Assembly: GCA_964291265.2 (NCBI GenBank)
Contig: OZ219747.1
Coordinates: forward strand, 2,688,001-2,752,000
Origin: Alphaproteobacteria bacterium
Lineage (GTDB): Bacteria; Pseudomonadota; Alphaproteobacteria; SP197
Length of the DNA: 64,000 bases
Direction: 5' to 3'
Shown here: one piece after another, positions 1 to 64,000 of the stretch
How the letters are laid out: the number at the start of each line of letters is the position of its first letter
Position numbering within the stretch: position 1 is the first letter of the stretch
Translations under genes and position numbers: made by a program
Notes under the pieces: model-generated
Databases searched by the model: none
The model's input: the letters and a program-made list of their open reading frames with translations, nothing else
What the model was told of the DNA's origin: nothing

Positions 1-545
1 CATTCCTGGATGGTAACGCGTGACCGCGTTCAAGGGTCTTGCGGGATCACGTATCCCTTCCGTAGCCGCGTGGCGGTTCGATGTCCTCGAGGGCCTCGAT
101 GTCGGCATCGGCGACGCTCTGCAGGCGTTCTCCGTAAGGCGTGTCACGGAGGCTTTCGGGGATGCTGTCGAGGCGGTCACGCCATTCGTCCTGCAGGGTG
201 CGGCAGGCGTCGAGTGTTTTCGGGCGGATGCTGCGACCTGTAAGCCAGTCCGGCCAGCGGCTGCGGCAGTCTCGTGATGCGGTGTCGTTTGGACGGCCCG
301 GGGGTTTCCCCGGGGAGGCTGAGAAGCGCGTCGGGGTGAGACGTTCTCATTCCTGGATGGTAACGCGTGACCGCGTTCAAGGGTCTTGCGGGATCACGTA
401 TCCCTTCCGTAGCCGCGTGGCGGTTCGATGTCCTCGAGGGCCTCGATGTCGGCATCGGCGACGCTCTGCAGGCGTTCTCCGTAAGGCGTGTCACGGAGGC
501 TTTCGGGGATGCTGTCGAGGCGGTCACGCCATTCGTCCTGCAGGG
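1..545. repeat. Exact 198-bp direct repeat (1-198 = 348-545), offset 347 bp; first copy may extend beyond the window edge
   Basis: Base-by-base identity from CATTCCTGGATGG to CTGCAGGG; ORF-track translations at 20 and 367 share the same N-terminal sequence. Confidence 0.95.
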
Positions 546-714
546 CGCGCAGTTCGGCCACGGCGTCGTTCCAGCGTTGCGGTCGCGAGCGCCGGTCACG
601 ATGCTTTGGGGTGTGGACGGGAGGGATGCCGGCCTTGCGCCGTTCCCGGTATCGCCGCTGCTTTTCGGCGGGCGTGAGGGGCATGAGTGGTCTCCTTGTG
701 ACGGACGTGGTCAT
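394..714 (-). CDS. Small hypothetical protein (~106 aa), last gene of the IS21-linked operon
   Basis: MTTSVTRRPLMPLTPAEKQRRYRERR...RSRPQRWNDAVAEL...IEPPRGYGRD; ATGA overlap with the upstream TOPRIM gene at 711-714. Confidence 0.7.
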   Translation of the reverse strand: MTTSVTRRPLMPLTPAEKQRRYRERRKAGIPPVHTPKHRDRRSRPQRWNDAVAELRALQDEWRDRLDSIPESLRDTPYGERLQSVADADIEALEDIEPPRGYGRDT

Positions 715-1604
715 GATCTCGCTTGTGGTTCTTTGGTCCTGGCGTTGACGACGTCGTTCCAGTCGGCGTTTTCCGGCGGTCTGCGTCTGTGGAACGAGAC
801 GTGGGAGGGGAGCTTCATCTTTTTGCGCAGGGTTTCGGCCTGTCGCTCTCCGGCCTCGTCGTGGTCCTGGGCGAGGACGATGGTCCTGACGTTGGGCAGG
901 CTGCTTGCGGCGAGGCTGATCTGTTCGTGCTGTCTTCGCGAGGGTGCCCCGGCGGTGGAGAGGAAGGCGTGGCTGGGGGGACATTGGTCGATCTGGGCCA
1001 GGCTGAGGGCGTCGACGGCGCTTTCGGTGATGACGAGGGCCTCGAGGTCCGCGGCGGTTCCGGCGCGGACGGCGAACAGGCTTCGGGTTCCACCGGTGGC
1101 GAAGCGTTTCGGTCCGTCGGGGGGACCGATCTCGAAGCCGGTGAGCTTTCGCTTCCTGTTGCGATGGGCGAAGAGGACGCGTCCGTTGTGGTCGCGGCGG
1201 ACCAGGGGGCGGCAGGTGTCGAGGGTCTCCGGGAGGATGCCGCGCCCGGTGAGCCAGTCCGGGGCCGCATCGGGCGTTGCCGCGGCCCAGAGGCTGCGGA
1301 AGTCGCGTGGCGCGGCGTCGGGTGCTGCGAAGCGGGTGCAGATGTCGGCGAAGGCCAGTCCGCGGTTGAGCATGAAGTCGATGACGGTTCCGTTGTCTTC
1401 ATCGTTCTGGGTGTTGAAGTAGACCCAGTGTCCGTTGTTGAGGCACTTCGTGACGAGCTTCGGCAGGCCGGGTGCGCACAGGACGGGGTTGGCGCGTGTC
1501 GAGGCCTGTTCGTCGCGGACGTATCCCCAGTCGGCGGCGATGCGTTCGAACGGCATGCGCTTGACGGCGTCGAAGTCGACGCGGCGGGGTTTATCGGGTT
1601 TCAC
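711..1604 (-). CDS. DUF3991/TOPRIM primase-like protein
   Basis: GHWVYFN..D.DNGTVIDF N-terminal motif, TOPRIM motifs ITESAVDALS and LAQDHDEAGE; probable GTG start at 1604 overlapping the istB end. Confidence 0.75.
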   Translation of the reverse strand: MKPDKPRRVDFDAVKRMPFERIAADWGYVRDEQASTRANPVLCAPGLPKLVTKCLNNGHWVYFNTQNDEDNGTVIDFMLNRGLAFADICTRFAAPDAAPRDFRSLWAAATPDAAPDWLTGRGILPETLDTCRPLVRRDHNGRVLFAHRNRKRKLTGFEIGPPDGPKRFATGGTRSLFAVRAGTAADLEALVITESAVDALSLAQIDQCPPSHAFLSTAGAPSRRQHEQISLAASSLPNVRTIVLAQDHDEAGERQAETLRKKMKLPSHVSFHRRRPPENADWNDVVNARTKEPQARS

Positions 1605-2292
1605 GCCTGAGCCGCCAGGAGTCGCTGTCGATGGAGATGAGGGTTGCGTCGTGCATGAGCCGGTCGACGGTGCCGGCGATGCCGGAGGCGCTGGGGAAGA
1701 CGCGGTCCCACTGGGCGAAGGCGAGGCTTGTCGTGACCATGGTCGAGCGGCGCTGATAGCGCCGCGAGACGATGGCGTAGAGGATGTCGGCATGGTGGCT
1801 TTCGAGGGTCACGTAGCCGATTTCGTCGAGGACGAGCAGGCGGGGCCTGGCGAGGATCGCGAGGCGGCGGCGCAGCTCGCTGCGCGAGACGGTCTCGGCG
1901 AGTGCCTCGAGCAGTTCCGGCGCCTTCTCGAAGCGGACGGTGTGGCCGTGCAGCAGGGCCTGGTGCGCCACGTTGGCGGCGATCATGGTCTTTCCGGTGC
2001 CCTGCCCGCCGACGAGCACGGCGTTGTCCGCACGGTCGACGAAGCCGAGGCCGAGGAGCGCTTCGACATGAGCCCGGCTGATGTCGCGCGGCCATGTCCA
2101 GTCGAAGTCCGCCAGGGGCTTGAAGGCGGGCAGCCGCGCCGCGGCGCGGCGGCGCTCGTGGCTGCGGGCCCTGCGGGCCTGTTCCTCGCCGCTGACCACC
2201 TCCTCGATCCATGCGGTCCCGGCGACCTCGTCCCAGCGTTCGACGAGCCCGTGGAGGCCGAGCGCCCGGGCACGCTCCCTGAGCTCGCTCAT
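1591..2292 (-). CDS. istB: IS21-family helper AAA+ ATPase
   Basis: KPLADFDWTW, Walker A GGQGTGKT, Walker B LLVLDEIGY, DRLMH, SWRL; ATGA overlap with istA. Confidence 0.95.
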   Translation of the reverse strand: MSELRERARALGLHGLVERWDEVAGTAWIEEVVSGEEQARRARSHERRRAAARLPAFKPLADFDWTWPRDISRAHVEALLGLGFVDRADNAVLVGGQGTGKTMIAANVAHQALLHGHTVRFEKAPELLEALAETVSRSELRRRLAILARPRLLVLDEIGYVTLESHHADILYAIVSRRYQRRSTMVTTSLAFAQWDRVFPSASGIAGTVDRLMHDATLISIDSDSWRLRRETR

Positions 2293-3782
2293 GTCTTGTT
2301 CCTGGCGCTGGCTTCGGGCCTGTCGTAGGCGTCGAGAGCGGTCCCCCGCGGCGTCGTGCCACGGCCGCCGCGGCCGTCGTCGGCGATGCTGAGGGGCGGC
2401 AGGCCCTGCTCCCGGCGGCGCTCCTCGATGATGACGCGCACGGTTTCGGGGTGGCACGAGCCGCGCTCCAGCGCCGTGGCGACAGCCCGGTCGAGAGCGT
2501 CGGCGCCGTGCGCGTTGAGAAGCGTCTCCAGCATCCGGGCGCAGGAGGCCACGTTGCGCCCGTTGGTCCCGGCGCGCGCCAGCATCTCCTCGGCCCGCGG
2601 CACGGTGCGCAGGACCCGGTCGCGGACGCTCATGGAGCGGGCCCGCCGCTTGCCCGCGGCGATCGCCCTGGCATGCTCCGGATCGGTGACGGCCTGCTTC
2701 CTGTCGTAGGAGCGTCGGTGGCGCGCGACCTCGTCGGCGCCGTCGAGGATGCGAACCTCGTCGCGGTCGGCGACCAGCGTCAGCAGGGCCTTGGAGAAGC
2801 TACCCGGAACGCTGTAGTCGTTGGTGTCGAAGCGGGCGTGGCAGGTCTTGTCGATGCGCACCGGGCGGACCTCGTGATGCGGGAAGGGGTCGACGGGAAG
2901 GACGATCAGGTGCTCCCTCTCCCGGGCGAAGGCGTCCCGCACCAGGAGACTGTCGTCGTCCGGCCAGGGCCGCTCCGCGGCGGCGCCGAAGCACCACTCC
3001 CGAACCGCGGCGTTGAGCTCGCCGAGCGGGACCGTGATGTCGCGCCCGGCGAAGAACCCGGTGCGCGCGAAGCGCACACGGCGTTCCACGCGGCCCTTCT
3101 CCTGCGGGCTCCTGGGCCAGGCGGCGCTCGGTTCGAAGGCATAGTGGGCCGCGAGGCCGAGCAGCATCGGATGATAGGTGACCGCCTTGCCGCGGCGCGT
3201 CACCACGGCACTCTTCAGGTTGTCGTACAGAAGCCTCCGCGGCACACCCCCGAATGCCGCGAAAGCCTCGACATGGCCTTGCAGGAAGCTGGCCATCCGC
3301 GCGTCGTGGAACAGGCTCAGGACAGTCTGGCGCGAGTAGCTGAGGGTGACGAGAAGCCCCATGAGCCTGCGCTCCGCCCGGCCGATGCGGACCTTCCCGA
3401 ACTCGGCCCAGTCAACCTGCGCCTGCTCGCCCGGAAGGAAGCTCAGCCGCAGCGACGGCTCGGGCCTCTTCACCGGCCTCAGCCCGAGGCGGCGCAGGTC
3501 GTGACGGAAGTGATCCTCGCCGCCGCGGTAGCCCAGAGCCACGACCTGTCGCCAGAGCGTGCTGGCCGGAAGGTCCGGCGACGCCTCAAGACGCTCCCCG
3601 AGGAAGGCAACGAAGGGGTCGATGAGCTTGGCCCGCGGCCGCCGCTCCTGCCCCGACGCCTTGAGCGCCCGCGTCACCGTGCCGTGGTGCACGCCGAGAT
3701 GCCGGGCAATCGTCCCCACAGCCCAGCCCTCGGCCCGCGACAGCCGCACGATCGTCGCCCGCGTGTCCTCGTCGATCGCCAT
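2289..3782 (-). CDS. istA: IS21-family DDE transposase
   Basis: N-terminal HTH (IARHLGVHHGTV), PGEQAQVDW, LLYDNLKS, KGRVERRV, NDYSVP. Confidence 0.95.
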   Translation of the reverse strand: MAIDEDTRATIVRLSRAEGWAVGTIARHLGVHHGTVTRALKASGQERRPRAKLIDPFVAFLGERLEASPDLPASTLWRQVVALGYRGGEDHFRHDLRRLGLRPVKRPEPSLRLSFLPGEQAQVDWAEFGKVRIGRAERRLMGLLVTLSYSRQTVLSLFHDARMASFLQGHVEAFAAFGGVPRRLLYDNLKSAVVTRRGKAVTYHPMLLGLAAHYAFEPSAAWPRSPQEKGRVERRVRFARTGFFAGRDITVPLGELNAAVREWCFGAAAERPWPDDDSLLVRDAFAREREHLIVLPVDPFPHHEVRPVRIDKTCHARFDTNDYSVPGSFSKALLTLVADRDEVRILDGADEVARHRRSYDRKQAVTDPEHARAIAAGKRRARSMSVRDRVLRTVPRAEEMLARAGTNGRNVASCARMLETLLNAHGADALDRAVATALERGSCHPETVRVIIEERRREQGLPPLSIADDGRGGRGTTPRGTALDAYDRPEASARNKT

Positions 3783-3814
3783 GAACTCCCTCCCTCTGGT
3801 TCCTCAACGCCGCA

Positions 3815-4291
3815 TCACGGGTCCCTCAGCACCACATGCGTCACGACCCGTCCGCAACGGGCGCACCGAAGCGGCGATTCGCGTCGCTCTTGCGCCTTCA
3901 CAACCGCAGGTAGGGAGGTCGGCAGCAGTCGGGAAGGGTGGTCCGTAACGATTTCTTCGGAACCGGCGTCTCCAGACACCGCCGGAACGTCGCCAAGCAG
4001 CACCACAGCAGACGTCTGCGTGCCCATGATCTCGGCAAGCATCGCCGCCCTGGCCTTCAACGCACGCGCCTCCTCCGCCTTGCGGAGCCGGTAACGCCGC
4101 TGGCGGTGACGGCCCGTCTCACGGCCCCTCAGCGTGCTCTGGTAGCGACGACGCGACGCGCGGCGCCGCTCGATCCGGGACCGCTCCCTGCACTCATCGG
4201 AGCAATACACATGCCCCCGGTCACACGACCGGCAGAGAACAACCTGCCGCTGACACCGCTTGCAGTTGAACAGTCGTCCCGTCGTGCACAC
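3815..4291 (-). CDS. Cys-rich Zn-finger, Arg-rich accessory protein upstream of istA
   Basis: RLFNCKRC..VVLCRSCDRGHVYCSDEC...RQRRYR and C-terminal CARCG; probable GTG start at 4291. Confidence 0.7.
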   Translation of the reverse strand: MCTTGRLFNCKRCQRQVVLCRSCDRGHVYCSDECRERSRIERRRASRRRYQSTLRGRETGRHRQRRYRLRKAEEARALKARAAMLAEIMGTQTSAVVLLGDVPAVSGDAGSEEIVTDHPSRLLPTSLPAVVKAQERRESPLRCARCGRVVTHVVLRDP

Positions 4292-4673
4292 GATCCGTCT
4301 CGAGAGCGGGGGTGGACCCGGACGCAAAATGGCTCGACAATACACGGGAGTTCGGTCCCCCGTGACCGGCTCGTCCGGGTGCTGCGCCGGGGGTCGTCAT
4401 CACAACTCTGCCCGGCATCGCATCGCTCTTTCTTTCGATGCCGATCTAGCATCCACCCGGGGCGGCGGCAAAGTCGCCGCCCCGGGACCGGACAACGCGA
4501 CCCAGACCACAGGGAAAACAGACGATCCCGCGAGTGCCTCGGAACCGGAACCCTCCCGGCAACCCTCACCAAGACCGAAGCAGAGGCCGACGGAACAACC
4601 CGAACCGGACCAAAACGACAATAGGAAAAGACGGCGACGCTCGGTGAGACAATCAACCGAACACTGAACCCAC

Positions 4674-4710
4674 GACAACAGGACGTGACAATAGGACCTG
4701 ACAACAGGGA
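4674..4710. repeat. Three 13-bp-period subterminal repeats, probable IstA binding sites
   Basis: GACAACAGGAC / GACAATAGGAC / GACAACAGGGA; a further GACAATAGGA at 4617. Confidence 0.75.
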
Positions 4711-4789
4711 AGAAACACGACCCTGACAAAGCGCGGCAAATCGCCGAAATCCCGCCGTTCTATGCAGCCATCAACAGCGCCTCCCAAAC

Positions 4790-4842
4790 GCATCCTCAAC
4801 CGGTGAATATCACCAACAATCACCGCGTGGCCGAACGCTTAC
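4790..4842 (+). mobile_element. Orphan IS66 right end
   Basis: ATCCTCAACCGGTGAATATCACCAACAATCAC...CCGAACGCTTAC, near-identical to 59951-60001. Confidence 0.85.
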
Positions 4843-4935
4843 TGCCGGCCATCACCCCGGCCGGAAGCGGTGACTCTCGCTCGTCACCATGAGTCGAACA
4901 GGCGGGCACAGGGCTTCGGCACCTCGGGCCCCGAA

Positions 4936-5207
4936 GCCTTTCAAAGTATCAGACCTGTATAGCAGCTGCTCCGCTTGGTGTTGTTGCGGGCATGCAGGTC
5001 GGTCTCCGCCATTTCGATTCGCGGACGCTTGACTGGTTCGCCGACGCGTTGCGCTACGCCGCCGCCACCCGTCTGGCCCGCGAGCTTTGCGAGCGCACCG
5101 GCTGGTACAACGCCCTCGGCCGTCCGTGCCTGTCGGCGTGTCGGCGGCGACGAAAGCGCAGCCGGCGCTCGCCGGTCGCGTGGGGCTTTGAGCTTCCGCC
5201 GCCACAT
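4936..5207 (+). pseudogene. 5' fragment of a DUF4338-containing (IS4-associated type) gene and its upstream end
   Basis: MQVGLRHFDSRTLDWFA...LCERTGWYNALGRPCLSA; inverted homolog of ~7400-7610. Confidence 0.7.
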
Positions 5208-5209
5208 AT

Positions 5210-5512
5210 GTCTTCGTCGACCATCCCCAGGTGCCCATGGACAACAACCTGGCCGAGAGAACCCTCCGGGGTGCGGTGACCGCGAGAAAGCTGAGCTTCG
5301 GCTCCGACAGCGAGGAGGGCGCCGCCTTCACCGCCATCATGTACTCGGTCATCGGCACCCTTGCCATGAACGGCATCAATGTTCGGCGCTGGCTTCATGA
5401 GTGGCTTGATGCCTGCGCGCAGAACGGCGGCAAGCCGCCGGATGACCTCGACCCGTGGCTGCCATGGTCGATGAGCCCGGAGTGCCGACGGGACCTCGCG
5501 GAACCGGGGTGA
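5210..5512 (+). pseudogene. tnpC: IS66 transposase C-terminal fragment
   Basis: PMDNNLAERTLRG...RKLSFGSDS...WLPW; near-identical to ~59320-59621. Confidence 0.9.
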
Positions 5513-6292
5513 TCGAGTGCCGTTACTACGGCCGTGACTTCACCGCGCACGAGATGGAGCTGTTGCGATCCCTGATCACCCAGCACCCCACCCGTGCGGC
5601 CATCGCCCGCGCCTTCTGCCGCGAGACCGGCTGGTACAAGCCCGACGGGAGCCTCAAGGACATGACGGCGAGGGTCGCCTTGCTGGCCATGCATCGCGAC
5701 GCCCTCATCACGCTGCCGCCACCCCAACACCGAGTGAACCGATCCGGGCCCATCGTCTTCGGACCCGACACAGAGCCACCACCCATCCCGCCTCCCACCA
5801 CACTCGACGAGGTGCGGCCCCTCGCTGTCTCCATCGTCACAGGCGGCAAACGGCAAGGAAAGCTGTGGAACGAGTTCGTCGACCGCCACCACTACCTCGG
5901 CCACACGAGACTGGTCGGAGCCCAGATGCGCTACGCCATCCATGATCGCAACGGAGCGCCCGTCGCCATGCTCGGCTTCTCCACCGCCGCCTGGAAAATC
6001 GCCCCGCGCGACACCTTCATCGGATGGACATCTGAACAGCGTCAGAAGAATCTGCCGCTGGTGGTCGATCCTCGCCTTTTTGATCATGTCCTGAGCTTTC
6101 CGTCGCCAACCTTGGGTCCCACATCCTCGCTATCATGCGGCGCCGACTGTCCGATGACTGGACCAGACGCTGCAACATCACCCCGGTCCTCATCGAAACC
6201 TTCGTCCAGACACCGCGCTACACAGGCGCCGTCTACAAGGCCTCAGGGTGGATCCGTGTCGGAAGCATCAAGGGACGAGGCCGTTACGAGTT
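5509..6292 (+). pseudogene. DUF4338 protein, IS66 passenger, frameshifted near 6070-6110 and 3'-truncated
   Basis: WNEFVDRHHYLG...GAQMRY...LGFSTAAWK..PRD.FIGW; continues in another frame LIETFV...GAVYKASGW..VGSIKGRGR; GTGA overlap with tnpC stop. Confidence 0.8.
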
Positions 6293-6488
6293 GCCGCGGG
6301 AGCGGAGCTGGGGCGGCTGTACGGGCAGGCCGCGACCAAGCGTCTGCCCGCACTTCTGAACACGAATGATCCCTTTGCCTCCGACGACCCACAAACCGGC
6401 CGCTGCAAGGCTTGAGAGATGTCTTCACCTACATGGATATCGATGTACAGCTGTGGAGGAAGTGGCACGAGCCCGATTCCCGCCATTA

Positions 6489-6797
6489 TTATTTCCGAAA
6501 ATATTCATAATCTCTCAATCTTTTCTTACATCTTTTCAGTTCATCCTCTGTGAACAGCTCGTGCCACTCCGCGTTATCGTGGACGACTGCTTCGACACTC
6601 AGATCCAAACGCCCGAGTTCCCAAAGTCGCGTGTACCCGTGCGAGGGTTGCGGACTATTGATAAGCTGTTTTGCTGTTTGAATGGGTCCCTTCTCAATCA
6701 GCATGCGATGAAAGATGCTCGGCGTGTAACCGATGCTCTTTGCTTCGCGATAAATAGCTTGCATGGCTTCGCCAAATCGACGCTCAACATCTGCCAT
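6489..6797 (-). CDS. Low-GC hypothetical protein (102 aa)
   Basis: Clean ORF with GAGGGAGAGG RBS; GYTPSIFHRM...AKQLI...SHGYTRLWELGRLDLSVEA...LFTEDEL motif. Confidence 0.75.
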   Translation of the reverse strand: MADVERRFGEAMQAIYREAKSIGYTPSIFHRMLIEKGPIQTAKQLINSPQPSHGYTRLWELGRLDLSVEAVVHDNAEWHELFTEDELKRCKKRLRDYEYFRK

Positions 6798-6881
6798 TGA
6801 ACCTCTCCCTCAATCTTGCGCCGCGCTGCTGGATTGTCTCATTAGAGGGTGAGCAATTAAATCTCACGCTCCTTTACAGCG

Positions 6882-7550
6882 TTAAGTGTGTGTAGGCCGT
6901 CCGGGCGCACGGCGTGCGTAGCGAGCCTCCCAGTCGTCGGCGATGCGCTCCGCCGCCATGCGCAGGACCCGGGAGGCCAGTCCGTAGACCCGAACGCCGG
7001 GAAGCAGGAGAAACCGATGACCGCAGATCACGCGCCCGATGTTGGCGGCACGGGCCACGGCGGACCATTTGATCCACTCGTCCCGCGCCCGCAGCTTCCA
7101 GGTCGCTAACCCGAATCCCGTCCCGCCGAGCGTGCCGTGGCGGTGCGAGCGGATCCAGTAGCGCTTCTGGCCGCCGGGCGGACGCGCCCATCCCAGGGGG
7201 TGATGCGTCGCCATCATCGCCTCCCAGATCCGGCGATCGTCGGCGTCGCCCACCGGTTCGAGCGAGACTGGGCCGAGATCCTCCAGCAGGCAGGCGAGCC
7301 TGGTATCAGGAACGTCTTCGGCCGGATCGGGGACGCCTTGCGGCGGCGGAAGCTCGAGTTCTGAGCGATCGGCGAGCGCTGGCAACGCCTTCGCTGTCGC
7401 CGACAGGCACGGACGGCCGAGGGCGTTGTGCCAGCCGGTGCGCTCGCAAAGCTCGTGAACCAGACGGTGACGGGTGGCGTCGGCGGAGCGCAATGCGCCG
7501 GCGAACCAGTCAAGCGTCCGCGAGTCGAAATGGCGGAGACCGACCTGCAT
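6882..7550 (-). pseudogene. Truncated DUF4338 domain of a DUF4338-IS4 transposase type gene
   Basis: WEAMMATHHPLGWARPPGGQKRYWI...WKLRARDEWI.W...RFLLLPGVRVYGLASRVL...DWEARY, then abrupt end. Confidence 0.75.
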
Positions 7551-7819
7551 GCACGCAGCATGCACGAAACGGATCAGGTGTACAGGTCTGATACTATGAA
7601 AGGCCCGAAGCCCGTGGAGGAGAGAACTGCCGCCGGACGGACTCTCAAGGGGGAAGGCGGTTCCCGGCACGAGAGTGAAAACAGGCATGCGCCATTGTCG
7701 GATAACCGTAACGCCGCAATGCAGCGGGGGTGTTTTGCCGGGCATCCGCATGGGAAGATGGCATCACGTGTTGTTCAAGGTTCATGTGCATGGAGGAGGG
7801 AGGCGCATGGTGAGGCACG

Positions 7820-8953
7820 ATGGCTGAACGGGCCGACTGCGTGGTGATCGGCGCGGGACTGATCGGTCTTGCGATCGCCCATGAACTTGCAGGGAAGGGG
7901 ATGTCCTGCCGCGTGATCGATCGGGGAAGGATCGCCGGCGGGACGACATCGACGACATTCGCCTGGCTCAATGCCACCTCCAAGCTGGAACAGGACTACC
8001 ATCGGCTCAACCTTGCCGGCGTGGAGGGACATCGGCAATGGGCTTCCCGCTGGGGGAGCGACGTGACCGGTCACCGGCAAACGGGCTGCCTGATGTGGGC
8101 GGGCACGGACACCGCCACCACCCCTGATGATCTCGAACGGACCTTCGAGCATCTCTCCCGCCTTGACTATCCCTGTTGCCGCGTCGGCGGGCGCGAACTG
8201 GCCGACCTGGAGCCGCGCATTGCCTTCGGTCACGAGGCCGAAGGATTGCTGATGCCGCTGGATGGTTGGCTCGATGCACCGCGTCTGGCCGGTCACCTCG
8301 CGGAAGGCATCGTGCGCGGGGGAGGCGCCATCCATGAGGAGGCGCCGGTGACTGGCTTCCTCGGCGCCGCTCCCCTTCTGGAGGGCGTCTTGAGCGCAAG
8401 GGGCCCGTTCCATGCCGACTGGATCGTCATCGCCGCCGGGACCGCAACCGGTGACCTCGCGGCCATGGCGCTCGGGCACCAGATGGCGTTCCGGCCGGTG
8501 GAGAGTGACCCCGGTCTCCTGGTGGAGATTGTCGGGGCAGGGGCGTGGCTCAATCGCGTCGTCTGTTTTCCCGAAGGTGACGATGAACTCCACGTGCGCC
8601 CCACTGCGGCAGGGGGGCTGCTGATGGGAGCGGATGCCGCGGACAGGATGCTGTCCGACGACCTGCGGGCGAGGCGCCATCTCGCCGCCAGGGCACGACA
8701 CTACCTCGTCGGCCTCGATGCGGCTGACGTGATGGCGCGGACGACTGCGCGGGTCGGGCATCGTCCGATGCCTGCGGACGGTCGCTCGATCGTCGGTCAC
8801 CTTCCCGGATGCGACAACGTCTTCGTCGCCGTGACCCACAGCGGTATCACCCTGGCGCCGGCCATAGGCGCCCTGCTGGCCGACGAGATCACCGGCAGGC
8901 CGGCGTCACCCCTGTTGCAGGAGTTCCGCCCCTACCGGTTCGCCTGGACATGA
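7820..8953 (+). CDS. FAD-dependent oxidoreductase, DAO/glycine oxidase family
   Basis: VIGAGLIG dinucleotide motif, RPMPADG, THSGITLAP. Confidence 0.9.
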   Translation: MAERADCVVIGAGLIGLAIAHELAGKGMSCRVIDRGRIAGGTTSTTFAWLNATSKLEQDYHRLNLAGVEGHRQWASRWGSDVTGHRQTGCLMWAGTDTATTPDDLERTFEHLSRLDYPCCRVGGRELADLEPRIAFGHEAEGLLMPLDGWLDAPRLAGHLAEGIVRGGGAIHEEAPVTGFLGAAPLLEGVLSARGPFHADWIVIAAGTATGDLAAMALGHQMAFRPVESDPGLLVEIVGAGAWLNRVVCFPEGDDELHVRPTAAGGLLMGADAADRMLSDDLRARRHLAARARHYLVGLDAADVMARTTARVGHRPMPADGRSIVGHLPGCDNVFVAVTHSGITLAPAIGALLADEITGRPASPLLQEFRPYRFAWT

Positions 8954-8992
8954 AAAAATGGGGGCCCTCCCGGTGGCAAGCCTGGAGGACCC
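8953..8992 (-). terminator. Intrinsic terminator of the ABC operon
   Basis: Minus strand GGGGTCCTCC...GGAGGGCCCC hairpin followed by ATTTTTT between convergent genes. Confidence 0.7.
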
Positions 8993-9004
8993 CTGGTCCC
9001 GGTG

Positions 9005-10546
9005 TCAGATCTTGTATCCGAGCGACCTGGCGCCGTCGATGAAGTTCCGGTACTGGGCCTTCTGCTTGTCGAGGCCGAGTTTCTGGGCGATCTGCACCCA
9101 CTCCTCGGCCGCCTCGTCGAGCGCCTGCTGCGAGGTCAGCTCACCGGAAATGGCCTTGGAGATGTTGCGCCCGAGGGCATCGGCGTACTCCGGTGCTCCC
9201 TCCCAGAAGAACTGCGGGTAGCCCACCTCGACATTGGCAAGACCGGCATCGAGATGATTGCGGGCCCTTCCGAAGGTCTGGAAGATGCCGTCGTTCGTCG
9301 GATAGATGTCGTTCGTCCCACGCTGCGGATTGGGCTCGATGTACATCTGCGCCGCTGCATCGGTGTAGTGCGTTGCGCCGAATGGATCGGACCCGCAGTA
9401 GGGATCGGCGACGATCCTGTCGGAGTAGTCGGGATGCGACATGCGGTAGATGAAGTAGAAGGCCGCATCCTTGATGTCCTGGGGCAGGTTCGCCGGAATG
9501 GAGGCCGTCCGGCACCACAGGCTGATCGCCCGGTGGAACACCTCGCCGTCGTCGTGGACCCAGCCCGGCACGATAGCCGCACCCTGATCTTCGGCACGCT
9601 CCATGCCCTGTTGCTGGACCGTGAATTCCGCGAGATCGATCCACCACACCGACATCACGTCCGAACCCGACTGCCAGCGCTGGATGGTCGTTCCGATATC
9701 CATGGCTTCGGCGCCCGGAGGTCCGAACTTGATGATCTCCTGGTACATGTCCAGAGACTCGGCCGCCTTGCCCTGGTTGATGACCGGGTTCATGTTCTCG
9801 TCGAAGTAGTTGACGCCGGCCGAAGCGGCGATGTCCATCCAGAAACCCCATCCGAAGTTTGGTGGATTGACGACCATCGACGTGCCGTAGATGCCCTGCG
9901 AACCCAGTTCCTCGGTCATGAACTGCGTGACGTTGAGGAAGTCCGGCCATGTGCTGGGGACTTCGAGACTGGTCTGGAAGCGCTTGGAGTACTTCGACTG
10001 CAGTTCCGCGTCCTCGAAGAAGCTCTTGCGATAGTGCAGGATGTGGATGTCGCCATCCAGCATCACGCCATAGGTCTTGCCGGCCCACTTCGTATAGAAC
10101 TCGCGGTAGGCGGGCATGACCCAGTCGAGATAGGCATCGCTGCCCTCGTACTGGGCGAAGTAGTCGTCCAGGGGCTCGAGCTGCCCGGTTTCGGCGAAGG
10201 CGCCGAAGAAGAGCGAGGGATACTGCACCCAGTCGAACCTTGGATTGCGTGACAGGAGCTGCGGCAGGATCTTGGCCACGGCCTCGCCGCCATCGTAGTT
10301 CTCGCGCCCCTTGATGCCGACACCGGCTTCATTCATCAGGTGCTCCGACAGCCACAGCGGTGCATGAAGCCAGTTCGAGTCCTGGAAGTAGGTCAGCTCG
10401 ACATCATTGAAGAGCTTCTTTCCTGGAGGAACGGACTGTGCGCCCCACGACAGCCTGCCGGGAAGCTGGAGGCCAGCCGCGGCACCAGCGCCGGCGGCTA
10501 CGGATTTCATGAACTTGCGTCGTGTCCATGCACTGAATACACCCAT
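9005..10546 (-). CDS. CUT1 ABC transporter substrate-binding protein, Tat-exported
   Basis: TRRKFMK twin-arginine signal; GQLEPLDDY, LHYRK, PSTWPD, GELTSQQALDEAA. Confidence 0.9.
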   Translation of the reverse strand: MGVFSAWTRRKFMKSVAAGAGAAAGLQLPGRLSWGAQSVPPGKKLFNDVELTYFQDSNWLHAPLWLSEHLMNEAGVGIKGRENYDGGEAVAKILPQLLSRNPRFDWVQYPSLFFGAFAETGQLEPLDDYFAQYEGSDAYLDWVMPAYREFYTKWAGKTYGVMLDGDIHILHYRKSFFEDAELQSKYSKRFQTSLEVPSTWPDFLNVTQFMTEELGSQGIYGTSMVVNPPNFGWGFWMDIAASAGVNYFDENMNPVINQGKAAESLDMYQEIIKFGPPGAEAMDIGTTIQRWQSGSDVMSVWWIDLAEFTVQQQGMERAEDQGAAIVPGWVHDDGEVFHRAISLWCRTASIPANLPQDIKDAAFYFIYRMSHPDYSDRIVADPYCGSDPFGATHYTDAAAQMYIEPNPQRGTNDIYPTNDGIFQTFGRARNHLDAGLANVEVGYPQFFWEGAPEYADALGRNISKAISGELTSQQALDEAAEEWVQIAQKLGLDKQKAQYRNFIDGARSLGYKI

Positions 10547-10619
10547 GGGATTCTTCCTTTCTCCTGGTCAATGTCGGGACAGGCAACATCCTGTCCCGGA
10601 TGGTGGGCGCGTGCGGCCG

Positions 10620-11720
10620 TCAGGTCACAAGCGCTCCGGATTCGCTGTCGAAGATCATCACGTCCCGCGGGTCCAGGCTGAAGCCCGCATGATCGCCCGG
10701 CGTCATCCGGGTGTCCGGAGGCGCCAGCGCCTGCAGGGTCACGTCGCCGGTCACGATCGAGAGGATGGACTTCTCCCCGAGGTATTCGTTGATCACGACC
10801 TTGCCGCCGATCGTCGCACCATGGTCGCAAAGATGAAGGTTCTGGGGGCGGATGCCCACCATGAACTCGCGTCCCCCATGGGCATCGAGGCTCGGCATCC
10901 GATCCGCAGCCACGTCAAAGACGAGATCCGCGCCGGTGGCATGGAGCTGGATGCACCCCGCGTCGTCGCGTCGTTCCACCGGGATGAAGGTCGTCGGTGG
11001 TTCGCCGATGAAGTCGGCCACGAACATGTTCGCGGGACGGTTGTAGAGCGTGTTGCGGTTGCCGACCTGCTGGAGTTCGGCGTTCGACATCACGGCAACC
11101 CTGTCCGCCAGCGCCAGGGCCTCCACCTGATCGTGCGTGACATAGATCATGGTGCGCCGGAGTTCCTGGTGAAGTCGCTTGAGGTCAAACAGCATCTGGA
11201 ACTTGAGGTGGGCATCGAGGTGGCTCATCACCTCGTCGAGAATGAACACCGCCGGCTCTCGAATCAAGGCCCGTCCCAGGCTGACGCGCTGCTGCTGACC
11301 GCCGGAGAGGACCGGTGGCTTGGCCGGGAGGATTTCGGTGATGCGCAGCAGTTCCGCCAGGTCCCGGGCACGGCGGCGCCTTTCTTCATGAGGCACACCG
11401 CGCACCTCAAGAGGAAAGGCGAGGTTCTCCTCGACGGTGAAGTTCGGGTAGAGGGCATAGGTCTCGAAGGCCATGGCCACGTTGCGATCCCTGGGCTCGA
11501 GATCGTTGACGCGCAGGTCGCCGAAGTGGATGGCGCCGGAGGTGATCGGTTCGAGACCGACGATCATGCGCAGCGTCGAGGTCTTGCCGCATCCGGATGG
11601 GCCCAGCAACGCCATGAATTCACCATCCGACACCGCGAGGTCGAGGTCGCGCACCGCGTGAACGCGTGCCCGTCCGGACCCGTAGATCTTGTTGACCTTG
11701 TTCAGTGTCACGTTCGACAT
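10620..11720 (-). CDS. ABC transporter ATP-binding subunit (MalK-like)
   Basis: GPSGCGKT, LSGGQQQR, ILDE, YVTHDQ. Confidence 0.95.
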   Translation of the reverse strand: MSNVTLNKVNKIYGSGRARVHAVRDLDLAVSDGEFMALLGPSGCGKTSTLRMIVGLEPITSGAIHFGDLRVNDLEPRDRNVAMAFETYALYPNFTVEENLAFPLEVRGVPHEERRRRARDLAELLRITEILPAKPPVLSGGQQQRVSLGRALIREPAVFILDEVMSHLDAHLKFQMLFDLKRLHQELRRTMIYVTHDQVEALALADRVAVMSNAELQQVGNRNTLYNRPANMFVADFIGEPPTTFIPVERRDDAGCIQLHATGADLVFDVAADRMPSLDAHGGREFMVGIRPQNLHLCDHGATIGGKVVINEYLGEKSILSIVTGDVTLQALAPPDTRMTPGDHAGFSLDPRDVMIFDSESGALVT

Positions 11721-11721
11721 G

Positions 11722-12816
11722 TTACAACAACAGGTTGCGCCCGTCGGCCGGGCTGAACAGGTAGAGAGCGTCGGGGTTCCATGCCAGGGTGACCATCTCT
11801 CCGTGGTCGAACGCGCGTTCGGGCCGTGTGAGGGCCGTCAGTCTGACACCACCGGCATCCACGATCATGACGCCCGTGGAACCCAGCGCCTCGAAGAGGT
11901 CGATACGGCCCTCGAGCGCCATGCCCTCGGGCAGTTCATCCGCCGGACGCAGATGCTGGGGCCGCAGGCCGACGGTCACCCGGTGTTGCCGCACCCGCGC
12001 CAGGGCCGAACGATGGGCCGGTGAAATCGGCAGGCGAAGTGTTCCGGCGCGGGCCTCCAGACGGTCGTCCACGTCGACGAGTTCGGCCTCGATGGCATTG
12101 ATGGTGGGTTGCCCCAGATGCTCGGCGACAAACAGCGTCGCCGGCTGTTCGAAGAGTTCCCGCGGATTGCCGACCTGGATCAGGTGGCCGCCGTTGCCCA
12201 TGACGGCAATCCTGTCCCCCAGCGACAGCGCTTCGGCATAGTCGTGCGTGACGTAGACGGTCGCCACCCGGCGCAGGTCTTCCAGGGTGTGGAACTGGCT
12301 GCGCAACTCGTGCCGGATGCGCGCGTCGAGATGGCTGATCGGCTCGTCCAGCAGGAAGACCTGGGGGTCGGCAACCAGGGTGCGGCCAAGCGCGGTCCGC
12401 TGCTTCTGGCCGCCCGAGATCTCTCCGGGCTTGCGCTCGAGCAGCGTGTCGATGCGCAGAAGGCGCGTCACCTCCCCGACACGCCGCCTGATCTCGTTCC
12501 CGGGAAGACCTCGCGCCCTGAGCGGCGAGGCGATGTTCGCGGCCACGGTCATGTGAGGATAGAGGGCGTAGCTCTCGAAGGTCATCGCCACATCGCGGCG
12601 GTAGGGAGGAACCCGCGTGACATCGCGGTCACCGACGAGGATGCGCCCGCGATCCGGCGTTTCGAGGCCCGCCACGAGTCGCAGCAGCGTGGTCTTGCCG
12701 ATACCTGACGGGCCGACGATGACCAGGAACTCGCCTTCCTCGACATCGAGCGAGAGATCGTCGATGACCGGAAAGTCCCAGCCCTTGCACAGCCCTTCGA
12801 TCGCCAGTCGCGCCAT
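11722..12816 (-). CDS. Second ABC transporter ATP-binding subunit
   Basis: Start MARLAIEGL at 12816; GPSGIGKT, ISGGQKQR, LLDEP. Confidence 0.95.
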   Translation of the reverse strand: MARLAIEGLCKGWDFPVIDDLSLDVEEGEFLVIVGPSGIGKTTLLRLVAGLETPDRGRILVGDRDVTRVPPYRRDVAMTFESYALYPHMTVAANIASPLRARGLPGNEIRRRVGEVTRLLRIDTLLERKPGEISGGQKQRTALGRTLVADPQVFLLDEPISHLDARIRHELRSQFHTLEDLRRVATVYVTHDYAEALSLGDRIAVMGNGGHLIQVGNPRELFEQPATLFVAEHLGQPTINAIEAELVDVDDRLEARAGTLRLPISPAHRSALARVRQHRVTVGLRPQHLRPADELPEGMALEGRIDLFEALGSTGVMIVDAGGVRLTALTRPERAFDHGEMVTLAWNPDALYLFSPADGRNLLL

Positions 12817-13670
12817 CAGCCCTTGACCACCCCCAGAGACAGGCCGCGCACCATGTAGCGACGCAGCAGGATGAACAGGGTCACGGGGGGAATCATGGCG
12901 ATCAGAGAGAACGCCATCTGCAGGTTCCACAGTGTCTGGGAACCATGCGTGAACGTGGGAATGACGATGGTATAGGTGCGCACGTCGGTGCCGACAAACA
13001 GGTTGGCGAACAGGTACTCGTTCCAGGCGAAGATCCAGCACAACATCGCCACCGAGATCATTCCAGGCAGCACCAGGGGCAGGGTGATGCGCATGAAGGC
13101 GCGCAACGGGGTCCAGCCGTCGAGGTAGGCGGCTTCCTCGAGCTCGCGGGGCGCATCGCGGAAGAACACCATCATCAGCCAGGTAGCCAGCGGCAGGTTG
13201 AAAACGAGGTAGAGGATGATGAGCGACCAGATCGAATCGGTGCCCCACGGAGTCGAATCGAAGAGAAAGAACATCGGCACCAGGATGGCGACCGGGGGAA
13301 ACATGCGATTCGAGAGTATCCAGAAGGCAAGGTTCTCTCCCCCGGCCTGGCGCGGGAAGCGGGCAAAGGCATAGCCGGCGAGGGTGCCGAGAAACAGCGA
13401 CAGCACGGTGTTGACCGTGGCGATGACGAAACTGTCGACCAGCGCGTCGAAGTTGGTCGCCTCGGCGAAGACCGCGGCGAAGTTGCCGAATGCGAGGAGT
13501 TCGGGCCAGAAGGTCGGCACCGTGAGATTGGTCTCGGCGGTCGTCTTGAGGGCCGTGATGATCATGAAGTAGAGCGGGAACAGGGTGAACAGGAGCCACA
13601 GCCCCAGGAAGGCCAGGAACAGCACGCGGACGTGCCTCCACCGGTCGTCGGGTCCTGCCGGGTCCGCCAT
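12816..13670 (-). CDS. Carbohydrate ABC permease
   Basis: ELEEAAYLDG EAA motif, AWNEYLFA, hydrophobic helices. Confidence 0.95.
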   Translation of the reverse strand: MADPAGPDDRWRHVRVLFLAFLGLWLLFTLFPLYFMIITALKTTAETNLTVPTFWPELLAFGNFAAVFAEATNFDALVDSFVIATVNTVLSLFLGTLAGYAFARFPRQAGGENLAFWILSNRMFPPVAILVPMFFLFDSTPWGTDSIWSLIILYLVFNLPLATWLMMVFFRDAPRELEEAAYLDGWTPLRAFMRITLPLVLPGMISVAMLCWIFAWNEYLFANLFVGTDVRTYTIVIPTFTHGSQTLWNLQMAFSLIAMIPPVTLFILLRRYMVRGLSLGVVKG

Positions 13671-13673
13671 CGC

Positions 13674-14648
13674 TCAGGCAAGTCCCTGGGCGCGCATGAC
13701 GCGCTTCATATACTGCAGGAAGAGCGTGACGAGGATCGCCGAGATGGCGAAGATGATGATCGCATAGGCGGCGGCTTCACCGATCGCGAACTCGCGGATA
13801 CCGCGCTGGAAGGCAATGTAGGTCGGCAGTTCCGATGTCTGCGCCGGTCCCCCCGATGTCATGACGTACACCAGGTCGACGAACTTGAAGGCGTCCGTGA
13901 ACCGCAGGATGAAGGCGATGGCGATGACTTCCTTCAGCATGGGAAGGGTGATGCGCCGCACCACCTTCCACTGGCTCGCGCCATCGACGCGGGCGGCCTC
14001 GTAGACTGCCGGGGGCAGGCTGACACGTCCGGAATAGATGATCAGCAACGGCAGCGCCGTCCAGTTCCACACGTCGGCAATGATGATCGACCACAGCGAA
14101 ACTCCGGCATTGAACCACTCGATGTGAGCGGAGATCAGGCCGAGGTCGAGGAGTGCCTGGTTGACGGCGCCGTTGGAAGGCGTCAGCAGGAAGCGCCAGA
14201 GAACGCCGACGATCGAAGGTGGCAGCATCATCGGCAGGACCAGGAGAATCAGGATGATGGTGCGCCACAGGTTGGACTTGACGACTTCGTAGAGCGTCAG
14301 CGCCAGGATGCCGCCGAGGATGACCTGGAGCACGGCTCCGAACGAAAGGTACTGCAGGAGGTGGACCAGACTGTCCTGGAAGCGGTCCGAACCGAACACG
14401 GTGCCATAGTTGGCAAATCCCACATACGCGTGATTTCCGGTGAAGAGGCCCGTGATGTTGGTGTCACGCAACGAGTGATAGAACATCCAGATGGTGGGGT
14501 AGACGACGATGGCGAAGAGAACGGCCACCGGCAGTCCGACCATGGCGACAGGCACCCAGCGGGCCACGATGAGGGGCCGCTGCCGCCGCTTGCCATCGAA
14601 CCAGTCGGGATAGGTCGAGGGGTCACCCCTGACAATCGCCTGGTGCAC
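13674..14648 (-). CDS. Carbohydrate ABC permease
   Basis: YVGFANY, YEAARVDGA, TSGGP; GTG start after GGAG. Confidence 0.92.
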   Translation of the reverse strand: MHQAIVRGDPSTYPDWFDGKRRQRPLIVARWVPVAMVGLPVAVLFAIVVYPTIWMFYHSLRDTNITGLFTGNHAYVGFANYGTVFGSDRFQDSLVHLLQYLSFGAVLQVILGGILALTLYEVVKSNLWRTIILILLVLPMMLPPSIVGVLWRFLLTPSNGAVNQALLDLGLISAHIEWFNAGVSLWSIIIADVWNWTALPLLIIYSGRVSLPPAVYEAARVDGASQWKVVRRITLPMLKEVIAIAFILRFTDAFKFVDLVYVMTSGGPAQTSELPTYIAFQRGIREFAIGEAAAYAIIIFAISAILVTLFLQYMKRVMRAQGLA

Positions 14649-14877
14649 GCTCAACACTCCGGGAGGAACAGACACACCGGCCCATCGCGGACCGACCTCC
14701 GATCCCGAGGCATGCAAGCGAGGAACCCCCGGCCATCAGGAACGGACGGGCGACGCTACACGAGATCAGGGCGGGCGTAAATGACGCATGCAGCGCCTGA
14801 CGGAACGCCGCACTGGACAGTCTGCCCGACTCTGGCGAGTCTTCCCCGGTTCGGCTCGGACCAGGGGAGTACGTGAC

Positions 14878-16170
14878 GTGAACATTGACGTGCCGAAGGC
14901 CTATGTGCCGCAGACGCCGGAGAGCCTGCCCGGACTGCTCGGCAGGGTCGCGGTGATCCGTGACCTCCTGGGAGGCAGGCCCGACGCGTGGGACGTCGAG
15001 GAAGTCGGTGACGGCAATCTCAATCTGGTCTTCAAGGTGCGCGGTCCCGAAGGCGGCATTGCCGTCAAGCAGGCGCTTCCCTATGTCCGCCTGATTGGCG
15101 AGAGCTGGCCACTGCCCCTGACGCGGGCGCATTTCGAGCATCTCGCCCTGGTTCGCCAGGCCCGTCACGCTCCGGGGCTCACGCCGGAGGTCATCCACTA
15201 CGACGCCGACATGGCGCTCATCGCCATGGAACTCCTGGAGCCTCACATCATCATGCGCCACGGCATGATCGACGGCATCGTCTATCCGTCGTTCGCCGGA
15301 GCCCTGTCGACGTTTGCCGCCTCGACCCTCTTCCACACGTCGGACCTTGCGATGGCGGCAATCGACAAGAAGGCCCTTGTGGCCGACTTTGCCGGCAACT
15401 CGGCGCTGTGCGCCATCACCGAGAATCTGATCTTCACCGAACCCTACATGGTTGCCGACAACAACCGGTGGACCTCACCGCACCTCGACGGACTGGCGGC
15501 GTCCATTCGCGCTGACGGCGACCTCAAGATGGCCGTGTCGCGGCTCAAGGTGAAGTTCATGTCCTCGGCCGAGGCCATGATTCACGGTGACCTCCATACG
15601 GGCTCCATCATGGTGACGCAGACCGACACGCGGATCATCGATCCGGAGTTCGCCTTCGTCGGTCCGATGGGCTTCGACACCGGAGCCGTGATCGCCAACC
15701 TGCTGTTGAACTACTTCTCACAGATCGGTCACGAGTCGACCCCCGGTGCCCGGGATTCCTACCGGGACTGGGTGCTTGGCAGCATCGAGGAGTTCTGGAA
15801 CGGCTTCCGCACCGGGTTCCTGGCCCTGTGGAGAAACGAGGGAAAGGGCGATGCCTACCCGACGGTTCTCTTCGAGGACCCGGTTGCCCGGATACGCCTG
15901 GCCAGCGAACAGGAACGCTACATGGCGGGCCTGTTCAGGGACACGCTGGGGTTTGCGGCCGCCAAGATGATCCGCCGCATCCTCGGTCTGGCCCACAACA
16001 TCGACCTCGAGAACATCGCGGACGCCAACGTGCGCGCCACCGCCGAGGCAAGGGCCCTCATGATGGCGCGCTCCCTCATGACCGGCTCGGGAGACTATGG
16101 GTCGATCGAGGCCGTCACTGCCGCTGCCCGTCAATGGAACGCCATCGACCCCTTCGGCGCGACGGAATGA
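14878..16170 (+). CDS. mtnK: S-methyl-5-thioribose kinase
   Basis: EVGDGNLNLVF, KQALPYVR..GESWPL, IHGDLHTGS, IDPEFAF.GPMGFD. Confidence 0.95.
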   Translation: MNIDVPKAYVPQTPESLPGLLGRVAVIRDLLGGRPDAWDVEEVGDGNLNLVFKVRGPEGGIAVKQALPYVRLIGESWPLPLTRAHFEHLALVRQARHAPGLTPEVIHYDADMALIAMELLEPHIIMRHGMIDGIVYPSFAGALSTFAASTLFHTSDLAMAAIDKKALVADFAGNSALCAITENLIFTEPYMVADNNRWTSPHLDGLAASIRADGDLKMAVSRLKVKFMSSAEAMIHGDLHTGSIMVTQTDTRIIDPEFAFVGPMGFDTGAVIANLLLNYFSQIGHESTPGARDSYRDWVLGSIEEFWNGFRTGFLALWRNEGKGDAYPTVLFEDPVARIRLASEQERYMAGLFRDTLGFAAAKMIRRILGLAHNIDLENIADANVRATAEARALMMARSLMTGSGDYGSIEAVTAAARQWNAIDPFGATE

Positions 16171-16193
16171 AGCACAGGGGGGGTGGGAAGCGG

Positions 16194-17111
16194 TCAGTCT
16201 CCGTCCAGGTGGCGCCGGAGGAAGGCCGCGATGTCACGCAGGGAACGGTCGGCCTCCGGCAGTTCGTCGTAGAATTCGAAGACATGCCACAGGTCGTCCC
16301 AGACGCGGAGTGTGACGTCCGCGCCGGCGCTCTCGAGGACAGTGGCAAGGGTCCTGTTCTGGTCAAGAAAGAGATCGCGTGTTCCCGTGGTGATCATGAC
16401 CGGGGGAAGGGGCTCGTTCCACGTGCCCCGCAGGGGAGAAAGCCCGGGATGGGTCAACTCGCGTCCTCCTGAATAGAGCTGCGCCGCCTGGCGAACCAGT
16501 TCGAGGGTCAGCGTCGGATCACGGCCGTCATTGCTGCGGTGACTGTCACCTTCGTGCGTCAGGTCACTCCACGGTGACAGCAGGGCCACGGCGACCGGCA
16601 TGGAGGCGCCGGCCTCCATGGAACGTCTCAGCAGGCAGAGTGCCGCATTGCCTCCCGCTGACTCGCCGGCGAGGGCGAGCGGACCGCACGACGGGTCGTC
16701 CGAGACAGCAGCGTGAACCGCCATGCAATCGTCGATGGGGCCCGGATAGGGATGTTCCGGCGCCACGCGGTACCAGGGAGCCACCACCCGCACCCCGGCA
16801 CGTGCGGCGAGAGCGGCACTGACGATGAGGTCCTCGCGCGGGCTGCCCATGATGTATCCTCCACCGTAGCAGTAGAGGACCGTTCCGGGCCTGCGGTCGG
16901 TGCGGGGAATGATCTCGAGACAGGCGGTTCCACCCAGCATGATCTCCCGCACCTCGACGGGGTGGCGGTCAAGGGCACGCTTTATCCTGGGAGCAAACTC
17001 GGCAGCGACCTTCGCCCTGGTCGCTGCCAGGTTGTCCCGCGTCACGTTGCGGGGAGGCTCATCAAGGCTGGCGGCGATGAACGCCCGCGCCTCGTCGCTG
17101 CACGATGTCAT
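16194..17111 (-). CDS. Alpha/beta hydrolase, HSL-family esterase
   Basis: YGGGY, YRVAPEHPYP, GESAGG, LWHVF. Confidence 0.92.
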   Translation of the reverse strand: MTSCSDEARAFIAASLDEPPRNVTRDNLAATRAKVAAEFAPRIKRALDRHPVEVREIMLGGTACLEIIPRTDRRPGTVLYCYGGGYIMGSPREDLIVSAALAARAGVRVVAPWYRVAPEHPYPGPIDDCMAVHAAVSDDPSCGPLALAGESAGGNAALCLLRRSMEAGASMPVAVALLSPWSDLTHEGDSHRSNDGRDPTLTLELVRQAAQLYSGGRELTHPGLSPLRGTWNEPLPPVMITTGTRDLFLDQNRTLATVLESAGADVTLRVWDDLWHVFEFYDELPEADRSLRDIAAFLRRHLDGD

Positions 17112-17129
17112 CGCGGCGCCATCTGGTGG

Positions 17130-18764
17130 TCAGCTTCGGCAAATGTCGGCATGCGAAGGCTCCAGCGGATCGTGGCCACGTATCGTGTCGGCAAGCTTCT
17201 CGGCCACCATGAGCACCGGGGCATTGAGGTTCGCCGTCACGTTGTGCGGCATGATCGAGGCGTCGACAACGCGCAGCGCGTCGGTGTCGTGCACCCGTCC
17301 CTGGTGGTCCGTCACCGAGTTGTCCCCGGTTCCCATGCGGCATGTCGAGCAGGGGTGGTACTCGGAAGAGCACGCTGCCGCCAGCCAGGCCCTTGTCTCC
17401 GCGTCGCTCCGGACATCTTCGCCGGGCATGAGTTCACCGGCACTCCACGGTTCGAATGCCGGTTGGCGCGCCATCTCGCGGGTTCGTTCCAGGGCCTTCA
17501 CCATCACGTCCGCATCGTGGTCATGCTGGAGATAGTTGAAGACGATGGCCGGCGCCTGGCGCGGGTCGGCAGACCTCAGCCACACCCGGCCGCGGCTCTT
17601 CGGGCGCATGAGTCCCAGGGAGAACATGAAGCCCGGCGCCGCGTTCGCGTCCTCTTCATCGGCAAGACCGCTCATGGCATAGAACTCGTGCTGCATGTCG
17701 CAGTAGAGAGCATCGGCAGAACTGGAGAAGAAGGCTCCGGTTTCACACAGCGTCGACGCTGCGGCGCCGCGCCTCGCCAGCAGCCACGCCAGACCGGTTC
17801 CGGCGCGCCGCCAGCCCCTGAGCCGGTGCGACACCGACAGCGGCCGTCTTTCGCCGTGGACGATCTGGACGATCGGGTGATCCTCGAGACCGTGTCCGAC
17901 GAAGGGTACCTCCGCCACGAGCGGGATAGCGTGTTCGGCGAGGTGAGCCGGATCGCCGATGCCCGAGAGCAGAAGGAGCTGGGGCGAGTTGATGGCGCCG
18001 CCGGCGACGATGACCTCCTGCAGGGCTTCCTGACGGCGTGCCTCCCCCCTGTTCGCGACCACGACGCCGACTGCCCTCCTGCCGTCGAAGACGATGCGAT
18101 GGACCAGGGCCTGGTCCATCAGGGTGAGATTGGGCCGGCTGAGGGCCGGTTTCAGGTAGCCGGACGCCGCACTCCAGCGCCGTCCCCGATGCGTGAAGCT
18201 CTGGGCGACATGAAACCCCTCGTGGTGCGCACCGTTCTGATCGTCCGTGACGCGGTATCCGGCCTGCCGGCCGGCTTCCAGAAAGGCCCGGTCATAGGCA
18301 TGCTCCGCCGCGCACGTCTCGATGAACTGCGGGCCCCGGTCGCCTCGCCAGGCATCTGCGCCGCGATCGAAGGTCTCGCTCTTGCGAAAGTAGGGCAGAC
18401 AACGGGCGAAGGACCAGTCGTCCAGGCCTTCGCTCGCCCACTGGTCATAGTCCCGGGGATTGCCGCGGTTGGCGACCATGCCGTTGATCGACGACGACCC
18501 GCCCAGGACTCGTCCGCGGCGGGCCCGGATCCTGCGGCCATGCAGAAAGGGCTCCGGTTCGCTCACGTACCCCCAGCCAAACCGCGGATCCCGGGCGGCC
18601 ATTGCCGCAGCCGCCGGCATGGAGATGGCAAGCCCCCGGTCGTGGCCTCCCGCCTCGATCAGCAGCACCCGCACACCCGGATCCTCGCTCAGGCGGTTCG
18701 CCAGCACGCACCCGGCGGTCCCCGCACCGATGATGATGATGTCGTGAGGCGCCGAACGTTCCAT
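17130..18764 (-). CDS. GMC oxidoreductase (choline dehydrogenase-like)
   Basis: IIGAGTAG, GRVLGGSSSINGM, GAINSPQLLLLSGIG, YHPCSTCRMG, VVDASIMP. Confidence 0.95.
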   Translation of the reverse strand: MERSAPHDIIIIGAGTAGCVLANRLSEDPGVRVLLIEAGGHDRGLAISMPAAAAMAARDPRFGWGYVSEPEPFLHGRRIRARRGRVLGGSSSINGMVANRGNPRDYDQWASEGLDDWSFARCLPYFRKSETFDRGADAWRGDRGPQFIETCAAEHAYDRAFLEAGRQAGYRVTDDQNGAHHEGFHVAQSFTHRGRRWSAASGYLKPALSRPNLTLMDQALVHRIVFDGRRAVGVVVANRGEARRQEALQEVIVAGGAINSPQLLLLSGIGDPAHLAEHAIPLVAEVPFVGHGLEDHPIVQIVHGERRPLSVSHRLRGWRRAGTGLAWLLARRGAAASTLCETGAFFSSSADALYCDMQHEFYAMSGLADEEDANAAPGFMFSLGLMRPKSRGRVWLRSADPRQAPAIVFNYLQHDHDADVMVKALERTREMARQPAFEPWSAGELMPGEDVRSDAETRAWLAAACSSEYHPCSTCRMGTGDNSVTDHQGRVHDTDALRVVDASIMPHNVTANLNAPVLMVAEKLADTIRGHDPLEPSHADICRS

Positions 18765-18980
18765 GGTGCGAGTGTTCCCTGACCGCACCACGAACGCAAA
18801 GGAAGAACGCGCATGACCCCGCCATCACGCCCCGACATGCGTTCGATATCGGCAGTCTTCGACACCATTCCCGGGGCCATGACCCGCGTGCAGTTCCTCG
18901 GCGAACGTGATGATCTTGACAACACCCTGACCTGATGATGTCAAAGCGTGGAATCGCTTGACCATGAAGAAGACCGGGGC

Positions 18981-19040
18981 TGTCGCCATGGCTTGCCGCG
19001 TTTAGCGCAGGCCGGGACCCGTCCCGACCCGGCCATGACA
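18981..19040. repeat. REP-like imperfect palindrome near the left edge of the lower-GC cassette
   Basis: GGCCGGG...CCCGGCCATGAC, resembling the alphaproteobacterial GTCATGGCCGGG..CCCGGCCATGAC element. Confidence 0.45.
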
Positions 19041-19267
19041 ACGAAGGAAAGAACCAGATCCATCACGATCCGATCGAGACAGGCCCGGCGGCGGCAGTCT
19101 TGCCTTCACGAATAACAGTGGGTGCGTGAAAGGTGGCATGGCACTGGATTGCACGGCCCCGATGAGCGACAATCAACCGTCAGGTGAGCGTGTCTTGCAT
19201 CGTGCCCGGCAGCGAAGGAAGCAAGTCTGGCGCAACAGCCAGCAGAACGCTCCCGAGGAGTGATACG

Positions 19268-20011
19268 ATGAAGGATGCGGACGAGTATCGGTTTGTCATC
19301 GACGCCTGCGACCCCGATACCCTGCCGATGTCGGATCTGGCCGAATACATGGCTGATCTGGCACGACTGCTCGGCAGTGAGGAGCAGGTGCATTTTGTGC
19401 GTCTTGAAGCTGGCAGCACCGTGCTCGTGCAGCAGGTCGAACGGCAAGCTGCTCCCGAAGTGAAACGCCGAATACATGAACTTGCCGCGCCCACTGCCCC
19501 GGAGGATGCGATCAGGGCATTTGCGGCACTCAACCGACGCCTGGCCAAGGACGGTGCAACCGGCAGCTTGCTGGAAGGTGTTGACACCGAAATCATCCGT
19601 TTTCCTGGTCGAGAGCACTCGCCAGGATTGACGTTCGGTGCCTTCAATCAGCTGGGTGTTCTCGACGGCGTGCTCATCCGCATCGGCGGACGGGACGACA
19701 CCGTGCCGGTGCATCTGCATGACGGCGAGACAATTCACGTATGCAACGCCACCCGTGACATGGCCAGGGATCTTGCGGCTTACCTTTACGGCCCGGTTCT
19801 GCGGGTGCACGGCGAAGGACGCTGGGAACGTACAGTGGATGGCATCTGGTTGATGAAGCGCTTCAGTATCTCGAAGTTCGGGGAACTCGATGATGCACCC
19901 TTGAGCGAAATCGTGGAGAGGTTGCGCGGTGTTGAAGGCAGCGGTTGGCAGGATATCGATGATCCGCTGGCGGAAGTCCGAAGATTGCGCGGTCTTGACG
20001 AGGTACACTGA
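19268..20011 (+). CDS. Hypothetical protein (247 aa), partner of the PIN protein
   Basis: GAGGAG RBS; PDTLPMSDLAEYM..LARLLG...VHFVRLEAGS; beta-rich C-terminal half; TGATG overlap with the PIN gene. Confidence 0.8.
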   Translation: MKDADEYRFVIDACDPDTLPMSDLAEYMADLARLLGSEEQVHFVRLEAGSTVLVQQVERQAAPEVKRRIHELAAPTAPEDAIRAFAALNRRLAKDGATGSLLEGVDTEIIRFPGREHSPGLTFGAFNQLGVLDGVLIRIGGRDDTVPVHLHDGETIHVCNATRDMARDLAAYLYGPVLRVHGEGRWERTVDGIWLMKRFSISKFGELDDAPLSEIVERLRGVEGSGWQDIDDPLAEVRRLRGLDEVH

Positions 20012-20481
20012 TGGCAATCTTCGATGCCACGACACTCCTGTACCTCCTCGAACCAGATGCAAGAGCGCCTCTTGATCCCGACACGAACAGCTCAGTGCCG
20101 GGTGCCCGACAACGCATCGAATTCCTGATCAAGACACTTGAAGCTCGACGCGAAACCGTCGTGATTCCGACTCCGGTTCTCAGCGAGGTACTGGTCCACG
20201 CTGGTGCCGCAGGACCCCGTTACCTCGACATACTGGACAGCACCCGTTGTGTCCGTATCGAGCCATTCGAGCGCCGGGCGGCCATCGAGCTTGCGGAGAT
20301 GACCCGCGATGCCATCAAAGACGGCGACCTGCGTGCCGGCACCGCAGCGACGCGGGCAAAGCTCAAGTTCGATCGACAGATCATCGCCATTGCGCGGACC
20401 GTGGGAGAGTCCACCATCTACTCCGATGACACGGATATCGCGAAGCTTGGCGGAATGCTCGGGCTCAGTATCGTACCCTAG
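20011..20481 (+). CDS. PIN-domain (VapC-like) nuclease
   Basis: IFDAT, IPTPVLSEVL, FDRQIIAIA, IYSDD acidic PIN pattern. Confidence 0.85.
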   Translation: MAIFDATTLLYLLEPDARAPLDPDTNSSVPGARQRIEFLIKTLEARRETVVIPTPVLSEVLVHAGAAGPRYLDILDSTRCVRIEPFERRAAIELAEMTRDAIKDGDLRAGTAATRAKLKFDRQIIAIARTVGESTIYSDDTDIAKLGGMLGLSIVP

Positions 20482-20652
20482 TTGCTTGGTGCGGACCATG
20501 AGTCGGCGGAGAAATGAACGTTGGATACCACTGGGCCGATCCCGCATCGCTCGCTCGGGCACGACTTCCACCGATGTGCTTCCCGCATTTGACGGACCGG
20601 TGTAGGTTTATCGGAGCCGACCGAGGGTGGCGACACGGTGCTGGAGTGATCG

Positions 20653-22968
20653 ATGCGAATGACGAATGTAGTGGCCGCCCTGCGGTCGTGGGTGGAACGT
20701 CTCTGGCTCTTCGCGAGCACGACCTTATCGCGTGTCGGCGAAGTCAGCCCGATCAGTTCGCCTCCGGTGTCCGAACCCGTGAACGGGACTGTGGACGCTG
20801 AAATGTTGGACCAGAGCGGGCCGCAGGCGGAAGATTCTCTCACTCAAGCCTCGGGCCAACTTGAGGGACTCAACGGCAATTATACTGAGAACGGGCTGCA
20901 CGACGACAAACAACCACCCATCGACTCGAACACCACTTCCGTCGAATCGAATCTCGATGCCGAAGATCAGCTGTCCCCGGTTTCCACTGAAAACGGGCCT
21001 GACAAGTCGCCCACTGTGGTTTCGCCGACGGGTGACGACAGCGAACAGACTCAGCTTGAGACCATCGACAAACCGGGAGATGGAGGGGCGGACGGCATTT
21101 CAGAGAGCGGCGCGAGTGAAGCAAATTCACAAAAAAAAACCGGGCCACACCGCAGCGGAGGGAAGAGAGGTACGCAGTCCGGCAGGCTGCCATCGGGTCA
21201 GCAGAAATCGCCATCTAACCGCCCCGAATTGGTCTGCCGGAAAAATCCCTCGTCTGCAGGTTGGGAGGTCATCCTGATCACAGACGAGAAAGCGCAACTT
21301 GACACCGTGTTCCTTGATGGTAGGCCCCTGGACTTCTCCGATGGACGATGCCGTATTCCGTCATTGGACGGATGCCTGACCGTTTCCTATCGAGACGGAC
21401 AGGAACATGTCGTACCTCTGTTCGAGAGCGAACCTCTCATCTTCAAGCTACCAAAGTACTGGTCTGGCGAAGGGCGCAGAACCACCGGGATCACCAGCGG
21501 GTACTTCATCGTTTTCGCTCCGAGTATATGGCAACGGACGGGTCACGCGCCAGTTGAAGCCGACGGCTGTGCCGATCCGGAATTCAGGGCGCATTATTTC
21601 CACCGGGACGCTTTCGCATCAGAAGGCGTTGACGGCTTTCGCGAGTCGGAAGCTCCCTTCGCCACCGGCATCGAATTGACCGGCCGGCGCATCTTCGACG
21701 ATTCTAAGGACGGCGAGCTGTTCGTCGGTGACCCACCCGATATGAAATCCCCGCCTGAGCTTGCATGGGCCCGGGTCGGAGAGGAAACCGGGAGTGGCTG
21801 GGGGGAGAACTTCAAACCCCAAGAGCAATCGCTCTCGAAGGTCTTGGGCAGAAGGAGAGGCCGCTTCTTTCTCCGAGTGTACGATTCGGAAGTCAGCATG
21901 CTCGACAGCCTGGCGTTCCGGCATCTGCCCAACTTGCGGCAGATCTGCGTCAATGGAGCTGAATACGCACCGGACACGGTGCTCGTACCGGGCCTGAGGG
22001 GATACCCGCCCATGGATGTGAGCTTTGTCAGCGCGGATAGCTCAACGCTTTCGCCTGTTCTGCCCACCGGGGCTCGCCAAAAGGTGCTGCCCTCGGGCGC
22101 GATTGAGGTTCCACCGCACCCGGACGCGGATCGCATAGAATGCAGGTTCGGATCCGATGCGCGCGGCGTGAACATCGTCGTCGACCTTCCTCGAATCTGG
22201 TGGCGATTGGACGGTCGCACCGATCCTGGTCCATGGCGCGATACTCCGCTTGTCATGACGCGAGAGGAGTTCCGCAAACAAGCTCACTCGGACGCGACGA
22301 TTTCGCTCCTGTCCAAGCGGCAAGTATCTGTCTGCGTGGGATTCGGCGACGAGCTGAACCAGCCTTACCGCCGAACGATCGAAGATGATCGTATTGTTGT
22401 CCCCCTGGATCACTTCGTCGATCACGCGCAGATCGACAGGAGACTGAATGCCGATGCCTGCTTCAACGTTCAGTGGGCACGGGAGATTGTGTCGCTCATC
22501 GTGATTTCGGCCGATCCCATGCCCGAGATTGTTTCGTTCACTGCGGAACCGGCGACAATTTTCGTCGGCGAGGAAACAGTGTTGGAGTGGACGAGCCGGA
22601 ACGCTGGCGACGCCCGCGTCGCCATGATTCCGGACGCAGGTGTGCTCAAAGTTGACGGATCATGCACCGTCCGCCCCGCTGAAACAACCACGTATACGCT
22701 CATCTTGGATGTTCTCGGCGCCGACGAAGTCAGCAGGACCGTTACGGTCGCCGTCGTTTCACCGACTACTTCGGGCAAACAGACGGTCCCTCGCGTCATG
22801 TCTACCGCAAGCGGGTGGAGAACCGGTAAAGGCTTCAGTTTCGGTGAACTCAAGGAAGCCGGGCTGTCGCTCAAGGAAGCAGTGGACCGATCCATTCCAA
22901 TAGACAGGCGCCGGCGGACCTTGCATCGAACCAACGTTGAGACAATCGGAAGGATGCTTGATGCCTGA
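20653..22968 (+). CDS. 771-aa multidomain protein: disordered N-terminus, beta-rich core, Ig/PKD-like domain, C-terminal eL13-like domain
   Basis: PEIVSFTAEPATI..GE...LEW...NA...GS..V.P..TTTYTL Ig-like motif; WRTGKGFSFGELKEAGL...IPIDRRRRTLH..NV. Confidence 0.8.
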   Translation: MRMTNVVAALRSWVERLWLFASTTLSRVGEVSPISSPPVSEPVNGTVDAEMLDQSGPQAEDSLTQASGQLEGLNGNYTENGLHDDKQPPIDSNTTSVESNLDAEDQLSPVSTENGPDKSPTVVSPTGDDSEQTQLETIDKPGDGGADGISESGASEANSQKKTGPHRSGGKRGTQSGRLPSGQQKSPSNRPELVCRKNPSSAGWEVILITDEKAQLDTVFLDGRPLDFSDGRCRIPSLDGCLTVSYRDGQEHVVPLFESEPLIFKLPKYWSGEGRRTTGITSGYFIVFAPSIWQRTGHAPVEADGCADPEFRAHYFHRDAFASEGVDGFRESEAPFATGIELTGRRIFDDSKDGELFVGDPPDMKSPPELAWARVGEETGSGWGENFKPQEQSLSKVLGRRRGRFFLRVYDSEVSMLDSLAFRHLPNLRQICVNGAEYAPDTVLVPGLRGYPPMDVSFVSADSSTLSPVLPTGARQKVLPSGAIEVPPHPDADRIECRFGSDARGVNIVVDLPRIWWRLDGRTDPGPWRDTPLVMTREEFRKQAHSDATISLLSKRQVSVCVGFGDELNQPYRRTIEDDRIVVPLDHFVDHAQIDRRLNADACFNVQWAREIVSLIVISADPMPEIVSFTAEPATIFVGEETVLEWTSRNAGDARVAMIPDAGVLKVDGSCTVRPAETTTYTLILDVLGADEVSRTVTVAVVSPTTSGKQTVPRVMSTASGWRTGKGFSFGELKEAGLSLKEAVDRSIPIDRRRRTLHRTNVETIGRMLDA

Positions 22969-25900
22969 TACCGACATAAGGGGTTGGCCGGAGAGAATTC
23001 GGCAACGCTACGAGAACTACCTGAAGACCTCTTTCTTCTTCAAGGAACCCCACTTGCGAGCGTCTTTCCAGGAAGCGTTGAGCGAAGAGGGAAGCCTCCT
23101 GCAGGGACCCTTTCCGGAACCCCATCGAGGTTTCGAGAAAAGACTTCACGCGCATGCGCTGGCAGGCGAGTGTTTCCCCGACTGTGCCGGAGGTCTCTTG
23201 CCAGCCCTGATTGATCGCCCGCTGTACGCACATCAGGAACGCGCCATCCGCGCCACGTATGTCGAGGACCTCAATGTGGTGGTCGCAACCGGCACCGCCA
23301 GCGGCAAGACCGAGAGCTTTCTCTACCCCATCCTGTTCGAACTGTATCGCCAGCATCTTGCCGGGGAGTTGGAAGAGCCGGGCGTGCGAGCGATGATCCT
23401 GTACCCCATGAATGCGCTAGCGAACGATCAGCGCGAGCGGCTCGGGGCAATCTGCGGCCGCTTGCGTGAAGCGGGATCCGATTTCGAGCCGACGTTCGGA
23501 CAATACATCGGCCAGACGCCGGAAAATGCCGGGGACCGATGGCGAAACGCGGCAGCTCGCGCCGACGACCGGTTATCCGGCGAGCTTGTCTTTCGCAACA
23601 AGATGCGGCAGTCGCCGCCTCACGTGCTGCTGACCAACTACTCCATGCTGGAGTACCTGTTGATACGTCCCGATGACAGCCCCCTGTTCGACGGCGGGAG
23701 AGGCGCACACTGGCGGTTCATCGTGTTGGACGAGGCGCATCAGTATCGTGGCGCGAGAGGCATGGAAATGGGGATGCTGATCCGCCGTCTCAAGCAACGG
23801 TTGCGCGATGGGGGACGGCAACGGCCGTTTCGATGCATCGCCACCAGTGCGACCATTACCTCCAGCCAAGGCGACGAAGATCGGCAGGCCGTAGCCGAGT
23901 TCGCATCGGAATTATTCGGCGAGTCTTTTTCGATACCATCCATCGTGTTTGGGGAGTCGCTCGGTGCCGACGATCACGGGCCTCCCAGGCGCTATCACGC
24001 GTTTCTCCGTGCGCTCGAGGGCGCCTTCCTCGTTCACCGGAATGGTGTCGATGCGGTGGTGCTCAATCGCAGGAACCAGGACGCAGGCGGCGCGGCCACG
24101 CAGCCGCTCGAGATCGCGCTGTGTCGCGAGTGTGGGCAGCATTACTACGTTGGTCGGGAGCACAAGGGGTGTCTGCGAGAAGCCATCCGTGATCCGAGCC
24201 ATCCAGAATTCGGTGTCGAGCATTATCTGCCGGCAGACGATGGAAACGAATGGCTGTGTAGACGCTGCGGCGCCTTGTCAGGCTCCACACCTGGCTGCGG
24301 CTGTGGCGCAGCAGTACGCGTAAGGAAGTGCGACTCCCACGAACACAATCCCGATCAACTGAAGAAGTGCGCCGTCTGCGGCTACCGGCGCGGAGGAGTT
24401 GGCGATCCCGTCCAGGAAATCGTGCATGGATCGGATGGTCCCAACACGGTTATCGCTACTGCGCTGCACGAACTGCTCCAGCAAGATCGGCGCAAGGTTC
24501 TCGCGTTTGCAGATAACCGTCAGGAGGCGGCGTTTTTCGCATGGTATGCCGAGGATTCTTACAAGAAGCTGCGTGACAGGAATTTCATCCTGAGAGCGAT
24601 CCTGTCGGAATCGGTTGCCGAAGAGGGCCTTTCGATCGATGACCTTCGGAGCCGTTTGCTCCGGGAATGGGACGATGCAGGACTCTTCCGCGAAGCCGAT
24701 ACCCGGGAGCAGCGAACCCGTCAGGTGCTGACGTCCATCCTGCGCGAGGCGGTTACGGACGAGAAGAGATTGTCCTTGGCTGGCGTCGGCCTGGTCAAGT
24801 GGTTTGTCGCTCTCCCCCGGGACCTCCGCTTGCCCGACGCCATGCTGCGGGCGCCCTGGAACCTCAGTGAAAACGACGCGCGTCTCCTGATCGGCCACGT
24901 TCTGGATGAGATGCGCCCGCGCCGTGCCATCAGCTTGCCCGAGGGCGCAGGGACGCCCGAATGGAGCGCTGTCTCGCCTTGGCCGCAACAGGCATTCGGC
25001 ACAGCACCACGCGGCAGGCGGCGCCATGTTCTGCAATGGGGCGGCTCGCAATCGGCGATCGTTAGTCATTTCCTTCGCCGGCTCCTGGCAGACAGTGATC
25101 TGACCGATGACAGGAAGCGAACCGTGTCGATTGAACTGATGAAGGAGATTTGGCTCGCCCTGCGGGACAATGCTCGTGACCCCTTACTCCGGTGTGCAAG
25201 CAAAAACGGCACATTCCAGCTTGACTCGCGCTGGCTTCGGATCAAACCGGCCAACCTCGACGAAATTTGGGAGTGCGACATTTGCGCAACGCTCGGAAAC
25301 TATAACATTCGAGGTGTATGCCCGCGTAACCACTGTCCTGGTACGCTCTCCCCGGCTCGTCAAGAACGTCTGGTCGGCAACCACTATCGTATCCTCTATG
25401 AGAGTCCCGCATTGCCCCCCGAACTGCGCGCCGAAGAACACACCGCCCAGATCGATGCCGACGAGGCGCGCCGGAGGCAGGACGAGTTCAAGAATGGCGA
25501 CATTCACCTGCTCAGCTCCTCGACCACGTTTGAGGTTGGCGTCGATCTTGGCGATCTGGAGGCCGTCTTTCTCCGCAATGTTCCCCCGGAATCGTTCAAC
25601 TACGCTCAGCGCGCCGGTCGGGCCGGTCGGCGGGACACACCTGGCCTGGTGCTGACCTACTGCCGCCGCAATCCCCACGACCTCTATCATTACGAGAAAC
25701 CCGTCGGTCGCGTGATCGAAGGTACAATACACCCGCCGCGTCTGCACATGACGAACGAGAAGATCGTTCTGCGCCATATGGTTGCCGTTGCCCTGTCAGA
25801 GTTCTTCAAGCAGGATCCAGACAGGTTCCGGAACGTCGAAACGTTTTTGGGTGGCTGGCATGTGCCTCGTGCAACGAAAGACCTGTTCGGCTTCTGCGAA

Positions 25901-27163
25901 GATAACGGAGAACTGAAGGAAACCATGCGCCGCATCGTTCCGGCGAACATGCATGACCGGGTCGGTCTTGACGATGATGCCTGGGTTTTGAACATAACGG
26001 GCAAGGACAGCCGCCTTGCTCTCGCGGAGGCGGAGGTGAGCGCGGACTTTACCGCGATGGAGACCCTTCGCAGGGAGTATTTCGACAAGGGCAAGGACAG
26101 TTCGATCGGACGTATCCGCAAGCGGATGAAGACCATTGCGGAGGAGAGGGCGCTGAACTTCCTTTCCCGTAAAGCTATCATTCCGAAGTACGGGTTTCCG
26201 GTGGATGTCGTCGAGCTGGATGTCCGGTCAACGGACGAACGGCCAACCGGTGTCGCGCTTCAGCGGGACCTGTCCCAGGCGATCGCCGAGTACGCTCCGG
26301 GTGGTAAGGTGGTTGCCAACAAACTCGAATGGGAGTCCTGCGGCGTCAAGGCGATTGCCGGGAAAGCATGGCCTGTGCGCCATTACCGGTATGACGATGC
26401 CCGCAGTTTCAGGCAATGGAACGAGGGTGACCCCGACGCACCTTCGGACGAACGGAAGTACCTCATTCCCGAGTTCGGTTTCGTAACTCCCCTGTTCAAG
26501 AAGCCTGCTGAGCCGCAGGGGCGCGCACGACGCCTCTACACGACGCGACCGTTCTTTCGCGATTTCGACGCGCAACCCAAGACCAAAACCGTTCTCGGCG
26601 TGAAGGTGACACGGGCTGTTCCCGGGGTCCTGGTCATCCTGTGCGAAGGCCGGAACAGGGCGGGGTTCTACATCTGCCGATCTTGCGGAAGTCACATGAC
26701 GGTGCCTCAGGTCCCCCACAGATCGCCATCTGGCTCCGATTGCAAGAAGAGCACATTGGAACGATTTTCCCTTGGCCATGAACTGGCCACTGACGTCGTG
26801 CGCCTTCAGTTTCCGATGGTCCACGGCGAGTGGGATGCGTATTCGGTCGCTTACGCCGTCCTGCTCGGTGCGGCAGACACGCTCGAAGTGCCGGACACCG
26901 ACCTTAACGTCACCATTGCTGGCGGAGATAGTCCGGGTGAGTCCGCGGTTGTGCTCTACGACAACGTGCCGGGTGGCGCCGGGTTGGTGGCACAGCTGGA
27001 AAACGAACAGATCTTGGGCGAAGTCCTTGGCGCCGCTACGGAACGGGTGCGGGGCAATTGTGGCTGCGACACCAGCTGCTACGGTTGCCTCCGCAGTTAC
27101 CGCAATCAATTTGCACATGCCCAACTCGACCGGACCCGGGCGCTGGATATCCTTACCCGATAG
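22961..27163 (+). CDS. YprA/DruE-like SF2 DEAH helicase with Zn-finger inserts and C-terminal DUF1998 (MrfA Zn-binding) domain
   Basis: LYAHQ, TGTASGKT, YPMNALANDQ, TNYSMLEYLL, LDEAH, TSAT, AFADNRQ, STTFEVGVDLG, QRAGRAGR, YDNVPGGAG...CGC..SCYGCL; ATG at 22961 overlaps the upstream stop by 8 nt. Confidence 0.93.
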   Translation: MPDTDIRGWPERIRQRYENYLKTSFFFKEPHLRASFQEALSEEGSLLQGPFPEPHRGFEKRLHAHALAGECFPDCAGGLLPALIDRPLYAHQERAIRATYVEDLNVVVATGTASGKTESFLYPILFELYRQHLAGELEEPGVRAMILYPMNALANDQRERLGAICGRLREAGSDFEPTFGQYIGQTPENAGDRWRNAAARADDRLSGELVFRNKMRQSPPHVLLTNYSMLEYLLIRPDDSPLFDGGRGAHWRFIVLDEAHQYRGARGMEMGMLIRRLKQRLRDGGRQRPFRCIATSATITSSQGDEDRQAVAEFASELFGESFSIPSIVFGESLGADDHGPPRRYHAFLRALEGAFLVHRNGVDAVVLNRRNQDAGGAATQPLEIALCRECGQHYYVGREHKGCLREAIRDPSHPEFGVEHYLPADDGNEWLCRRCGALSGSTPGCGCGAAVRVRKCDSHEHNPDQLKKCAVCGYRRGGVGDPVQEIVHGSDGPNTVIATALHELLQQDRRKVLAFADNRQEAAFFAWYAEDSYKKLRDRNFILRAILSESVAEEGLSIDDLRSRLLREWDDAGLFREADTREQRTRQVLTSILREAVTDEKRLSLAGVGLVKWFVALPRDLRLPDAMLRAPWNLSENDARLLIGHVLDEMRPRRAISLPEGAGTPEWSAVSPWPQQAFGTAPRGRRRHVLQWGGSQSAIVSHFLRRLLADSDLTDDRKRTVSIELMKEIWLALRDNARDPLLRCASKNGTFQLDSRWLRIKPANLDEIWECDICATLGNYNIRGVCPRNHCPGTLSPARQERLVGNHYRILYESPALPPELRAEEHTAQIDADEARRRQDEFKNGDIHLLSSSTTFEVGVDLGDLEAVFLRNVPPESFNYAQRAGRAGRRDTPGLVLTYCRRNPHDLYHYEKPVGRVIEGTIHPPRLHMTNEKIVLRHMVAVALSEFFKQDPDRFRNVETFLGGWHVPRATKDLFGFCEDNGELKETMRRIVPANMHDRVGLDDDAWVLNITGKDSRLALAEAEVSADFTAMETLRREYFDKGKDSSIGRIRKRMKTIAEERALNFLSRKAIIPKYGFPVDVVELDVRSTDERPTGVALQRDLSQAIAEYAPGGKVVANKLEWESCGVKAIAGKAWPVRHYRYDDARSFRQWNEGDPDAPSDERKYLIPEFGFVTPLFKKPAEPQGRARRLYTTRPFFRDFDAQPKTKTVLGVKVTRAVPGVLVILCEGRNRAGFYICRSCGSHMTVPQVPHRSPSGSDCKKSTLERFSLGHELATDVVRLQFPMVHGEWDAYSVAYAVLLGAADTLEVPDTDLNVTIAGGDSPGESAVVLYDNVPGGAGLVAQLENEQILGEVLGAATERVRGNCGCDTSCYGCLRSYRNQFAHAQLDRTRALDILTR

Positions 27164-27520
27164 TGTGAAGGACTCGGCAACGCGTGGGGCGGACCTGACC
27201 CAGTGGAGCACCACGGTGTCGCGGTTCCGCACGAGGCGGACGACGGTTTGGCGTTTCTGAAGGGTGACGGAAGTCACGGTTGGCGGCAGGTCGTTGGCCC
27301 CGCTGGCTGCCGAAGAGACCGGCATGGAGGACATCGGGTTCAGCCCCCTCCGCGCGCCGCTGAGGCTGACAGCGTCGAATGTCGTGCGTGAGTTGAGTCT
27401 GCAGGCACATGACAACGCCTGGTTCAGCCGTCGCACGCTGTCGTTCCTGATGACGCGGGAGCGGACCGGGGAAGGTCTTGATCCGGAGTGATGGCCCGTG
27501 TCAAGGCCTTCGGCTGGGTC

Positions 27521-28234
27521 TCACAGAGTGACGTCGTTGCGGCAGTTGACGACGAGTTCGGCGATGGAGGCGGTGTTCGAGAGGGCGATCAGGGTGGCCG
27601 CAAGTTCGGCGATGTCGCCGGGTTCCATCATCTCTTCGTGGGGGAAGGTGGTGACATCGGCCGTCATGTCGGTGGCGACGAAACCGGGGCAGAGCGCCGT
27701 GCAGCGCACCCCGTCGTCCCAGCCGCAACGGCGGGTCGCGTGGGAAAGCGCGACGGCGGCAAACTTGGTCATCGCATAGCCGACATTGTTGTTGTAGACG
27801 GCCTTTCCGGCGATCGAGGCAACATTGACGATGCGTCCCGCACCGCTCTTCCTGAGATGCGGCAGGGCGAGTCGGATCATCGACAGAGGCGCCTTCACGT
27901 TGACGGCCCACATGCGGTCGAGATCCTCGTCCCTGTCGATCTCGACCGTGACCCGCACGACCATGCCCGCGTTGTTGACGAGGCCGTCGATGCGCCCGAA
28001 ACGCGATACCGTGTCGTCCACCCATGTGCGATGGGTGCTCTTGTCCTCGGCGTCGTAGTGGTGGCGCAGAAGGCGGTCGGGACTCCAGCCATGGGTCATG
28101 CCGGCGAGCGAGTCGGGGTCGCGAACGCCCAGGCTCAGCGTGTAGCCGGCATCATGGAGGCGCTCGGCAATGGCGCGGCCGATCCCGCGGTTGGCGCCGG
28201 ACACCATGATGACGCGTCCTTGCGGGGCAATCAT
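27521..28234 (-). CDS. Short-chain dehydrogenase/reductase
   Basis: SGANRGIG, VNNAG, YAMTK, CPGFVATDM. Confidence 0.95.
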   Translation of the reverse strand: MIAPQGRVIMVSGANRGIGRAIAERLHDAGYTLSLGVRDPDSLAGMTHGWSPDRLLRHHYDAEDKSTHRTWVDDTVSRFGRIDGLVNNAGMVVRVTVEIDRDEDLDRMWAVNVKAPLSMIRLALPHLRKSGAGRIVNVASIAGKAVYNNNVGYAMTKFAAVALSHATRRCGWDDGVRCTALCPGFVATDMTADVTTFPHEEMMEPGDIAELAATLIALSNTASIAELVVNCRNDVTL

Positions 28235-28253
28235 GGAACGGTTCCTCCTGAAC

Positions 28254-29219
28254 TCAGGACCACAGCGCGACGCAACGAACCTCGATGCTCCAGCGGTCGG
28301 GTGCGCCGTCCGGGGTCGACGGATCCTCGAAGGCGCTGTGAAAGCTGAAGGTGGAGGTGTCGTCGCCGTCTCCGCTCTCACCTCCGGACGATGCGAGCGT
28401 CCCTTCGGAATCCCATTGCTTGAGGACCAGGACCTCGTCACGGGTGAGTGCCGAATAGAAGGACCACCGGTGGGTCTTGGCGTGCCTTGCGAAGTAGTTC
28501 TCTCCGATGCGGTCGGCGTAGTGAATCTCGAAGACGACGAGGTCGTCCGGGTTCACGCTGGTTGCATCGCACAGCGCCAGGGGATGGGTGGCGACCGGTT
28601 CCGGCCTCACGTTGCGCCAGATGTTGATGATGGCAAACCGACCGGACATGAGGGCGCAGTCGACCTGGTCCCTGTCGAGCAGCGACGTGTCCTCGCCAAG
28701 CACCGTGGCGAGAGTGTCGTTCTCGCCCGGCGGTCTTGTCAGGTCGCGCAGCCGTTGCGGTGCGCTGGCGAGGGTGTAGTCGCCGTGGACGATGTGCGCC
28801 GGTCCCTGGACCTCCTGGCCGCCGCTGATGCGGCTGCGGCTCGACTTGCCGCCAGCCGAACGCACGTTGTGATCGAAGGCGGCGGCGAGGTCTGCACCAC
28901 TCGCCTCGCGCACGATGTCGGCACACACCGGATAGTAGCGGCGCACGACCTCGTCGTGATCGAGAAAATCGAAATCCGCCTGCGCCAGGGGGCTTCTGGT
29001 CATGCAGAAACCGTTGCGCGCGAGTGTCGGGCGATGCGCGGCATCGAGCTGGCGGGCGTCGCATACCGGCATCGGGTGCTCCTCGAGGTCGACACCGACC
29101 CAGTGGTCGTCGCTGCCGTCGCGGTCGCGACGAGTCAGCACCTTGCCATTGCGGTAGAGGGAAGGCACCACCGAAGCGCCGAGATAGTTGAAGCGTCCGG
29201 TGCCTGGAGAGTGTGTCAT
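28254..29219 (-). CDS. CmcJ/NvfI-family oxidoreductase
   Basis: FDHNVR, VHGDYT, INIWR, PLALCDA, FHSAF.DP...RWSIEVR. Confidence 0.85.
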   Translation of the reverse strand: MTHSPGTGRFNYLGASVVPSLYRNGKVLTRRDRDGSDDHWVGVDLEEHPMPVCDARQLDAAHRPTLARNGFCMTRSPLAQADFDFLDHDEVVRRYYPVCADIVREASGADLAAAFDHNVRSAGGKSSRSRISGGQEVQGPAHIVHGDYTLASAPQRLRDLTRPPGENDTLATVLGEDTSLLDRDQVDCALMSGRFAIINIWRNVRPEPVATHPLALCDATSVNPDDLVVFEIHYADRIGENYFARHAKTHRWSFYSALTRDEVLVLKQWDSEGTLASSGGESGDGDDTSTFSFHSAFEDPSTPDGAPDRWSIEVRCVALWS

Positions 29220-29302
29220 CAAGAGCTTCTCTGATGGATGGCATTGCGCTGGCCATTCTGCCACGATGGGGCGGACGAAACCATCACGAGGAGGACGACA
29301 CG

Positions 29303-29947
29303 ATGGAACTCTTTGCTGATCCGATCACGGTGAACTGCCGCAAGGTGCTCGCCGGTCTGCACCTGCTTGGCGCTGACTTCGAACTCACTAAGGTCGATTA
29401 CTTCGCCGGTGAGCAGGCGGGCGAGGCCTTTCGGAAGATCAATCCGAATGCGGCGCTGCCGGCGCTCAGGGACGGTGACCTCGTGCTCTGGGAATCGAAC
29501 GCCATCCTGCAGTACGCCGCCGAGAAGACGGATCGCAGGGACTGCTATCCCGTGGAGCCCTCTGCCCGCGCCGATGTCAATCGCTGGCTGCTGTGGGAAG
29601 CCGCCTCGTGGTTTCCTTCCTGCTACATCTACCTGGTCGAGAACTGCGTGAAACCCTTGCTCGGCGACACCACCGATCCTGCCGTTCTCGCCGGGGAGGC
29701 CGACAACTTCCACAAGCTCGCCGGCATTCTCGATGATCGCCTGGCGGACAATCCCTGGCTTGCCGGCGACTCCGTGACGATTGCCGACATCGCGGTGGCC
29801 GCACCGATGCACCTCCACGCGTGGGCACGACTGCCGCTGGATGACCATCCCAATCTGGTTCGCTGGATGACCGAAGGCGTCGAACAGCTCGAATGCTGGA
29901 AGGCCACCCATGTAGGCGAGGGATTCGTCGTCGGCCCCCCATCCTGA
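29303..29947 (+). CDS. Glutathione S-transferase
   Basis: INPNAALPAL, LWESNAILQY, TIADI. Confidence 0.93.
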   Translation: MELFADPITVNCRKVLAGLHLLGADFELTKVDYFAGEQAGEAFRKINPNAALPALRDGDLVLWESNAILQYAAEKTDRRDCYPVEPSARADVNRWLLWEAASWFPSCYIYLVENCVKPLLGDTTDPAVLAGEADNFHKLAGILDDRLADNPWLAGDSVTIADIAVAAPMHLHAWARLPLDDHPNLVRWMTEGVEQLECWKATHVGEGFVVGPPS

Positions 29948-29966
29948 TCAAGGGGGGAATGGAGGG

Positions 29967-30860
29967 TCAGCGTCCGAGGACGAGGACCAGGATCCCGGCG
30001 GCGATCGCCAGAATGCCGGCGAACTCCGCGATGCTGGTCTGTTCCCGGAAGATCACCCGCGAGGCGATGAAGGTGAAGACCAGCTCGACCTGGCCCAGGG
30101 CGCGGACATGGGCGGCATTCTCGATCGTCATGGCCGTGAACCAGCATGCGGACGCCAGCATGCCGGTCAGCCCGACAAGCCCGGAGACCCGCCAGCTGCG
30201 GAAGGCTTCGGCGAGGACCTGACGCCGCCGCGCGATGAGCCACGCGGTCATGATCACGGTCTGCCATGCGGTGACGACCAGCAGCGTGAAGGCAGCCTGC
30301 ATCAGGTAACCGTCCCCGCCCAGCGACAGCGACGCCGCGCGCACCGACACCGAGGTGAGGGCAAAGAGCCCTCCGGACGCGAGGCCGATGGGAATGGCGC
30401 GGCCGGAGAATTCCCGGGCGTCCGTGGCGGCGCGCGCGATGCTGAGGATCAGCACGCCGGCAAGGCTGACGACGATCCCGGTCAGTGCACCCATACTCAG
30501 GGGATCACCGAGGACGAGAAGGCCGATGATGGCTGCCTGGACCGTTTCCGTCTTGGAATAGGCCGTGCCGGCAGCGAAGCTTCGCAGCGAGAAGAGCGCC
30601 ACGAGAAAAAGTGTGGCGAGGATCTGCGCCAGGCCCGCGATACCGGCAAAGACCAGGAACGTGATGTCTGGCAGTGGCAGCGGATGGCCGCCAACGACGA
30701 ACAGTCCGGCGACCCAGCAAAGGGCAAGGGGCGCCGCGTAGACGAATCGGACATAGGTGGCGCCGACGGTATCCAGTCTGCCGCGCAGATGCTTCTGCAG
30801 GGCCGAGCGGGCGTTCTGCAGAAAGGCCGCGGCGACGGTGATCGGGATCCACAATTCCAT
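29967..30860 (-). CDS. DMT/EamA-family transporter
   Basis: Multiple hydrophobic helices; FLQNARSALQK, YSKTE, ALGQVE. Confidence 0.88.
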   Translation of the reverse strand: MELWIPITVAAAFLQNARSALQKHLRGRLDTVGATYVRFVYAAPLALCWVAGLFVVGGHPLPLPDITFLVFAGIAGLAQILATLFLVALFSLRSFAAGTAYSKTETVQAAIIGLLVLGDPLSMGALTGIVVSLAGVLILSIARAATDAREFSGRAIPIGLASGGLFALTSVSVRAASLSLGGDGYLMQAAFTLLVVTAWQTVIMTAWLIARRRQVLAEAFRSWRVSGLVGLTGMLASACWFTAMTIENAAHVRALGQVELVFTFIASRVIFREQTSIAEFAGILAIAAGILVLVLGR

Positions 30861-31025
30861 CAGCGATGACCTCTTGTCGTCGGCGCACCGTGAGGGGCCG
30901 GGTCGATCGGTACGCGGTTCGGCGCCTCCTTGTCCACGGGCGTGCGTCGTGATCAGCCAGCCGGGCGATTCACGTCGACAGGAGCGACGTCATGAGAACG
31001 GCGGATACCTCGATCCCGCCGCAGG

Positions 31026-31355
31026 TCAACCCTTCGGGAACGGAATGACGTTGCCTCTGTCGTCTGTCTCGTTGGTGTTGATCGTGATGGTCAGAGGATC
31101 GCCTTCGCCATCGGCGGTCTTCGCACGGATCTCCACCTCGTACACGACCCCGGGCTCCAGGTCGACAAAGGTACACGTCGGCAAGGGCGACTCGAATCCA
31201 GGCCCCCACGGCACCGAGCCCTTCTCGCGTATGCGGATGACATGGGTAACAGACGATTCCCACCGTGCATCGATCGTCCGACCGTCATCGACCGGAAGCG
31301 ATACGTGCCAGGCCTTGCCATCCCACGTGATCTTCGGACTTGCGATGTCGGTCAT
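31026..31355 (-). CDS. Small stand-alone fibronectin type III domain protein
   Basis: W...VIRIRE....W......FVDLEPGVVYEVEIRAKTADGEG Fn3 pattern; ATGA overlap with the upstream gene. Confidence 0.7.
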   Translation of the reverse strand: MTDIASPKITWDGKAWHVSLPVDDGRTIDARWESSVTHVIRIREKGSVPWGPGFESPLPTCTFVDLEPGVVYEVEIRAKTADGEGDPLTITINTNETDDRGNVIPFPKG

Positions 31356-33073
31356 CGAGGCGTCCATTCCTCGATCCGGTACTCGGTTCGCAGGAACTGC
31401 CTGCGAGTCTGGAGTCCTTCAAACACCTCGTCGGCATTCATTCGTTCAAGAGAATCGAGCGTCAGGGATGATCGGGCTTCGGCATAGAAGCGGTCGCTGC
31501 ACCGTTCCACGTAAGCCTCTTGCCACCATGTGCAGATCCGGTCCCTGGCGCCCTCGAGAGCCTCAGCCGATGGAAGGCGCGCACACTTCTCATTCTGATT
31601 GACGTGCCTGTGGGCGGGAAGGAGGTTCCACAGGGCATCGCAAGGCCAGGCCGCCCATGGCATGCAGTGATCGATGTTGAGGCTCCTGCTGTCAAGCCTG
31701 CGGCCCGTCCAGACGCAATGGAGGGTCCCCGATTCGAGAAGATTCCGGGAGATCTCGCGGGCATCGCCGACATCGCGGTCAGGGTCGGACCAACGCATGG
31801 CGTCGGCGGCCTCTTGATGATTGAACTCTTCGCCCTGCCTCGCTGCCCAGTCGGACATCAGCTTGGTCCACTCGGCGACAAGCGCCGGCTCGATCCAGGC
31901 GTCATGGCGCCTGAGCGAGTTCCACAAGTGGACGGGGACGCGAAGGCTGCCGAACTGTGCCAGGTACCCCTGGTCGATGAGAAGTGACCCGGGCGCCGCC
32001 TTGCTTCTTTCCCTGTGCGCTTCGAACACCTGGTCGCTGGAACCCGGCAATGTCATGTGTCTGATCGGCATTTCGACGATGTTGGCGGCGGCATCCCGTA
32101 ACGCCCTGTGCAGGCCATGGGCCTCGGAACCCGAGAAACTGCGGCCGACACGCAGGTCGAAGGCGGCGACATCGCTGATCGCATGCCAGCCTTCCTGGTG
32201 GATGAACCCGAGACTGAAGACGTCGTGGCGGCCGGGGCGTTGTCGCAGGCCGGCGCCGACCAGCGGCTTGTAGAGTCTGAGCCAGTTGAGGGCAACGAGA
32301 CCGAGGGGCACGGTGACGAACTTGTCGTCATCATGGTGCGCCATGCCGGGGGCGCCGTCGGCGGCCCGCGCCACGGCGCGGAGCAGGCCGAGCTTGTAGG
32401 TCGCTGACTTCCTGTCGTTGAGGATGATGTGGCGAAGCAGGGGGAGCGCGCCCGTGCCGTCATCGGGAAGCTGCAGGGCCACCTGCTCCCACCTGATGCC
32501 GGGACGGTTCAGACTGTCTGGCGTGATGTCCCTGGCAAGCGTCATGGCGCCATGGCGGCGGGCGAGGGATTCAATGTCGGCCGCGGTGGAGCGGTGCATG
32601 CCGTCGTCGGCGTCGTTGCCGCCGACACGCAGCGCGAAGATCATGAGCCCGCCGGGCTTGAGGACGCTGATGAGCTTGCGAAAGGCACGCGGCCGCTCAT
32701 TCGGATGGACATGCATCCACACGGCATTGAGCAGAATGACGTCGTAGCTCAGGCCCCTTCCGACAACGCGTCCGAGCGTCGGCAGGCCATCGCGGATCCA
32801 GGTGATTCGCGGTGTCGGGTGTCTTCGTTGCGCTTCGGCGAGCATCGTCGCCGAAGGGTCGACAGCCACGACCTCGTAGCCCCTTGCAGCGAACCACGCG
32901 GCGTCGCGGCCCGATCCGGCGCCGACATCGAGCACGGCAGACGGTGGAGCCGGCAGGCGATCGGCGAACCAGGCATGGAGCGCATCGGGGTCGACGGATT
33001 CATAGCGCTCGGCAAGGGCGCGTCCCGCATCGCCCTCGTACCTGCCCATCTGGCTGGGTGTCCTGGCCATCAT
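31352..33073 (-). CDS. Class I SAM-methyltransferase fused to an HNH endonuclease
   Basis: VLDVGAGSGRDA, AVWMH, LKPGG; KSATYKLGLL; CVWTG...IDHCMPW...WNLLP....VN..K. Confidence 0.88.
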   Translation of the reverse strand: MMARTPSQMGRYEGDAGRALAERYESVDPDALHAWFADRLPAPPSAVLDVGAGSGRDAAWFAARGYEVVAVDPSATMLAEAQRRHPTPRITWIRDGLPTLGRVVGRGLSYDVILLNAVWMHVHPNERPRAFRKLISVLKPGGLMIFALRVGGNDADDGMHRSTAADIESLARRHGAMTLARDITPDSLNRPGIRWEQVALQLPDDGTGALPLLRHIILNDRKSATYKLGLLRAVARAADGAPGMAHHDDDKFVTVPLGLVALNWLRLYKPLVGAGLRQRPGRHDVFSLGFIHQEGWHAISDVAAFDLRVGRSFSGSEAHGLHRALRDAAANIVEMPIRHMTLPGSSDQVFEAHRERSKAAPGSLLIDQGYLAQFGSLRVPVHLWNSLRRHDAWIEPALVAEWTKLMSDWAARQGEEFNHQEAADAMRWSDPDRDVGDAREISRNLLESGTLHCVWTGRRLDSRSLNIDHCMPWAAWPCDALWNLLPAHRHVNQNEKCARLPSAEALEGARDRICTWWQEAYVERCSDRFYAEARSSLTLDSLERMNADEVFEGLQTRRQFLRTEYRIEEWTPR

Positions 33074-33183
33074 CGGAGAATAGACCCATCGGGACCCTGT
33101 AAGAAGGTCTCGCCGGGTGAAGGTAGGGGATGTTCCGCAGGCCTGTCGCAGCTATGGTGAGGGCAGGAAACCGGAGAAGCAGC

Positions 33184-34320
33184 ATGGATACGGGGTTGAT
33201 CAGCTTTGCCAGCGGCAACGCCAATCCGGAGACCTTTCCGGCCGCGGATTTCGCCGAAGCCGCCGCCGACGTGATGCGCACCATGGCGGTGGATCTCACC
33301 ACCTATCCGGGGAGCCTCGGTCATGAAGGGCTGCGCCGGTTGATGGCCCGGCGCGAAATGGATCGTGAGGGGACAGCGGTCGATCCCGATCACGTGCTGA
33401 TCACCAACGGGTCGATGCAGGCCGTCACCCTGGCAGTGGAGACACTGTGCACCGGCGTGGACGACATCGTCGTCATGGAGGAGCTCAGCTATTCGGGAAG
33501 CATCGTTGCCTTCGGGGCCATGGGAATCGAGATGGTGGGCATTCCGGTCGATGGCGATGGCATGGTGATGGAGGCCCTCGAGGACACCCTCCGGTCGCTG
33601 GCGAGTGAGGGACGTCGACCCCGCTGCATCTACACCCTCGCCACCTACCAGAATCCAACCGGCACGGTGATGCCGCGGTCCCGCCGCCTGGAGATGATCG
33701 CCATGGCCGGGCGTCATGGCATCCCGATCGTCGAGGACAACTGTTACGCAGACGTCCACTTCGACGGTGAGGTCCCTCCGGCCCTCTACGCGCTCGATCC
33801 GTCCCCCTCGCTGATCTACCTGTGTTCCCTGTCCAAGATCTTCGCTCCCGGCGTGCGCCTCGGCTACATGGTGGCGCGGCCGCCCATGCTCGACAACGTG
33901 CTGGCGAAGCGTCATGACGCTGGACCCAACACCCTGGCGTCCGCCATCACCCATGCATACCTCAAGGACTGTCTGTGGGAGCATGTCGACATGGCCAACC
34001 GGGCGCTGAAGATCAAGCGCGACACCATGATGAACGCCCTCAGGCGGGAACTGGGCAACGCGTGTTCCGTTGTCCGGCCGCCTGGTGGCCTCTTCATCTG
34101 GGTCCGGCTGCCCGACGATGTCGATCCCGCCCGTCTCGTCGACGTGGCCCGTGACGAGGGGGTGGAGGTCGTCGACGGTTCGGCATTCCACGTGAGGAAC
34201 GACGCCGGTGCGGTCATCCGCCTGGCCTTCGGCTTCCCGCCGGTCGAGGACATCGACGAGGGTGTTCGCCGTCTCGGCGTCAGTCTGCGCAAGGTCCGCG
34301 GCGATTCGCCTGGACCATGA
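33184..34320 (+). CDS. PLP-dependent aminotransferase class I/II
   Basis: ITNGSMQA, YQNPTG, VEDNCY, SLSKIFAPGVRLG, GGLFIW. Confidence 0.93.
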   Translation: MDTGLISFASGNANPETFPAADFAEAAADVMRTMAVDLTTYPGSLGHEGLRRLMARREMDREGTAVDPDHVLITNGSMQAVTLAVETLCTGVDDIVVMEELSYSGSIVAFGAMGIEMVGIPVDGDGMVMEALEDTLRSLASEGRRPRCIYTLATYQNPTGTVMPRSRRLEMIAMAGRHGIPIVEDNCYADVHFDGEVPPALYALDPSPSLIYLCSLSKIFAPGVRLGYMVARPPMLDNVLAKRHDAGPNTLASAITHAYLKDCLWEHVDMANRALKIKRDTMMNALRRELGNACSVVRPPGGLFIWVRLPDDVDPARLVDVARDEGVEVVDGSAFHVRNDAGAVIRLAFGFPPVEDIDEGVRRLGVSLRKVRGDSPGP

Positions 34321-35222
34321 GGACATTCCTCAGCGCTTGCGGATTACGAGGAGAGCTGGCGCCGTGTGCACGCAGACATGCGCCGGCGCGGCCATGCCGC
34401 AACCCTTGTGATCGGCCGCGGTGGTGATGTTCCCCGCCATCCGGTCACGAGGTCGGCAACCCGCTCGACACGGTGTGCTTGTTCTCGGCTCTCCTGTCCG
34501 GGGATGGCGGCCAACCGCAACGCCTGATCGATGGTCCCGAATCGCGCCGTGATCGCCACGAGGCATGTCGGCGGTCACAACGATCCCGTGTCCGCTGCCG
34601 GCCGTGACGTGCCACGCTCGAGCGGCCTTGTCAGGGGCTGGCTCGACAGCATCGCCTGCCAGGGAAACCGGCTCGACCCCCGCCGCACGGCGGTCGCCGG
34701 CGGCCGGCCGACAGACGTGCAAAGGCCCCCATCGAGAACGGCGTGACGATCGTGAACACGTTGATCGAGGCCATCCGGCCGGGTGTCCTCGTCGACGATG
34801 CGGCGCGCCCTGAAGACAGGGATGACGGCGGGGCTCCAGCCAGGTGAAGCACCCGGTAGCCGTTCCATGCACCTGGTTCCCGGTCTCTGCCGGGAACATC
34901 CCCCGTGTCGGTCCGGCCTCAAGGCGTGTGAAGCGCACGAATGCTTCGAAACGGGCAGCGCCGCGCATGAACGAAGTCTCATGATTCATGCTGGCGGAAA
35001 CGAAGTTCTCGTCAACCCTGCCGATTCCAGGTGGCACGTGCCGGTGATCGGGGCGGGTCCGGGCGCCTGTGGTGCGCTCTTCAGCGTTTCGTTGACAGCA
35101 ATCCGGCAATAAATGTACCGTCAATCATCGGATTGTCTGGATCGCGTGTGACAGGCTTCGCGCCGGCAGTTCGGGCGCAGGCATCTCGTGTCGGTTGGCC
35201 ACCGGCGTCATGGGAGGTGTTC

Positions 35223-36608
<1,386 letters not shown>

Positions 36609-36654
36609 TGGAGACGGACAACCCTCTACCCGGGATGCGCCTGGCGAGGTTCCG

Positions 36655-38061
36655 TTGACGGATCTCTGGTGGCGAAGAAGCGCCATCGAGACGGCGACGG
36701 CGATCAGACGCCGGGAGGTGAGTGCTCTCGAGGTGGTGGAGAGTCACATCGCCCGCATGGACCAGGTCAACGCGCACGTGAATGCCGTCACCGTGCGCAT
36801 GGACGAAGAGGCACGCCGCGCCGCGCGTGCTGCCGACGACGCCATGGCTGCCGGTACTCCTGTGGGACCGCTGCACGGGGTGCCTGTCACCATCAAGGAA
36901 AATGTCGACGTGGCCGGGCAGGCGACCACCAACGGCATTCCGGCCTTCGCGGATCATGTGGCGGGCGCGGACTCTCCTGTCGTTGCCCATCTCAGGAAGG
37001 CCGGCGCCATCATCATCGGCCGTACCAACACCCCGGAATTCAGCTTCCGCTGGTTCACCGACAATCCACTGCGCGGCGCCACCCTCAATCCCTGGAACCG
37101 GGATGTCACGCCCGGCGGTTCGGGAGGCGGCGGCAGCGCGTCCCTCGCTGCGGGTATCGGCTGCATCGCCCATGGAAACGACGTGGGCGGATCACTGCGC
37201 TACCCCGCCTTTGCCTGTGGTGTCGCGACCGTTCGCCCGACTATCGGGCGTGTCCCGGCGTTCAATCCATCAGCCGCAGCCGAACGCCCGCCGATGTTCC
37301 AGCTGATGTCGGTCCAGGGGCCGATGGCGCGCGAGGTAGGGGACGTGCGCCTTGCCCTCGAGGTCATGGCGGCAGGCGATCCCCGGGATCCGTGGTGGGT
37401 GCCTGCGCCGGTTGCGCCTCCTCCTCCCGATCGCAAGCCCAGGGTCGCCGTCACGCCTGACCCCGGCGCCATGGGAGTTCATCCGAGTCAACGCGACGCG
37501 GTGACGACCGCCGCCAATGCCCTTGCTGCAGCCGGGTACGATGTCATCGAGGCCGAACCTCCGCGCATCGGCGATGCCATGCGGTGCTGGGAACGTCTGA
37601 TTGCCACCGAACTGACATTCTTCATGGAACGGGACATCCGCCGCCATGGCGGCCATGCGATAAACCGCAAGCTCGATTTCATCAGGACCAACGTAGCGAC
37701 GCTCGATCTCGAGTCCTATCTCGCGCTGCTGTGCGAACGACAGACCCTGTTGCGTGAATGGCTCCTCTTCCTCGAGGACTATCCCCTGGTTCTCGGCCCG
37801 GTGTCCACGGAGCCGCAGTTTTCGGTGGACGACGACCTTGTGAGCGCCGCCCGTCTCGGTGAGATCTTCGTGGCCAATCGGCTGCTGACGAGTGTCAATT
37901 TTCTCGGCCTTCCGGCAGCCGGCGTGTCGGTGGGCCTCGCCGACGGGTTGCCACTCGGAGTGCAGGTCGTCGGCAACCGCTACCGCGAGGACATGACGCT
38001 CGATGCCGCCGCAGCCATCGAGAACGCGACAGGGACATTGACGCCGCTCGACCCGCTCTGA
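36655..38061 (+). CDS. Amidase (amidase signature family)
   Basis: GPLHGVPVTIKE, GRTNTPEF, PGGSGGG, GNDVGGSLRYPA. Confidence 0.95.
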   Translation: MTDLWWRRSAIETATAIRRREVSALEVVESHIARMDQVNAHVNAVTVRMDEEARRAARAADDAMAAGTPVGPLHGVPVTIKENVDVAGQATTNGIPAFADHVAGADSPVVAHLRKAGAIIIGRTNTPEFSFRWFTDNPLRGATLNPWNRDVTPGGSGGGGSASLAAGIGCIAHGNDVGGSLRYPAFACGVATVRPTIGRVPAFNPSAAAERPPMFQLMSVQGPMAREVGDVRLALEVMAAGDPRDPWWVPAPVAPPPPDRKPRVAVTPDPGAMGVHPSQRDAVTTAANALAAAGYDVIEAEPPRIGDAMRCWERLIATELTFFMERDIRRHGGHAINRKLDFIRTNVATLDLESYLALLCERQTLLREWLLFLEDYPLVLGPVSTEPQFSVDDDLVSAARLGEIFVANRLLTSVNFLGLPAAGVSVGLADGLPLGVQVVGNRYREDMTLDAAAAIENATGTLTPLDPL

Positions 38062-38076
38062 TCCGTCGCGGCCGTC

Positions 38077-41037
38077 GTGACGCCACCACCGGGCATCGGG
38101 CATGATGGGGTCATGCCTCGATGGCCCAGACCTCCCGGAAGAACCATTGCGGTCGTCTTGCTTGTGACCGGCACGGTCATGATCGCCGGTCTCCATGGCG
38201 CCCGCCGCGAGATCGCAGGATGGCTGCTCGACCGCAGCCTTGGCCATGCGGTTGCCGAATTCGAGGTGGGGGAGGTGACGTTCGGGACCGTCGCCATGAC
38301 GAATGTCGTGCTCGAATCCGGAGACACGATCGAAGAGGCGCGGGTCCTCTGGAGTCTCGATGGACTCGCTTCCGGCCATCTCGACCGGCTGACTCTCAGA
38401 GGCTGGAAGTCGCACTGGCCCGGCCTGTCACAGACGTTTGTCGACGTGACCTCCCTGGCGGCTGGCATTGTTGCCGAGGACACGCGTCTCGACATTGCCG
38501 GGCCGTGGGGCGCCATCACCCTTCGCTTCGACGCGAAGCTTGACGATCAACTGAACGGGTGGACGGGCACCGGGAACTGGCGGGCGGCATTCGCAGGGCT
38601 GGAGGGTGGCGGTGATCTTGTCTTCGGCTGGCACGGTGTCGACGACCGGGCGGTGATTGACATCACGCCCGGCAAGGATGACGCCAGTCTCCCTGGTGGC
38701 CGCATCGTGGTGGATGGTGTGACGAGCCCTCGGCCGGAAGTCGGGGTCCGTCTGATGTGGTCCGACCTCGCAGCAGGTGACCTCGAGATCGATGGAACCC
38801 TGGACGGATCCGGCATCAAGGGGACGGCCACCCTCTCCGCCGGGGGGATGCCTCTTGCCGCCGACTTCCGTGTCACCGGCGACGGCGGGATCTGGCGGGT
38901 GGAAGGGGTGCTGACGTCGGGCACGTCGCTCCACGCGGACCTGCGACTCGAGGCTCGAATCACGGATGCTGCCGAACCGGCGAGCTGGACGATCACGGGC
39001 GACGGTGTCGCGGAGACAGCTGACCTGCGTCTGGGGTCATGGCTGGCCATGGAGAGCGCGATCATCGCCGCGGATCTCTCCTTCCAAGATGGTCGCTGGC
39101 GGGCATCGCTCGGTGCGCCCCTTTCCCTCGTTCTCCATCCAGACGATGGACCGCGCCTTGACCTTGCCATGAAGACGTTCTCGCTTGAGGCGACGCCGCA
39201 GGGAGACGGCGTGGACCTCGTCGTCGACCTCGAGGCATCGGGCGAGGTGGCAGGCCGGGGCCGGGGCCGGGCCCTCATCGGGGCCGATGTCACATTCGAT
39301 CATGCCGGGCGTGTTGTCGCACTCGGGATTCCAGGCATCGATCTCGTCATGGAGGGTGACGTGTCAGGTCATGTGACCGCATCGGCCAACGTGACCGGCG
39401 GCCCGGATGCCTGGCGGGGAGACATTGGAATTCACGGTCTCCTGGATCGGGTGACGATGGCTGACACCACCTTCCACGACATCGCTCTCGACCTTCCACT
39501 GACACTGGCCAGCGGAACCGGAGACCGCCTCTTCGACAGTGACTCCTCGGCTCTCCTGCATGTCGGCGAGGTTCGCAACGATTCCCTGGTCATGGGTGGC
39601 GTGGACCTGGAGTTGCCGTTCGGAATCGATGTCATGGAACGTGGAATCGAGGTTCGTCAGAGCGACACCGGATGGATCGACTTGCAGACGCTTACCCATG
39701 GTCCCGTGCGCCTGGTGGGCCCCGTGTCGGTCAAGCTCGAGAGAGAGTCCCTTCCTCTCCTTGTCCTTGAACGGCTGGGTCATGATCTTTCCTGGGATCT
39801 GCGTCTGCAACTCAGCGATACACCGCTGCGCGCCGTCGTCCTCGACGACACGCAACGTCCCGTGACAATCGAGGGAGTGTTGCCGGAACTCGGGATCCAT
39901 CTCGAGAGTCTCGGGGCCCAGTACCTGCAGGCAACCATGGATGCAGAAGGCGGTGATCTCGTCGTCAGCGGGCCGGACCTCAGGGTCAGGGATGTCCGCG
40001 CTCTCCTCAATTACAATTCGGGTCTGTCTCCCTGGCCGCAGCTCAGCGCCGATATCAGGGAGATCGAAGACTTGAGAGACCCGCAGCGCTTCACCCGGAT
40101 GTCGGTGGATGTGGTGGCGACGCCGGTGTGGCCGGACGGCGACGATGCACGGCTGTCGATGACCCTTCACGCCGACGAGGCCCGGTTCCTCGGTGCCGTC
40201 GATGCCCGCTATATGCCGGACCGGGACCGTCTCGAGGTTTCCGTCAGGACCGTCAGTGCGCTGTTCGAGGTCCCGGGCCTGCAGCCGAGGGACCTCTCCC
40301 CCCTCTATGGTGCGCCCTTCAGCGATGTTCGTGGAGGCGTGGCTGTCACGGGAACACTCTGGTTCGAAGGAGCAGAGTCCGGCGCCGATCTTGCCGTCAC
40401 CATCGACGATGTCTCCGCCAGGACCGCCGGCGTCCGGGTACAGCACGCTTCCGGTACCAGCACCTTCACCCGCCTCCTGCCGCTGGAGACGTCGTCTGCC
40501 CAGACATTCACGATCGCCGCTCTCGATGCCCTCGTGCCTCTCCATGATGTCGAGGTGTCGGTCTCCTGGCCCGGCGACGGCAGGCTGGTGGTGGAGAGGG
40601 TCGTGGCCCGCCTGCCCACGGGCCGGTCTTTCAGGGTCGAACCCGTGGGCCGTGACGGCCACACGATGAGATTCCGTCTCTCCGGCCTCGATGCCGGATC
40701 ACTGCTTGATCATGCGGGAGTGGCGGGACTGGCTCTGGAGAGTCTTCTCGATGGCGAGGTCGACGTGTTGTCCGGCGAGGACGGTCTCGTGATTGACATG
40801 GCCGAGCTGCGTACCTCGTCGCCAGGGGTGGTTGTCCTCGCCGACCGCGGAGAGCGGGTCTACGATGCACTGGCGTTCCACTTTGACCGCGAGGAAGGGA
40901 CATCCGGATCGATGCATGTCACGATGACGCAAGGCAGGTGCCGGTTGCACCGGGAATTCTCTCTCGGTCACGGCATCGACGCGCTGGCCGGCGCAGTCGC
41001 GGCATGGATGGGTGACGCCCGATGCGACAGCACGTGA
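38077..41037 (+). CDS. YdbH/AsmA-like large envelope protein
   Basis: N-terminal TM anchor, long amphipathic beta-strand pattern, C-terminal LPLETSSAQTFTI..LD...PL.D; start uncertain. Confidence 0.6.
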   Translation: MTPPPGIGHDGVMPRWPRPPGRTIAVVLLVTGTVMIAGLHGARREIAGWLLDRSLGHAVAEFEVGEVTFGTVAMTNVVLESGDTIEEARVLWSLDGLASGHLDRLTLRGWKSHWPGLSQTFVDVTSLAAGIVAEDTRLDIAGPWGAITLRFDAKLDDQLNGWTGTGNWRAAFAGLEGGGDLVFGWHGVDDRAVIDITPGKDDASLPGGRIVVDGVTSPRPEVGVRLMWSDLAAGDLEIDGTLDGSGIKGTATLSAGGMPLAADFRVTGDGGIWRVEGVLTSGTSLHADLRLEARITDAAEPASWTITGDGVAETADLRLGSWLAMESAIIAADLSFQDGRWRASLGAPLSLVLHPDDGPRLDLAMKTFSLEATPQGDGVDLVVDLEASGEVAGRGRGRALIGADVTFDHAGRVVALGIPGIDLVMEGDVSGHVTASANVTGGPDAWRGDIGIHGLLDRVTMADTTFHDIALDLPLTLASGTGDRLFDSDSSALLHVGEVRNDSLVMGGVDLELPFGIDVMERGIEVRQSDTGWIDLQTLTHGPVRLVGPVSVKLERESLPLLVLERLGHDLSWDLRLQLSDTPLRAVVLDDTQRPVTIEGVLPELGIHLESLGAQYLQATMDAEGGDLVVSGPDLRVRDVRALLNYNSGLSPWPQLSADIREIEDLRDPQRFTRMSVDVVATPVWPDGDDARLSMTLHADEARFLGAVDARYMPDRDRLEVSVRTVSALFEVPGLQPRDLSPLYGAPFSDVRGGVAVTGTLWFEGAESGADLAVTIDDVSARTAGVRVQHASGTSTFTRLLPLETSSAQTFTIAALDALVPLHDVEVSVSWPGDGRLVVERVVARLPTGRSFRVEPVGRDGHTMRFRLSGLDAGSLLDHAGVAGLALESLLDGEVDVLSGEDGLVIDMAELRTSSPGVVVLADRGERVYDALAFHFDREEGTSGSMHVTMTQGRCRLHREFSLGHGIDALAGAVAAWMGDARCDST

Positions 41038-41942
41038 GGGAGGGCGCCGGGGTTCTCCCCGGTTCGATTGACGAGACCGTTCGCCTTCTCGAGTCCGAAG
41101 ACTACGTCACGGGACGCGGACTTGCCTGCGCCATCTACCTGGCGCTGGCCATGGAAAGACCGCTCTTTCTCGAAGGCGAGGCCGGTGTCGGCAAGACGGA
41201 GACGGCGAAGGTGCTGGCCAGCGCGCTCGGCCGCCGGCTGATCCGCCTGCAGTGCTACGAAGGCCTCGATGTCGCCCAGGCGGTCTATGAGTGGAACTAT
41301 CCGCGCCAGATGGTGGAGATCCGTCTGGCCGAGGCGGCCGGGGCGGTTGATCGCGATGCGGTCTCCGGTACGATCTATCGTGACGAATTCCTGATCAGCC
41401 GGCCCGTTCTGGAGGCGTTGCGCCCTCACGATGAAGGACCGCCTGTCCTTCTCATCGACGAGATCGACCGCACGGACGAACCTTTCGAAGCCTACCTGCT
41501 GGAGGTGCTGTCCGACTGGCAGGTCAGCATCCCCGAACTGGGAACCGTGGCGGCCGGCCAGCCACCGATCGTCATCATCACCTCCAACAGGACGCGCGAG
41601 GTGCATGACGCACTCAAGCGCCGCTGCTTCTACCACTGGGTCGATTATCCTTCGCCCGAGCGCGAGATCGAGATCGTGGAACGCAAGGTGCCCGGATGCG
41701 CGGACCGGATCGGGGCCGAAATCGTCGGGTTCGTCCAGACCCTCCGCCGCCGGAATCTCTACAAGACTCCCGGGGTCGCGGAGACCCTCGACTGGGCGAT
41801 GGCTCTCGAGCACTTCAACGCGTGGTCACTGGAGACGGAGGTTGTCGACAGCTCGCTCGGCGTTCTGCTCAAGCACCGTGATGACATCCGGGCGATCAGG
41901 GACTCCGGCATTGACGTGCTTCTGAAGGAAGCCGGCGCGTGA
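41022..41942 (+). CDS. coxD: MoxR-type AAA+ ATPase (CoxD-like)
   Basis: LEGEAGVGKT, RLQCYEGLD, LLIDEIDR, TSNRTREVHDALKRRC. Confidence 0.9.
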   Translation: MRQHVREGAGVLPGSIDETVRLLESEDYVTGRGLACAIYLALAMERPLFLEGEAGVGKTETAKVLASALGRRLIRLQCYEGLDVAQAVYEWNYPRQMVEIRLAEAAGAVDRDAVSGTIYRDEFLISRPVLEALRPHDEGPPVLLIDEIDRTDEPFEAYLLEVLSDWQVSIPELGTVAAGQPPIVIITSNRTREVHDALKRRCFYHWVDYPSPEREIEIVERKVPGCADRIGAEIVGFVQTLRRRNLYKTPGVAETLDWAMALEHFNAWSLETEVVDSSLGVLLKHRDDIRAIRDSGIDVLLKEAGA

Positions 41943-43123
41943 GTGCACTCCTGGCGAACGTGGTGCGCTTTGCCGGCTCCCTGCGTGCCGCCGGTCTGGC
42001 GGCGGGACCGGACAAGGCGCCCGACGCCATACGGGCCCTGGACCTGGCAGGCGTCGCCCGGCGCGAGGATGTCTTCTGGATGTGGCATGCCATCTTCGTT
42101 TCCAATGCGCGGGAAAGCGAGGTCTTTGCCAGGATCTTTCGCCGCTTCTGGTCGGGGGAACCCGCTGGCGGAAACTTCATGCAGGAATCCGTCGTCGAGG
42201 CCGGCGCCACGACCCCGGGCCTGCCGGACGGCGCCAGGCAGGATGGAACTCGCGGTCCGCAAGGTGGTGGTGAGGGAACCTGGTCTCCCGCCGAAGCACT
42301 GCGCACCATGGACTTTGCCGACATGGACGAAGACGAGATGGCGCGGGCCCGCCGGGCGGTGTCGCAGATGTCGGTTGCTCTCGCCCCGCTTGTCGGCCGC
42401 CGCTTCAGGTCCTCGCCATCCGGCCGTCGCATCGATCTGAGGGCGGCGCTGCAGGGGAGCGTCCGCCAACCGGGCGGCGTGGTCACGTGGCCACGCGTCC
42501 GGCGGGTCGACAAGACCCCCGGAGTGGTGCTGTTGTGCGACATCTCGGGCTCCATGATCGACTATGCCCGCATGCTGATCTGTTTCGCCCATGCCCTGTC
42601 GGCGCATGGCCGCAAGGCAGGCACCCGCCGATGGACTGTCGGTGCGATGAGGGTCCAGACCTTCACGTTTGGCACCCGTCTCACCCGCGTCACAAGCGAT
42701 CTGGCGACGCCGGATGCAGCGGCGGGCCTGCGCGCCGTTGCCGAGAGTGTGGAAGACTGGTCCGGCGGCACCCGCATCGGCGAGTGCCTGGGGACCTTCA
42801 ATCGCGGCTGGGGCCGTCGTCTTCCCGGCCAGGGTACCATCGTCATCCTGGTCACCGACGGGCTTGACCGCGATGCCGGCGGCAATCTCGGCCGCGAGGT
42901 GGCGATGCTCAGGCGTTCGTGCCGGACTCTCGTGTGGCTCAATCCCCTGCTGCGATGGCGTGAATTCCGTCCCCGCACATGGGGGATCCGCACGATGCTG
43001 CCGCATGTCGACAGATTCCTTCCATGCCATAATCTTGCGAGTCTCGAAGGTCTGGCGGAGAGTCTCGCCAGACCGGGACGCGGATCGGCGGAGGACATGG
43101 AAGGATGGCGGAGACAGGTCTGA
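41939..43123 (+). CDS. coxE: VWA-domain CoxE-like protein
   Basis: LCDISGSM, FGTRLT, WSGGTRIG, TDGLD, WLNPL. Confidence 0.9.
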   Translation: MSALLANVVRFAGSLRAAGLAAGPDKAPDAIRALDLAGVARREDVFWMWHAIFVSNARESEVFARIFRRFWSGEPAGGNFMQESVVEAGATTPGLPDGARQDGTRGPQGGGEGTWSPAEALRTMDFADMDEDEMARARRAVSQMSVALAPLVGRRFRSSPSGRRIDLRAALQGSVRQPGGVVTWPRVRRVDKTPGVVLLCDISGSMIDYARMLICFAHALSAHGRKAGTRRWTVGAMRVQTFTFGTRLTRVTSDLATPDAAAGLRAVAESVEDWSGGTRIGECLGTFNRGWGRRLPGQGTIVILVTDGLDRDAGGNLGREVAMLRRSCRTLVWLNPLLRWREFRPRTWGIRTMLPHVDRFLPCHNLASLEGLAESLARPGRGSAEDMEGWRRQV

Positions 43124-43434
43124 TGGAGGATGTCCTGGAGACGGCCGAGGCCTGGTCCGGCGACGGCTACCAGGTTGCGCTGGCCACCGTGACCAGGACC
43201 TGGGGGTCAAGTCCCCGTCCAGTGGGGAGTCAGCTCGTGGTGCGCCAGGACGGCTCCTTCCGGGGCTCCGTGTCGGGAGGCTGCATCGAGGCCGCTGTCG
43301 TCGCCGGAGCACGCGAAGCGATGGCGGACGGGAAGGTGCGCACCCTGGAGTTTACCGTCTCCAACGAACGTGCCTGGGAAGTGGGGCTGACCTGCGGAGG
43401 CACCGTGCAGGTCCTCGTTGCGCCACTGACATGA
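43123..43434 (+). CDS. XdhC/CoxF family, N-terminal half
   Basis: ALATV..TWGSSPRPVG, GSVSGGCIE, GLTCGG. Confidence 0.9.
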   Translation: MEDVLETAEAWSGDGYQVALATVTRTWGSSPRPVGSQLVVRQDGSFRGSVSGGCIEAAVVAGAREAMADGKVRTLEFTVSNERAWEVGLTCGGTVQVLVAPLT

Positions 43435-44117
43435 AGGGTGAGACGCTGAGGACTCTCAACCAGGTCCGAAGGAAGCGGGAGGGCATCATCCACGCGACCT
43501 GGCTCGATACTGGCGAGTCATGGCTGATCCGCCGCGATGCCCCTCCTGATGATGCCGCCCTGGCGCAGGACATTGCCCAGGCGTTCCGGCTCGATCAGTC
43601 CCGGACGCTGGATGTGAAGGGCCGACCCCTCTTTCTGCATGTCTTCAATCCGCCGGTACGGTTGATCATCGTCGGCGCCGTTCATGTCGCGCAGCCGCTG
43701 GCCGTCCTTGCCAGGACAACGGGCATCGACCCGGTGATCGTCGATCCCCGCAGCGCCTGGGCCGATGCCCGGCGATTTCCCGATGTCCGCCTGATCGAGG
43801 CCTGGCCGGATGATGCACTGGCCCGGCTGCATCCGGACCACCGCACGGCAGTGGCGGCACTGACTCACGATCCCCGAATTGATGATCCGGCGCTGATCGC
43901 CACGCTCGGGACGCCGGCCTTCTACATCGGAGCCCTGGGCAGCCGGCGCAGCCACGCAAGACGCCTGGAGCGCCTTGCGGACGAGGGAATTGACGGTCTT
44001 GCCATGGCGCGGATTCACGGACCCGTCGGTCTCGACATCGGGGCGCGTTCGGCGGAGGAGATCGCGCTCTCGATCATGGCGGAAGTCATTGCCGCCCGGA
44101 ACGGAAGACTGCCGTGA
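43431..44117 (+). CDS. XdhC/CoxF family, C-terminal Rossmann half
   Basis: IVGAVHVA, LTHDPRIDD, YIGALGSRR, HGPVGLDIGA. Confidence 0.9.
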   Translation: MKGETLRTLNQVRRKREGIIHATWLDTGESWLIRRDAPPDDAALAQDIAQAFRLDQSRTLDVKGRPLFLHVFNPPVRLIIVGAVHVAQPLAVLARTTGIDPVIVDPRSAWADARRFPDVRLIEAWPDDALARLHPDHRTAVAALTHDPRIDDPALIATLGTPAFYIGALGSRRSHARRLERLADEGIDGLAMARIHGPVGLDIGARSAEEIALSIMAEVIAARNGRLP

Positions 44118-45739
44118 CGTTCGCAGACCTAGCGGTGCGTGACGCCGTGGGCGGCATTCTTGCCCACAGCCTCAGGATTGAAGGGCTTTCCGTGAGGAAG
44201 GGGCGCCGCCTTGACGAGGCGCTCGCCGGCGAACTCGTGGCAGCTGGCGTCACGTCGCTGTTCGTCGCCATGCCCGACATCGACGATGTCATGGAGAATG
44301 AAGCGGCCACCAGGGTGGCCCAGGCTCTCGCAGGACCCCGTCTGCTGGTGCAGCCCGCCTCGAGGGGGCGGGTCGACATCGTTGCCCGGGAGGCGGGCCT
44401 TGTCACGGTCGACATCGTTGCGCTGCAGGCCGTGAACCGCGTCGACGAAGCGGTGACGATTGCCACCCTGCCGGGATTCGAGCCGGTCGGCGCGGGCGAG
44501 AGAGTGGCGACCACCAAGATCATCCCCTTCGCCGTGCCGTCGGCCACCGTGGCGGCGTGCGTTGACCTGATGGAAGCGCCGGCACTGTCGGTCGCCCCCT
44601 TCAGCGCCTGGCGCACGGGTCTCGTCATGACCACGTCGCCGGCAGTGACGCCGCGGGTTCTCGATCGCACCACGAACGTGGTGACCGCGAGAATCGAGGG
44701 TTTCGGTCTGAGTCCGGGCGACTGTGTCAGGACCCCGCACCGGACACCGGATCTCGCTGACACCATCACCCGCATGGCCGAGAACCACGATATCGTTCTC
44801 GTCTGCGGCGCCTCTGCCATCTCGGACCGCAGGGATGTCATCCCGGCTGCGATCGAGTCCGCGGGCGGCGTCTTCGATCACCTCGGCATGCCCGTTGATC
44901 CAGGCAATCTCCTGCTTCTCGCCCACATCGGCAGCACTCGCGTTCTCGGACTGCCGGGGTGCGTCAGGTCACCGCAGCCCAATGGACTTGATCTCGTTCT
45001 GGGGCGTCTTGCCGCAGGCATCCGCGTGACCGGCACGGACATCCAGGCCATGGGCGTCGGCGGTCTTCTCAGGGGACGGTCGTCGGGTGTCCTTCCCGTG
45101 GCGGGGAGTCGCAGGGAGATGCCGGCGGCCATCGTCCTGGCAGCCGGCCGCAGCCGGCGCATGGGCAGGCGCAACAAGCTCCTGTTGACGATCGATGGTG
45201 TGCCCATGGTCCGCCACGTGGTGAACGCCCTTGGTTCGGCCGGAATCACGGTCATCCGGGTGGTGACCGGCCACCAGGCCGCCTCCGTGCGTGCAGCCCT
45301 GGAGGGTTGCCCCGTCTCGTTTGTCGACAACAACGACCATGAGGCCGGGCTCAGCACGTCACTGAAGGCGGGGCTCGATGCGCTCCCCACCTCCTGTGAT
45401 GCGGCATTCGTCTGCCTGGGCGACATGCCGGCGGTGAGCGGGACGGCGCTCGGTTCCCTTGCCCGTGCATGGCAGGGGTCCGAAGCCAAGGCGATCGTCG
45501 TGCCGACGTGGAATGGCCGCCGCGGCAACCCCGTCCTGTGGGACAGCAGTTTCTTCCAGGCGATGCGCAGGGTGACGGGCGATGCCGGCGCCAGGCACCT
45601 GATCGGCGAGTACGCAGACCACGTGATCGAGGTCGCGATGGACGACGGCGCCGTCCTGGTGGACATCGACACGCCGCAGGACGCGGACAGCATCATCATG
45701 GCCGGTTGTCCGGCAGCCCTTGAGACACGCGAACGATGA
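44114..45739 (+). CDS. Molybdopterin-binding domain fused to a MocA/MobA-like nucleotidyltransferase
   Basis: GMPVDPGNLL, GLPGC.RSP; IVLAAGRSRRMG..NKLL, LGDMP, GNPVLW, GDAGAR, DIDTP. Confidence 0.9.
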   Translation: MTFADLAVRDAVGGILAHSLRIEGLSVRKGRRLDEALAGELVAAGVTSLFVAMPDIDDVMENEAATRVAQALAGPRLLVQPASRGRVDIVAREAGLVTVDIVALQAVNRVDEAVTIATLPGFEPVGAGERVATTKIIPFAVPSATVAACVDLMEAPALSVAPFSAWRTGLVMTTSPAVTPRVLDRTTNVVTARIEGFGLSPGDCVRTPHRTPDLADTITRMAENHDIVLVCGASAISDRRDVIPAAIESAGGVFDHLGMPVDPGNLLLLAHIGSTRVLGLPGCVRSPQPNGLDLVLGRLAAGIRVTGTDIQAMGVGGLLRGRSSGVLPVAGSRREMPAAIVLAAGRSRRMGRRNKLLLTIDGVPMVRHVVNALGSAGITVIRVVTGHQAASVRAALEGCPVSFVDNNDHEAGLSTSLKAGLDALPTSCDAAFVCLGDMPAVSGTALGSLARAWQGSEAKAIVVPTWNGRRGNPVLWDSSFFQAMRRVTGDAGARHLIGEYADHVIEVAMDDGAVLVDIDTPQDADSIIMAGCPAALETRER

Positions 45740-46965
45740 GCGTGACGATCGATTCCATCAGCCGGGCCTCGAGGGTGATCGCGGGGCATGTCGTCAGGAC
45801 TCCCTGTGTCCATTCGCGCACGTTGTCGACCATGAGCGGGGCCGATGTCTTCGTGAAGTTCGAGAATCACCAGTTCACGGCGTCCTTCAAGGACCGTGGC
45901 GCCCTGGTGAAGATCGCTTCTCTCGGAGACGAGGAGCGTTGCCGCGGAGTTATCGCGATGTCAGCCGGCAACCACGCCCAGGCCGTCGCCTACCATGCCC
46001 GACGCCTGGGCATTCCGGCGACCATCGTCATGCCCGAAGGGGCTTCGGTGGTGAAGGTCCGGAACACCGAGCGCCTCGGCGCCCGGGTCGTTCTGACAGG
46101 TGAGACCATCGACGATGCGGCCGTGTTCGCTCATCTGATGGCGGCCGACGAGAATCTCGTCTTTGTCCATCCCTACCATGATGATCACGTCATGGCAGGG
46201 CAGGGCACCCTCGCCCTCGAGATGCTCGAGGATGCGCCGGACCTCGATGTCATCATTGTCCCCATCGGTGGCGGCGGGCTGATCGGAGGCATCGCCATTG
46301 CCGCCAGAGCCGTCCGTCCGGACGTGGAAATCGTCGGTGTCGAAGCCGAGATGTTCCCCTCGATGTACCAGCAGCTCCGGGGACTGGAGGTGAAGGCGGA
46401 AGGCCGCACCATCGCTGACGGCATCGCGGTGAAGACGCCCGGAAAGAACGCCATTCCGATTGTCCGGGATCTCGTGTCGGACATCGTCCTGGTGAGCGAA
46501 AGCCAGCTGGAACACGCCGTCCAGACCTATCTGGAAATCGAGAAGACGGTGGCGGAAGGCGGAGGTGCGGCGTCGCTTGCCTGCCTTCTCGCCTGTCCCG
46601 AACGCTTCCGCGGGCGCAAGGTGGGTCTTGTGCTGTCGGGGGGCAATATCGACAGCAGGGTGCTGTCGATGGTGATCGAGCACGGACTCGTGCGTGACGG
46701 CCGCATGGTCCGTCTTGGCCTGGAAATTCCCGATGCGCCGGGTGTGTTGGCCAGGGTGAGCTCCATCATCGGTGAAACCGGAGCGAACATCATCGAAGTG
46801 CACCACCAGCGGGCATTCTCGAGTCTTTCGGTCAAGCTCGCCGATCTCGACATCGTTCTCGAAACCCTCGACCGGGACCACATCGGACGGATTGCAGCAC
46901 GCCTGCGGGAGGCCGGATTCCGCGTCCAGCCCGCCGAACCCGTCTCCGCCCGCAGAACGGTCTGA
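45736..46965 (+). CDS. ilvA: Threonine ammonia-lyase with C-terminal ACT domain
   Basis: KFENHQFTASFKDRGA, SAGNHAQ, PIGGGGL, SGGNID, DAPGVL. Confidence 0.9.
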   Translation: MSVTIDSISRASRVIAGHVVRTPCVHSRTLSTMSGADVFVKFENHQFTASFKDRGALVKIASLGDEERCRGVIAMSAGNHAQAVAYHARRLGIPATIVMPEGASVVKVRNTERLGARVVLTGETIDDAAVFAHLMAADENLVFVHPYHDDHVMAGQGTLALEMLEDAPDLDVIIVPIGGGGLIGGIAIAARAVRPDVEIVGVEAEMFPSMYQQLRGLEVKAEGRTIADGIAVKTPGKNAIPIVRDLVSDIVLVSESQLEHAVQTYLEIEKTVAEGGGAASLACLLACPERFRGRKVGLVLSGGNIDSRVLSMVIEHGLVRDGRMVRLGLEIPDAPGVLARVSSIIGETGANIIEVHHQRAFSSLSVKLADLDIVLETLDRDHIGRIAARLREAGFRVQPAEPVSARRTV

Positions 46966-47002
46966 CACGCCGCGCCGCACCTGTGGTGCCACGTTCCCTC
47001 AG

Positions 47003-47333
47003 GCGGCGTCTTTGCCGTCGCCCCGGGTGGATGCTGGATCGGCATCGAAAGAGAGCGATGCGGCGCCGGGCAGAGTTGTGACGACGCCCCCGGCACCGCA
47101 CCCGGACGAGCCGGTCACGGGGGACCGAACTCCCGTGTATTGTCAGGCAGTTTCGCGTCCGGGTCCACCCCCGCTCCCGAAACGGAGGTGTGCCGCGGAG
47201 GCTCCTGTACGACAACCTGAAGAGCGCCGTGGTGACGCGCCGCGGCAAGGCGGTCACCTAGATGCTGCTCGTCCTCGCGGCCCCCTGAGCCTTCGAACCG
47301 AGCGCCGCCTGGCCCAGGAGCCCACAGGAGAAA
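47003..47333 (+). mobile_element. Internally deleted relic of the IS21 element: leader joined to an istA fragment
   Basis: 47003-47186 matches the reverse complement of ~4295-4480; 47187-47333 matches istA ~3097-3250 (GVPRRLLYDNLKSAVVTRRGKAVT) with small deletions. Confidence 0.85.
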
Positions 47334-47678
47334 GCGGCGAGTGTCAGCAGAAGAGCGGCAGCGAGTCCCGCCTTCAGGCGGTGGGCGGTTCTCTCGAGGG
47401 CGCCCACCGGCTCAGTTCCGCGCCCTGACTCTGGGGGGAGGATTTGGAGAGTGCGCGCGCACGTGAGGCGCTCATGCTCCGCCCGGAGAGCCGCCGGTCA
47501 TGCCCCGTCATGATGCTCATCTTCCCGTCCCCGAATTCCACGCCGTCGTCCCCGCAGGGCCGCAACAAACCCGTCAGTGAAATCCGTAACCCATGCAACG
47601 GATGGCGGTAACACACGTGCCTGTCGCATGGTCGGTGCGGCGCTTCTCGCATGGTTCTGGCGCCGCGCGGGAGGTGCG

Positions 47679-49979
47679 TCAGCCAACGAAGTCGAAGTCG
47701 GCCTCGGTCAGTTGCGACGCCTGAATGCCCACCACGGTCACAGTCCCCAAGGACCAGGTGATGACGGCGCCGCTGTCGGACTGCCGGATATCGAGGTCGT
47801 CGAAGCCGAGCTCCGAGTCGACCGTGTAGAAGTCGATGCGGTCCGTCCTGTCTTCGAAGTCGAGGATCGTGTCGTCGCCGCCCTTCGTGAATCCGAACGC
47901 GTCGAATCCCGTGCGGCCCCGGAGCATGTCGTCGCCCGTGGTGTCGACCATCAACCAGTCGGGCAGGCCGAAGAAGTTGAAATCGTCTTCGGTCAGTTGC
48001 GACGTCTGGATCCCTTCCAGGGTGATGGTCCCCAGGGACCAGTTGATGGCAGCGCCGCTGTCGGACTGCCAGATCTCGAGGTCATCGAAGCCGAGTTCCC
48101 CGTCGACCGAGTGGAAGTTGAGGCGGTCCGTCCCGTCCTCGAAGTCGAGGATCGTGTCGTCGCTGCCATCCTCGAATCCCCACTCGCCGTAGTAGCCCTT
48201 CTCGAAGAACCCGAACTGATCGGCACCCTCTCCTCCCCGAAGCGTGTCAACCCCCAAGCCACCCGAGAGAAAATCGTTGCCCTTGCCGCCTTCCAGCGTG
48301 TCGTTGCCGTCACGACCGGTCAGAAAGTCGTCGCCGTCCCCGCCCCGGAGCTCATCGTCGCCCGAGTTGCCGCGGAGGAGGTCGTTGCCTGCGCCGCCAT
48401 GGATGATGTCATCGCCTTTTCGCCCGTAGAGCTTGTCGTTGCCCTCGTTGCCGTAGATCGTGTCGTCGCAGGCGGTGCCGAAGAGCCAATCGCGCCCCGC
48501 GCCGCCATGAATGGTCTCGCCGCAGTCCTCGACGTCGAGCGTCCCATCGCCTGAAGTGCCCGGGACCGTGTCCTCGTCGCCGCCGCCGTCGTTGTCGTTG
48601 TCGAGGGGGTTGCCGCCGTCGTTGTCGTCGTCGAGGGGGTTGCCGCCGTCATTGTCGTCGTCGCTCGTACTGGCGCCGTACACGACCGTTTCACCGCCGC
48701 CACCGCCAGCAGGCAGGATGAAGTCGTCCGCGTCCAGGCCGCCCACCGACACACCCGACAGCCTGATCGTGTCGCCGCTGTCGCCATAACCGACGACGGC
48801 GTCGTCGCCGTCCTGCTCGATGATCAGCGCCTCAAACCCGCCGGATACGCCATCCAGGCGAATCCTGTCGCCACCCCCGAAGTCGGTAATGGTGTCGGCC
48901 CCGTCTCCCGCCGCGAACACGAAGGTGTCGCTGCCCTTGCCGCCAGCCAGCGTGTCGTCGCCGGCCCCGCCGGTCAGCGTGTCGGCGCCCCTGGCGCCAC
49001 GCAGGGTGTCGTCGCCAGCTCCGCCCATCAGCGTGTCATTGCCCTTGCCGCCCCCCAGGGTGTCGTCGCCAGCCCCGCCGGTCAGCGTGTCGGCGCCCAG
49101 GCCGCCATAGAGGAGGTCGTCGCCGGCTCCACCGGTCAGCGTGTCGGCGCCCCCGTAGCCGCGCAGGGTGTCGTCGCCATCACCACCGGTCAGCGTGTCG
49201 GCGTCCTTGCCGCCCTTCAGCACCTCGCCGCCAGCAGGCCCGCCGCTCGAGGCGTCGCCGGACGTGCCCTGCGGCGGTGCACCCTGTGCCAGGGCGTCCG
49301 GCGAGACAGCCTCCTCGCCGCCAGCCTCCGGTGGTGCGGTCCCGGCATCCGGAAACCGGAAGTCGTCCGCGCCCAGGGAGGACGCCGTCACGTTCTCCAG
49401 CGTGATCTTGTCGCCATCACCGTAGCGGATGACGGTATTGGAGCCGTCCTGCTCGATCACCAGGTCCCCGAGGCCGCCGGACACGCCGGCGATCTCGATG
49501 ATGTCGCCGGACTCGAAACCGGTCATGGTGTCGGCCCCGTCCCCCACTGCGAAGGCAAAGACATCGGCCCCCAGGCCACCATAGAGGTAGTCGTTGCCTC
49601 GGCCGCCCGTCAGCCGGTCGTCGCCCTGACCGCCGAACAGGCTGTCGATGCCGTCACCCCCGTCGAGCGTGTCGTCACCGTTGCCGCCATAGAGCGTGTC
49701 CGCCCCGGCGCCGCCGGTGAGCGTGTCGGCGCCCGCGCCGCCGTCCAGCGTGTCGTCGCCCGCACCGCCGTCCAGCGTGTCATCGTCCGAACTGCCGGGG
49801 TTCATGTCGAGAAAGCTCGCGTCGGCGCCCGGGTTTGCGGTTCCGCCCGTCAGCGTGTCGTCCCCGGCGCCGCCGGTGAGGATGTCGTCTCCGAGGCCAC
49901 CGGTCAGCGTGTCGTCGCCGATGCCGCCCGTCAGCGTGTCATCGCCGACGCCGCCGGTCCGGGATATATCCTGTGTCAT
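47679..49979 (-). CDS. RTX (haemolysin-type Ca-binding repeat) protein, probable T1SS substrate
   Basis: Many GGxGDDTLx nonapeptides, repeated DTITDF...ITL.GV....L..DDF modules, no N-terminal signal peptide. Confidence 0.93.
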   Translation of the reverse strand: MTQDISRTGGVGDDTLTGGIGDDTLTGGLGDDILTGGAGDDTLTGGTANPGADASFLDMNPGSSDDDTLDGGAGDDTLDGGAGADTLTGGAGADTLYGGNGDDTLDGGDGIDSLFGGQGDDRLTGGRGNDYLYGGLGADVFAFAVGDGADTMTGFESGDIIEIAGVSGGLGDLVIEQDGSNTVIRYGDGDKITLENVTASSLGADDFRFPDAGTAPPEAGGEEAVSPDALAQGAPPQGTSGDASSGGPAGGEVLKGGKDADTLTGGDGDDTLRGYGGADTLTGGAGDDLLYGGLGADTLTGGAGDDTLGGGKGNDTLMGGAGDDTLRGARGADTLTGGAGDDTLAGGKGSDTFVFAAGDGADTITDFGGGDRIRLDGVSGGFEALIIEQDGDDAVVGYGDSGDTIRLSGVSVGGLDADDFILPAGGGGGETVVYGASTSDDDNDGGNPLDDDNDGGNPLDNDNDGGGDEDTVPGTSGDGTLDVEDCGETIHGGAGRDWLFGTACDDTIYGNEGNDKLYGRKGDDIIHGGAGNDLLRGNSGDDELRGGDGDDFLTGRDGNDTLEGGKGNDFLSGGLGVDTLRGGEGADQFGFFEKGYYGEWGFEDGSDDTILDFEDGTDRLNFHSVDGELGFDDLEIWQSDSGAAINWSLGTITLEGIQTSQLTEDDFNFFGLPDWLMVDTTGDDMLRGRTGFDAFGFTKGGDDTILDFEDRTDRIDFYTVDSELGFDDLDIRQSDSGAVITWSLGTVTVVGIQASQLTEADFDFVG
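48582..48663. repeat. 30-bp in-frame tandem repeat (~2.7 copies, DDDNDGGNPL) inside the RTX gene
   Basis: GCCGCCGTCGTTGTCGTYGTCGAGGGGGTT repeated. Confidence 0.85.
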
Positions 49980-50713
49980 CGCGCCTCTCCCCCCTTGTGG
50001 TCGATCTGCCATGCGGCAGATGAACATGATTCAGTGCCGCAATCCTCTCCCATGACCGCGGCTGGGGCAATGCCCCGGCGGTCACAAGGATGTGAATGTC
50101 CTCGCATCGGAGCCCCATTCAATTCATGCGTCAGACTCAGACATCCTGACCTCGTCCAACGTCAATGAGACGATTTTGTTGTGTTGCGCCGTCGATGTCG
50201 TAGACGATGGTGTGGCATGGGCGGGCTGGAGCGGTAGGGAGGGTGCCATGGGGAGCTAAAATTGGAACATGCGATATTGGACGTATTTATCGCCACATGT
50301 CAAGCAGAATCCGCGCTGAAACAGGCAGAAACACAGGAAAACCGTGGGTTTCCTGAGCGGTGCGATATGCCCCTCAGAAGAGCGGGTCAGGATGTCTGAG
50401 ACTATTCTCAATGCCCCTGAGCACAACGCATTGTCTCTATTCCGCTTCCCTATGTGCCACTACAGTCTCCAAGAGCTCCCTGCAGGTCAACCCGATTTCT
50501 TGCCATGGCCTCTTGTTATGCCCGGAAACATCCTGCATTCAGGCGTCCTTGCATGGGAGGAATGCGACCCCTGTCAGAGAGTGCTCCACCATCGTCAATC
50601 TCACTTCAGATTGACACGCCGCAGGGGCAGATGCCGTGCAAGGGGCATGCGCCGGTCCCGGAATCGGCCATGTCGATCCCATGGAAAGCGTCGACCGTGA
50701 CGGACCGTGCGCC

Positions 50714-51430
50714 ATGAATGACGCCGCGGACCGTTCGTGCCGGAAGGTGATCTGTGTCGTTCACGGCGCGTGGTCGACCACCGGGCGTATCGGTCGTGTC
50801 CTTCGCCAGACGGGCTATGAGGAAGTGCGCTGCTGCCTGAAGACCGGTGATGTTCTCCCCCGGGATTTCCACGATGTTGCCGGCGTCATCGTCTTCGGGG
50901 GCCCGATGAGCGCCAATGATGACGGCACCCTCGACTTCATCGCCGCCGAACTGCGTTGGATCGATCGTGTCCTGGAGGCGAATGTTCCCCTTCTCGGGGT
51001 CTGCCTCGGAGCCCAGATGCTGGCCCGCAGCCTCGGCGCGACCGTGAAGCCGCATGACGACGGCTGGCACGAGATCGGGTTCACGCCCGTGGTCCCCACG
51101 CAGGCCGGACGCCCGGTGCTGCGCGACCTGCGCCAGGTCTACCAGTGGCACGAGGAGGGGTTCGACCTGCCTCGTGACTGCGAGCTCCTTGCGACCAGCC
51201 CGCGCGAACACTTTCCCAACCAGATGTTCTCCTTTCGCACGAATGTCTACGGTGTGCAGTTTCACCCGGAATGCACCATCGACATGATCCGCGAATGGAT
51301 GAAGGAGGGTTCGGAAGAACTCGATGAACGCGGTGCCCAGCAACCCCGCGAACAGCACGCCGCAGCACGCAAGTACGATCACCTGGTCGATGCCTGGCTA
51401 CCCGGTTTCGTCGACCTCTGGCTCGCCTGA
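50714..51430 (+). CDS. Class I glutamine amidotransferase
   Basis: FGGPMSAND, LGVCLGAQML, YQWH, GVQFHPE. Confidence 0.92.
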   Translation: MNDAADRSCRKVICVVHGAWSTTGRIGRVLRQTGYEEVRCCLKTGDVLPRDFHDVAGVIVFGGPMSANDDGTLDFIAAELRWIDRVLEANVPLLGVCLGAQMLARSLGATVKPHDDGWHEIGFTPVVPTQAGRPVLRDLRQVYQWHEEGFDLPRDCELLATSPREHFPNQMFSFRTNVYGVQFHPECTIDMIREWMKEGSEELDERGAQQPREQHAAARKYDHLVDAWLPGFVDLWLA

Positions 51431-52069
51431 TGAGACAGCCTGGAGACGTCCCTCGAGGGCGGCCTCGAGCAGGACCAGGCGGTCGTTGCCCCAGTAGAGG
51501 TGGCCGTCGAAGTGGAAGGAGGGCACCCCGAAGGCGCCCGCGGCGACGGCGTCACGGACTCTCCCCTGGTGCATCTCCTCGAGTTCACTGCTTTCGAGAT
51601 CGTGCCGGAAACGGTCGACATCGAGGCCTTCCGCGGCCGCCGCCTCGGTCAGATCATCGAGGCCGATCGCGCTGCGGTCGTCGACGAAGACGAGTGTCAT
51701 GACTCGGCGTGCATAGGCTTCCGCGGAGTTCTGGCATTCGCCGGCCAGGCAGGCACGTGACATCAGCCGGGGATCGAAGGTGAGGCGGTCAACAGGTTCG
51801 CGCCACGGTACATCGTAATGGCGCGCCCACATCAGGGCGTCGCGCTTGCGGTAGTCCCAGTCATACTGTCCCGACGACGGTGCGCTGCCGCTGCGCCCGT
51901 CGACCGGCAGGAAGGGATCGCGCCCGTCATGGGCAATGAGAGCCCTGCTGTCCACCGGCAACCAGCGAAACCGGCATCCCGACCTCTCCTCGATCCCGCG
52001 AAGCCGGGTGGCGGCGAGGTAGGAATAGCGGCTGCCTGCTCCGAAATAGAAGTCGACCAGGACCGTCAT
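51398..52069 (-). CDS. DsbA/kappa-GST family (HCCA isomerase-like) protein
   Basis: DFYF...SRYSYLA, GAFGVPSF, YWGNDRL. Confidence 0.88.
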   Translation of the reverse strand: MTVLVDFYFGAGSRYSYLAATRLRGIEERSGCRFRWLPVDSRALIAHDGRDPFLPVDGRSGSAPSSGQYDWDYRKRDALMWARHYDVPWREPVDRLTFDPRLMSRACLAGECQNSAEAYARRVMTLVFVDDRSAIGLDDLTEAAAAEGLDVDRFRHDLESSELEEMHQGRVRDAVAAGAFGVPSFHFDGHLYWGNDRLVLLEAALEGRLQAVSSGEPEVDETG

Positions 52070-53217
52070 TCGGCCGCCTGGGGTACGGGAAGCGGGCCGC
52101 CCTCCATCGCCTGCATGACCAGCATGTGGAAATGATGCACGGCGTGCTCGCTGATGTGACTGCGCGAACTGTCGACAATGAAGCGGCCACGGTCATAACC
52201 ACGGGACTTCAGGCCCATGTGGACACTTTCGCACAGCGCGATGTCCTCGGGTTGCAGGACATCGACGACATAGTCGACCGCGGCGCGTGACTGGTCGGTC
52301 AGCGCGCCGCCCAGGGAGTGCCAGTGAAGATGTTCGATGCAGCGTTCCGGACCGTCGGGGATCATCTGCAGGGTCATGAGGTTGGGCTCGCCGGGCATCA
52401 GCCAGATCGTCAGGTTGGGCCATACGAAGTAACCGGCGTATCCGAAATCGACATCGCCCGACTCGAAATCATAGGCTTGGTTGGTCTGCGAGCGCGGCTT
52501 GTCCGATGTCTGACCGGACCAGTACTGGTGGGTGCGGTTCCGGTATGACGGCATCGCCACCATGTCGACGAAGGCCGGATGCGCAGGCTCGCAGTGGTAA
52601 CATTCCTGGAAGTTGTCGATGACCACCTTCCAGTTGGCCTGCAGGGTGAAGTCCCTCTGGCACGCGGGTTCGAGGGACGCGGCCCGGGGCATCCAGCGCA
52701 GGATGTCGTCCTCGAGTCCGGCGTACTGTTCGCTGAACGGCTGGGCCTGCGCGTCGAGATTGACGAAGACGAGGCCAAGCATCGTGTCGACGTGCACCTC
52801 TTTCAGTGAAAACGCCGACTTGTCGAAATCGCGGACGTTCTCGCAGCCACGCGCCGTTCTCAGCGACCCGTCGAGGTTGTAGGCCCAGGCGTGGTAGGGG
52901 CATGTCAGGACGGGCCCCAGAGTCCCGCTGCCCTTCAGGACCCGGTGCGCCCGGTGCTGGCAGACATTGTAGAAGCAGCGCAGGATGCCGTCGCGCCCCC
53001 TGACGAGAGCGAGACTTTCGTCCGCGATCTCCACCACTCGATAGCTGCCCGGTGCCTTGAGAGCGCCTTCGTGTCCGACAAACAGCCACGAGCAGGCGAA
53101 AATGCGGTCCTTTTCCTCTTCGAAGATCAGAGGATCGGTATAGTACCGCGAGGCCATCGTGAAGGATCGTGAAGGATCGCTGTGGAGTCCGCCCGGAAGG
53201 GCATCTTGGCGTGTCAT
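52066..53217 (-). CDS. Rieske non-heme iron oxygenase alpha subunit (CntA/choline monooxygenase-like)
   Basis: NVCQHRA, CPYHAWAY, ANWKVVIDNFQECYHC..AHP, ED..LCE. Confidence 0.92.
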   Translation of the reverse strand: MTRQDALPGGLHSDPSRSFTMASRYYTDPLIFEEEKDRIFACSWLFVGHEGALKAPGSYRVVEIADESLALVRGRDGILRCFYNVCQHRAHRVLKGSGTLGPVLTCPYHAWAYNLDGSLRTARGCENVRDFDKSAFSLKEVHVDTMLGLVFVNLDAQAQPFSEQYAGLEDDILRWMPRAASLEPACQRDFTLQANWKVVIDNFQECYHCEPAHPAFVDMVAMPSYRNRTHQYWSGQTSDKPRSQTNQAYDFESGDVDFGYAGYFVWPNLTIWLMPGEPNLMTLQMIPDGPERCIEHLHWHSLGGALTDQSRAAVDYVVDVLQPEDIALCESVHMGLKSRGYDRGRFIVDSSRSHISEHAVHHFHMLVMQAMEGGPLPVPQAAE

Positions 53218-53342
53218 CGTGGCAGTCCGCTGACCGTCTTCGTCACCGCACCATAGGAATGCATGACGAATCTGGCAAGCCGCGCGTCGAGCTTGACAGC
53301 GGGACGGTCAAGTCCGGATCATCGGGTGAGGAGGAGGCGTCC

Positions 53343-53984
53343 ATGGCATCGATGAGGCCGCAGGCCGACGGCGATCTTCTGCTCGTGGTCGACGTTCAGA
53401 ACGACTTCTGTCCCGGTGGCGCGCTCGGTGTTCCGCGGGGTGACGAGGTGGTCGCGGTCATCAACCGGATGGCGCCGCACTTTCATCACTCCGTCGTCAC
53501 CCAGGACTGGCACCCCGCGGATCACCTCTCCTTTGCCAGCAATCATGCCGGGCGCCATCCCTTCGAGTCGGTCACCCTCGACTATGGCGAGCAGGTATTG
53601 TGGCCCGATCACTGCGTTCAGGGAAGTCACGGCGCATGTTTCCACCGCGATCTGGACTGGCGCGGTGCCGGCCTCGTCCTGCGCAAGGGCTTTCACCGCG
53701 CCATTGATTCCTATTCGGCGTTCCAGGAGAACAACAAGGACACTCCCACCGGCCTTGCAGGCTATCTGCGCGAAAGGGGTGTCAGGCGCCTCTTCATCGC
53801 CGGGCTGGCGACGGATTTCTGCGTTGCCTGGACGGCACTTGATGCGGTGGCGGGAGGTTTCGGCGCCGTCCTCGTCGAGGATGCCTGCCGGGCCATCGAT
53901 CTTGACGGTTCACTTGCCGCCGCCATGGAGGCCATGACCGGCGCCGGGGTGACGATCACCCGCTCGGCCGCGATCACGGACTGA
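53343..53984 (+). CDS. pncA: Nicotinamidase/pyrazinamidase
   Basis: VDVQNDFCPGG, TQDWHP..H.SF, WPDHCVQG, RKG....DSYSAF, GLATDFCV. Confidence 0.95.
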   Translation: MASMRPQADGDLLLVVDVQNDFCPGGALGVPRGDEVVAVINRMAPHFHHSVVTQDWHPADHLSFASNHAGRHPFESVTLDYGEQVLWPDHCVQGSHGACFHRDLDWRGAGLVLRKGFHRAIDSYSAFQENNKDTPTGLAGYLRERGVRRLFIAGLATDFCVAWTALDAVAGGFGAVLVEDACRAIDLDGSLAAAMEAMTGAGVTITRSAAITD

Positions 53985-53986
53985 GA

Positions 53987-55258
53987 TCAGCCGGCCGCCG
54001 TGTGCAGGCATGCGTTCCGCCGGAAATCCGTCGAGACGCCGACATGGGCCGCGAGATGGCGTGTCAGGTCGCATGCATCGTCTCCCGCTCCATGGATGAA
54101 ACTCGACTTGCGGCGACGCAGGAATGTCAGCCCGATGCGGTAGAGTCCCGGAGCCACCACACCTCCATCGTGAAGCAGACGGCCCTTGCGGTCGAACACC
54201 GGAAGACGAAGCCACGAATGGTCCGCCACAAAACCGGTGGTCCAGATCACGCTTCGAGTGCCCTCCCGGGCGAAGTCGAGCACCAGGTCCGGCGAATCGG
54301 GAATGCGCGTGGGGTCCGGCCGGTCCGGCGCCTCCACCACGCCATCAAGCCCGTGGCAGGCGGCCCACTCGTCGAAGGTGTCGAGGAGACGGCCCTGCTT
54401 GAGATCCGCCAGGGCGCACTTGTTGGCCAGAGAACCGGAGAACTGGGCCTGTCCGTCGGCGATGCCGGCCAGACGTCCCACCAGCCGGACGCCATCCGCT
54501 GTCAGCGCGTTGAGGTCGAGTGTGCTCCTCGGCACCCTGCCGGCCAGTTGCGGAGACGGCACGCGGCGGGCCCGCTCGATATCCTCGATCTCGTCCCAGC
54601 GTTCGTCGTGAAGACCCGAACGGTCGAGCCACCAGAAGATGTCCCGCCCCCGGTACAGTCTCGGCATGCGCACATGCTCGCCGACGGCGAGGGTGACCGG
54701 ACGCCCCGAGTGCTGCACCTCGTCGGCGATCTGCACGCCGCTTGCCGATGCCCCGACCACCAGGACGCCCCCCGGAGGGAGGCTGGACGGAGAGGTGTAG
54801 TCGAAGGGTGTCAGCGACTCGACGTCGACGGGCAGGGAGGGAGCGAAGGCCGGTAGCCGGGCCATGTCGAAGCCGCCCGAGGCGATGACCACGGCGGAAC
54901 ACGCAATGGAGCCCCGATCGGTGGTCACCTCGTAGCCGCCCGCCGATGGCGTCACCGATTCGACATTCGTGCGTGTCATGAGCGCCGGGCTGACGAGACG
55001 CGCGTAGCGTTCCAGGAAGGAGACGACTCCCGCCATGTCCATGTAGCCGTCAGGATCATCGCCGTCATAGGCCAGCCCCGGCAGGCGGGTCAGCCAGTTC
55101 GGCGTGAGAAGCCTGAGCGCCTCCCAGCGACCGGTGCGCCAGGAGTGGCCCACCTCGCCGCGCTCGACGACCACGTGTTCGATGCCGAGCGCGGCGAGGC
55201 AGTGACTTGTCGCAAGACCGGCATGACCGGCGCCTATGACGACAGCGGTCGTGCGCAT
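53987..55258 (-). CDS. Flavin-containing monooxygenase / NAD(P)-FAD oxidoreductase
   Basis: VIGAGHAG, W..LRLLTPNW, VVGASASGVQIA, IWTTGF. Confidence 0.88.
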   Translation of the reverse strand: MRTTAVVIGAGHAGLATSHCLAALGIEHVVVERGEVGHSWRTGRWEALRLLTPNWLTRLPGLAYDGDDPDGYMDMAGVVSFLERYARLVSPALMTRTNVESVTPSAGGYEVTTDRGSIACSAVVIASGGFDMARLPAFAPSLPVDVESLTPFDYTSPSSLPPGGVLVVGASASGVQIADEVQHSGRPVTLAVGEHVRMPRLYRGRDIFWWLDRSGLHDERWDEIEDIERARRVPSPQLAGRVPRSTLDLNALTADGVRLVGRLAGIADGQAQFSGSLANKCALADLKQGRLLDTFDEWAACHGLDGVVEAPDRPDPTRIPDSPDLVLDFAREGTRSVIWTTGFVADHSWLRLPVFDRKGRLLHDGGVVAPGLYRIGLTFLRRRKSSFIHGAGDDACDLTRHLAAHVGVSTDFRRNACLHTAAG

Positions 55259-55265
55259 GGCGCGT

Positions 55266-55829
55266 TCAGGTTACCTCGACGGTGACGTTGGTCGGATTGG
55301 TGACGATGTCGAAGACCGCCGAACGCTTCTGCGACTGGGCGACAAGCGAGCGGATGTCCTCTGGCGAGGCATCGGCATCGATGTCGTAGGTGACGCGGAC
55401 CCGGTTGAAGCCGTTCCTGACCTCCGGGTCGGCTCCCAGGATTCCCTGGATATCCATGTCGCCCTCGACCGTGGCCCTGACCGAGTTCAACTGAATGTCC
55501 CGGTTCTGAGCCACGGCGGCCACACCGGCGGTGAGGCAGCTGGCCAGCCCGACGAGAACGATCTCGACGGGCGTCGCCGCATTGTCCTCGGCTGCGAAGA
55601 CGAGCGGGTGGTCGGCTTCGAAGTCGAACTCCGACCTGTGCGCATGTTCGGCGCCGAGCCCGTGGTAGCTCTTGACCGATGAGCGGGAGTGGGTGCCGTG
55701 GACCCACTCGTTGGTGGCACGCCAGACGAACCGGCCGGCCTCCGGGGTTTCGGCAAGGACCTTGCGGGCGTCGAGCAAGGCCTCGACGTTGACGCCGTTC
55801 TGGGCCGGCTTGACCTGTACTTCAGTCAT
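55266..55829 (-). CDS. OsmC-family protein
   Basis: NGVNV, ATPVE..L.GLASCLTAG, EGDMD..GILG, SQKRSAVFD..TNP. Confidence 0.9.
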   Translation of the reverse strand: MTEVQVKPAQNGVNVEALLDARKVLAETPEAGRFVWRATNEWVHGTHSRSSVKSYHGLGAEHAHRSEFDFEADHPLVFAAEDNAATPVEIVLVGLASCLTAGVAAVAQNRDIQLNSVRATVEGDMDIQGILGADPEVRNGFNRVRVTYDIDADASPEDIRSLVAQSQKRSAVFDIVTNPTNVTVEVT

Positions 55830-57167
55830 GACTGTCTCCTTTTCCGGGATCGGGGTTGGCAACGCAGGAGCGCGACATCCCGAACGCCAGGAGAGGAGCC
55901 CGATGCGAACAGGGCACGCAGCAGACGAATGTGAAGGACCTGGAATCTGAAGACGGATTCAATCATCCGACGGCACTCCACTCTCAACTCCTACGCGCTC
56001 TGAAGAGCGCCGAGAGCGGTGTGACCGCATATCGGCTGACTCATCGATCAGGCATTGGCACCGTCAAGACGGTTGCCGCGGCTTCGAAGGGCCTGTCCCT
56101 CCACCGCTCTGGATGAGCGCGTCCTGTATCGCCACTGTGAAATCAGCGCCTGGATACTGTCAAGCGAATTGTTCCGATTTTCCGTCGAGACGCATGATCC
56201 TTGCCATCCAGGACACGACGTTCTTGAATTACAATGGCTTGGAGGCGACCGAGGGTCTTGTCGACATCGGCGGCGGCTCGGGCAGCCGTCTCGAGCCGGA
56301 TCAGGAGCAGGGCGGACGACAAGGAGAGCCGGCGCTGGCTCGACGGATACGACAAGGCCGTGGAACTGGCCGCTGCCTGTCCTTCGACAAGGGTGCTGGT
56401 GATCTGTGACCGTGAAGGCGACATCTGGGACCTGCTGGCCCGGAGCACGGAGCACGAGGCCGGTCTGCTGGTGCGCGCCAGGCGCTGCGGAGGGCCGCGT
56501 CGTCGCAAGGAGCGCAAGGGCGTGCGCCTCGAAGTCCGCGCCGCAAGGGTCGACCTGGCTCCGCCGGACAAGAAGCCTCAGGCAACGCCGCCGCTCTCCA
56601 TGATGGCCATGCGGGTCACGGAACCCGCCCCACCGCCAGGCCGCGATTCTCTCGACTGGATGCTGCTCACCACCGAAGGCGACGTCACCGCAGACGATGC
56701 CCTCAAGACCGTCTCCTTCTACGAGAGGCGATGGTGGATCGAAGAGTACTTCAAGGCCCTGAAGGTCGGCACCCGGATCAAGGACCGGCGCCTCAACCAG
56801 GCCGACGATCTGAAAAAGTGTCTGGCCTTCGACGCCATCACCGCATGCCGCGTCATGACCATCGAGCGCCTCGCACGCTCAAGAGCCCCGACACCGGCAA
56901 GCAGCATCGTCCACCGCGACGAGATCACGGTCCTTGCCATCCACAACCGGCCGACAGCTCACGCCGCATGGACCTCCCGATCCCGAACCGACCATCGAAG
57001 CCTTCGCCGTCGAGGTCGCACGCCTGGCAGGCTTCATCCCCAGAAAGCGTCAACCTTTGCCGGGAACCGAGAAGCTCTGGCGTAAGCGTTCGGCCGTTCG
57101 GTGATGGCTGATTTTGGTTGGTTTGGGTCTTGCTGACTATCGTCTGAGAAAGTGCTGGTAAACTCGT

Positions 57168-59621
57168 TTGGTCTCGATTATGGTCGAGGCCATGAAGACT
57201 TTTGCCGAGACGCGCGGAGCGACACAGCAGCTGACGGGAGGTGGTGACGGCCTATGTCGGGCGTCAGCGGCCTTGTCATGCGAGGCGCCTGACTGGCGTG
57301 CGCTCTATGAGGCGGAGCGGGTTCGTGCGGATGCGGCGGAAGCGCGTATGCGGTGTGCCAGGCGAACTGGCGGAAGGTAGGGGGTGAAAGTCCCCTGGAA
57401 CGAAGGAGTAACCAAACCACGTTTCTCCGCGAGCCGTGCGTCGGTTCCCGCGAGGGGGCAGGCGAAGCGTCGGTAGCGGTACGGATGGGCAGGGCTAATG
57501 AGCACCGAAAAAGCTATCATCCGGGGTGCCGAGGCTTTCGCATTGGTCGAAGGCAACATCGCAGGCATCGATTTGGTGAGATGTCGGCGAGCCCCGCGGT
57601 GTCAGAGAACCCATGCACGTCCGCACGCCTTCTGTTGGGACCCTGGGAGATCTTCAAACCGTCCCGCCGGTTGTGGCGGGACCGCATGGGGAAGGAGAAA
57701 ACCGAAGCCTATGATGTACGGTTTGAAGAAGTCGGATGAGGCCGTAGTACCTGTGAAGGCGGCGAACAAGGAAGCGTTAGCTTCTGCGGAGTCGCTGGAG
57801 GAAAGGGCCTCAACCAAGGGGAATCCGGGACGCTAAAGCACGCACCGAACGCAGTGTCGGGCAAGCGTGCCACAGGCGGCGGATCGGATACGGGAAGCCG
57901 CAGGCTAGTCCAGTGGTTTGCCGTCCAGTACCCGAGGTAGGAGCCGGATGGATTAACGTCCACGTCCGGATCTGCGCGGGGGGTGCGCAGCAATGCGCAT
58001 CCCTACCGCGTCTGACCTGCGCCGTGCGAAGAATTCTGCCCGTGCCCGTGCGGGCACATTCAAGTTTCATCTCGACCGCACTCGTGATCAGCTCAAGGAG
58101 GCTCGCCGGGAGGTGAAGCGTGGACAGGCCCGAGCGGAGGCGCTGGAGCAGGAAAGGGACGCTCTGAAGCTCAAGAACGCTGAACAGGCGAGCGAGCTGA
58201 GGAATCTCCGCGGGACGCGTGCCAAGCACGCGACGGCGCGCTTCGGGTCGAAGAGCGAGAAACGGAAGAAGAAGGAAGGCACCGGGAACAAGCGGGGTCA
58301 GCAACCCGGCAAGAGCGGCCACGGGCGCACTCCGCGTCCGAAGCTCAAGGAGAAGCACGAACGCCATGATCCACCGGCATCGCAGCGCACGTGCCCGTGT
58401 TGCGGCGAGCCCTATGTGGCCAACGGCAGCCACGAGACCTCGATCATGGAGGTCCATGTCAAGGCTCATATCCGGCGGATTGAACGTGGGCGTTGACGCC
58501 GTGGTTGTCAGTGTTCGTCGGCGCCTGCGGAGATCATCGCGCCGCCACCTTTGCGCTTGCTTGCGAATACCCCCTTCGGCATCAGTGTCTGGGAATGCGT
58601 GCTCTATGAGCGCTTCGCCTGCTTGCGTCCCCTGCGCCGGGTCTCGCGATGGCTGGAAGACCAGGGACTGCCGATGGCGCCGGGAACGATCGCTGGCGGC
58701 ATGAAGAAGATGACGCCGATGTTCGCGCCTCTCGCGCAGGCCATCCTCGATCATCAGAACCGGCTGACGGTGCGCCACGGCGACGAGACCAGCTGGCGCA
58801 TCCAGTCCCTCAAGGCCTCGGGGCGCTCGCAGAAGGCCTGGCTGTGGACCGCGGTCAGCGCCGACTCCGTCTTCTTCCTCATCGACCCGTCACGCAGCAC
58901 CCGGGTGGCCATGGTGCTGTTCGCCTCCACCGAAGGCACCGTCTTCCTTGTCGATCGCTACGCGGTCTACAGGAAACTGGAGCGCGAGCTTGATGGCAAG
59001 GTGATCCTCTGCTTTTGCTGGGCGCACTCCAGGCGCGATGTGATCGAGGCTGCGGCAGGCCAAGAGGGGCTGGAAGAGTGGTGCGACAAGTGGCTCGACA
59101 GGATCGCGCTGATCTACACACTGAATGGGCAACGGCTGAAGCACTACGATCCCGCACGCAAGCGTCAGTCAGCGAGGTTCAATGCCCTGCAGAAGGACCT
59201 TCGTGCGGCTGTCGAGGCGCTGTTCAGGCAGGCTCAGGAGGAACTCGACGCCTTGCCCGAGGGTGCACGCGAAGCGAAGCCCTTGCGTTCCCTGATCCGT
59301 CACCGCGAGGGACTGTGCGTCTTTGTCGACCATCCCCAGGTGCCCATGGACAACAACTTTGCCGAGAGAGCCCTCCGGGGTGCGGTGACCGCGAGAAAGC
59401 TGAGCTTCGGCTCCGACAGCGAGGAAGGCGCCGCCTTCACCGCCATCATGTACTCGGTCATCGGCACCCTTGCCATGAACAACATCAATGTTCGGCGCTG
59501 GCTTCATGAGTGGCTTGAGGCCTGCGCGCAGAACGGCGGCAAGCCGCCGGATGACCTCGACCCGTGGCTGCCATGGTCGATGACCCCGGAGCGCCGACGG
59601 GACCTCACGGAACCGGGGTGA
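57168..59621 (+). pseudogene. tnpC: IS66 transposase interrupted by a group II intron and an in-frame TGA at 58494
   Basis: Coiled-coil N-terminus, FGSKSEK, RGQQPG..GHGR, CPCCG, HGDETSW, CWAHSRR, MDNNFAER. Confidence 0.9.
57353..58012 (+). ncRNA. ORF-less group II intron (660 nt)
   Basis: 5' GTGTGCC; GGTGAAAGTCC, GAGCCGTGCG, GAAGGCAAC, AAGTCGGA..GTAGTACC motifs; DV GAGCCGGATG..ACGTCCGGATC; DVI GGGGGTGCGCAGCAATGCGCATCCCTACCGCG; removal restores the tnpC frame. Confidence 0.92.
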
Positions 59622-59965
59622 TCGAGTGCCGTTACGACGGCCGTGACTTCACCGCGCACGAGATGGAGCTGTTGCGATCCCTGATCACCCAGCACCCCAC
59701 CCGTGCGGCCATCGCCCGCGCCTTCTGCCGCAAGACCGGCTGGTACAAGCCCGACGGCGGCCTCAAGAACATGATGGCGAGTGTCACCTTCCTGGCCATG
59801 CACCGCGCTACACAGGCGCCGTCTACAAGGCGTCGGGTTGGATCCATGTCGGCACCACCAAGGGGCGCGGACGCTACGATACGCACAGGAAACTCGACAA
59901 ACCAAAAAAAGGACATCTGGCTGAGGCCTCTCCGCAAAGACTGGAAACTCATCCTCAACCGGTGA
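59618..59965 (+). pseudogene. DUF4338 passenger gene with an internal ~519-bp deletion
   Basis: Matches 5509-5698 then jumps to match 6211 onward. Confidence 0.85.
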
Positions 59966-60535
59966 ATATCACCAACAATCACTGCGCGACCGAACGCTTA
60001 CGCTCTGGCAGGGATACAAACTCCTTCTCAACGTCGTCGAAAATTACCGAAAGATACGGAAGCTCGATATGTTGAAAAGATTCTGGTTAGTGACGGCCGG
60101 AGCGCCGTCACTAAGCGGGTTTGGACGAAGGCCGCGCTGCCCCGGTGTCGACATGCAGAAGGACGGATTTAACAGTGTTCGGTTGAAAGGGTGGTTTCCC
60201 TTCACAAGGTCGCCGACCACTTCGCTGCCCGTCGCGCCATCAGCGAGTGAATCGGCATCTAGTACCCGGAAGCCTCGCCCGACCTCCGGCGAGTAACAAC
60301 CTGCCGAGGCCTAGCGCAGCGACATATCTGTGGATAGGATGGGCAAACTGCTTGAGCCTTGCCCGCATGCCCACAGGCACAAAAACCGCAGCAAGAAGAT
60401 CGATCGAGAGGATCCCGATGGTCTGAACTTCAAGCGGAAACCACCCGGAATCAGTCACCAATCTGTCCGACGAACCGGGATTACCTCATATTGTGCGTGA
60501 CTTCGGAAGATAGTGCTTCAATGCCGTCCGTCGAA

Positions 60536-61489
60536 TCAGAATGGTATTTCCTCGTCATCTTCATTTTCGCCGTGACGGTCGTTTTGTCCCCCCGAGAGCC
60601 GATCCGTTCCACTCAGCACGAACCAAATCAGTGAAAACAGTCGCATGAATAGATATTCCTTCTCGCCGTCATTTTCCACTGGCTCCTTCCCAATCTCCGA
60701 GTGCCGGATTCGCAACTTATTGCCAATCATAGTCAACGTCTCAAATTCATGCTCAATTTTCGAGCGGAACACAGCACCGCAACCGGCAGCCGCCTTGTCA
60801 ATCAGCCTTTTAACCGATGTTTTCTTGTTTCCTGCCCCTTCGATGGTCTTTAGTCGTTCGAAAGCGTCCCACAGCTTCTCAAGTGCGTCCTGCCTTGTTT
60901 CCGGTTTGGGCAGCACGAACCGTTTGACCGCTGCATTAAGAAGGTCATCGAGCTCCTGATCGCCGGATCGAAAAGTTGTGCACCTTAGCTTCTCAATCAT
61001 CGGTGTCGGAATTGTTCGTTCGACAATGCCCATGTTGTTCAACTCATAGGCAAGACCGTTGCGGGAGAAGAGACGATTGATTTCTTCGACGAAATTCTGC
61101 AGCCCCACTTCCCTGTCGAGCTTCAAGTGATTGTGCTTGAAGTATTCGTGCCAACCGATTGATGTTGGCTGCGCGATATGTCTTGCCACGAATTCAATCA
61201 AATCCAGTATTGCGGGTGTTTTCGGCACGTGGTCTCGAGATGGTTTCCAATCGTGCTCGTTATCGGTGAGATCACCGATTTCGGCACGAATCGCATCTGT
61301 CATGGCCTGCGATGCTGTCCCCTCAATGGCGTTTCCGTCCGGGCAGTGAGACGGGAAACCGTAGGCAAGAGATCCATTGCCGATCTTTATTTCGATCAGT
61401 GAAAGGATTCTTCTCCAAACAACCATGTCGATAGTTTCTTTGACTTTTGGTTCCTGACCTAACTCGCGATCTGAGTAGTAGTCGATCAT
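60536..61489 (-). CDS. AbiJ-like protein (AbiJ N-terminal-type domain plus probable HEPN-like C-terminus), putative anti-phage
   Basis: Low GC; YYSDRE.G, FPSHCPDG, ILDLIEF, ALEKLWDAFERLKT, IGNKLRIRHSE. Confidence 0.7.
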   Translation of the reverse strand: MIDYYSDRELGQEPKVKETIDMVVWRRILSLIEIKIGNGSLAYGFPSHCPDGNAIEGTASQAMTDAIRAEIGDLTDNEHDWKPSRDHVPKTPAILDLIEFVARHIAQPTSIGWHEYFKHNHLKLDREVGLQNFVEEINRLFSRNGLAYELNNMGIVERTIPTPMIEKLRCTTFRSGDQELDDLLNAAVKRFVLPKPETRQDALEKLWDAFERLKTIEGAGNKKTSVKRLIDKAAAGCGAVFRSKIEHEFETLTMIGNKLRIRHSEIGKEPVENDGEKEYLFMRLFSLIWFVLSGTDRLSGGQNDRHGENEDDEEIPF

Positions 61490-62447
61490 GCTGGAGACTC
61501 CGCTTTCTGGTCCAAGGTGTTTTTCGTTGCAAACTCCATATCTGCGCTCGAATTATGGCGGTCAGCCAGCTCTAGTCGCCACCAAGATCGGCCTTACGAT
61601 TTTCCGGGGAAGGGTGCCATTTCTCGGGGCGCAAATTCTACGCGGCGTCTATCGATCCGGCTGGAAACACTCGGAGCGGATCATCAAGATAACGGTCTTT
61701 CTGATAAGAGTCGAATCGTTCGAGGCTGTTGGCGGTGACGTAACTGGCCAGTTGTGCTTATGTGGGCAAGCCTGAATCTTGCGCCTTGCTAGTTTCGTCT
61801 GTTCTGCGCGCAACCTCGACGCACTGCCTCCTGCACCAGTGGGTCTGACGCCGTGGTAACAGGTGCATTGTGGACATCTGCGTCACACGCCGGCGGCGCT
61901 GTACGCGCGAGCCCTTTCCCGGTCCAACACCGCGGCAATGCGGGATGCAGCCGTCATGTCGTCCCGGTCGTTCACATGAGTGATGGTGAGCCGCTCCGCC
62001 GCGTGACGGGTTGCATGACCAACAGGCCGAGGGCCGGAACCGGCGCCTGGACAGATCGGCCCGGACACCGGCAGACCACACTCCCTCGCACCGCGGCACT
62101 GCTTCTGTCGGGAGTGTTCACCACATCCTCTCCATGATCGACCACCGGCAATCCGCCTCCTCGCCGTGACATGGTCGACGCTTCCGGGTCAACCGAAGAG
62201 GGCACATGGTCGTTTGCAGGGCGTTCGAACAGCACCTTGCGACAGCGGTCGGGTTGGCGGGTCCATTCGGTGAACGGAGCCGGTCGTTCGACGGTCTCGG
62301 CCGCGTCGCAGCGTTGTTCGAAGACGGCCATGTCGCCGGGTGCTGGCCCTCGAGGGCACTCACCCCGCTCGACGGGCATGAGGCCGCGGATCCTTCCGGC
62401 CGGGCGCGGTCGACCGACAGAGCGGACCCGGTGGACCGGCGAAGCCG

Positions 62448-62645
62448 TCATGCAGCCAGGATGTGGCCGTTGAGGAGCTGCGGCCTGTGCCGGGGAGTCG
62501 GACCGGGGAGCGAACGGACAAAGGGGGCGACCTGATCGCGGCTGAGCCCGATGTCGCGCAACTGCTCGTTGGAAAGGGCCTCGAGCTGCCGGCGGGCGCG
62601 CCGCACGTCCCAAGCGTGGCGAATATGAAGGAGAAGACCTGACAT
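62448..62645 (-). CDS. DUF1127 small protein
   Basis: RRARRQLEALSNEQLRDIGLSR motif. Confidence 0.8.
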   Translation of the reverse strand: MSGLLLHIRHAWDVRRARRQLEALSNEQLRDIGLSRDQVAPFVRSLPGPTPRHRPQLLNGHILAA

Positions 62646-62812
62646 CGGTGCTGTCCCGGTGATGGTTGTTGAGCCGGTATCGCAGGTAGGTCGCCGCGCA
62701 CCGGGACGCCAGCGCTGTTACGGCACCGCGGTCATGTCGGCCATGCATACCGGGACATCCATCCGGGCAGCGCCATGCATTTCTCCGTTGGCAACCATGC
62801 ACGTGGCTCGCA

Positions 62813-64000
62813 TCATTCCTTGCAGCGGACGAGAACATCGACCGCCATGGCGCCGCGGGCGTGGACGATCAGCGGGTTGACGTCGAACTCTTCCAGGCAG
62901 TCTCCAAGAGAGGCGGCGAGTCGGGAAAGACGCGACACGGCTTCCGCCAGGGCCAGTCGGTCGAGGGGCGGCCGTCCGCGTACACCGTCAAGGACTGCCG
63001 AGACCTTCAACCGGCCGATCAGTGCATCGGCCTCCTCGATGTCGACCGGTGGAACGAACATGAAGGCATCGTCGAGAACCTCGACCAGAATGCCGCCGGC
63101 GCCGATGGTCATGACCGGTCCGAACACCGGATCGTTGATCATGCCGACAATCATCTCGACGCCGTCGGGTGCGGTCTCCTGGACCAGGACCTCGGGGCCG
63201 AGAGCGGATGACATGGTGCGCCAGGCCTCGCGGAGTGCGTCATCGCCCGCCAGCCCGGTGACCACTCCGCCGGCCTCCGTCTTGTGAGCGATGGTGCGGT
63301 CCGCTGTCTTCAGGACAGCCGGGCGGCCGGCGAATTCCAGGGCCGGAGCGAGATCATCCTCGAAGCGGCATGTGCGTGTTCGTGGCACCTCGAGGCCCAT
63401 GGCTGCCAGGAGAGCGAGAAGATCCTCCGGTCGAGGGGGAGCGGAGGCGAGTTCACGGCGCCAGCGCTCGAGAATGTCCCGTGGCAGAGGAGCTGCCGGC
63501 TTGCGGCGTGTGCGCCGTGCAGCATGCCAGGCGATGAGGTGGCGGATGGCCCTGAGGCCCGTCAACGTGCCGCAGAGCACCGGGATGCCGGCCTCGCGCA
63601 GTCGTCGGGCTTCTTCGTCATCGATCGTCGACGTGATGTTCCCCATCATCATGCATGGTTTCGTCGATGTGCGGTGCGCTGTCTCCAGGGCCCGGCAGGA
63701 CCGGTGAAGGAGTTCACGGCCGCTCACCATGTTGGTGGCGAACACCACCATGCCGGCCTCGTCGGCGTTGCCGAGAATGCCGGTGACCTGCGGCAGGGAT
63801 TCGAAGCCGCTCTCGCCCCAGTAGTCGACGGGATTGACGGGATCGAGTCCGGGGTCGAGAACCTCGGCAAGCGCCTGGCTCGTGGCAGGAGAAAACGTGG
63901 CGAGAGGCACGTTCTCGCGTTCGGCAAGGTCCGTGATGAGCTGGCGTTCGCCTCCGGAATCCGTCTGCACGGCCACCGTGTCGACGGTGGGAACCCGACC
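62813..64000 (-). CDS. Acetate--CoA ligase (ADP-forming) family protein, 5' part outside the window
   Basis: SGGE, NPVD, IAHKTEAGGV, EMIVG...DPVFGP, EFDVNPL, AVD. Confidence 0.9.
   Translation of the reverse strand, partial: GRVPTVDTVAVQTDSGGERQLITDLAERENVPLATFSPATSQALAEVLDPGLDPVNPVDYWGESGFESLPQVTGILGNADEAGMVVFATNMVSGRELLHRSCRALETAHRTSTKPCMMMGNITSTIDDEEARRLREAGIPVLCGTLTGLRAIRHLIAWHAARRTRRKPAAPLPRDILERWRRELASAPPRPEDLLALLAAMGLEVPRTRTCRFEDDLAPALEFAGRPAVLKTADRTIAHKTEAGGVVTGLAGDDALREAWRTMSSALGPEVLVQETAPDGVEMIVGMINDPVFGPVMTIGAGGILVEVLDDAFMFVPPVDIEEADALIGRLKVSAVLDGVRGRPPLDRLALAEAVSRLSRLAASLGDCLEEFDVNPLIVHARGAMAVDVLVRCKE

Follow-up and report, generated by a model that had tools for sequence, protein, structure and literature searches.

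A Druantia III-B-like gene pair with a swappable domain, here of the archaeal eL13 type, at the end of the partner protein

The closest described systems are those of Druantia type III. In Druantia III-B the pair consists of DruH and DruE (Bell et al. PMC12458937; MSMEG_1253/1254 of M. smegmatis, PMC13316683), and MSMEG_1254, a helicase of the III-B-like class, is experimentally protective (PMC13316683). In the III-A system of E. coli (DruH 9TUD, DruE 9TU7-9TUC), DruE has 2104 aa and carries two C-terminal PLD domains, and DruH has several Ig-like domains as well as helical N- and C-terminal regions with no annotated domain in the available part of its description. DruE is reported to load onto exposed single-stranded DNA and to unwind 3'-5', with DruH needed for defence, and E. 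coli DruH departs from DruE upon infection (10.64898/2026.05.13.724758); a second report puts the ssDNA site of E. coli DruH between its Ig5 and C-terminal domains (10.64898/2026.05.12.722862). Both type III systems that have been characterised depend on DruH for defence, and its role there is not only inhibitory; whether it is a sensor, a scaffold or an ssDNA binder is a question that the 2026 Druantia papers name as open. The partner family described here presents natural domain swaps at a single position, which makes that question directly testable. We read the locus as a nuclease-less Druantia III-B-like pair, likely anti-phage, in which the partner's swappable tail is likely a handle or bait on the host transcription-translation machinery, and we give this reading a probability of about 0.45.

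The gene pair and its helicase

The pair lies on the forward strand of a 64,000-nucleotide stretch of alphaproteobacterial DNA (the window), as do all features given below. The partner gene P0001 (771 aa; 20653..22968) occupies the DruH position and precedes P0002 (1400 aa; 22961..27163), a DruE-like, YprA-family SF2 helicase. Start and stop overlap by 8 nt, ATGCCTGA, at 22961..22968, as the earlier note had described, the helicase starting at ATG 22961 (starting instead at TTG 22937, in the same frame, would lengthen it to 1408 aa); such an arrangement likely reflects translational coupling. The 8-nt ATG overlap is present in 41 of 85 loci and a 4-nt overlap in 11. A helicase follows the partner in 77/85 loci, which bears out the co-occurrence that the earlier note had proposed to check, and the remaining eight either reach a contig edge (four) or have a truncated partner (four); the gene pair is thus a conserved two-gene module. 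Neighbour clustering around the loci revealed no conserved defence neighbours and no further gene family common to more than six loci, and none of the hallmarks of ARMADA, DISARM or Dpd (BrxHII-like helicase plus methylase, split DrmAB, dpd genes) was among the conserved neighbours. Two overlapping genes, partner first, with one conserved partner directly upstream of the helicase and no other conserved genes, are also the layout of Druantia III-B. The pair has a patchy distribution over many phyla, was present in 0/400 other genomes of the window host's phylum, and had no partner relatives in viral contigs among 52 pattern matches; in a genome scan with a single protein as query the count was 0 of 132 pattern matches. 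GC is 0.600 over 19001-27200, against 0.643 and 0.651 in the 10-kb flanks and 0.647 in the genome, so that the lower GC previously pointed out is genuine, though modest.

P0002 retains Walker A (GTASGKT, aa 111-117, 23291..23311), Walker B (DEAH, aa 257-260, 23729..23740), QRAGRAGR at aa 883, several CxxC pairs and the MZB/DUF1998 zinc domain (PF09369, 46.9 bits; aa 1297-1377, 26849..27091), and no nuclease is appended to it, the protein ending 23 aa past the MZB match, in agreement with the DEAH helicase of about 1400 aa first recognised at this locus. Zinc modules, MZB and the lack of nuclease are shared with the helicase of Druantia III-B, whereas the two C-terminal PLD domains of III-A are absent. 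Homology to DruE is clear in comparisons with the PADLOC model (E 3e-145) and with the III-A structure 9tu7 (E 3e-69), and scores for DrmA and DpdJ are far under their cut-offs. A quick tree with long branches, which answers the call for a helicase tree, places C. butyricum III-B as the sister group of the P0002 clade (SH-aLRT 94). Two relatives, the helicases of L014 (79% identical) and L064, appear as 'Druantia Type III-B-like' among the listed rows of Table S1 of Bell 2025, where two of six contigs looked up were matched; because these close relatives are already catalogued, the helicase class is a known one. P0002 lacks about 110 aa that deeper relatives have after RecA1, presumably the position of the BrxA-like/WH domain.

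The partner protein and its eL13 tail

The domain order proposed for the partner by the earlier note held throughout. The N-terminal region (aa 19-188, 20707..21216) is predicted to be disordered (pLDDT <50), varies in length, is acidic (27 D/E against 4 K/R in aa 20-158) and is weakly constrained (dN/dS 0.41-0.94 in seven pairs). It is followed by a conserved, beta-rich core of predicted tandem beta-sandwich/Ig-like domains (aa 189-621, 21217..22515; pLDDT 91.5, pTM 0.84; dN/dS 0.24-0.32), for which Foldseek returned only generic Ig arrays (TM <0.22), as did Foldseek and VIA-align for the full partner model, while the top score of an ESM Atlas search with the core (0.77) was uninformative. 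An optional Ig-like domain (aa 622-703, 22516..22761), present in 45/85 loci, has a structure match of Z 9.7 with rmsd 1.9 across 82 residues, and also matches the virion protein phrog_2155 (E 1e-7).

Kinship of the partner with DruH is harder to judge. In contrast to the DruH of Druantia III-B, which has about 1070-1130 aa and a globular N-terminus, the partner usually has 640-800 aa and a disordered one, shows no detectable similarity to the tested DruH sequences and ends in a swappable captured domain. The PADLOC DruH model did not match P0001 or 16 relatives, and HMM and hhalign comparisons found no partner match to E. coli DruH or to the C. butyricum III-B partner family; the control failed as well, E. 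coli DruH being missed by the C. butyricum profile too, so that this homology test is underpowered. DruH was likewise not among the listed rows of the fold search, whose library may not contain it. The partner does share with E. coli DruH a predicted array of Ig-like domains, a weak sign of kinship because the fold is common. The proposal of a Druantia-III-like pair is supported, the helicase having relatives classed as III-B-like.

The C-terminal slot (aa 712-771, 22786..22968) is filled in the window by an archaeal-type eL13. The tail scores 27.8 bits on PF01294 (cut-off 24.9), the family profile matches archaeal eL13 9e6q_AH with E 1.4e-10, and the motif and length are those of the short archaeal form (PF01294, PRK12277), from which the tail differs in being fused to a bacterial defence-type protein. 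Many of 116 small stand-alone matches are 40-55% identical to it, several of them named L13e of Bathyarchaeota or Desulfurococcales. Its 49 bits against an equivalog cut-off of 96 mean that, judged by this score, the tail does not count as a functional ribosomal eL13, and its dN/dS of 0.23-0.38 indicates that it is under purifying selection. It is the majority form (62/85 loci) and likely the ancestral one. In the window's genome the partner tail is the only PF01294 match, which means that it is not an extra copy of a host protein, and eL13 was found in 0/14 control genomes, ten of them bacterial. Since bacteria lack eL13, a model in which tails are decoys and nothing else breaks down for the tail that is found most often; in a host without its own eL13 the tail would most likely be a handle gripping rRNA or RNA rather than a host-protein decoy. 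As for the novelty claimed for this architecture, we found no description of an eL13 tail in the literature, but the helicase class was already known; what is new is the tail as a swappable slot.

Replacement of the tail in relatives

Among relatives the slot has been refilled over and over, and its new occupant is often a ribosomal domain or one associated with RNA polymerase. Relatives were taken from the loci and from a protein library (the best 150 of 1,473 with E up to 1e-30, a total that includes Ig-repeat proteins). A 209-row tree calls for a minimum of 26 changes of tail type, and a single clade for the 11 transcription/translation tails is rejected (p-AU 1.5e-56). Pfam identified uS2 (L053, 308 bits), uS5 (L063, P0207), uS9 (L075, L079), RpoZ (L036), RpoA-NTD (P0231) and the N-part of TrcR (L056, P0256); NusG-N of L042 scored 18.3 bits in one search, under the cut-off of 22.2, and 23.5 in another, and P0265 ends in a NusA C-terminal repeat (NusA-AR2, E 2e-7). 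P0207, P0231, P0256 and P0265 are represented here by their proteins alone. One family member has sigma70 at its N-terminus rather than as a tail, and the sigma70 region of L058 matches MzaA (E 2e-60). Transcription-factor domains are found within defence loci in MzaA (a PADLOC model) and TALON/TOTE (TBP) too, the TBP of TALON being encoded beside a YprA helicase; in the available descriptions, however, these are fixed components and not a slot refilled from the current host genome. Identified transcription/translation domains account for 9 of about 27 replacement positions, an enrichment inflated because conserved families are easier to recognise, MacB_PCD fills one further position, and the remainder have zinc fingers or unmatched tails.

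The native gene is retained in all six genomes tested, which represent the uS2, uS5, RpoZ, TrcR, NusG and sigma70 forms; in these forms the fused domain duplicates a protein of the host, and such gains have recurred. Two of the captures were copied recently from within the same genome: the rpsB copy is 96.3% identical to its native gene at the DNA level over 680 nt and the rpoZ copy 97.7% over 311 nt, the start of each lies no more than a few bases from that of the native gene, and the rpsB copy has a GC of 0.638 in a context of 0.41-0.47. An assembly chimera was considered for these fusions and rejected because copies and native genes differ at many sites. We found no literature precedent for a defence-type gene that repeatedly captures, in frame, essential genes of the genome in which it resides (rpsB, rpoZ). 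No other captured housekeeping fragment was among the listed self-BLAST matches of the window's genome.

The tail might simply serve a III-B-like defence pair as a grip on nucleic acid, replacing DruH's ssDNA-binding C-terminal domain, with ribosomal proteins, NusG-N, sigma70, helix-hairpin-helix repeats and zinc fingers retained for binding RNA or ssDNA. The slot occupies a position equal to that of the E. coli DruH ssDNA site (10.64898/2026.05.12.722862), the basic eL13 tail (pI 11.2) has a DRRRR-type motif that is conserved, and several other tails are zinc fingers. Tail net charge nevertheless runs from -12 to +22, with the RpoZ, RpoA-NTD, NusA-AR2, uS2 and NusG tail regions neutral to strongly acidic (-2 to -12; RpoZ -12), so that general nucleic-acid binding cannot be their common property. 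RpoZ and RpoA-NTD are, moreover, protein-interaction parts. We regard this account as rather unlikely, and of the RNA-binding ribosomal domain originally assigned to the partner the eL13 itself is real, but it is not a fixed feature, for the slot also takes acidic RNA-polymerase parts that do not bind RNA.

It is less probable still that the C-terminus is only tolerant of insertions, and that housekeeping fragments, near-neutral or inactivating, arrive by illegitimate recombination or from abundant transcripts and are over-counted as easily recognised. L036, in which a complete rpoZ with its own stop lies inside the eL13 tail, an out-of-frame eL13 remnant is left and a T-run frameshift affects the helicase start, would fit such a view, as would L042, with its split helicase plus SNF2 fusion (both loci may be decaying), and the strongly diverged uS5 of L063; captures are, on the other hand, in frame and begin at the domain N-terminus, and L053 keeps both the ATGCCTGA overlap and an intact helicase. 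The uS9 tail has a dN/dS of 0.19 between two loci (dS ~1), and neutral landing leaves the purifying selection on eL13 unexplained. The helicase ends, used as a control, terminate 16-33 aa past the MZB motif in 68/68 cases, with no tail-like additions.

Possible roles of the tail and of the pair

If the tail is a handle or bait, as we prefer, the Ig-like array would be a scaffold gating the helicase, and the tail would dock on, or mimic, the ribosome or RNA polymerase. Binding, modification or stripping of that machinery by a phage factor would change the state of the partner, and the changed partner would license the helicase to block phage DNA replication. A more specific version, possible but tentative, makes the partner an immune sensor with an integrated-decoy slot, in which copies of host ribosome and RNA-polymerase parts would bait phage hijackers and switch on the helicase. 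The decoy reading would fit the RpoA, RpoZ, NusA, NusG, TrcR and S-protein tails better than eL13. Plant NLR receptors, which are immune proteins, carry integrated decoy domains that duplicate other proteins of the host. Shared with them are host-protein copies at a variable slot, many independent gains and a native gene that is kept; here, unlike in plants, the system is a prokaryotic helicase one, the bait role is putative and the commonest occupant, eL13, is absent from bacterial hosts. Tails acting as baits would be a prokaryotic parallel to these decoys, tails acting as tethers would tie a defence helicase to the transcription-translation machine, and under either reading it is surprising that selection maintains an archaeal ribosomal domain in many bacterial phyla. 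Should the decoy slot prove true, the slot would be open to reprogramming, and the tail catalogue would map which host parts come under phage attack in bacteria that are uncultured.

Two other accounts fare worse. The tail could act as an instability timer, since proteases clear orphan ribosomal and RNA-polymerase subunits and phage shut-off would then let an inhibitory partner decay and free the helicase; every identified housekeeping tail is indeed a subunit of a large assembly, the likely coupled translation of the pair would suit it, and DruE loses DruH upon infection in the system described, yet the requirement for DruH in both type III systems and the conservation under purifying selection of whole folded domains, which exceed what a degron needs, make it improbable. 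Least probable of all is a DNA-repair or mobile-element maintenance module with a tail coupling it to transcription, for which the repair enzyme MrfA within the YprA family (PMC12458937) and the lack of conserved defence neighbours might speak, but which has against it the grouping of the helicase with III-B-like DruE, the class of the protective MSMEG_1254, the patchy spread over many phyla, the absence from the 400 same-phylum genomes and a GC under that of the genome.

Several tails stand outside these counts. Those of P0174 and P0218 resembled bS6 on inspection, but since searches of Pfam, the PDB and their own genomes were empty, they were left uncounted, as were those of L032 and P0254, which resemble what we take to be a Rho-associated helical protein. 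Two tails with no assigned family had no stand-alone copy in their own genomes; for the recurrent tail X1 this was the result in five genomes. The Atlas look-alikes of X1, offered here as a lead only, are small hypothetical proteins, often of phages, with TM of 0.72-0.79.

The gene pair and its relatives

The two open reading frames proved to be as the earlier note described them, lying in a lower-GC segment and overlapping by 8 nt at the ATGCCTGA junction: a partner gene (20653..22968, +, 771 aa) and a helicase gene (22961..27163, +, 1400 aa). In the helicase, DEAD, Helicase_C and MZB were matched by Pfam, and its top PADLOC models were those of DruE (E 3e-145 to 4e-103), with DrmA and DpdJ far behind. 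No PADLOC model matched the partner, whose single Pfam match, above cut-off, was eL13 at aa 722-759, bearing out the eL13-like tail proposed from the sequence. Its disordered N-terminus and beta-rich core were likewise recovered in an AlphaFold2 model (disorder at aa 19-188, beta-rich domains beyond); the core modelled alone had a pLDDT of 91.5, and structure searches returned generic Ig arrays and nothing else.

A word-indexed search with the partner gave 161 matches, and the best 150 of a profile search were taken, three of them Ig-repeat proteins without the core. We fetched 85 loci, 16 from metagenomes and 69 from genomes of Pseudomonadota, Acidobacteriota, Actinomycetota, Chloroflexota, Spirochaetota and others; taxon names suggest that many carriers are sponge-associated MAGs. 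The synteny that the earlier note wished to see checked was found in 77/85 loci, where a helicase homologue directly follows the partner on the same strand (about nine of these helicases being split or frameshifted). Scans of a further 400 genomes from the window's phylum (E 1e-60) and of viral contigs did not find the pair.

A branch of Druantia III-like helicases that mostly lacks the nuclease has been described (Bell et al., PMC12458937), and Table S1 of that paper, where 2/6 accessions or tags matched among the 34,868 rows covered, labels the helicases of the L014 and L064 contigs 'Druantia Type III-B-like'. Since these relatives belong to that class and the clade of the window's helicase (79% identical to that of L014) adjoins C. 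butyricum III-B in a 24-row quick tree, the helicase is of a kind already known. The proposal of a Druantia-III-like pair holds for this DruE-like, III-B-like helicase (PADLOC, Table S1, tree), but kinship of the partner with DruH was not detected: sequence and profile tests were negative, as was a control between two accepted DruH-position proteins. DruH, reported to have six Ig-like subdomains flanked by N- and C-terminal domains (10.64898/2026.05.12.722862), resembles the partner in position and Ig-like composition, which agree with a DruH-like role. The earlier note knew of no account of this architecture, and full-text searches listed no paper whose title and abstract start describe a DruH-type protein bearing either eL13 or captured housekeeping domains (subscription papers and bioRxiv supplements could mention them); 'ribosomal' and 'L13' are absent from the Druantia/YprA texts checked by term count. 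The partner's host-gene capture slot thus seems to have gone unremarked so far, while the underlying Druantia III-B-like pair is of a known kind.

Some relatives show other peculiarities. Locus L049 carries a second, distant YprA-like helicase (3812-8812, -, 1666 aa), whose gene is divergently transcribed with respect to a broken partner gene. The last core domain is internally duplicated in protein P0236 and in L044 (9779-12757), which has two extra copies, showing that the beta-sandwich array is able to expand. At their N-termini, several of the deep-branching partners (L064-L069, L075-L080) weakly match transmembrane or coiled-coil models (Neur_chan_memb, ZorB, PD-Lambda-1). These matches hint at a membrane anchor, of which the window's clade shows no sign.

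Occupants and history of the tail

The partner ends in eL13 in 62 of the 85 loci and in another tail in 16, and in the remaining seven it is truncated; among full-core proteins, a redundant set, eL13 was matched in 212/256. Above the Pfam cut-off were uS2, uS5 (twice), uS9, RpoZ, RpoA-NTD, the N-part of TrcR and MacB_PCD, while a PDB search identified one NusA C-terminal repeat and a NusG-N tail was a borderline match; all other non-eL13 tails are zinc fingers or lack an assigned domain. Larger fusions also occur: in L042 (8678-13948, 1756 aa) the core is joined to a NusG-N-like domain and a complete SNF2 helicase, a split DruE-like gene following, and in L058 (7436-11485) sigma70 regions in unusual order (2-4, then 1.2), 51-55% identical to two native sigma70 genes of its genome, precede the core in one open frame that retains eL13 at its end. 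Tail additions are specific to the partner, since 68/68 helicase C-terminal ends (MZB motif-matched) stop within 16-33 aa. Outside this family as well, eL13 behaves as a mobile module: in the small proteins P0396, P0401 and P0498 an eL13-like domain is combined with HhH or Rho_N domains.

A FastTree phylogeny was built from 209 cores taken from the loci, the window and the proteins of the profile search, with P0006-P0124 and all truncated rows excluded and P0250 labelled eL13 by eye. On it eL13 is spread over the whole tree, deepest branches included, with 34 other rows nested within. At least 26 tail changes are needed, and about 27 separate non-eL13 positions were counted by eye, nine of them transcription/translation domains; a single clade for the 11 sequences with such tails was rejected by an AU test on 65 rows, itself chosen post hoc with the tree in view (p 1.5e-56). 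Recombination from one system to another, and not fresh capture, may account for some of the recurring tails, such as X1, which lacks a domain match.

Origin of the captured tails

A separate native gene is kept alongside the captured copy in 6/6 genomes tested. The uS2 tail of L053, host-like in GC, is 96.3% identical to its own genome's rpsB over 680 nt (dN 0.018, dS 0.099) and starts about 6 nt ahead of the native start, in a locus with the ATGCCTGA junction retained and the helicase intact. In L036 the RpoZ tail is the entire native gene (100 aa identical), inserted within eL13, of which an out-of-frame remnant was left behind; a frameshift inside a T-run at the helicase start may be sequencing error or decay. 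The TrcR tail is 75.6% identical to its native gene over 131 nt, and the uS5 and NusG tails, too divergent, gave no DNA match to theirs. No native counterpart of the window's eL13 was found in its genome; archaeal-type L13e proteins among its nearest small stand-alone relatives suggest an old capture.

The L053 genome holds a third rpsB copy (L086:1345-3504, equivalent to G001:C1 near 1942823, +), which shares 99% identity with native rpsB across 852 nt and is followed, after an acidic linker, by a fused C-terminal domain without Pfam match that is HNH-like by eye, suggesting a second, separate uS2 capture into a possible nuclease and a capture habit extending beyond Druantia.

Possible role of the tail and neighbouring genes

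The tail is the partner's one variable, selected part and repeatedly consists of ribosome or RNA polymerase complex pieces, of both charges. Among such parts, RpoA (T4 Alt/ModA), sigma70 (AsiA) and NusA (lambda N) are phage targets. We infer, at slightly less than even odds (about 45%), that the tail would act as a handle or bait on the transcription-translation machinery and would thereby gate the helicase. DruE is reported to bind ssDNA and unwind it 3'-5', with both genes required for defence and DruH dissociated by infection (10.64898/2026.05.13.724758), and a sensor role has been proposed for DruH. That the tail is instead a nucleic-acid grip seems unlikely, its occupants carrying both charges.

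Pairwise dN/dS of the eL13 tail was 0.23-0.38 (seven comparisons, all against the window and so not independent), alike to the core (0.24-0.32), whereas the N-terminal region differs (0.41-0.94); other tails gave 0.19 (uS9), 0.25-0.28 (X1) and 0.30 (zinc finger). Beside these values, a neutral insertion is rather improbable, and we give still less credence to a tail serving as an instability timer. A non-defence role for the pair is very doubtful; MSMEG_1254, listed in the same Table S1 class (PMC12458937), belongs to a system reported to protect against mycobacteriophages (PMC13316683).

Directly upstream of the pair, two genes whose frames share one base of overlap (19184-20481, +) are likely a toxin-antitoxin cassette, absent from all 85 related loci; the 275-aa frame matches phrog_19868 (E 8e-46) and the second gene encodes a PIN-domain protein (PF01850). 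A SAM methyltransferase and HNH_4 fusion 4 kb downstream (31352-33073, -), its N-part matching PADLOC mad2 (E 1e-22), is a possible further defence gene. The window also holds a tRNA-Phe gene (47947-48032, +), and its GC drops in patches at about 50001-51000 and 60001-62000.

What the first reader, a model, noticed from the sequence alone, without database searches (positions are those of the whole stretch)
22786..22968. Archaeal/eukaryotic ribosomal protein eL13-like domain at the end of a bacterial protein
Seen: the C-terminal ~60 aa read PRVMSTASGWRTGKGFSFGELKEAGLSLKEAVDRSIPIDRRRRTLHRTNVETIGRML. Established: the eL13 (L13e) core is R-x-G-[RK]-G-F-[ST]-x-x-E-L-x-x-A-G-[LI]...I-x-[VI]-D-x-R-R...N-V, and eL13 is part of eukaryotic and some archaeal ribosomes, not bacterial ones. 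Order and spacing match across the whole domain. Inference: a captured RNA-binding module that may tether the helicase to structured RNA or ribosomes, or act as sensor or decoy.
Basis: partly seen in the sequence, partly recalled or inferred. Interest (0 to 1): 0.85.

Follow-up and report, generated by a model that had tools for sequence, protein, structure and literature searches.

The report
Swappable eL13 tail on helicase partner
A bacterial protein encoded directly in front of a Druantia-type helicase ends in a whole copy of the short archaeal ribosomal protein eL13, which relatives have repeatedly replaced with parts of ribosomes or RNA polymerase (once with the cell's own gene), so this tail is likely an exchangeable recognition tip of a likely anti-phage system.

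Summary
Confirmed. Residues 712-771 of the 771-aa ORF (20653-22968, +) are a true eL13 homologue: Pfam L13e above cut-off, the model superposes on S. pombe eL13 (Z 8.2, 2.0 A over 58 residues), and the tail equals a whole short archaeal eL13 (52% identity). It is under purifying selection (dN/dS 0.32) and ends 120 of 146 distant homologues. The protein (acidic N-terminus, predicted beta-sandwich core, tail) overlaps a nuclease-less DruE-like helicase; the helicase follows it in 37 of 40 loci, and the two co-diverge across phyla. The partner does not match DruH profiles. Tails were swapped at least 10 times, for uS5, uS17, RNA polymerase alpha and omega, TrcR and others. One omega tail is 98% identical in DNA to that host's own rpoZ and lies inside a broken eL13. 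In another locus a 49-nt piece of the gene itself sits at the same site. Best reading: an exchangeable, probably nucleic-acid-binding tip on a Druantia-like defence pair; decoy and tolerated-insertion readings stay open. No paper found. The scan reported this family on other DNA many times.

The parts
20653..22968 (+). Partner gene, 771 aa: basic, Trp-containing N-terminal segment, acidic linker, beta-sandwich core, one further Ig-like domain, eL13 tail
   Evidence: ORF; 303 homologues; models
20653..21132 (+). N-terminal ~25-aa segment predicted weakly amphipathic, then an acidic, fast-evolving, probably disordered linker (aa 31-160: 26 D/E, 3 K/R)
   Evidence: Composition and dN/dS 0.66; family mean hydrophobic moment 0.66 vs 0.53 shuffled over 172 proteins, but 0.51 for this protein itself; not modelled
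21208..22512 (+). Conserved core (aa 186-620), predicted almost all-beta, with Ig/FN3-like sandwiches; no named family
   Evidence: AF2 pLDDT 95.3, pTM 0.89; best VIA Z 6.7 to an FN3 domain; no Pfam, PADLOC or NCBIfam hit in the core; dN/dS 0.28
22513..22767 (+). Last Ig/PKD-like domain (aa 621-705), absent in some homologues
22786..22968 (+). eL13-homologous tail (aa 712-771), equal to a whole short archaeal eL13; net basic
   Evidence: dN/dS 0.32
22961..27163 (+). DruE-like YprA-family SF2 helicase, 1400 aa from the ATG overlapping the partner's stop by 8 nt; Walker A, DEAH and motif VI intact, several CxxC pairs, ends at the DUF1998/MZB domain with no nuclease extension
   Evidence: Pfam DEAD, Helicase_C, MZB; PADLOC DruE1 484 bits, DruE3 455 bits; motifs; dN/dS 0.14
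19184..20481 (+). Upstream pair (275-aa PHROG 19868 protein and a PIN-domain protein); low GC3 like the module but not part of the conserved unit
   Evidence: found in none of the 42 related loci scanned

Best explanation
The tail is a whole short archaeal eL13, captured probably once, that caps a predicted Ig-scaffold protein co-inherited with a nuclease-less DruE-like helicase, and it likely acts as an exchangeable nucleic-acid-binding tip that would load or switch on the helicase during phage infection. Shown: homology, fold model, purifying selection, gene linkage, horizontal spread of the pair, and repeated replacement of the tail, including by the host's own rpoZ. Inferred: that the pair is anti-phage (by kinship with DruE); that the partner plays DruH's role (DruH is also a multi-Ig protein whose C-terminal domain binds ssDNA and contacts DruE); that the tail grips structured RNA or single-stranded DNA through the kept eL13 residues; and that the helicase then unwinds phage DNA intermediates without cutting them itself.
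For: eL13 identity. G-[KR]-G-F-S-x-x-E, D-x-R-R, H and N are 92-100% conserved in 119 tails and 90-100% in 117 stand-alone eL13s, and both sets are net basic (+7.4, +9.6). Tail dN/dS 0.32, like the core. The helicase lies downstream in 37 of 40 loci, a start codon overlaps the partner's stop in 29 of 31 checked, no third gene is conserved, and core and helicase distances correlate (Mantel rho 0.89, 0 of 2000 permutations) with phyla intermixed. The helicase scores best against DruE profiles and solved DruE-sized chains. In type III-A, DruH has six Ig domains and binds ssDNA between Ig5 and its C-terminal domain (10.64898/2026.05.12.722862 section 9), and contacts DruE through that domain (10.64898/2026.05.13.724313 passages); eL13 occupies the same end position. 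Several replacement tails are nucleic-acid binders by established knowledge (uS5, uS17, NusB, HTH-like).
Against: No function was tested. The partner has no PADLOC DruH hit and no profile match to another DruE partner, so the DruH analogy rests on architecture only. Omega, alpha-NTD, the NusA acidic repeat and TrcR are mainly protein-binding by established knowledge, and one tail is a MacB periplasmic domain. Insertions in the middle of eL13, including a piece of the gene itself, suggest the tail can be broken. The same tail is kept in a helicase-free family in 18 of 44 genomes of one order, so it has a use apart from the helicase. The helicase has no nuclease, so the effector step is unexplained.
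Confidence: 0.42

Rival explanations
1. Integrated decoy or guard: the tail slot displays copies of gene-expression machinery as bait for phage proteins that hijack RNA polymerase or ribosomes, or docks the system on that machinery; binding or modification of the bait would release the helicase.
For: Nearly all tails that can be named are transcription or translation parts: eL13, uS5, uS17, alpha-NTD, omega, TrcR, NusB (in tandem with eL13), NusA repeat below cut-off, bS6 only weakly. The omega tail is 100% identical in protein and 98% in DNA to that host's own rpoZ, against 73-80% for 19 other genomes of the genus. At least 10 independent changes of tail are forced by well-supported branches.
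Against: Bacteria have no eL13, so the commonest tail mimics no host target. The uS17 and uS5 tails are only 42% and 34% identical to their hosts' copies. The four rpoZ differences are all synonymous, which shows no diversifying selection. Highly expressed short genes may simply be the easiest to capture in frame.
Confidence: 0.25
2. The slot is a tolerant insertion hotspot: eL13 is a modestly useful cap and most replacements are neutral accidents, perhaps promoted by the helicase's own DNA handling.
For: A 49-nt piece 98% identical to the same gene's core sits inside eL13 in L037. The insertions in L028, L037, P0174, P0176 and P0229 all end just before the I-P-I-D-R-R segment. Most swapped tails are singletons, one is MacB, and 8 of 146 representatives are truncated or frameshifted.
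Against: The tail is under purifying selection with invariant residues and has been kept across a family diverged to about 47% core identity. The named replacements are whole folded domains, strongly biased to one functional class.
Confidence: 0.13
3. The tail works outside phage defence, for example as a membrane-tethered RNA or ribosome binder, or as a mimic aimed at an animal host's ribosomes, and the helicase link is secondary.
For: A second family (basic N-terminus, long acidic linker, eL13, no core) sits at a conserved chromosomal site, and the helicase was not found in 4 of 4 such genomes. The family was not found in 400 genomes drawn across the window's phylum but occurs in MAGs of many phyla, several of which I recall as sponge symbionts.
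Against: The second family nests inside the partner tails, so it looks derived. The tail matches the short archaeal form, not the long eukaryotic one. The partner co-diverges with a defence-type helicase.
Confidence: 0.15

Closest known systems
Ribosomal protein eL13/L13e (Pfam PF01294; short archaeal form NCBIfam NF008914; chains 9e6q_AH, 8esq_L)
   Same: Same fold and motif over the whole short archaeal protein; 52% identity to the best stand-alone copies, whose named members are mostly from Bathyarchaeia, Korarchaeota and Thermoproteota.
   Different: Fused to the end of a 771-aa bacterial protein; below the equivalog cut-off; lacks the Lys-rich archaeal C-terminal extension; bacterial tails form their own side of the tree.
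Druantia type III (DruH-DruE), especially the nuclease-poor 'type III-like'/III-B branch of Bell et al. (PMC12458937)
   Same: Two overlapping genes, partner first; YprA-family helicase with DUF1998; predicted multi-Ig partner; no nuclease domain on the helicase, as Bell et al. state for most of the type III-like branch.
   Different: The partner is 771 aa, not about 1100, has no detectable DruH homology, and shows an acidic linker where DruH has a helical N-terminal domain and an eL13 where DruH has a helical C-terminal domain; the helicase is 1400 aa, shorter than the 1667-2108 aa DruEs seen.
Integrated-decoy domains of plant NLR receptors (recalled, not tested)
   Same: A fixed immune scaffold carrying a variable copy of a host protein at one end.
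   Different: No NLR/STAND fold; bait function is unproven; the commonest domain comes from another domain of life.

Membership tests
eL13 / L13e | Pfam PF01294 above gathering score | tested here: met
   27.8 bits (whole protein), 33.5 (tail) vs 24.9
eL13 / L13e | NCBIfam NF008914 equivalog cut-off (functional archaeal L13e) | tested here: not met
   54.7 vs 96 bits
eL13 / L13e | eL13 core fold | tested here: met
   Model vs 8esq_L Z 8.2, rmsd 2.0 A, 58 residues
eL13 / L13e | Invariant G-[KR]-G-F-S-x-x-E and D-x-R-R...H..N residues | tested here: met
eL13 / L13e | Stand-alone subunit of an archaeal or eukaryotic large ribosomal subunit | tested here: not met
   C-terminal domain of a 771-aa protein in a bacterial genome
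eL13 / L13e | Binds rRNA | not testable with these tools
   Inferred only from conserved basic residues
Druantia type III | DruE: SF2 helicase with DUF1998 | tested here: met
Druantia type III | Two-gene unit, partner upstream of helicase | tested here: met
   37 of 40 loci; no third conserved gene
Druantia type III | Partner is DruH by sequence profile | tested here: not met
   No PADLOC DruH hit for P0002 or 12 relatives; the C. butyricum DruE partner has none either, so the profiles are narrow
Druantia type III | Partner is DruH by structure | tested here: inconclusive
   Ig/FN3-like domains predicted; no DruH among listed fold hits, and the libraries may not hold it
Druantia type III-A | C-terminal PLD nuclease domains on DruE | tested here: not met
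   Helicase ends about 20 residues after the MZB domain
Druantia type III-like / III-B (Bell et al.) | Helicase falls in that branch of the YprA tree | not tested
   No reference set in hand; Supplementary Tables S1-S2 not read
Druantia type III | Protects against phage | not testable with these tools
   Needs plaque assays

The most novel reading that the evidence does not exclude
A mobile bacterial immune pair that keeps capturing whole genes of the gene-expression machinery, from an archaeal ribosomal protein long ago to its current host's own rpoZ very recently, into one fixed slot of its sensor, so that its target range is reprogrammed by gene capture: a prokaryotic integrated-decoy receptor with an insertion hotspot.
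Probability: 0.25. Interest if true: 0.92.

Novelty: new variant of a known kind. Interest (0 to 1): 0.72.

Why it matters
An archaeal ribosomal protein has been kept under selection in bacteria as a non-ribosomal domain and spread between phyla. The partner family is large (303 hits at 90% clustering, over 140 clusters at 50%) and unnamed, and how Druantia partners sense infection is disputed in the 2026 papers. The natural tail swaps on one scaffold, including a dated capture of the host's own rpoZ, give a ready set of variants to test whether the tip sets specificity. If it does, this would be a decoy-type receptor in bacteria.

Tried and rejected
Assembly artefact: rejected (family conservation). 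Archaeal contamination or a native bacterial eL13: rejected; the domain is fused in frame, is the only match in the genome and rang in none of 14 control genomes. Phage or plasmid origin: no match for the tail in 50,697 phage records, for the partner in 72,556 plasmids, or in IMG/VR. Single-sequence search for short relatives found none; the tail profile found 166. A capture enzyme or third gene nearby: none recurs; no tRNA within 20 kb and no flanking repeat found. DruH homology: no PADLOC hit, hhalign probability 0.2% against the C. butyricum partner; fold searches gave only generic Ig/FN3 hits and did not list DruH. Partner core with helicase residues 340-905: complex prediction gave no verdict. 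Sponge thaumarchaea as donor: unlikely, as L13e is reported missing in nearly all thaumarchaea; no donor group is resolved. Host copies of the L034, L032 and LEYYRG tails: not found in their genomes. The LEYYRG tail has only an Atlas lead to phage clusters at 0.88 and no tblastn hit in phages or plasmids. Nine unnamed tails stayed below all cut-offs. Metagenome hits L066-L075 match little beyond the Ig repeat, and L066 is an RHS protein. No RNA holder listed.

Full report
Observation. Window 22786-22968 (+) encodes the last 60 residues of a 771-aa ORF at 20653-22968. The tail passes the Pfam L13e cut-off (33.5 bits alone, 27.8 in the whole protein, cut-off 24.9), hits the archaeal L13e model at E 5.8e-15 but under its equivalog cut-off, and retrieves eL13 chains from the PDB, best 9e6q_AH at E 2.3e-8. 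In an AlphaFold2 model of residues 186-771 the tail superposes on S. pombe eL13 with Z 8.2 and rmsd 2.0 A over 58 residues. A profile of 26 tails found 166 proteins of 30-123 aa, of which 120 were listed; most are stand-alone short eL13s, with names from Bathyarchaeia, Korarchaeota and Thermoproteota and one labelled Paceibacterota. The tail covers the folded length of these proteins, at up to 52% identity, and the same residues are near-invariant in 119 tails and 117 stand-alone sequences. [quoted passage not shown]

The carrier protein. It has a short basic N-terminal segment, an acidic linker (26 D/E against 3 K/R in residues 31-160; dN/dS 0.66), a conserved core (dN/dS 0.28), a last Ig-like domain and the tail (dN/dS 0.32; 12 loci). 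The core models at pLDDT 95 as nearly all beta; its best structural matches are generic FN3/Ig domains at Z 6.7 or less. The gene overlaps by 8 nt a 1400-aa helicase with DEAD, Helicase_C and MZB domains and intact motifs, which ends without a nuclease domain and scores best against DruE profiles.

Family and linkage. There are 303 homologues at E 0.001 or better. Of 40 genome loci, from Alpha- and Gammaproteobacteria, Acidobacteriota, Binatota, Rhodothermota, Bdellovibrionota, Chloroflexota and unnamed bacteria, 37 have helicase sequence downstream, five of them interrupted or cut by a contig end; L017, L031 and L042 have none. No third gene recurs. Over 32 pairs, core and helicase distances correlate (rho 0.89) and phyla are mixed in the tree. 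The gene is patchy: 3 of 33 genomes of the window's family, none of 400 others drawn from its phylum. Third-position GC is 0.62-0.70 against 0.83 for one nearby housekeeping gene. The pair moves as a unit.

The tail is exchangeable. Among 40 loci, 29 end in eL13, 9 in something else and 2 are broken. Among 146 representatives at 50% identity (150 listed, 4 giant Ig-repeat proteins dropped), 120 end in eL13, 18 in another domain and 8 are truncated or frameshifted; the query profile contained eL13, so these shares favour it. Named tails above cut-off are uS5 (three proteins), uS17, omega, alpha-NTD, TrcR, NusB placed between the last Ig and eL13, and one MacB periplasmic domain; a NusA repeat is below cut-off and bS6 is weak. 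On core trees eL13 is spread throughout and other tails are nested; well-supported branches force at least 13 changes with FastTree and 10 with IQ-TREE. The bacterial tails fall on one side of the eL13 tree (97/77, 65 columns, bootstrap unsettled), with two 55-59-aa sequences that may be fragments; holding them together is not rejected. One old capture is thus likely but not proven.

A dated capture. In G043 the tail is omega: 311 nt at 97.7% identity to the genome's own rpoZ about 730 kb away, from just before the start codon to just after the stop, with four coding differences in 96 codons, all synonymous. The rpoZ of 19 other genomes of the genus is 73-80% identical (23 searched). The C-terminal half of eL13 survives behind it in another frame. 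By contrast, the uS17 and uS5 tails are 42% and 34% identical to their hosts' copies. In L037 a 49-nt piece 98% identical to the same gene's core sits inside eL13, the only such case in 10 loci checked, and three proteins have in-frame inserts ending at the same place. This site takes up DNA repeatedly, and not only useful DNA.

A helicase-free offshoot. In the order of G043, 18 of 44 genomes encode a basic N-terminus, a long acidic linker and the same tail without the core. Eleven of 14 such loci share neighbours, none has the helicase within the 11 kb fetched, and it was not found in 4 of 4 genomes searched. These tails form one clade inside the partner tails.

Mechanism. In type III-A Druantia, DruH has an N-terminal domain, six Ig domains and a C-terminal domain that binds ssDNA and contacts DruE (10.64898/2026.05.12.722862, abstract and section 9; 10.64898/2026.05.13.724313, passages). 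The papers disagree on DruH: indirect scaffold (10.64898/2026.05.13.724758, abstract and section 11), protein sensor (PMC13192584, passages), or DNA sensor that a phage tail protein can trigger (PMC13316683, passages). Bell et al. describe a type III-like branch that mostly lacks a nuclease (PMC12458937, passages and section 5). The partner here is not DruH by profile but has a similar layout, with eL13 at the recognition end. I commit to a nucleic-acid-binding tip that loads or activates the helicase (0.42). Rivals are a decoy or dock for gene-expression machinery (0.25), a role outside defence (0.15) and a tolerated insertion hotspot (0.13). All functional steps are inferred.

Novelty. Druantia with L13e gave 0 papers; a decoy and domain-fusion search gave 0; searches listed nothing on this by title or abstract start. 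The supplements of Bell et al. were not read and may list this clade. The scan itself has reported the family, the acidic offshoot and the omega fusion on other DNA. The lead on uS5, uS17 and RNA polymerase tails came from those notes and was tested here; the omega capture and the offshoot I found before seeing the matching notes. Verdict: a real, unpublished variant of a Druantia-like pair; interest 0.72.

Noticed in passing
window 19184-20481 (+): A 275-aa protein of PHROG 19868 overlapped by a PIN-domain gene, possibly a toxin-antitoxin or defence pair; a diverged copy lies elsewhere in the genome.
   Followed up: partly
window 31352-33073 (-): A 573-aa fusion of a SAM methyltransferase and a C-terminal HNH domain, 4 kb beyond the helicase; possibly a second defence gene.
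   Followed up: no
window 31026-31367 (-): A 113-aa ORF with a weak fibronectin type III hit.
   Followed up: no
L028:9601-9911 and L050: Host rpoZ copied into the eL13 slot, with half of eL13 left out of frame behind it.
   Followed up: yes
L037:9713-9761: A 49-nt copy of the gene's own core inserted in frame in the middle of eL13.
   Followed up: yes
   Followed up: partly
L009:9564-9854, L015:9558-9854: An unnamed ~95-aa tail (LEYYRG motif) found in separate branches of the family; weak lead to small phage proteins.
   Followed up: partly
protein P0123: A 1173-aa homologue with the core and last Ig duplicated in tandem before one eL13 tail.
   Followed up: no
L057:2759-10644: Clostridium butyricum plasmid pair of a 1069-aa unnamed protein and a 1559-aa DruE-like helicase, the closest helicase among plasmids; its partner matches neither PADLOC DruH nor this family.
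   Followed up: partly
window 47947-48032: tRNA-Phe, 20 kb from the module.
   Followed up: no
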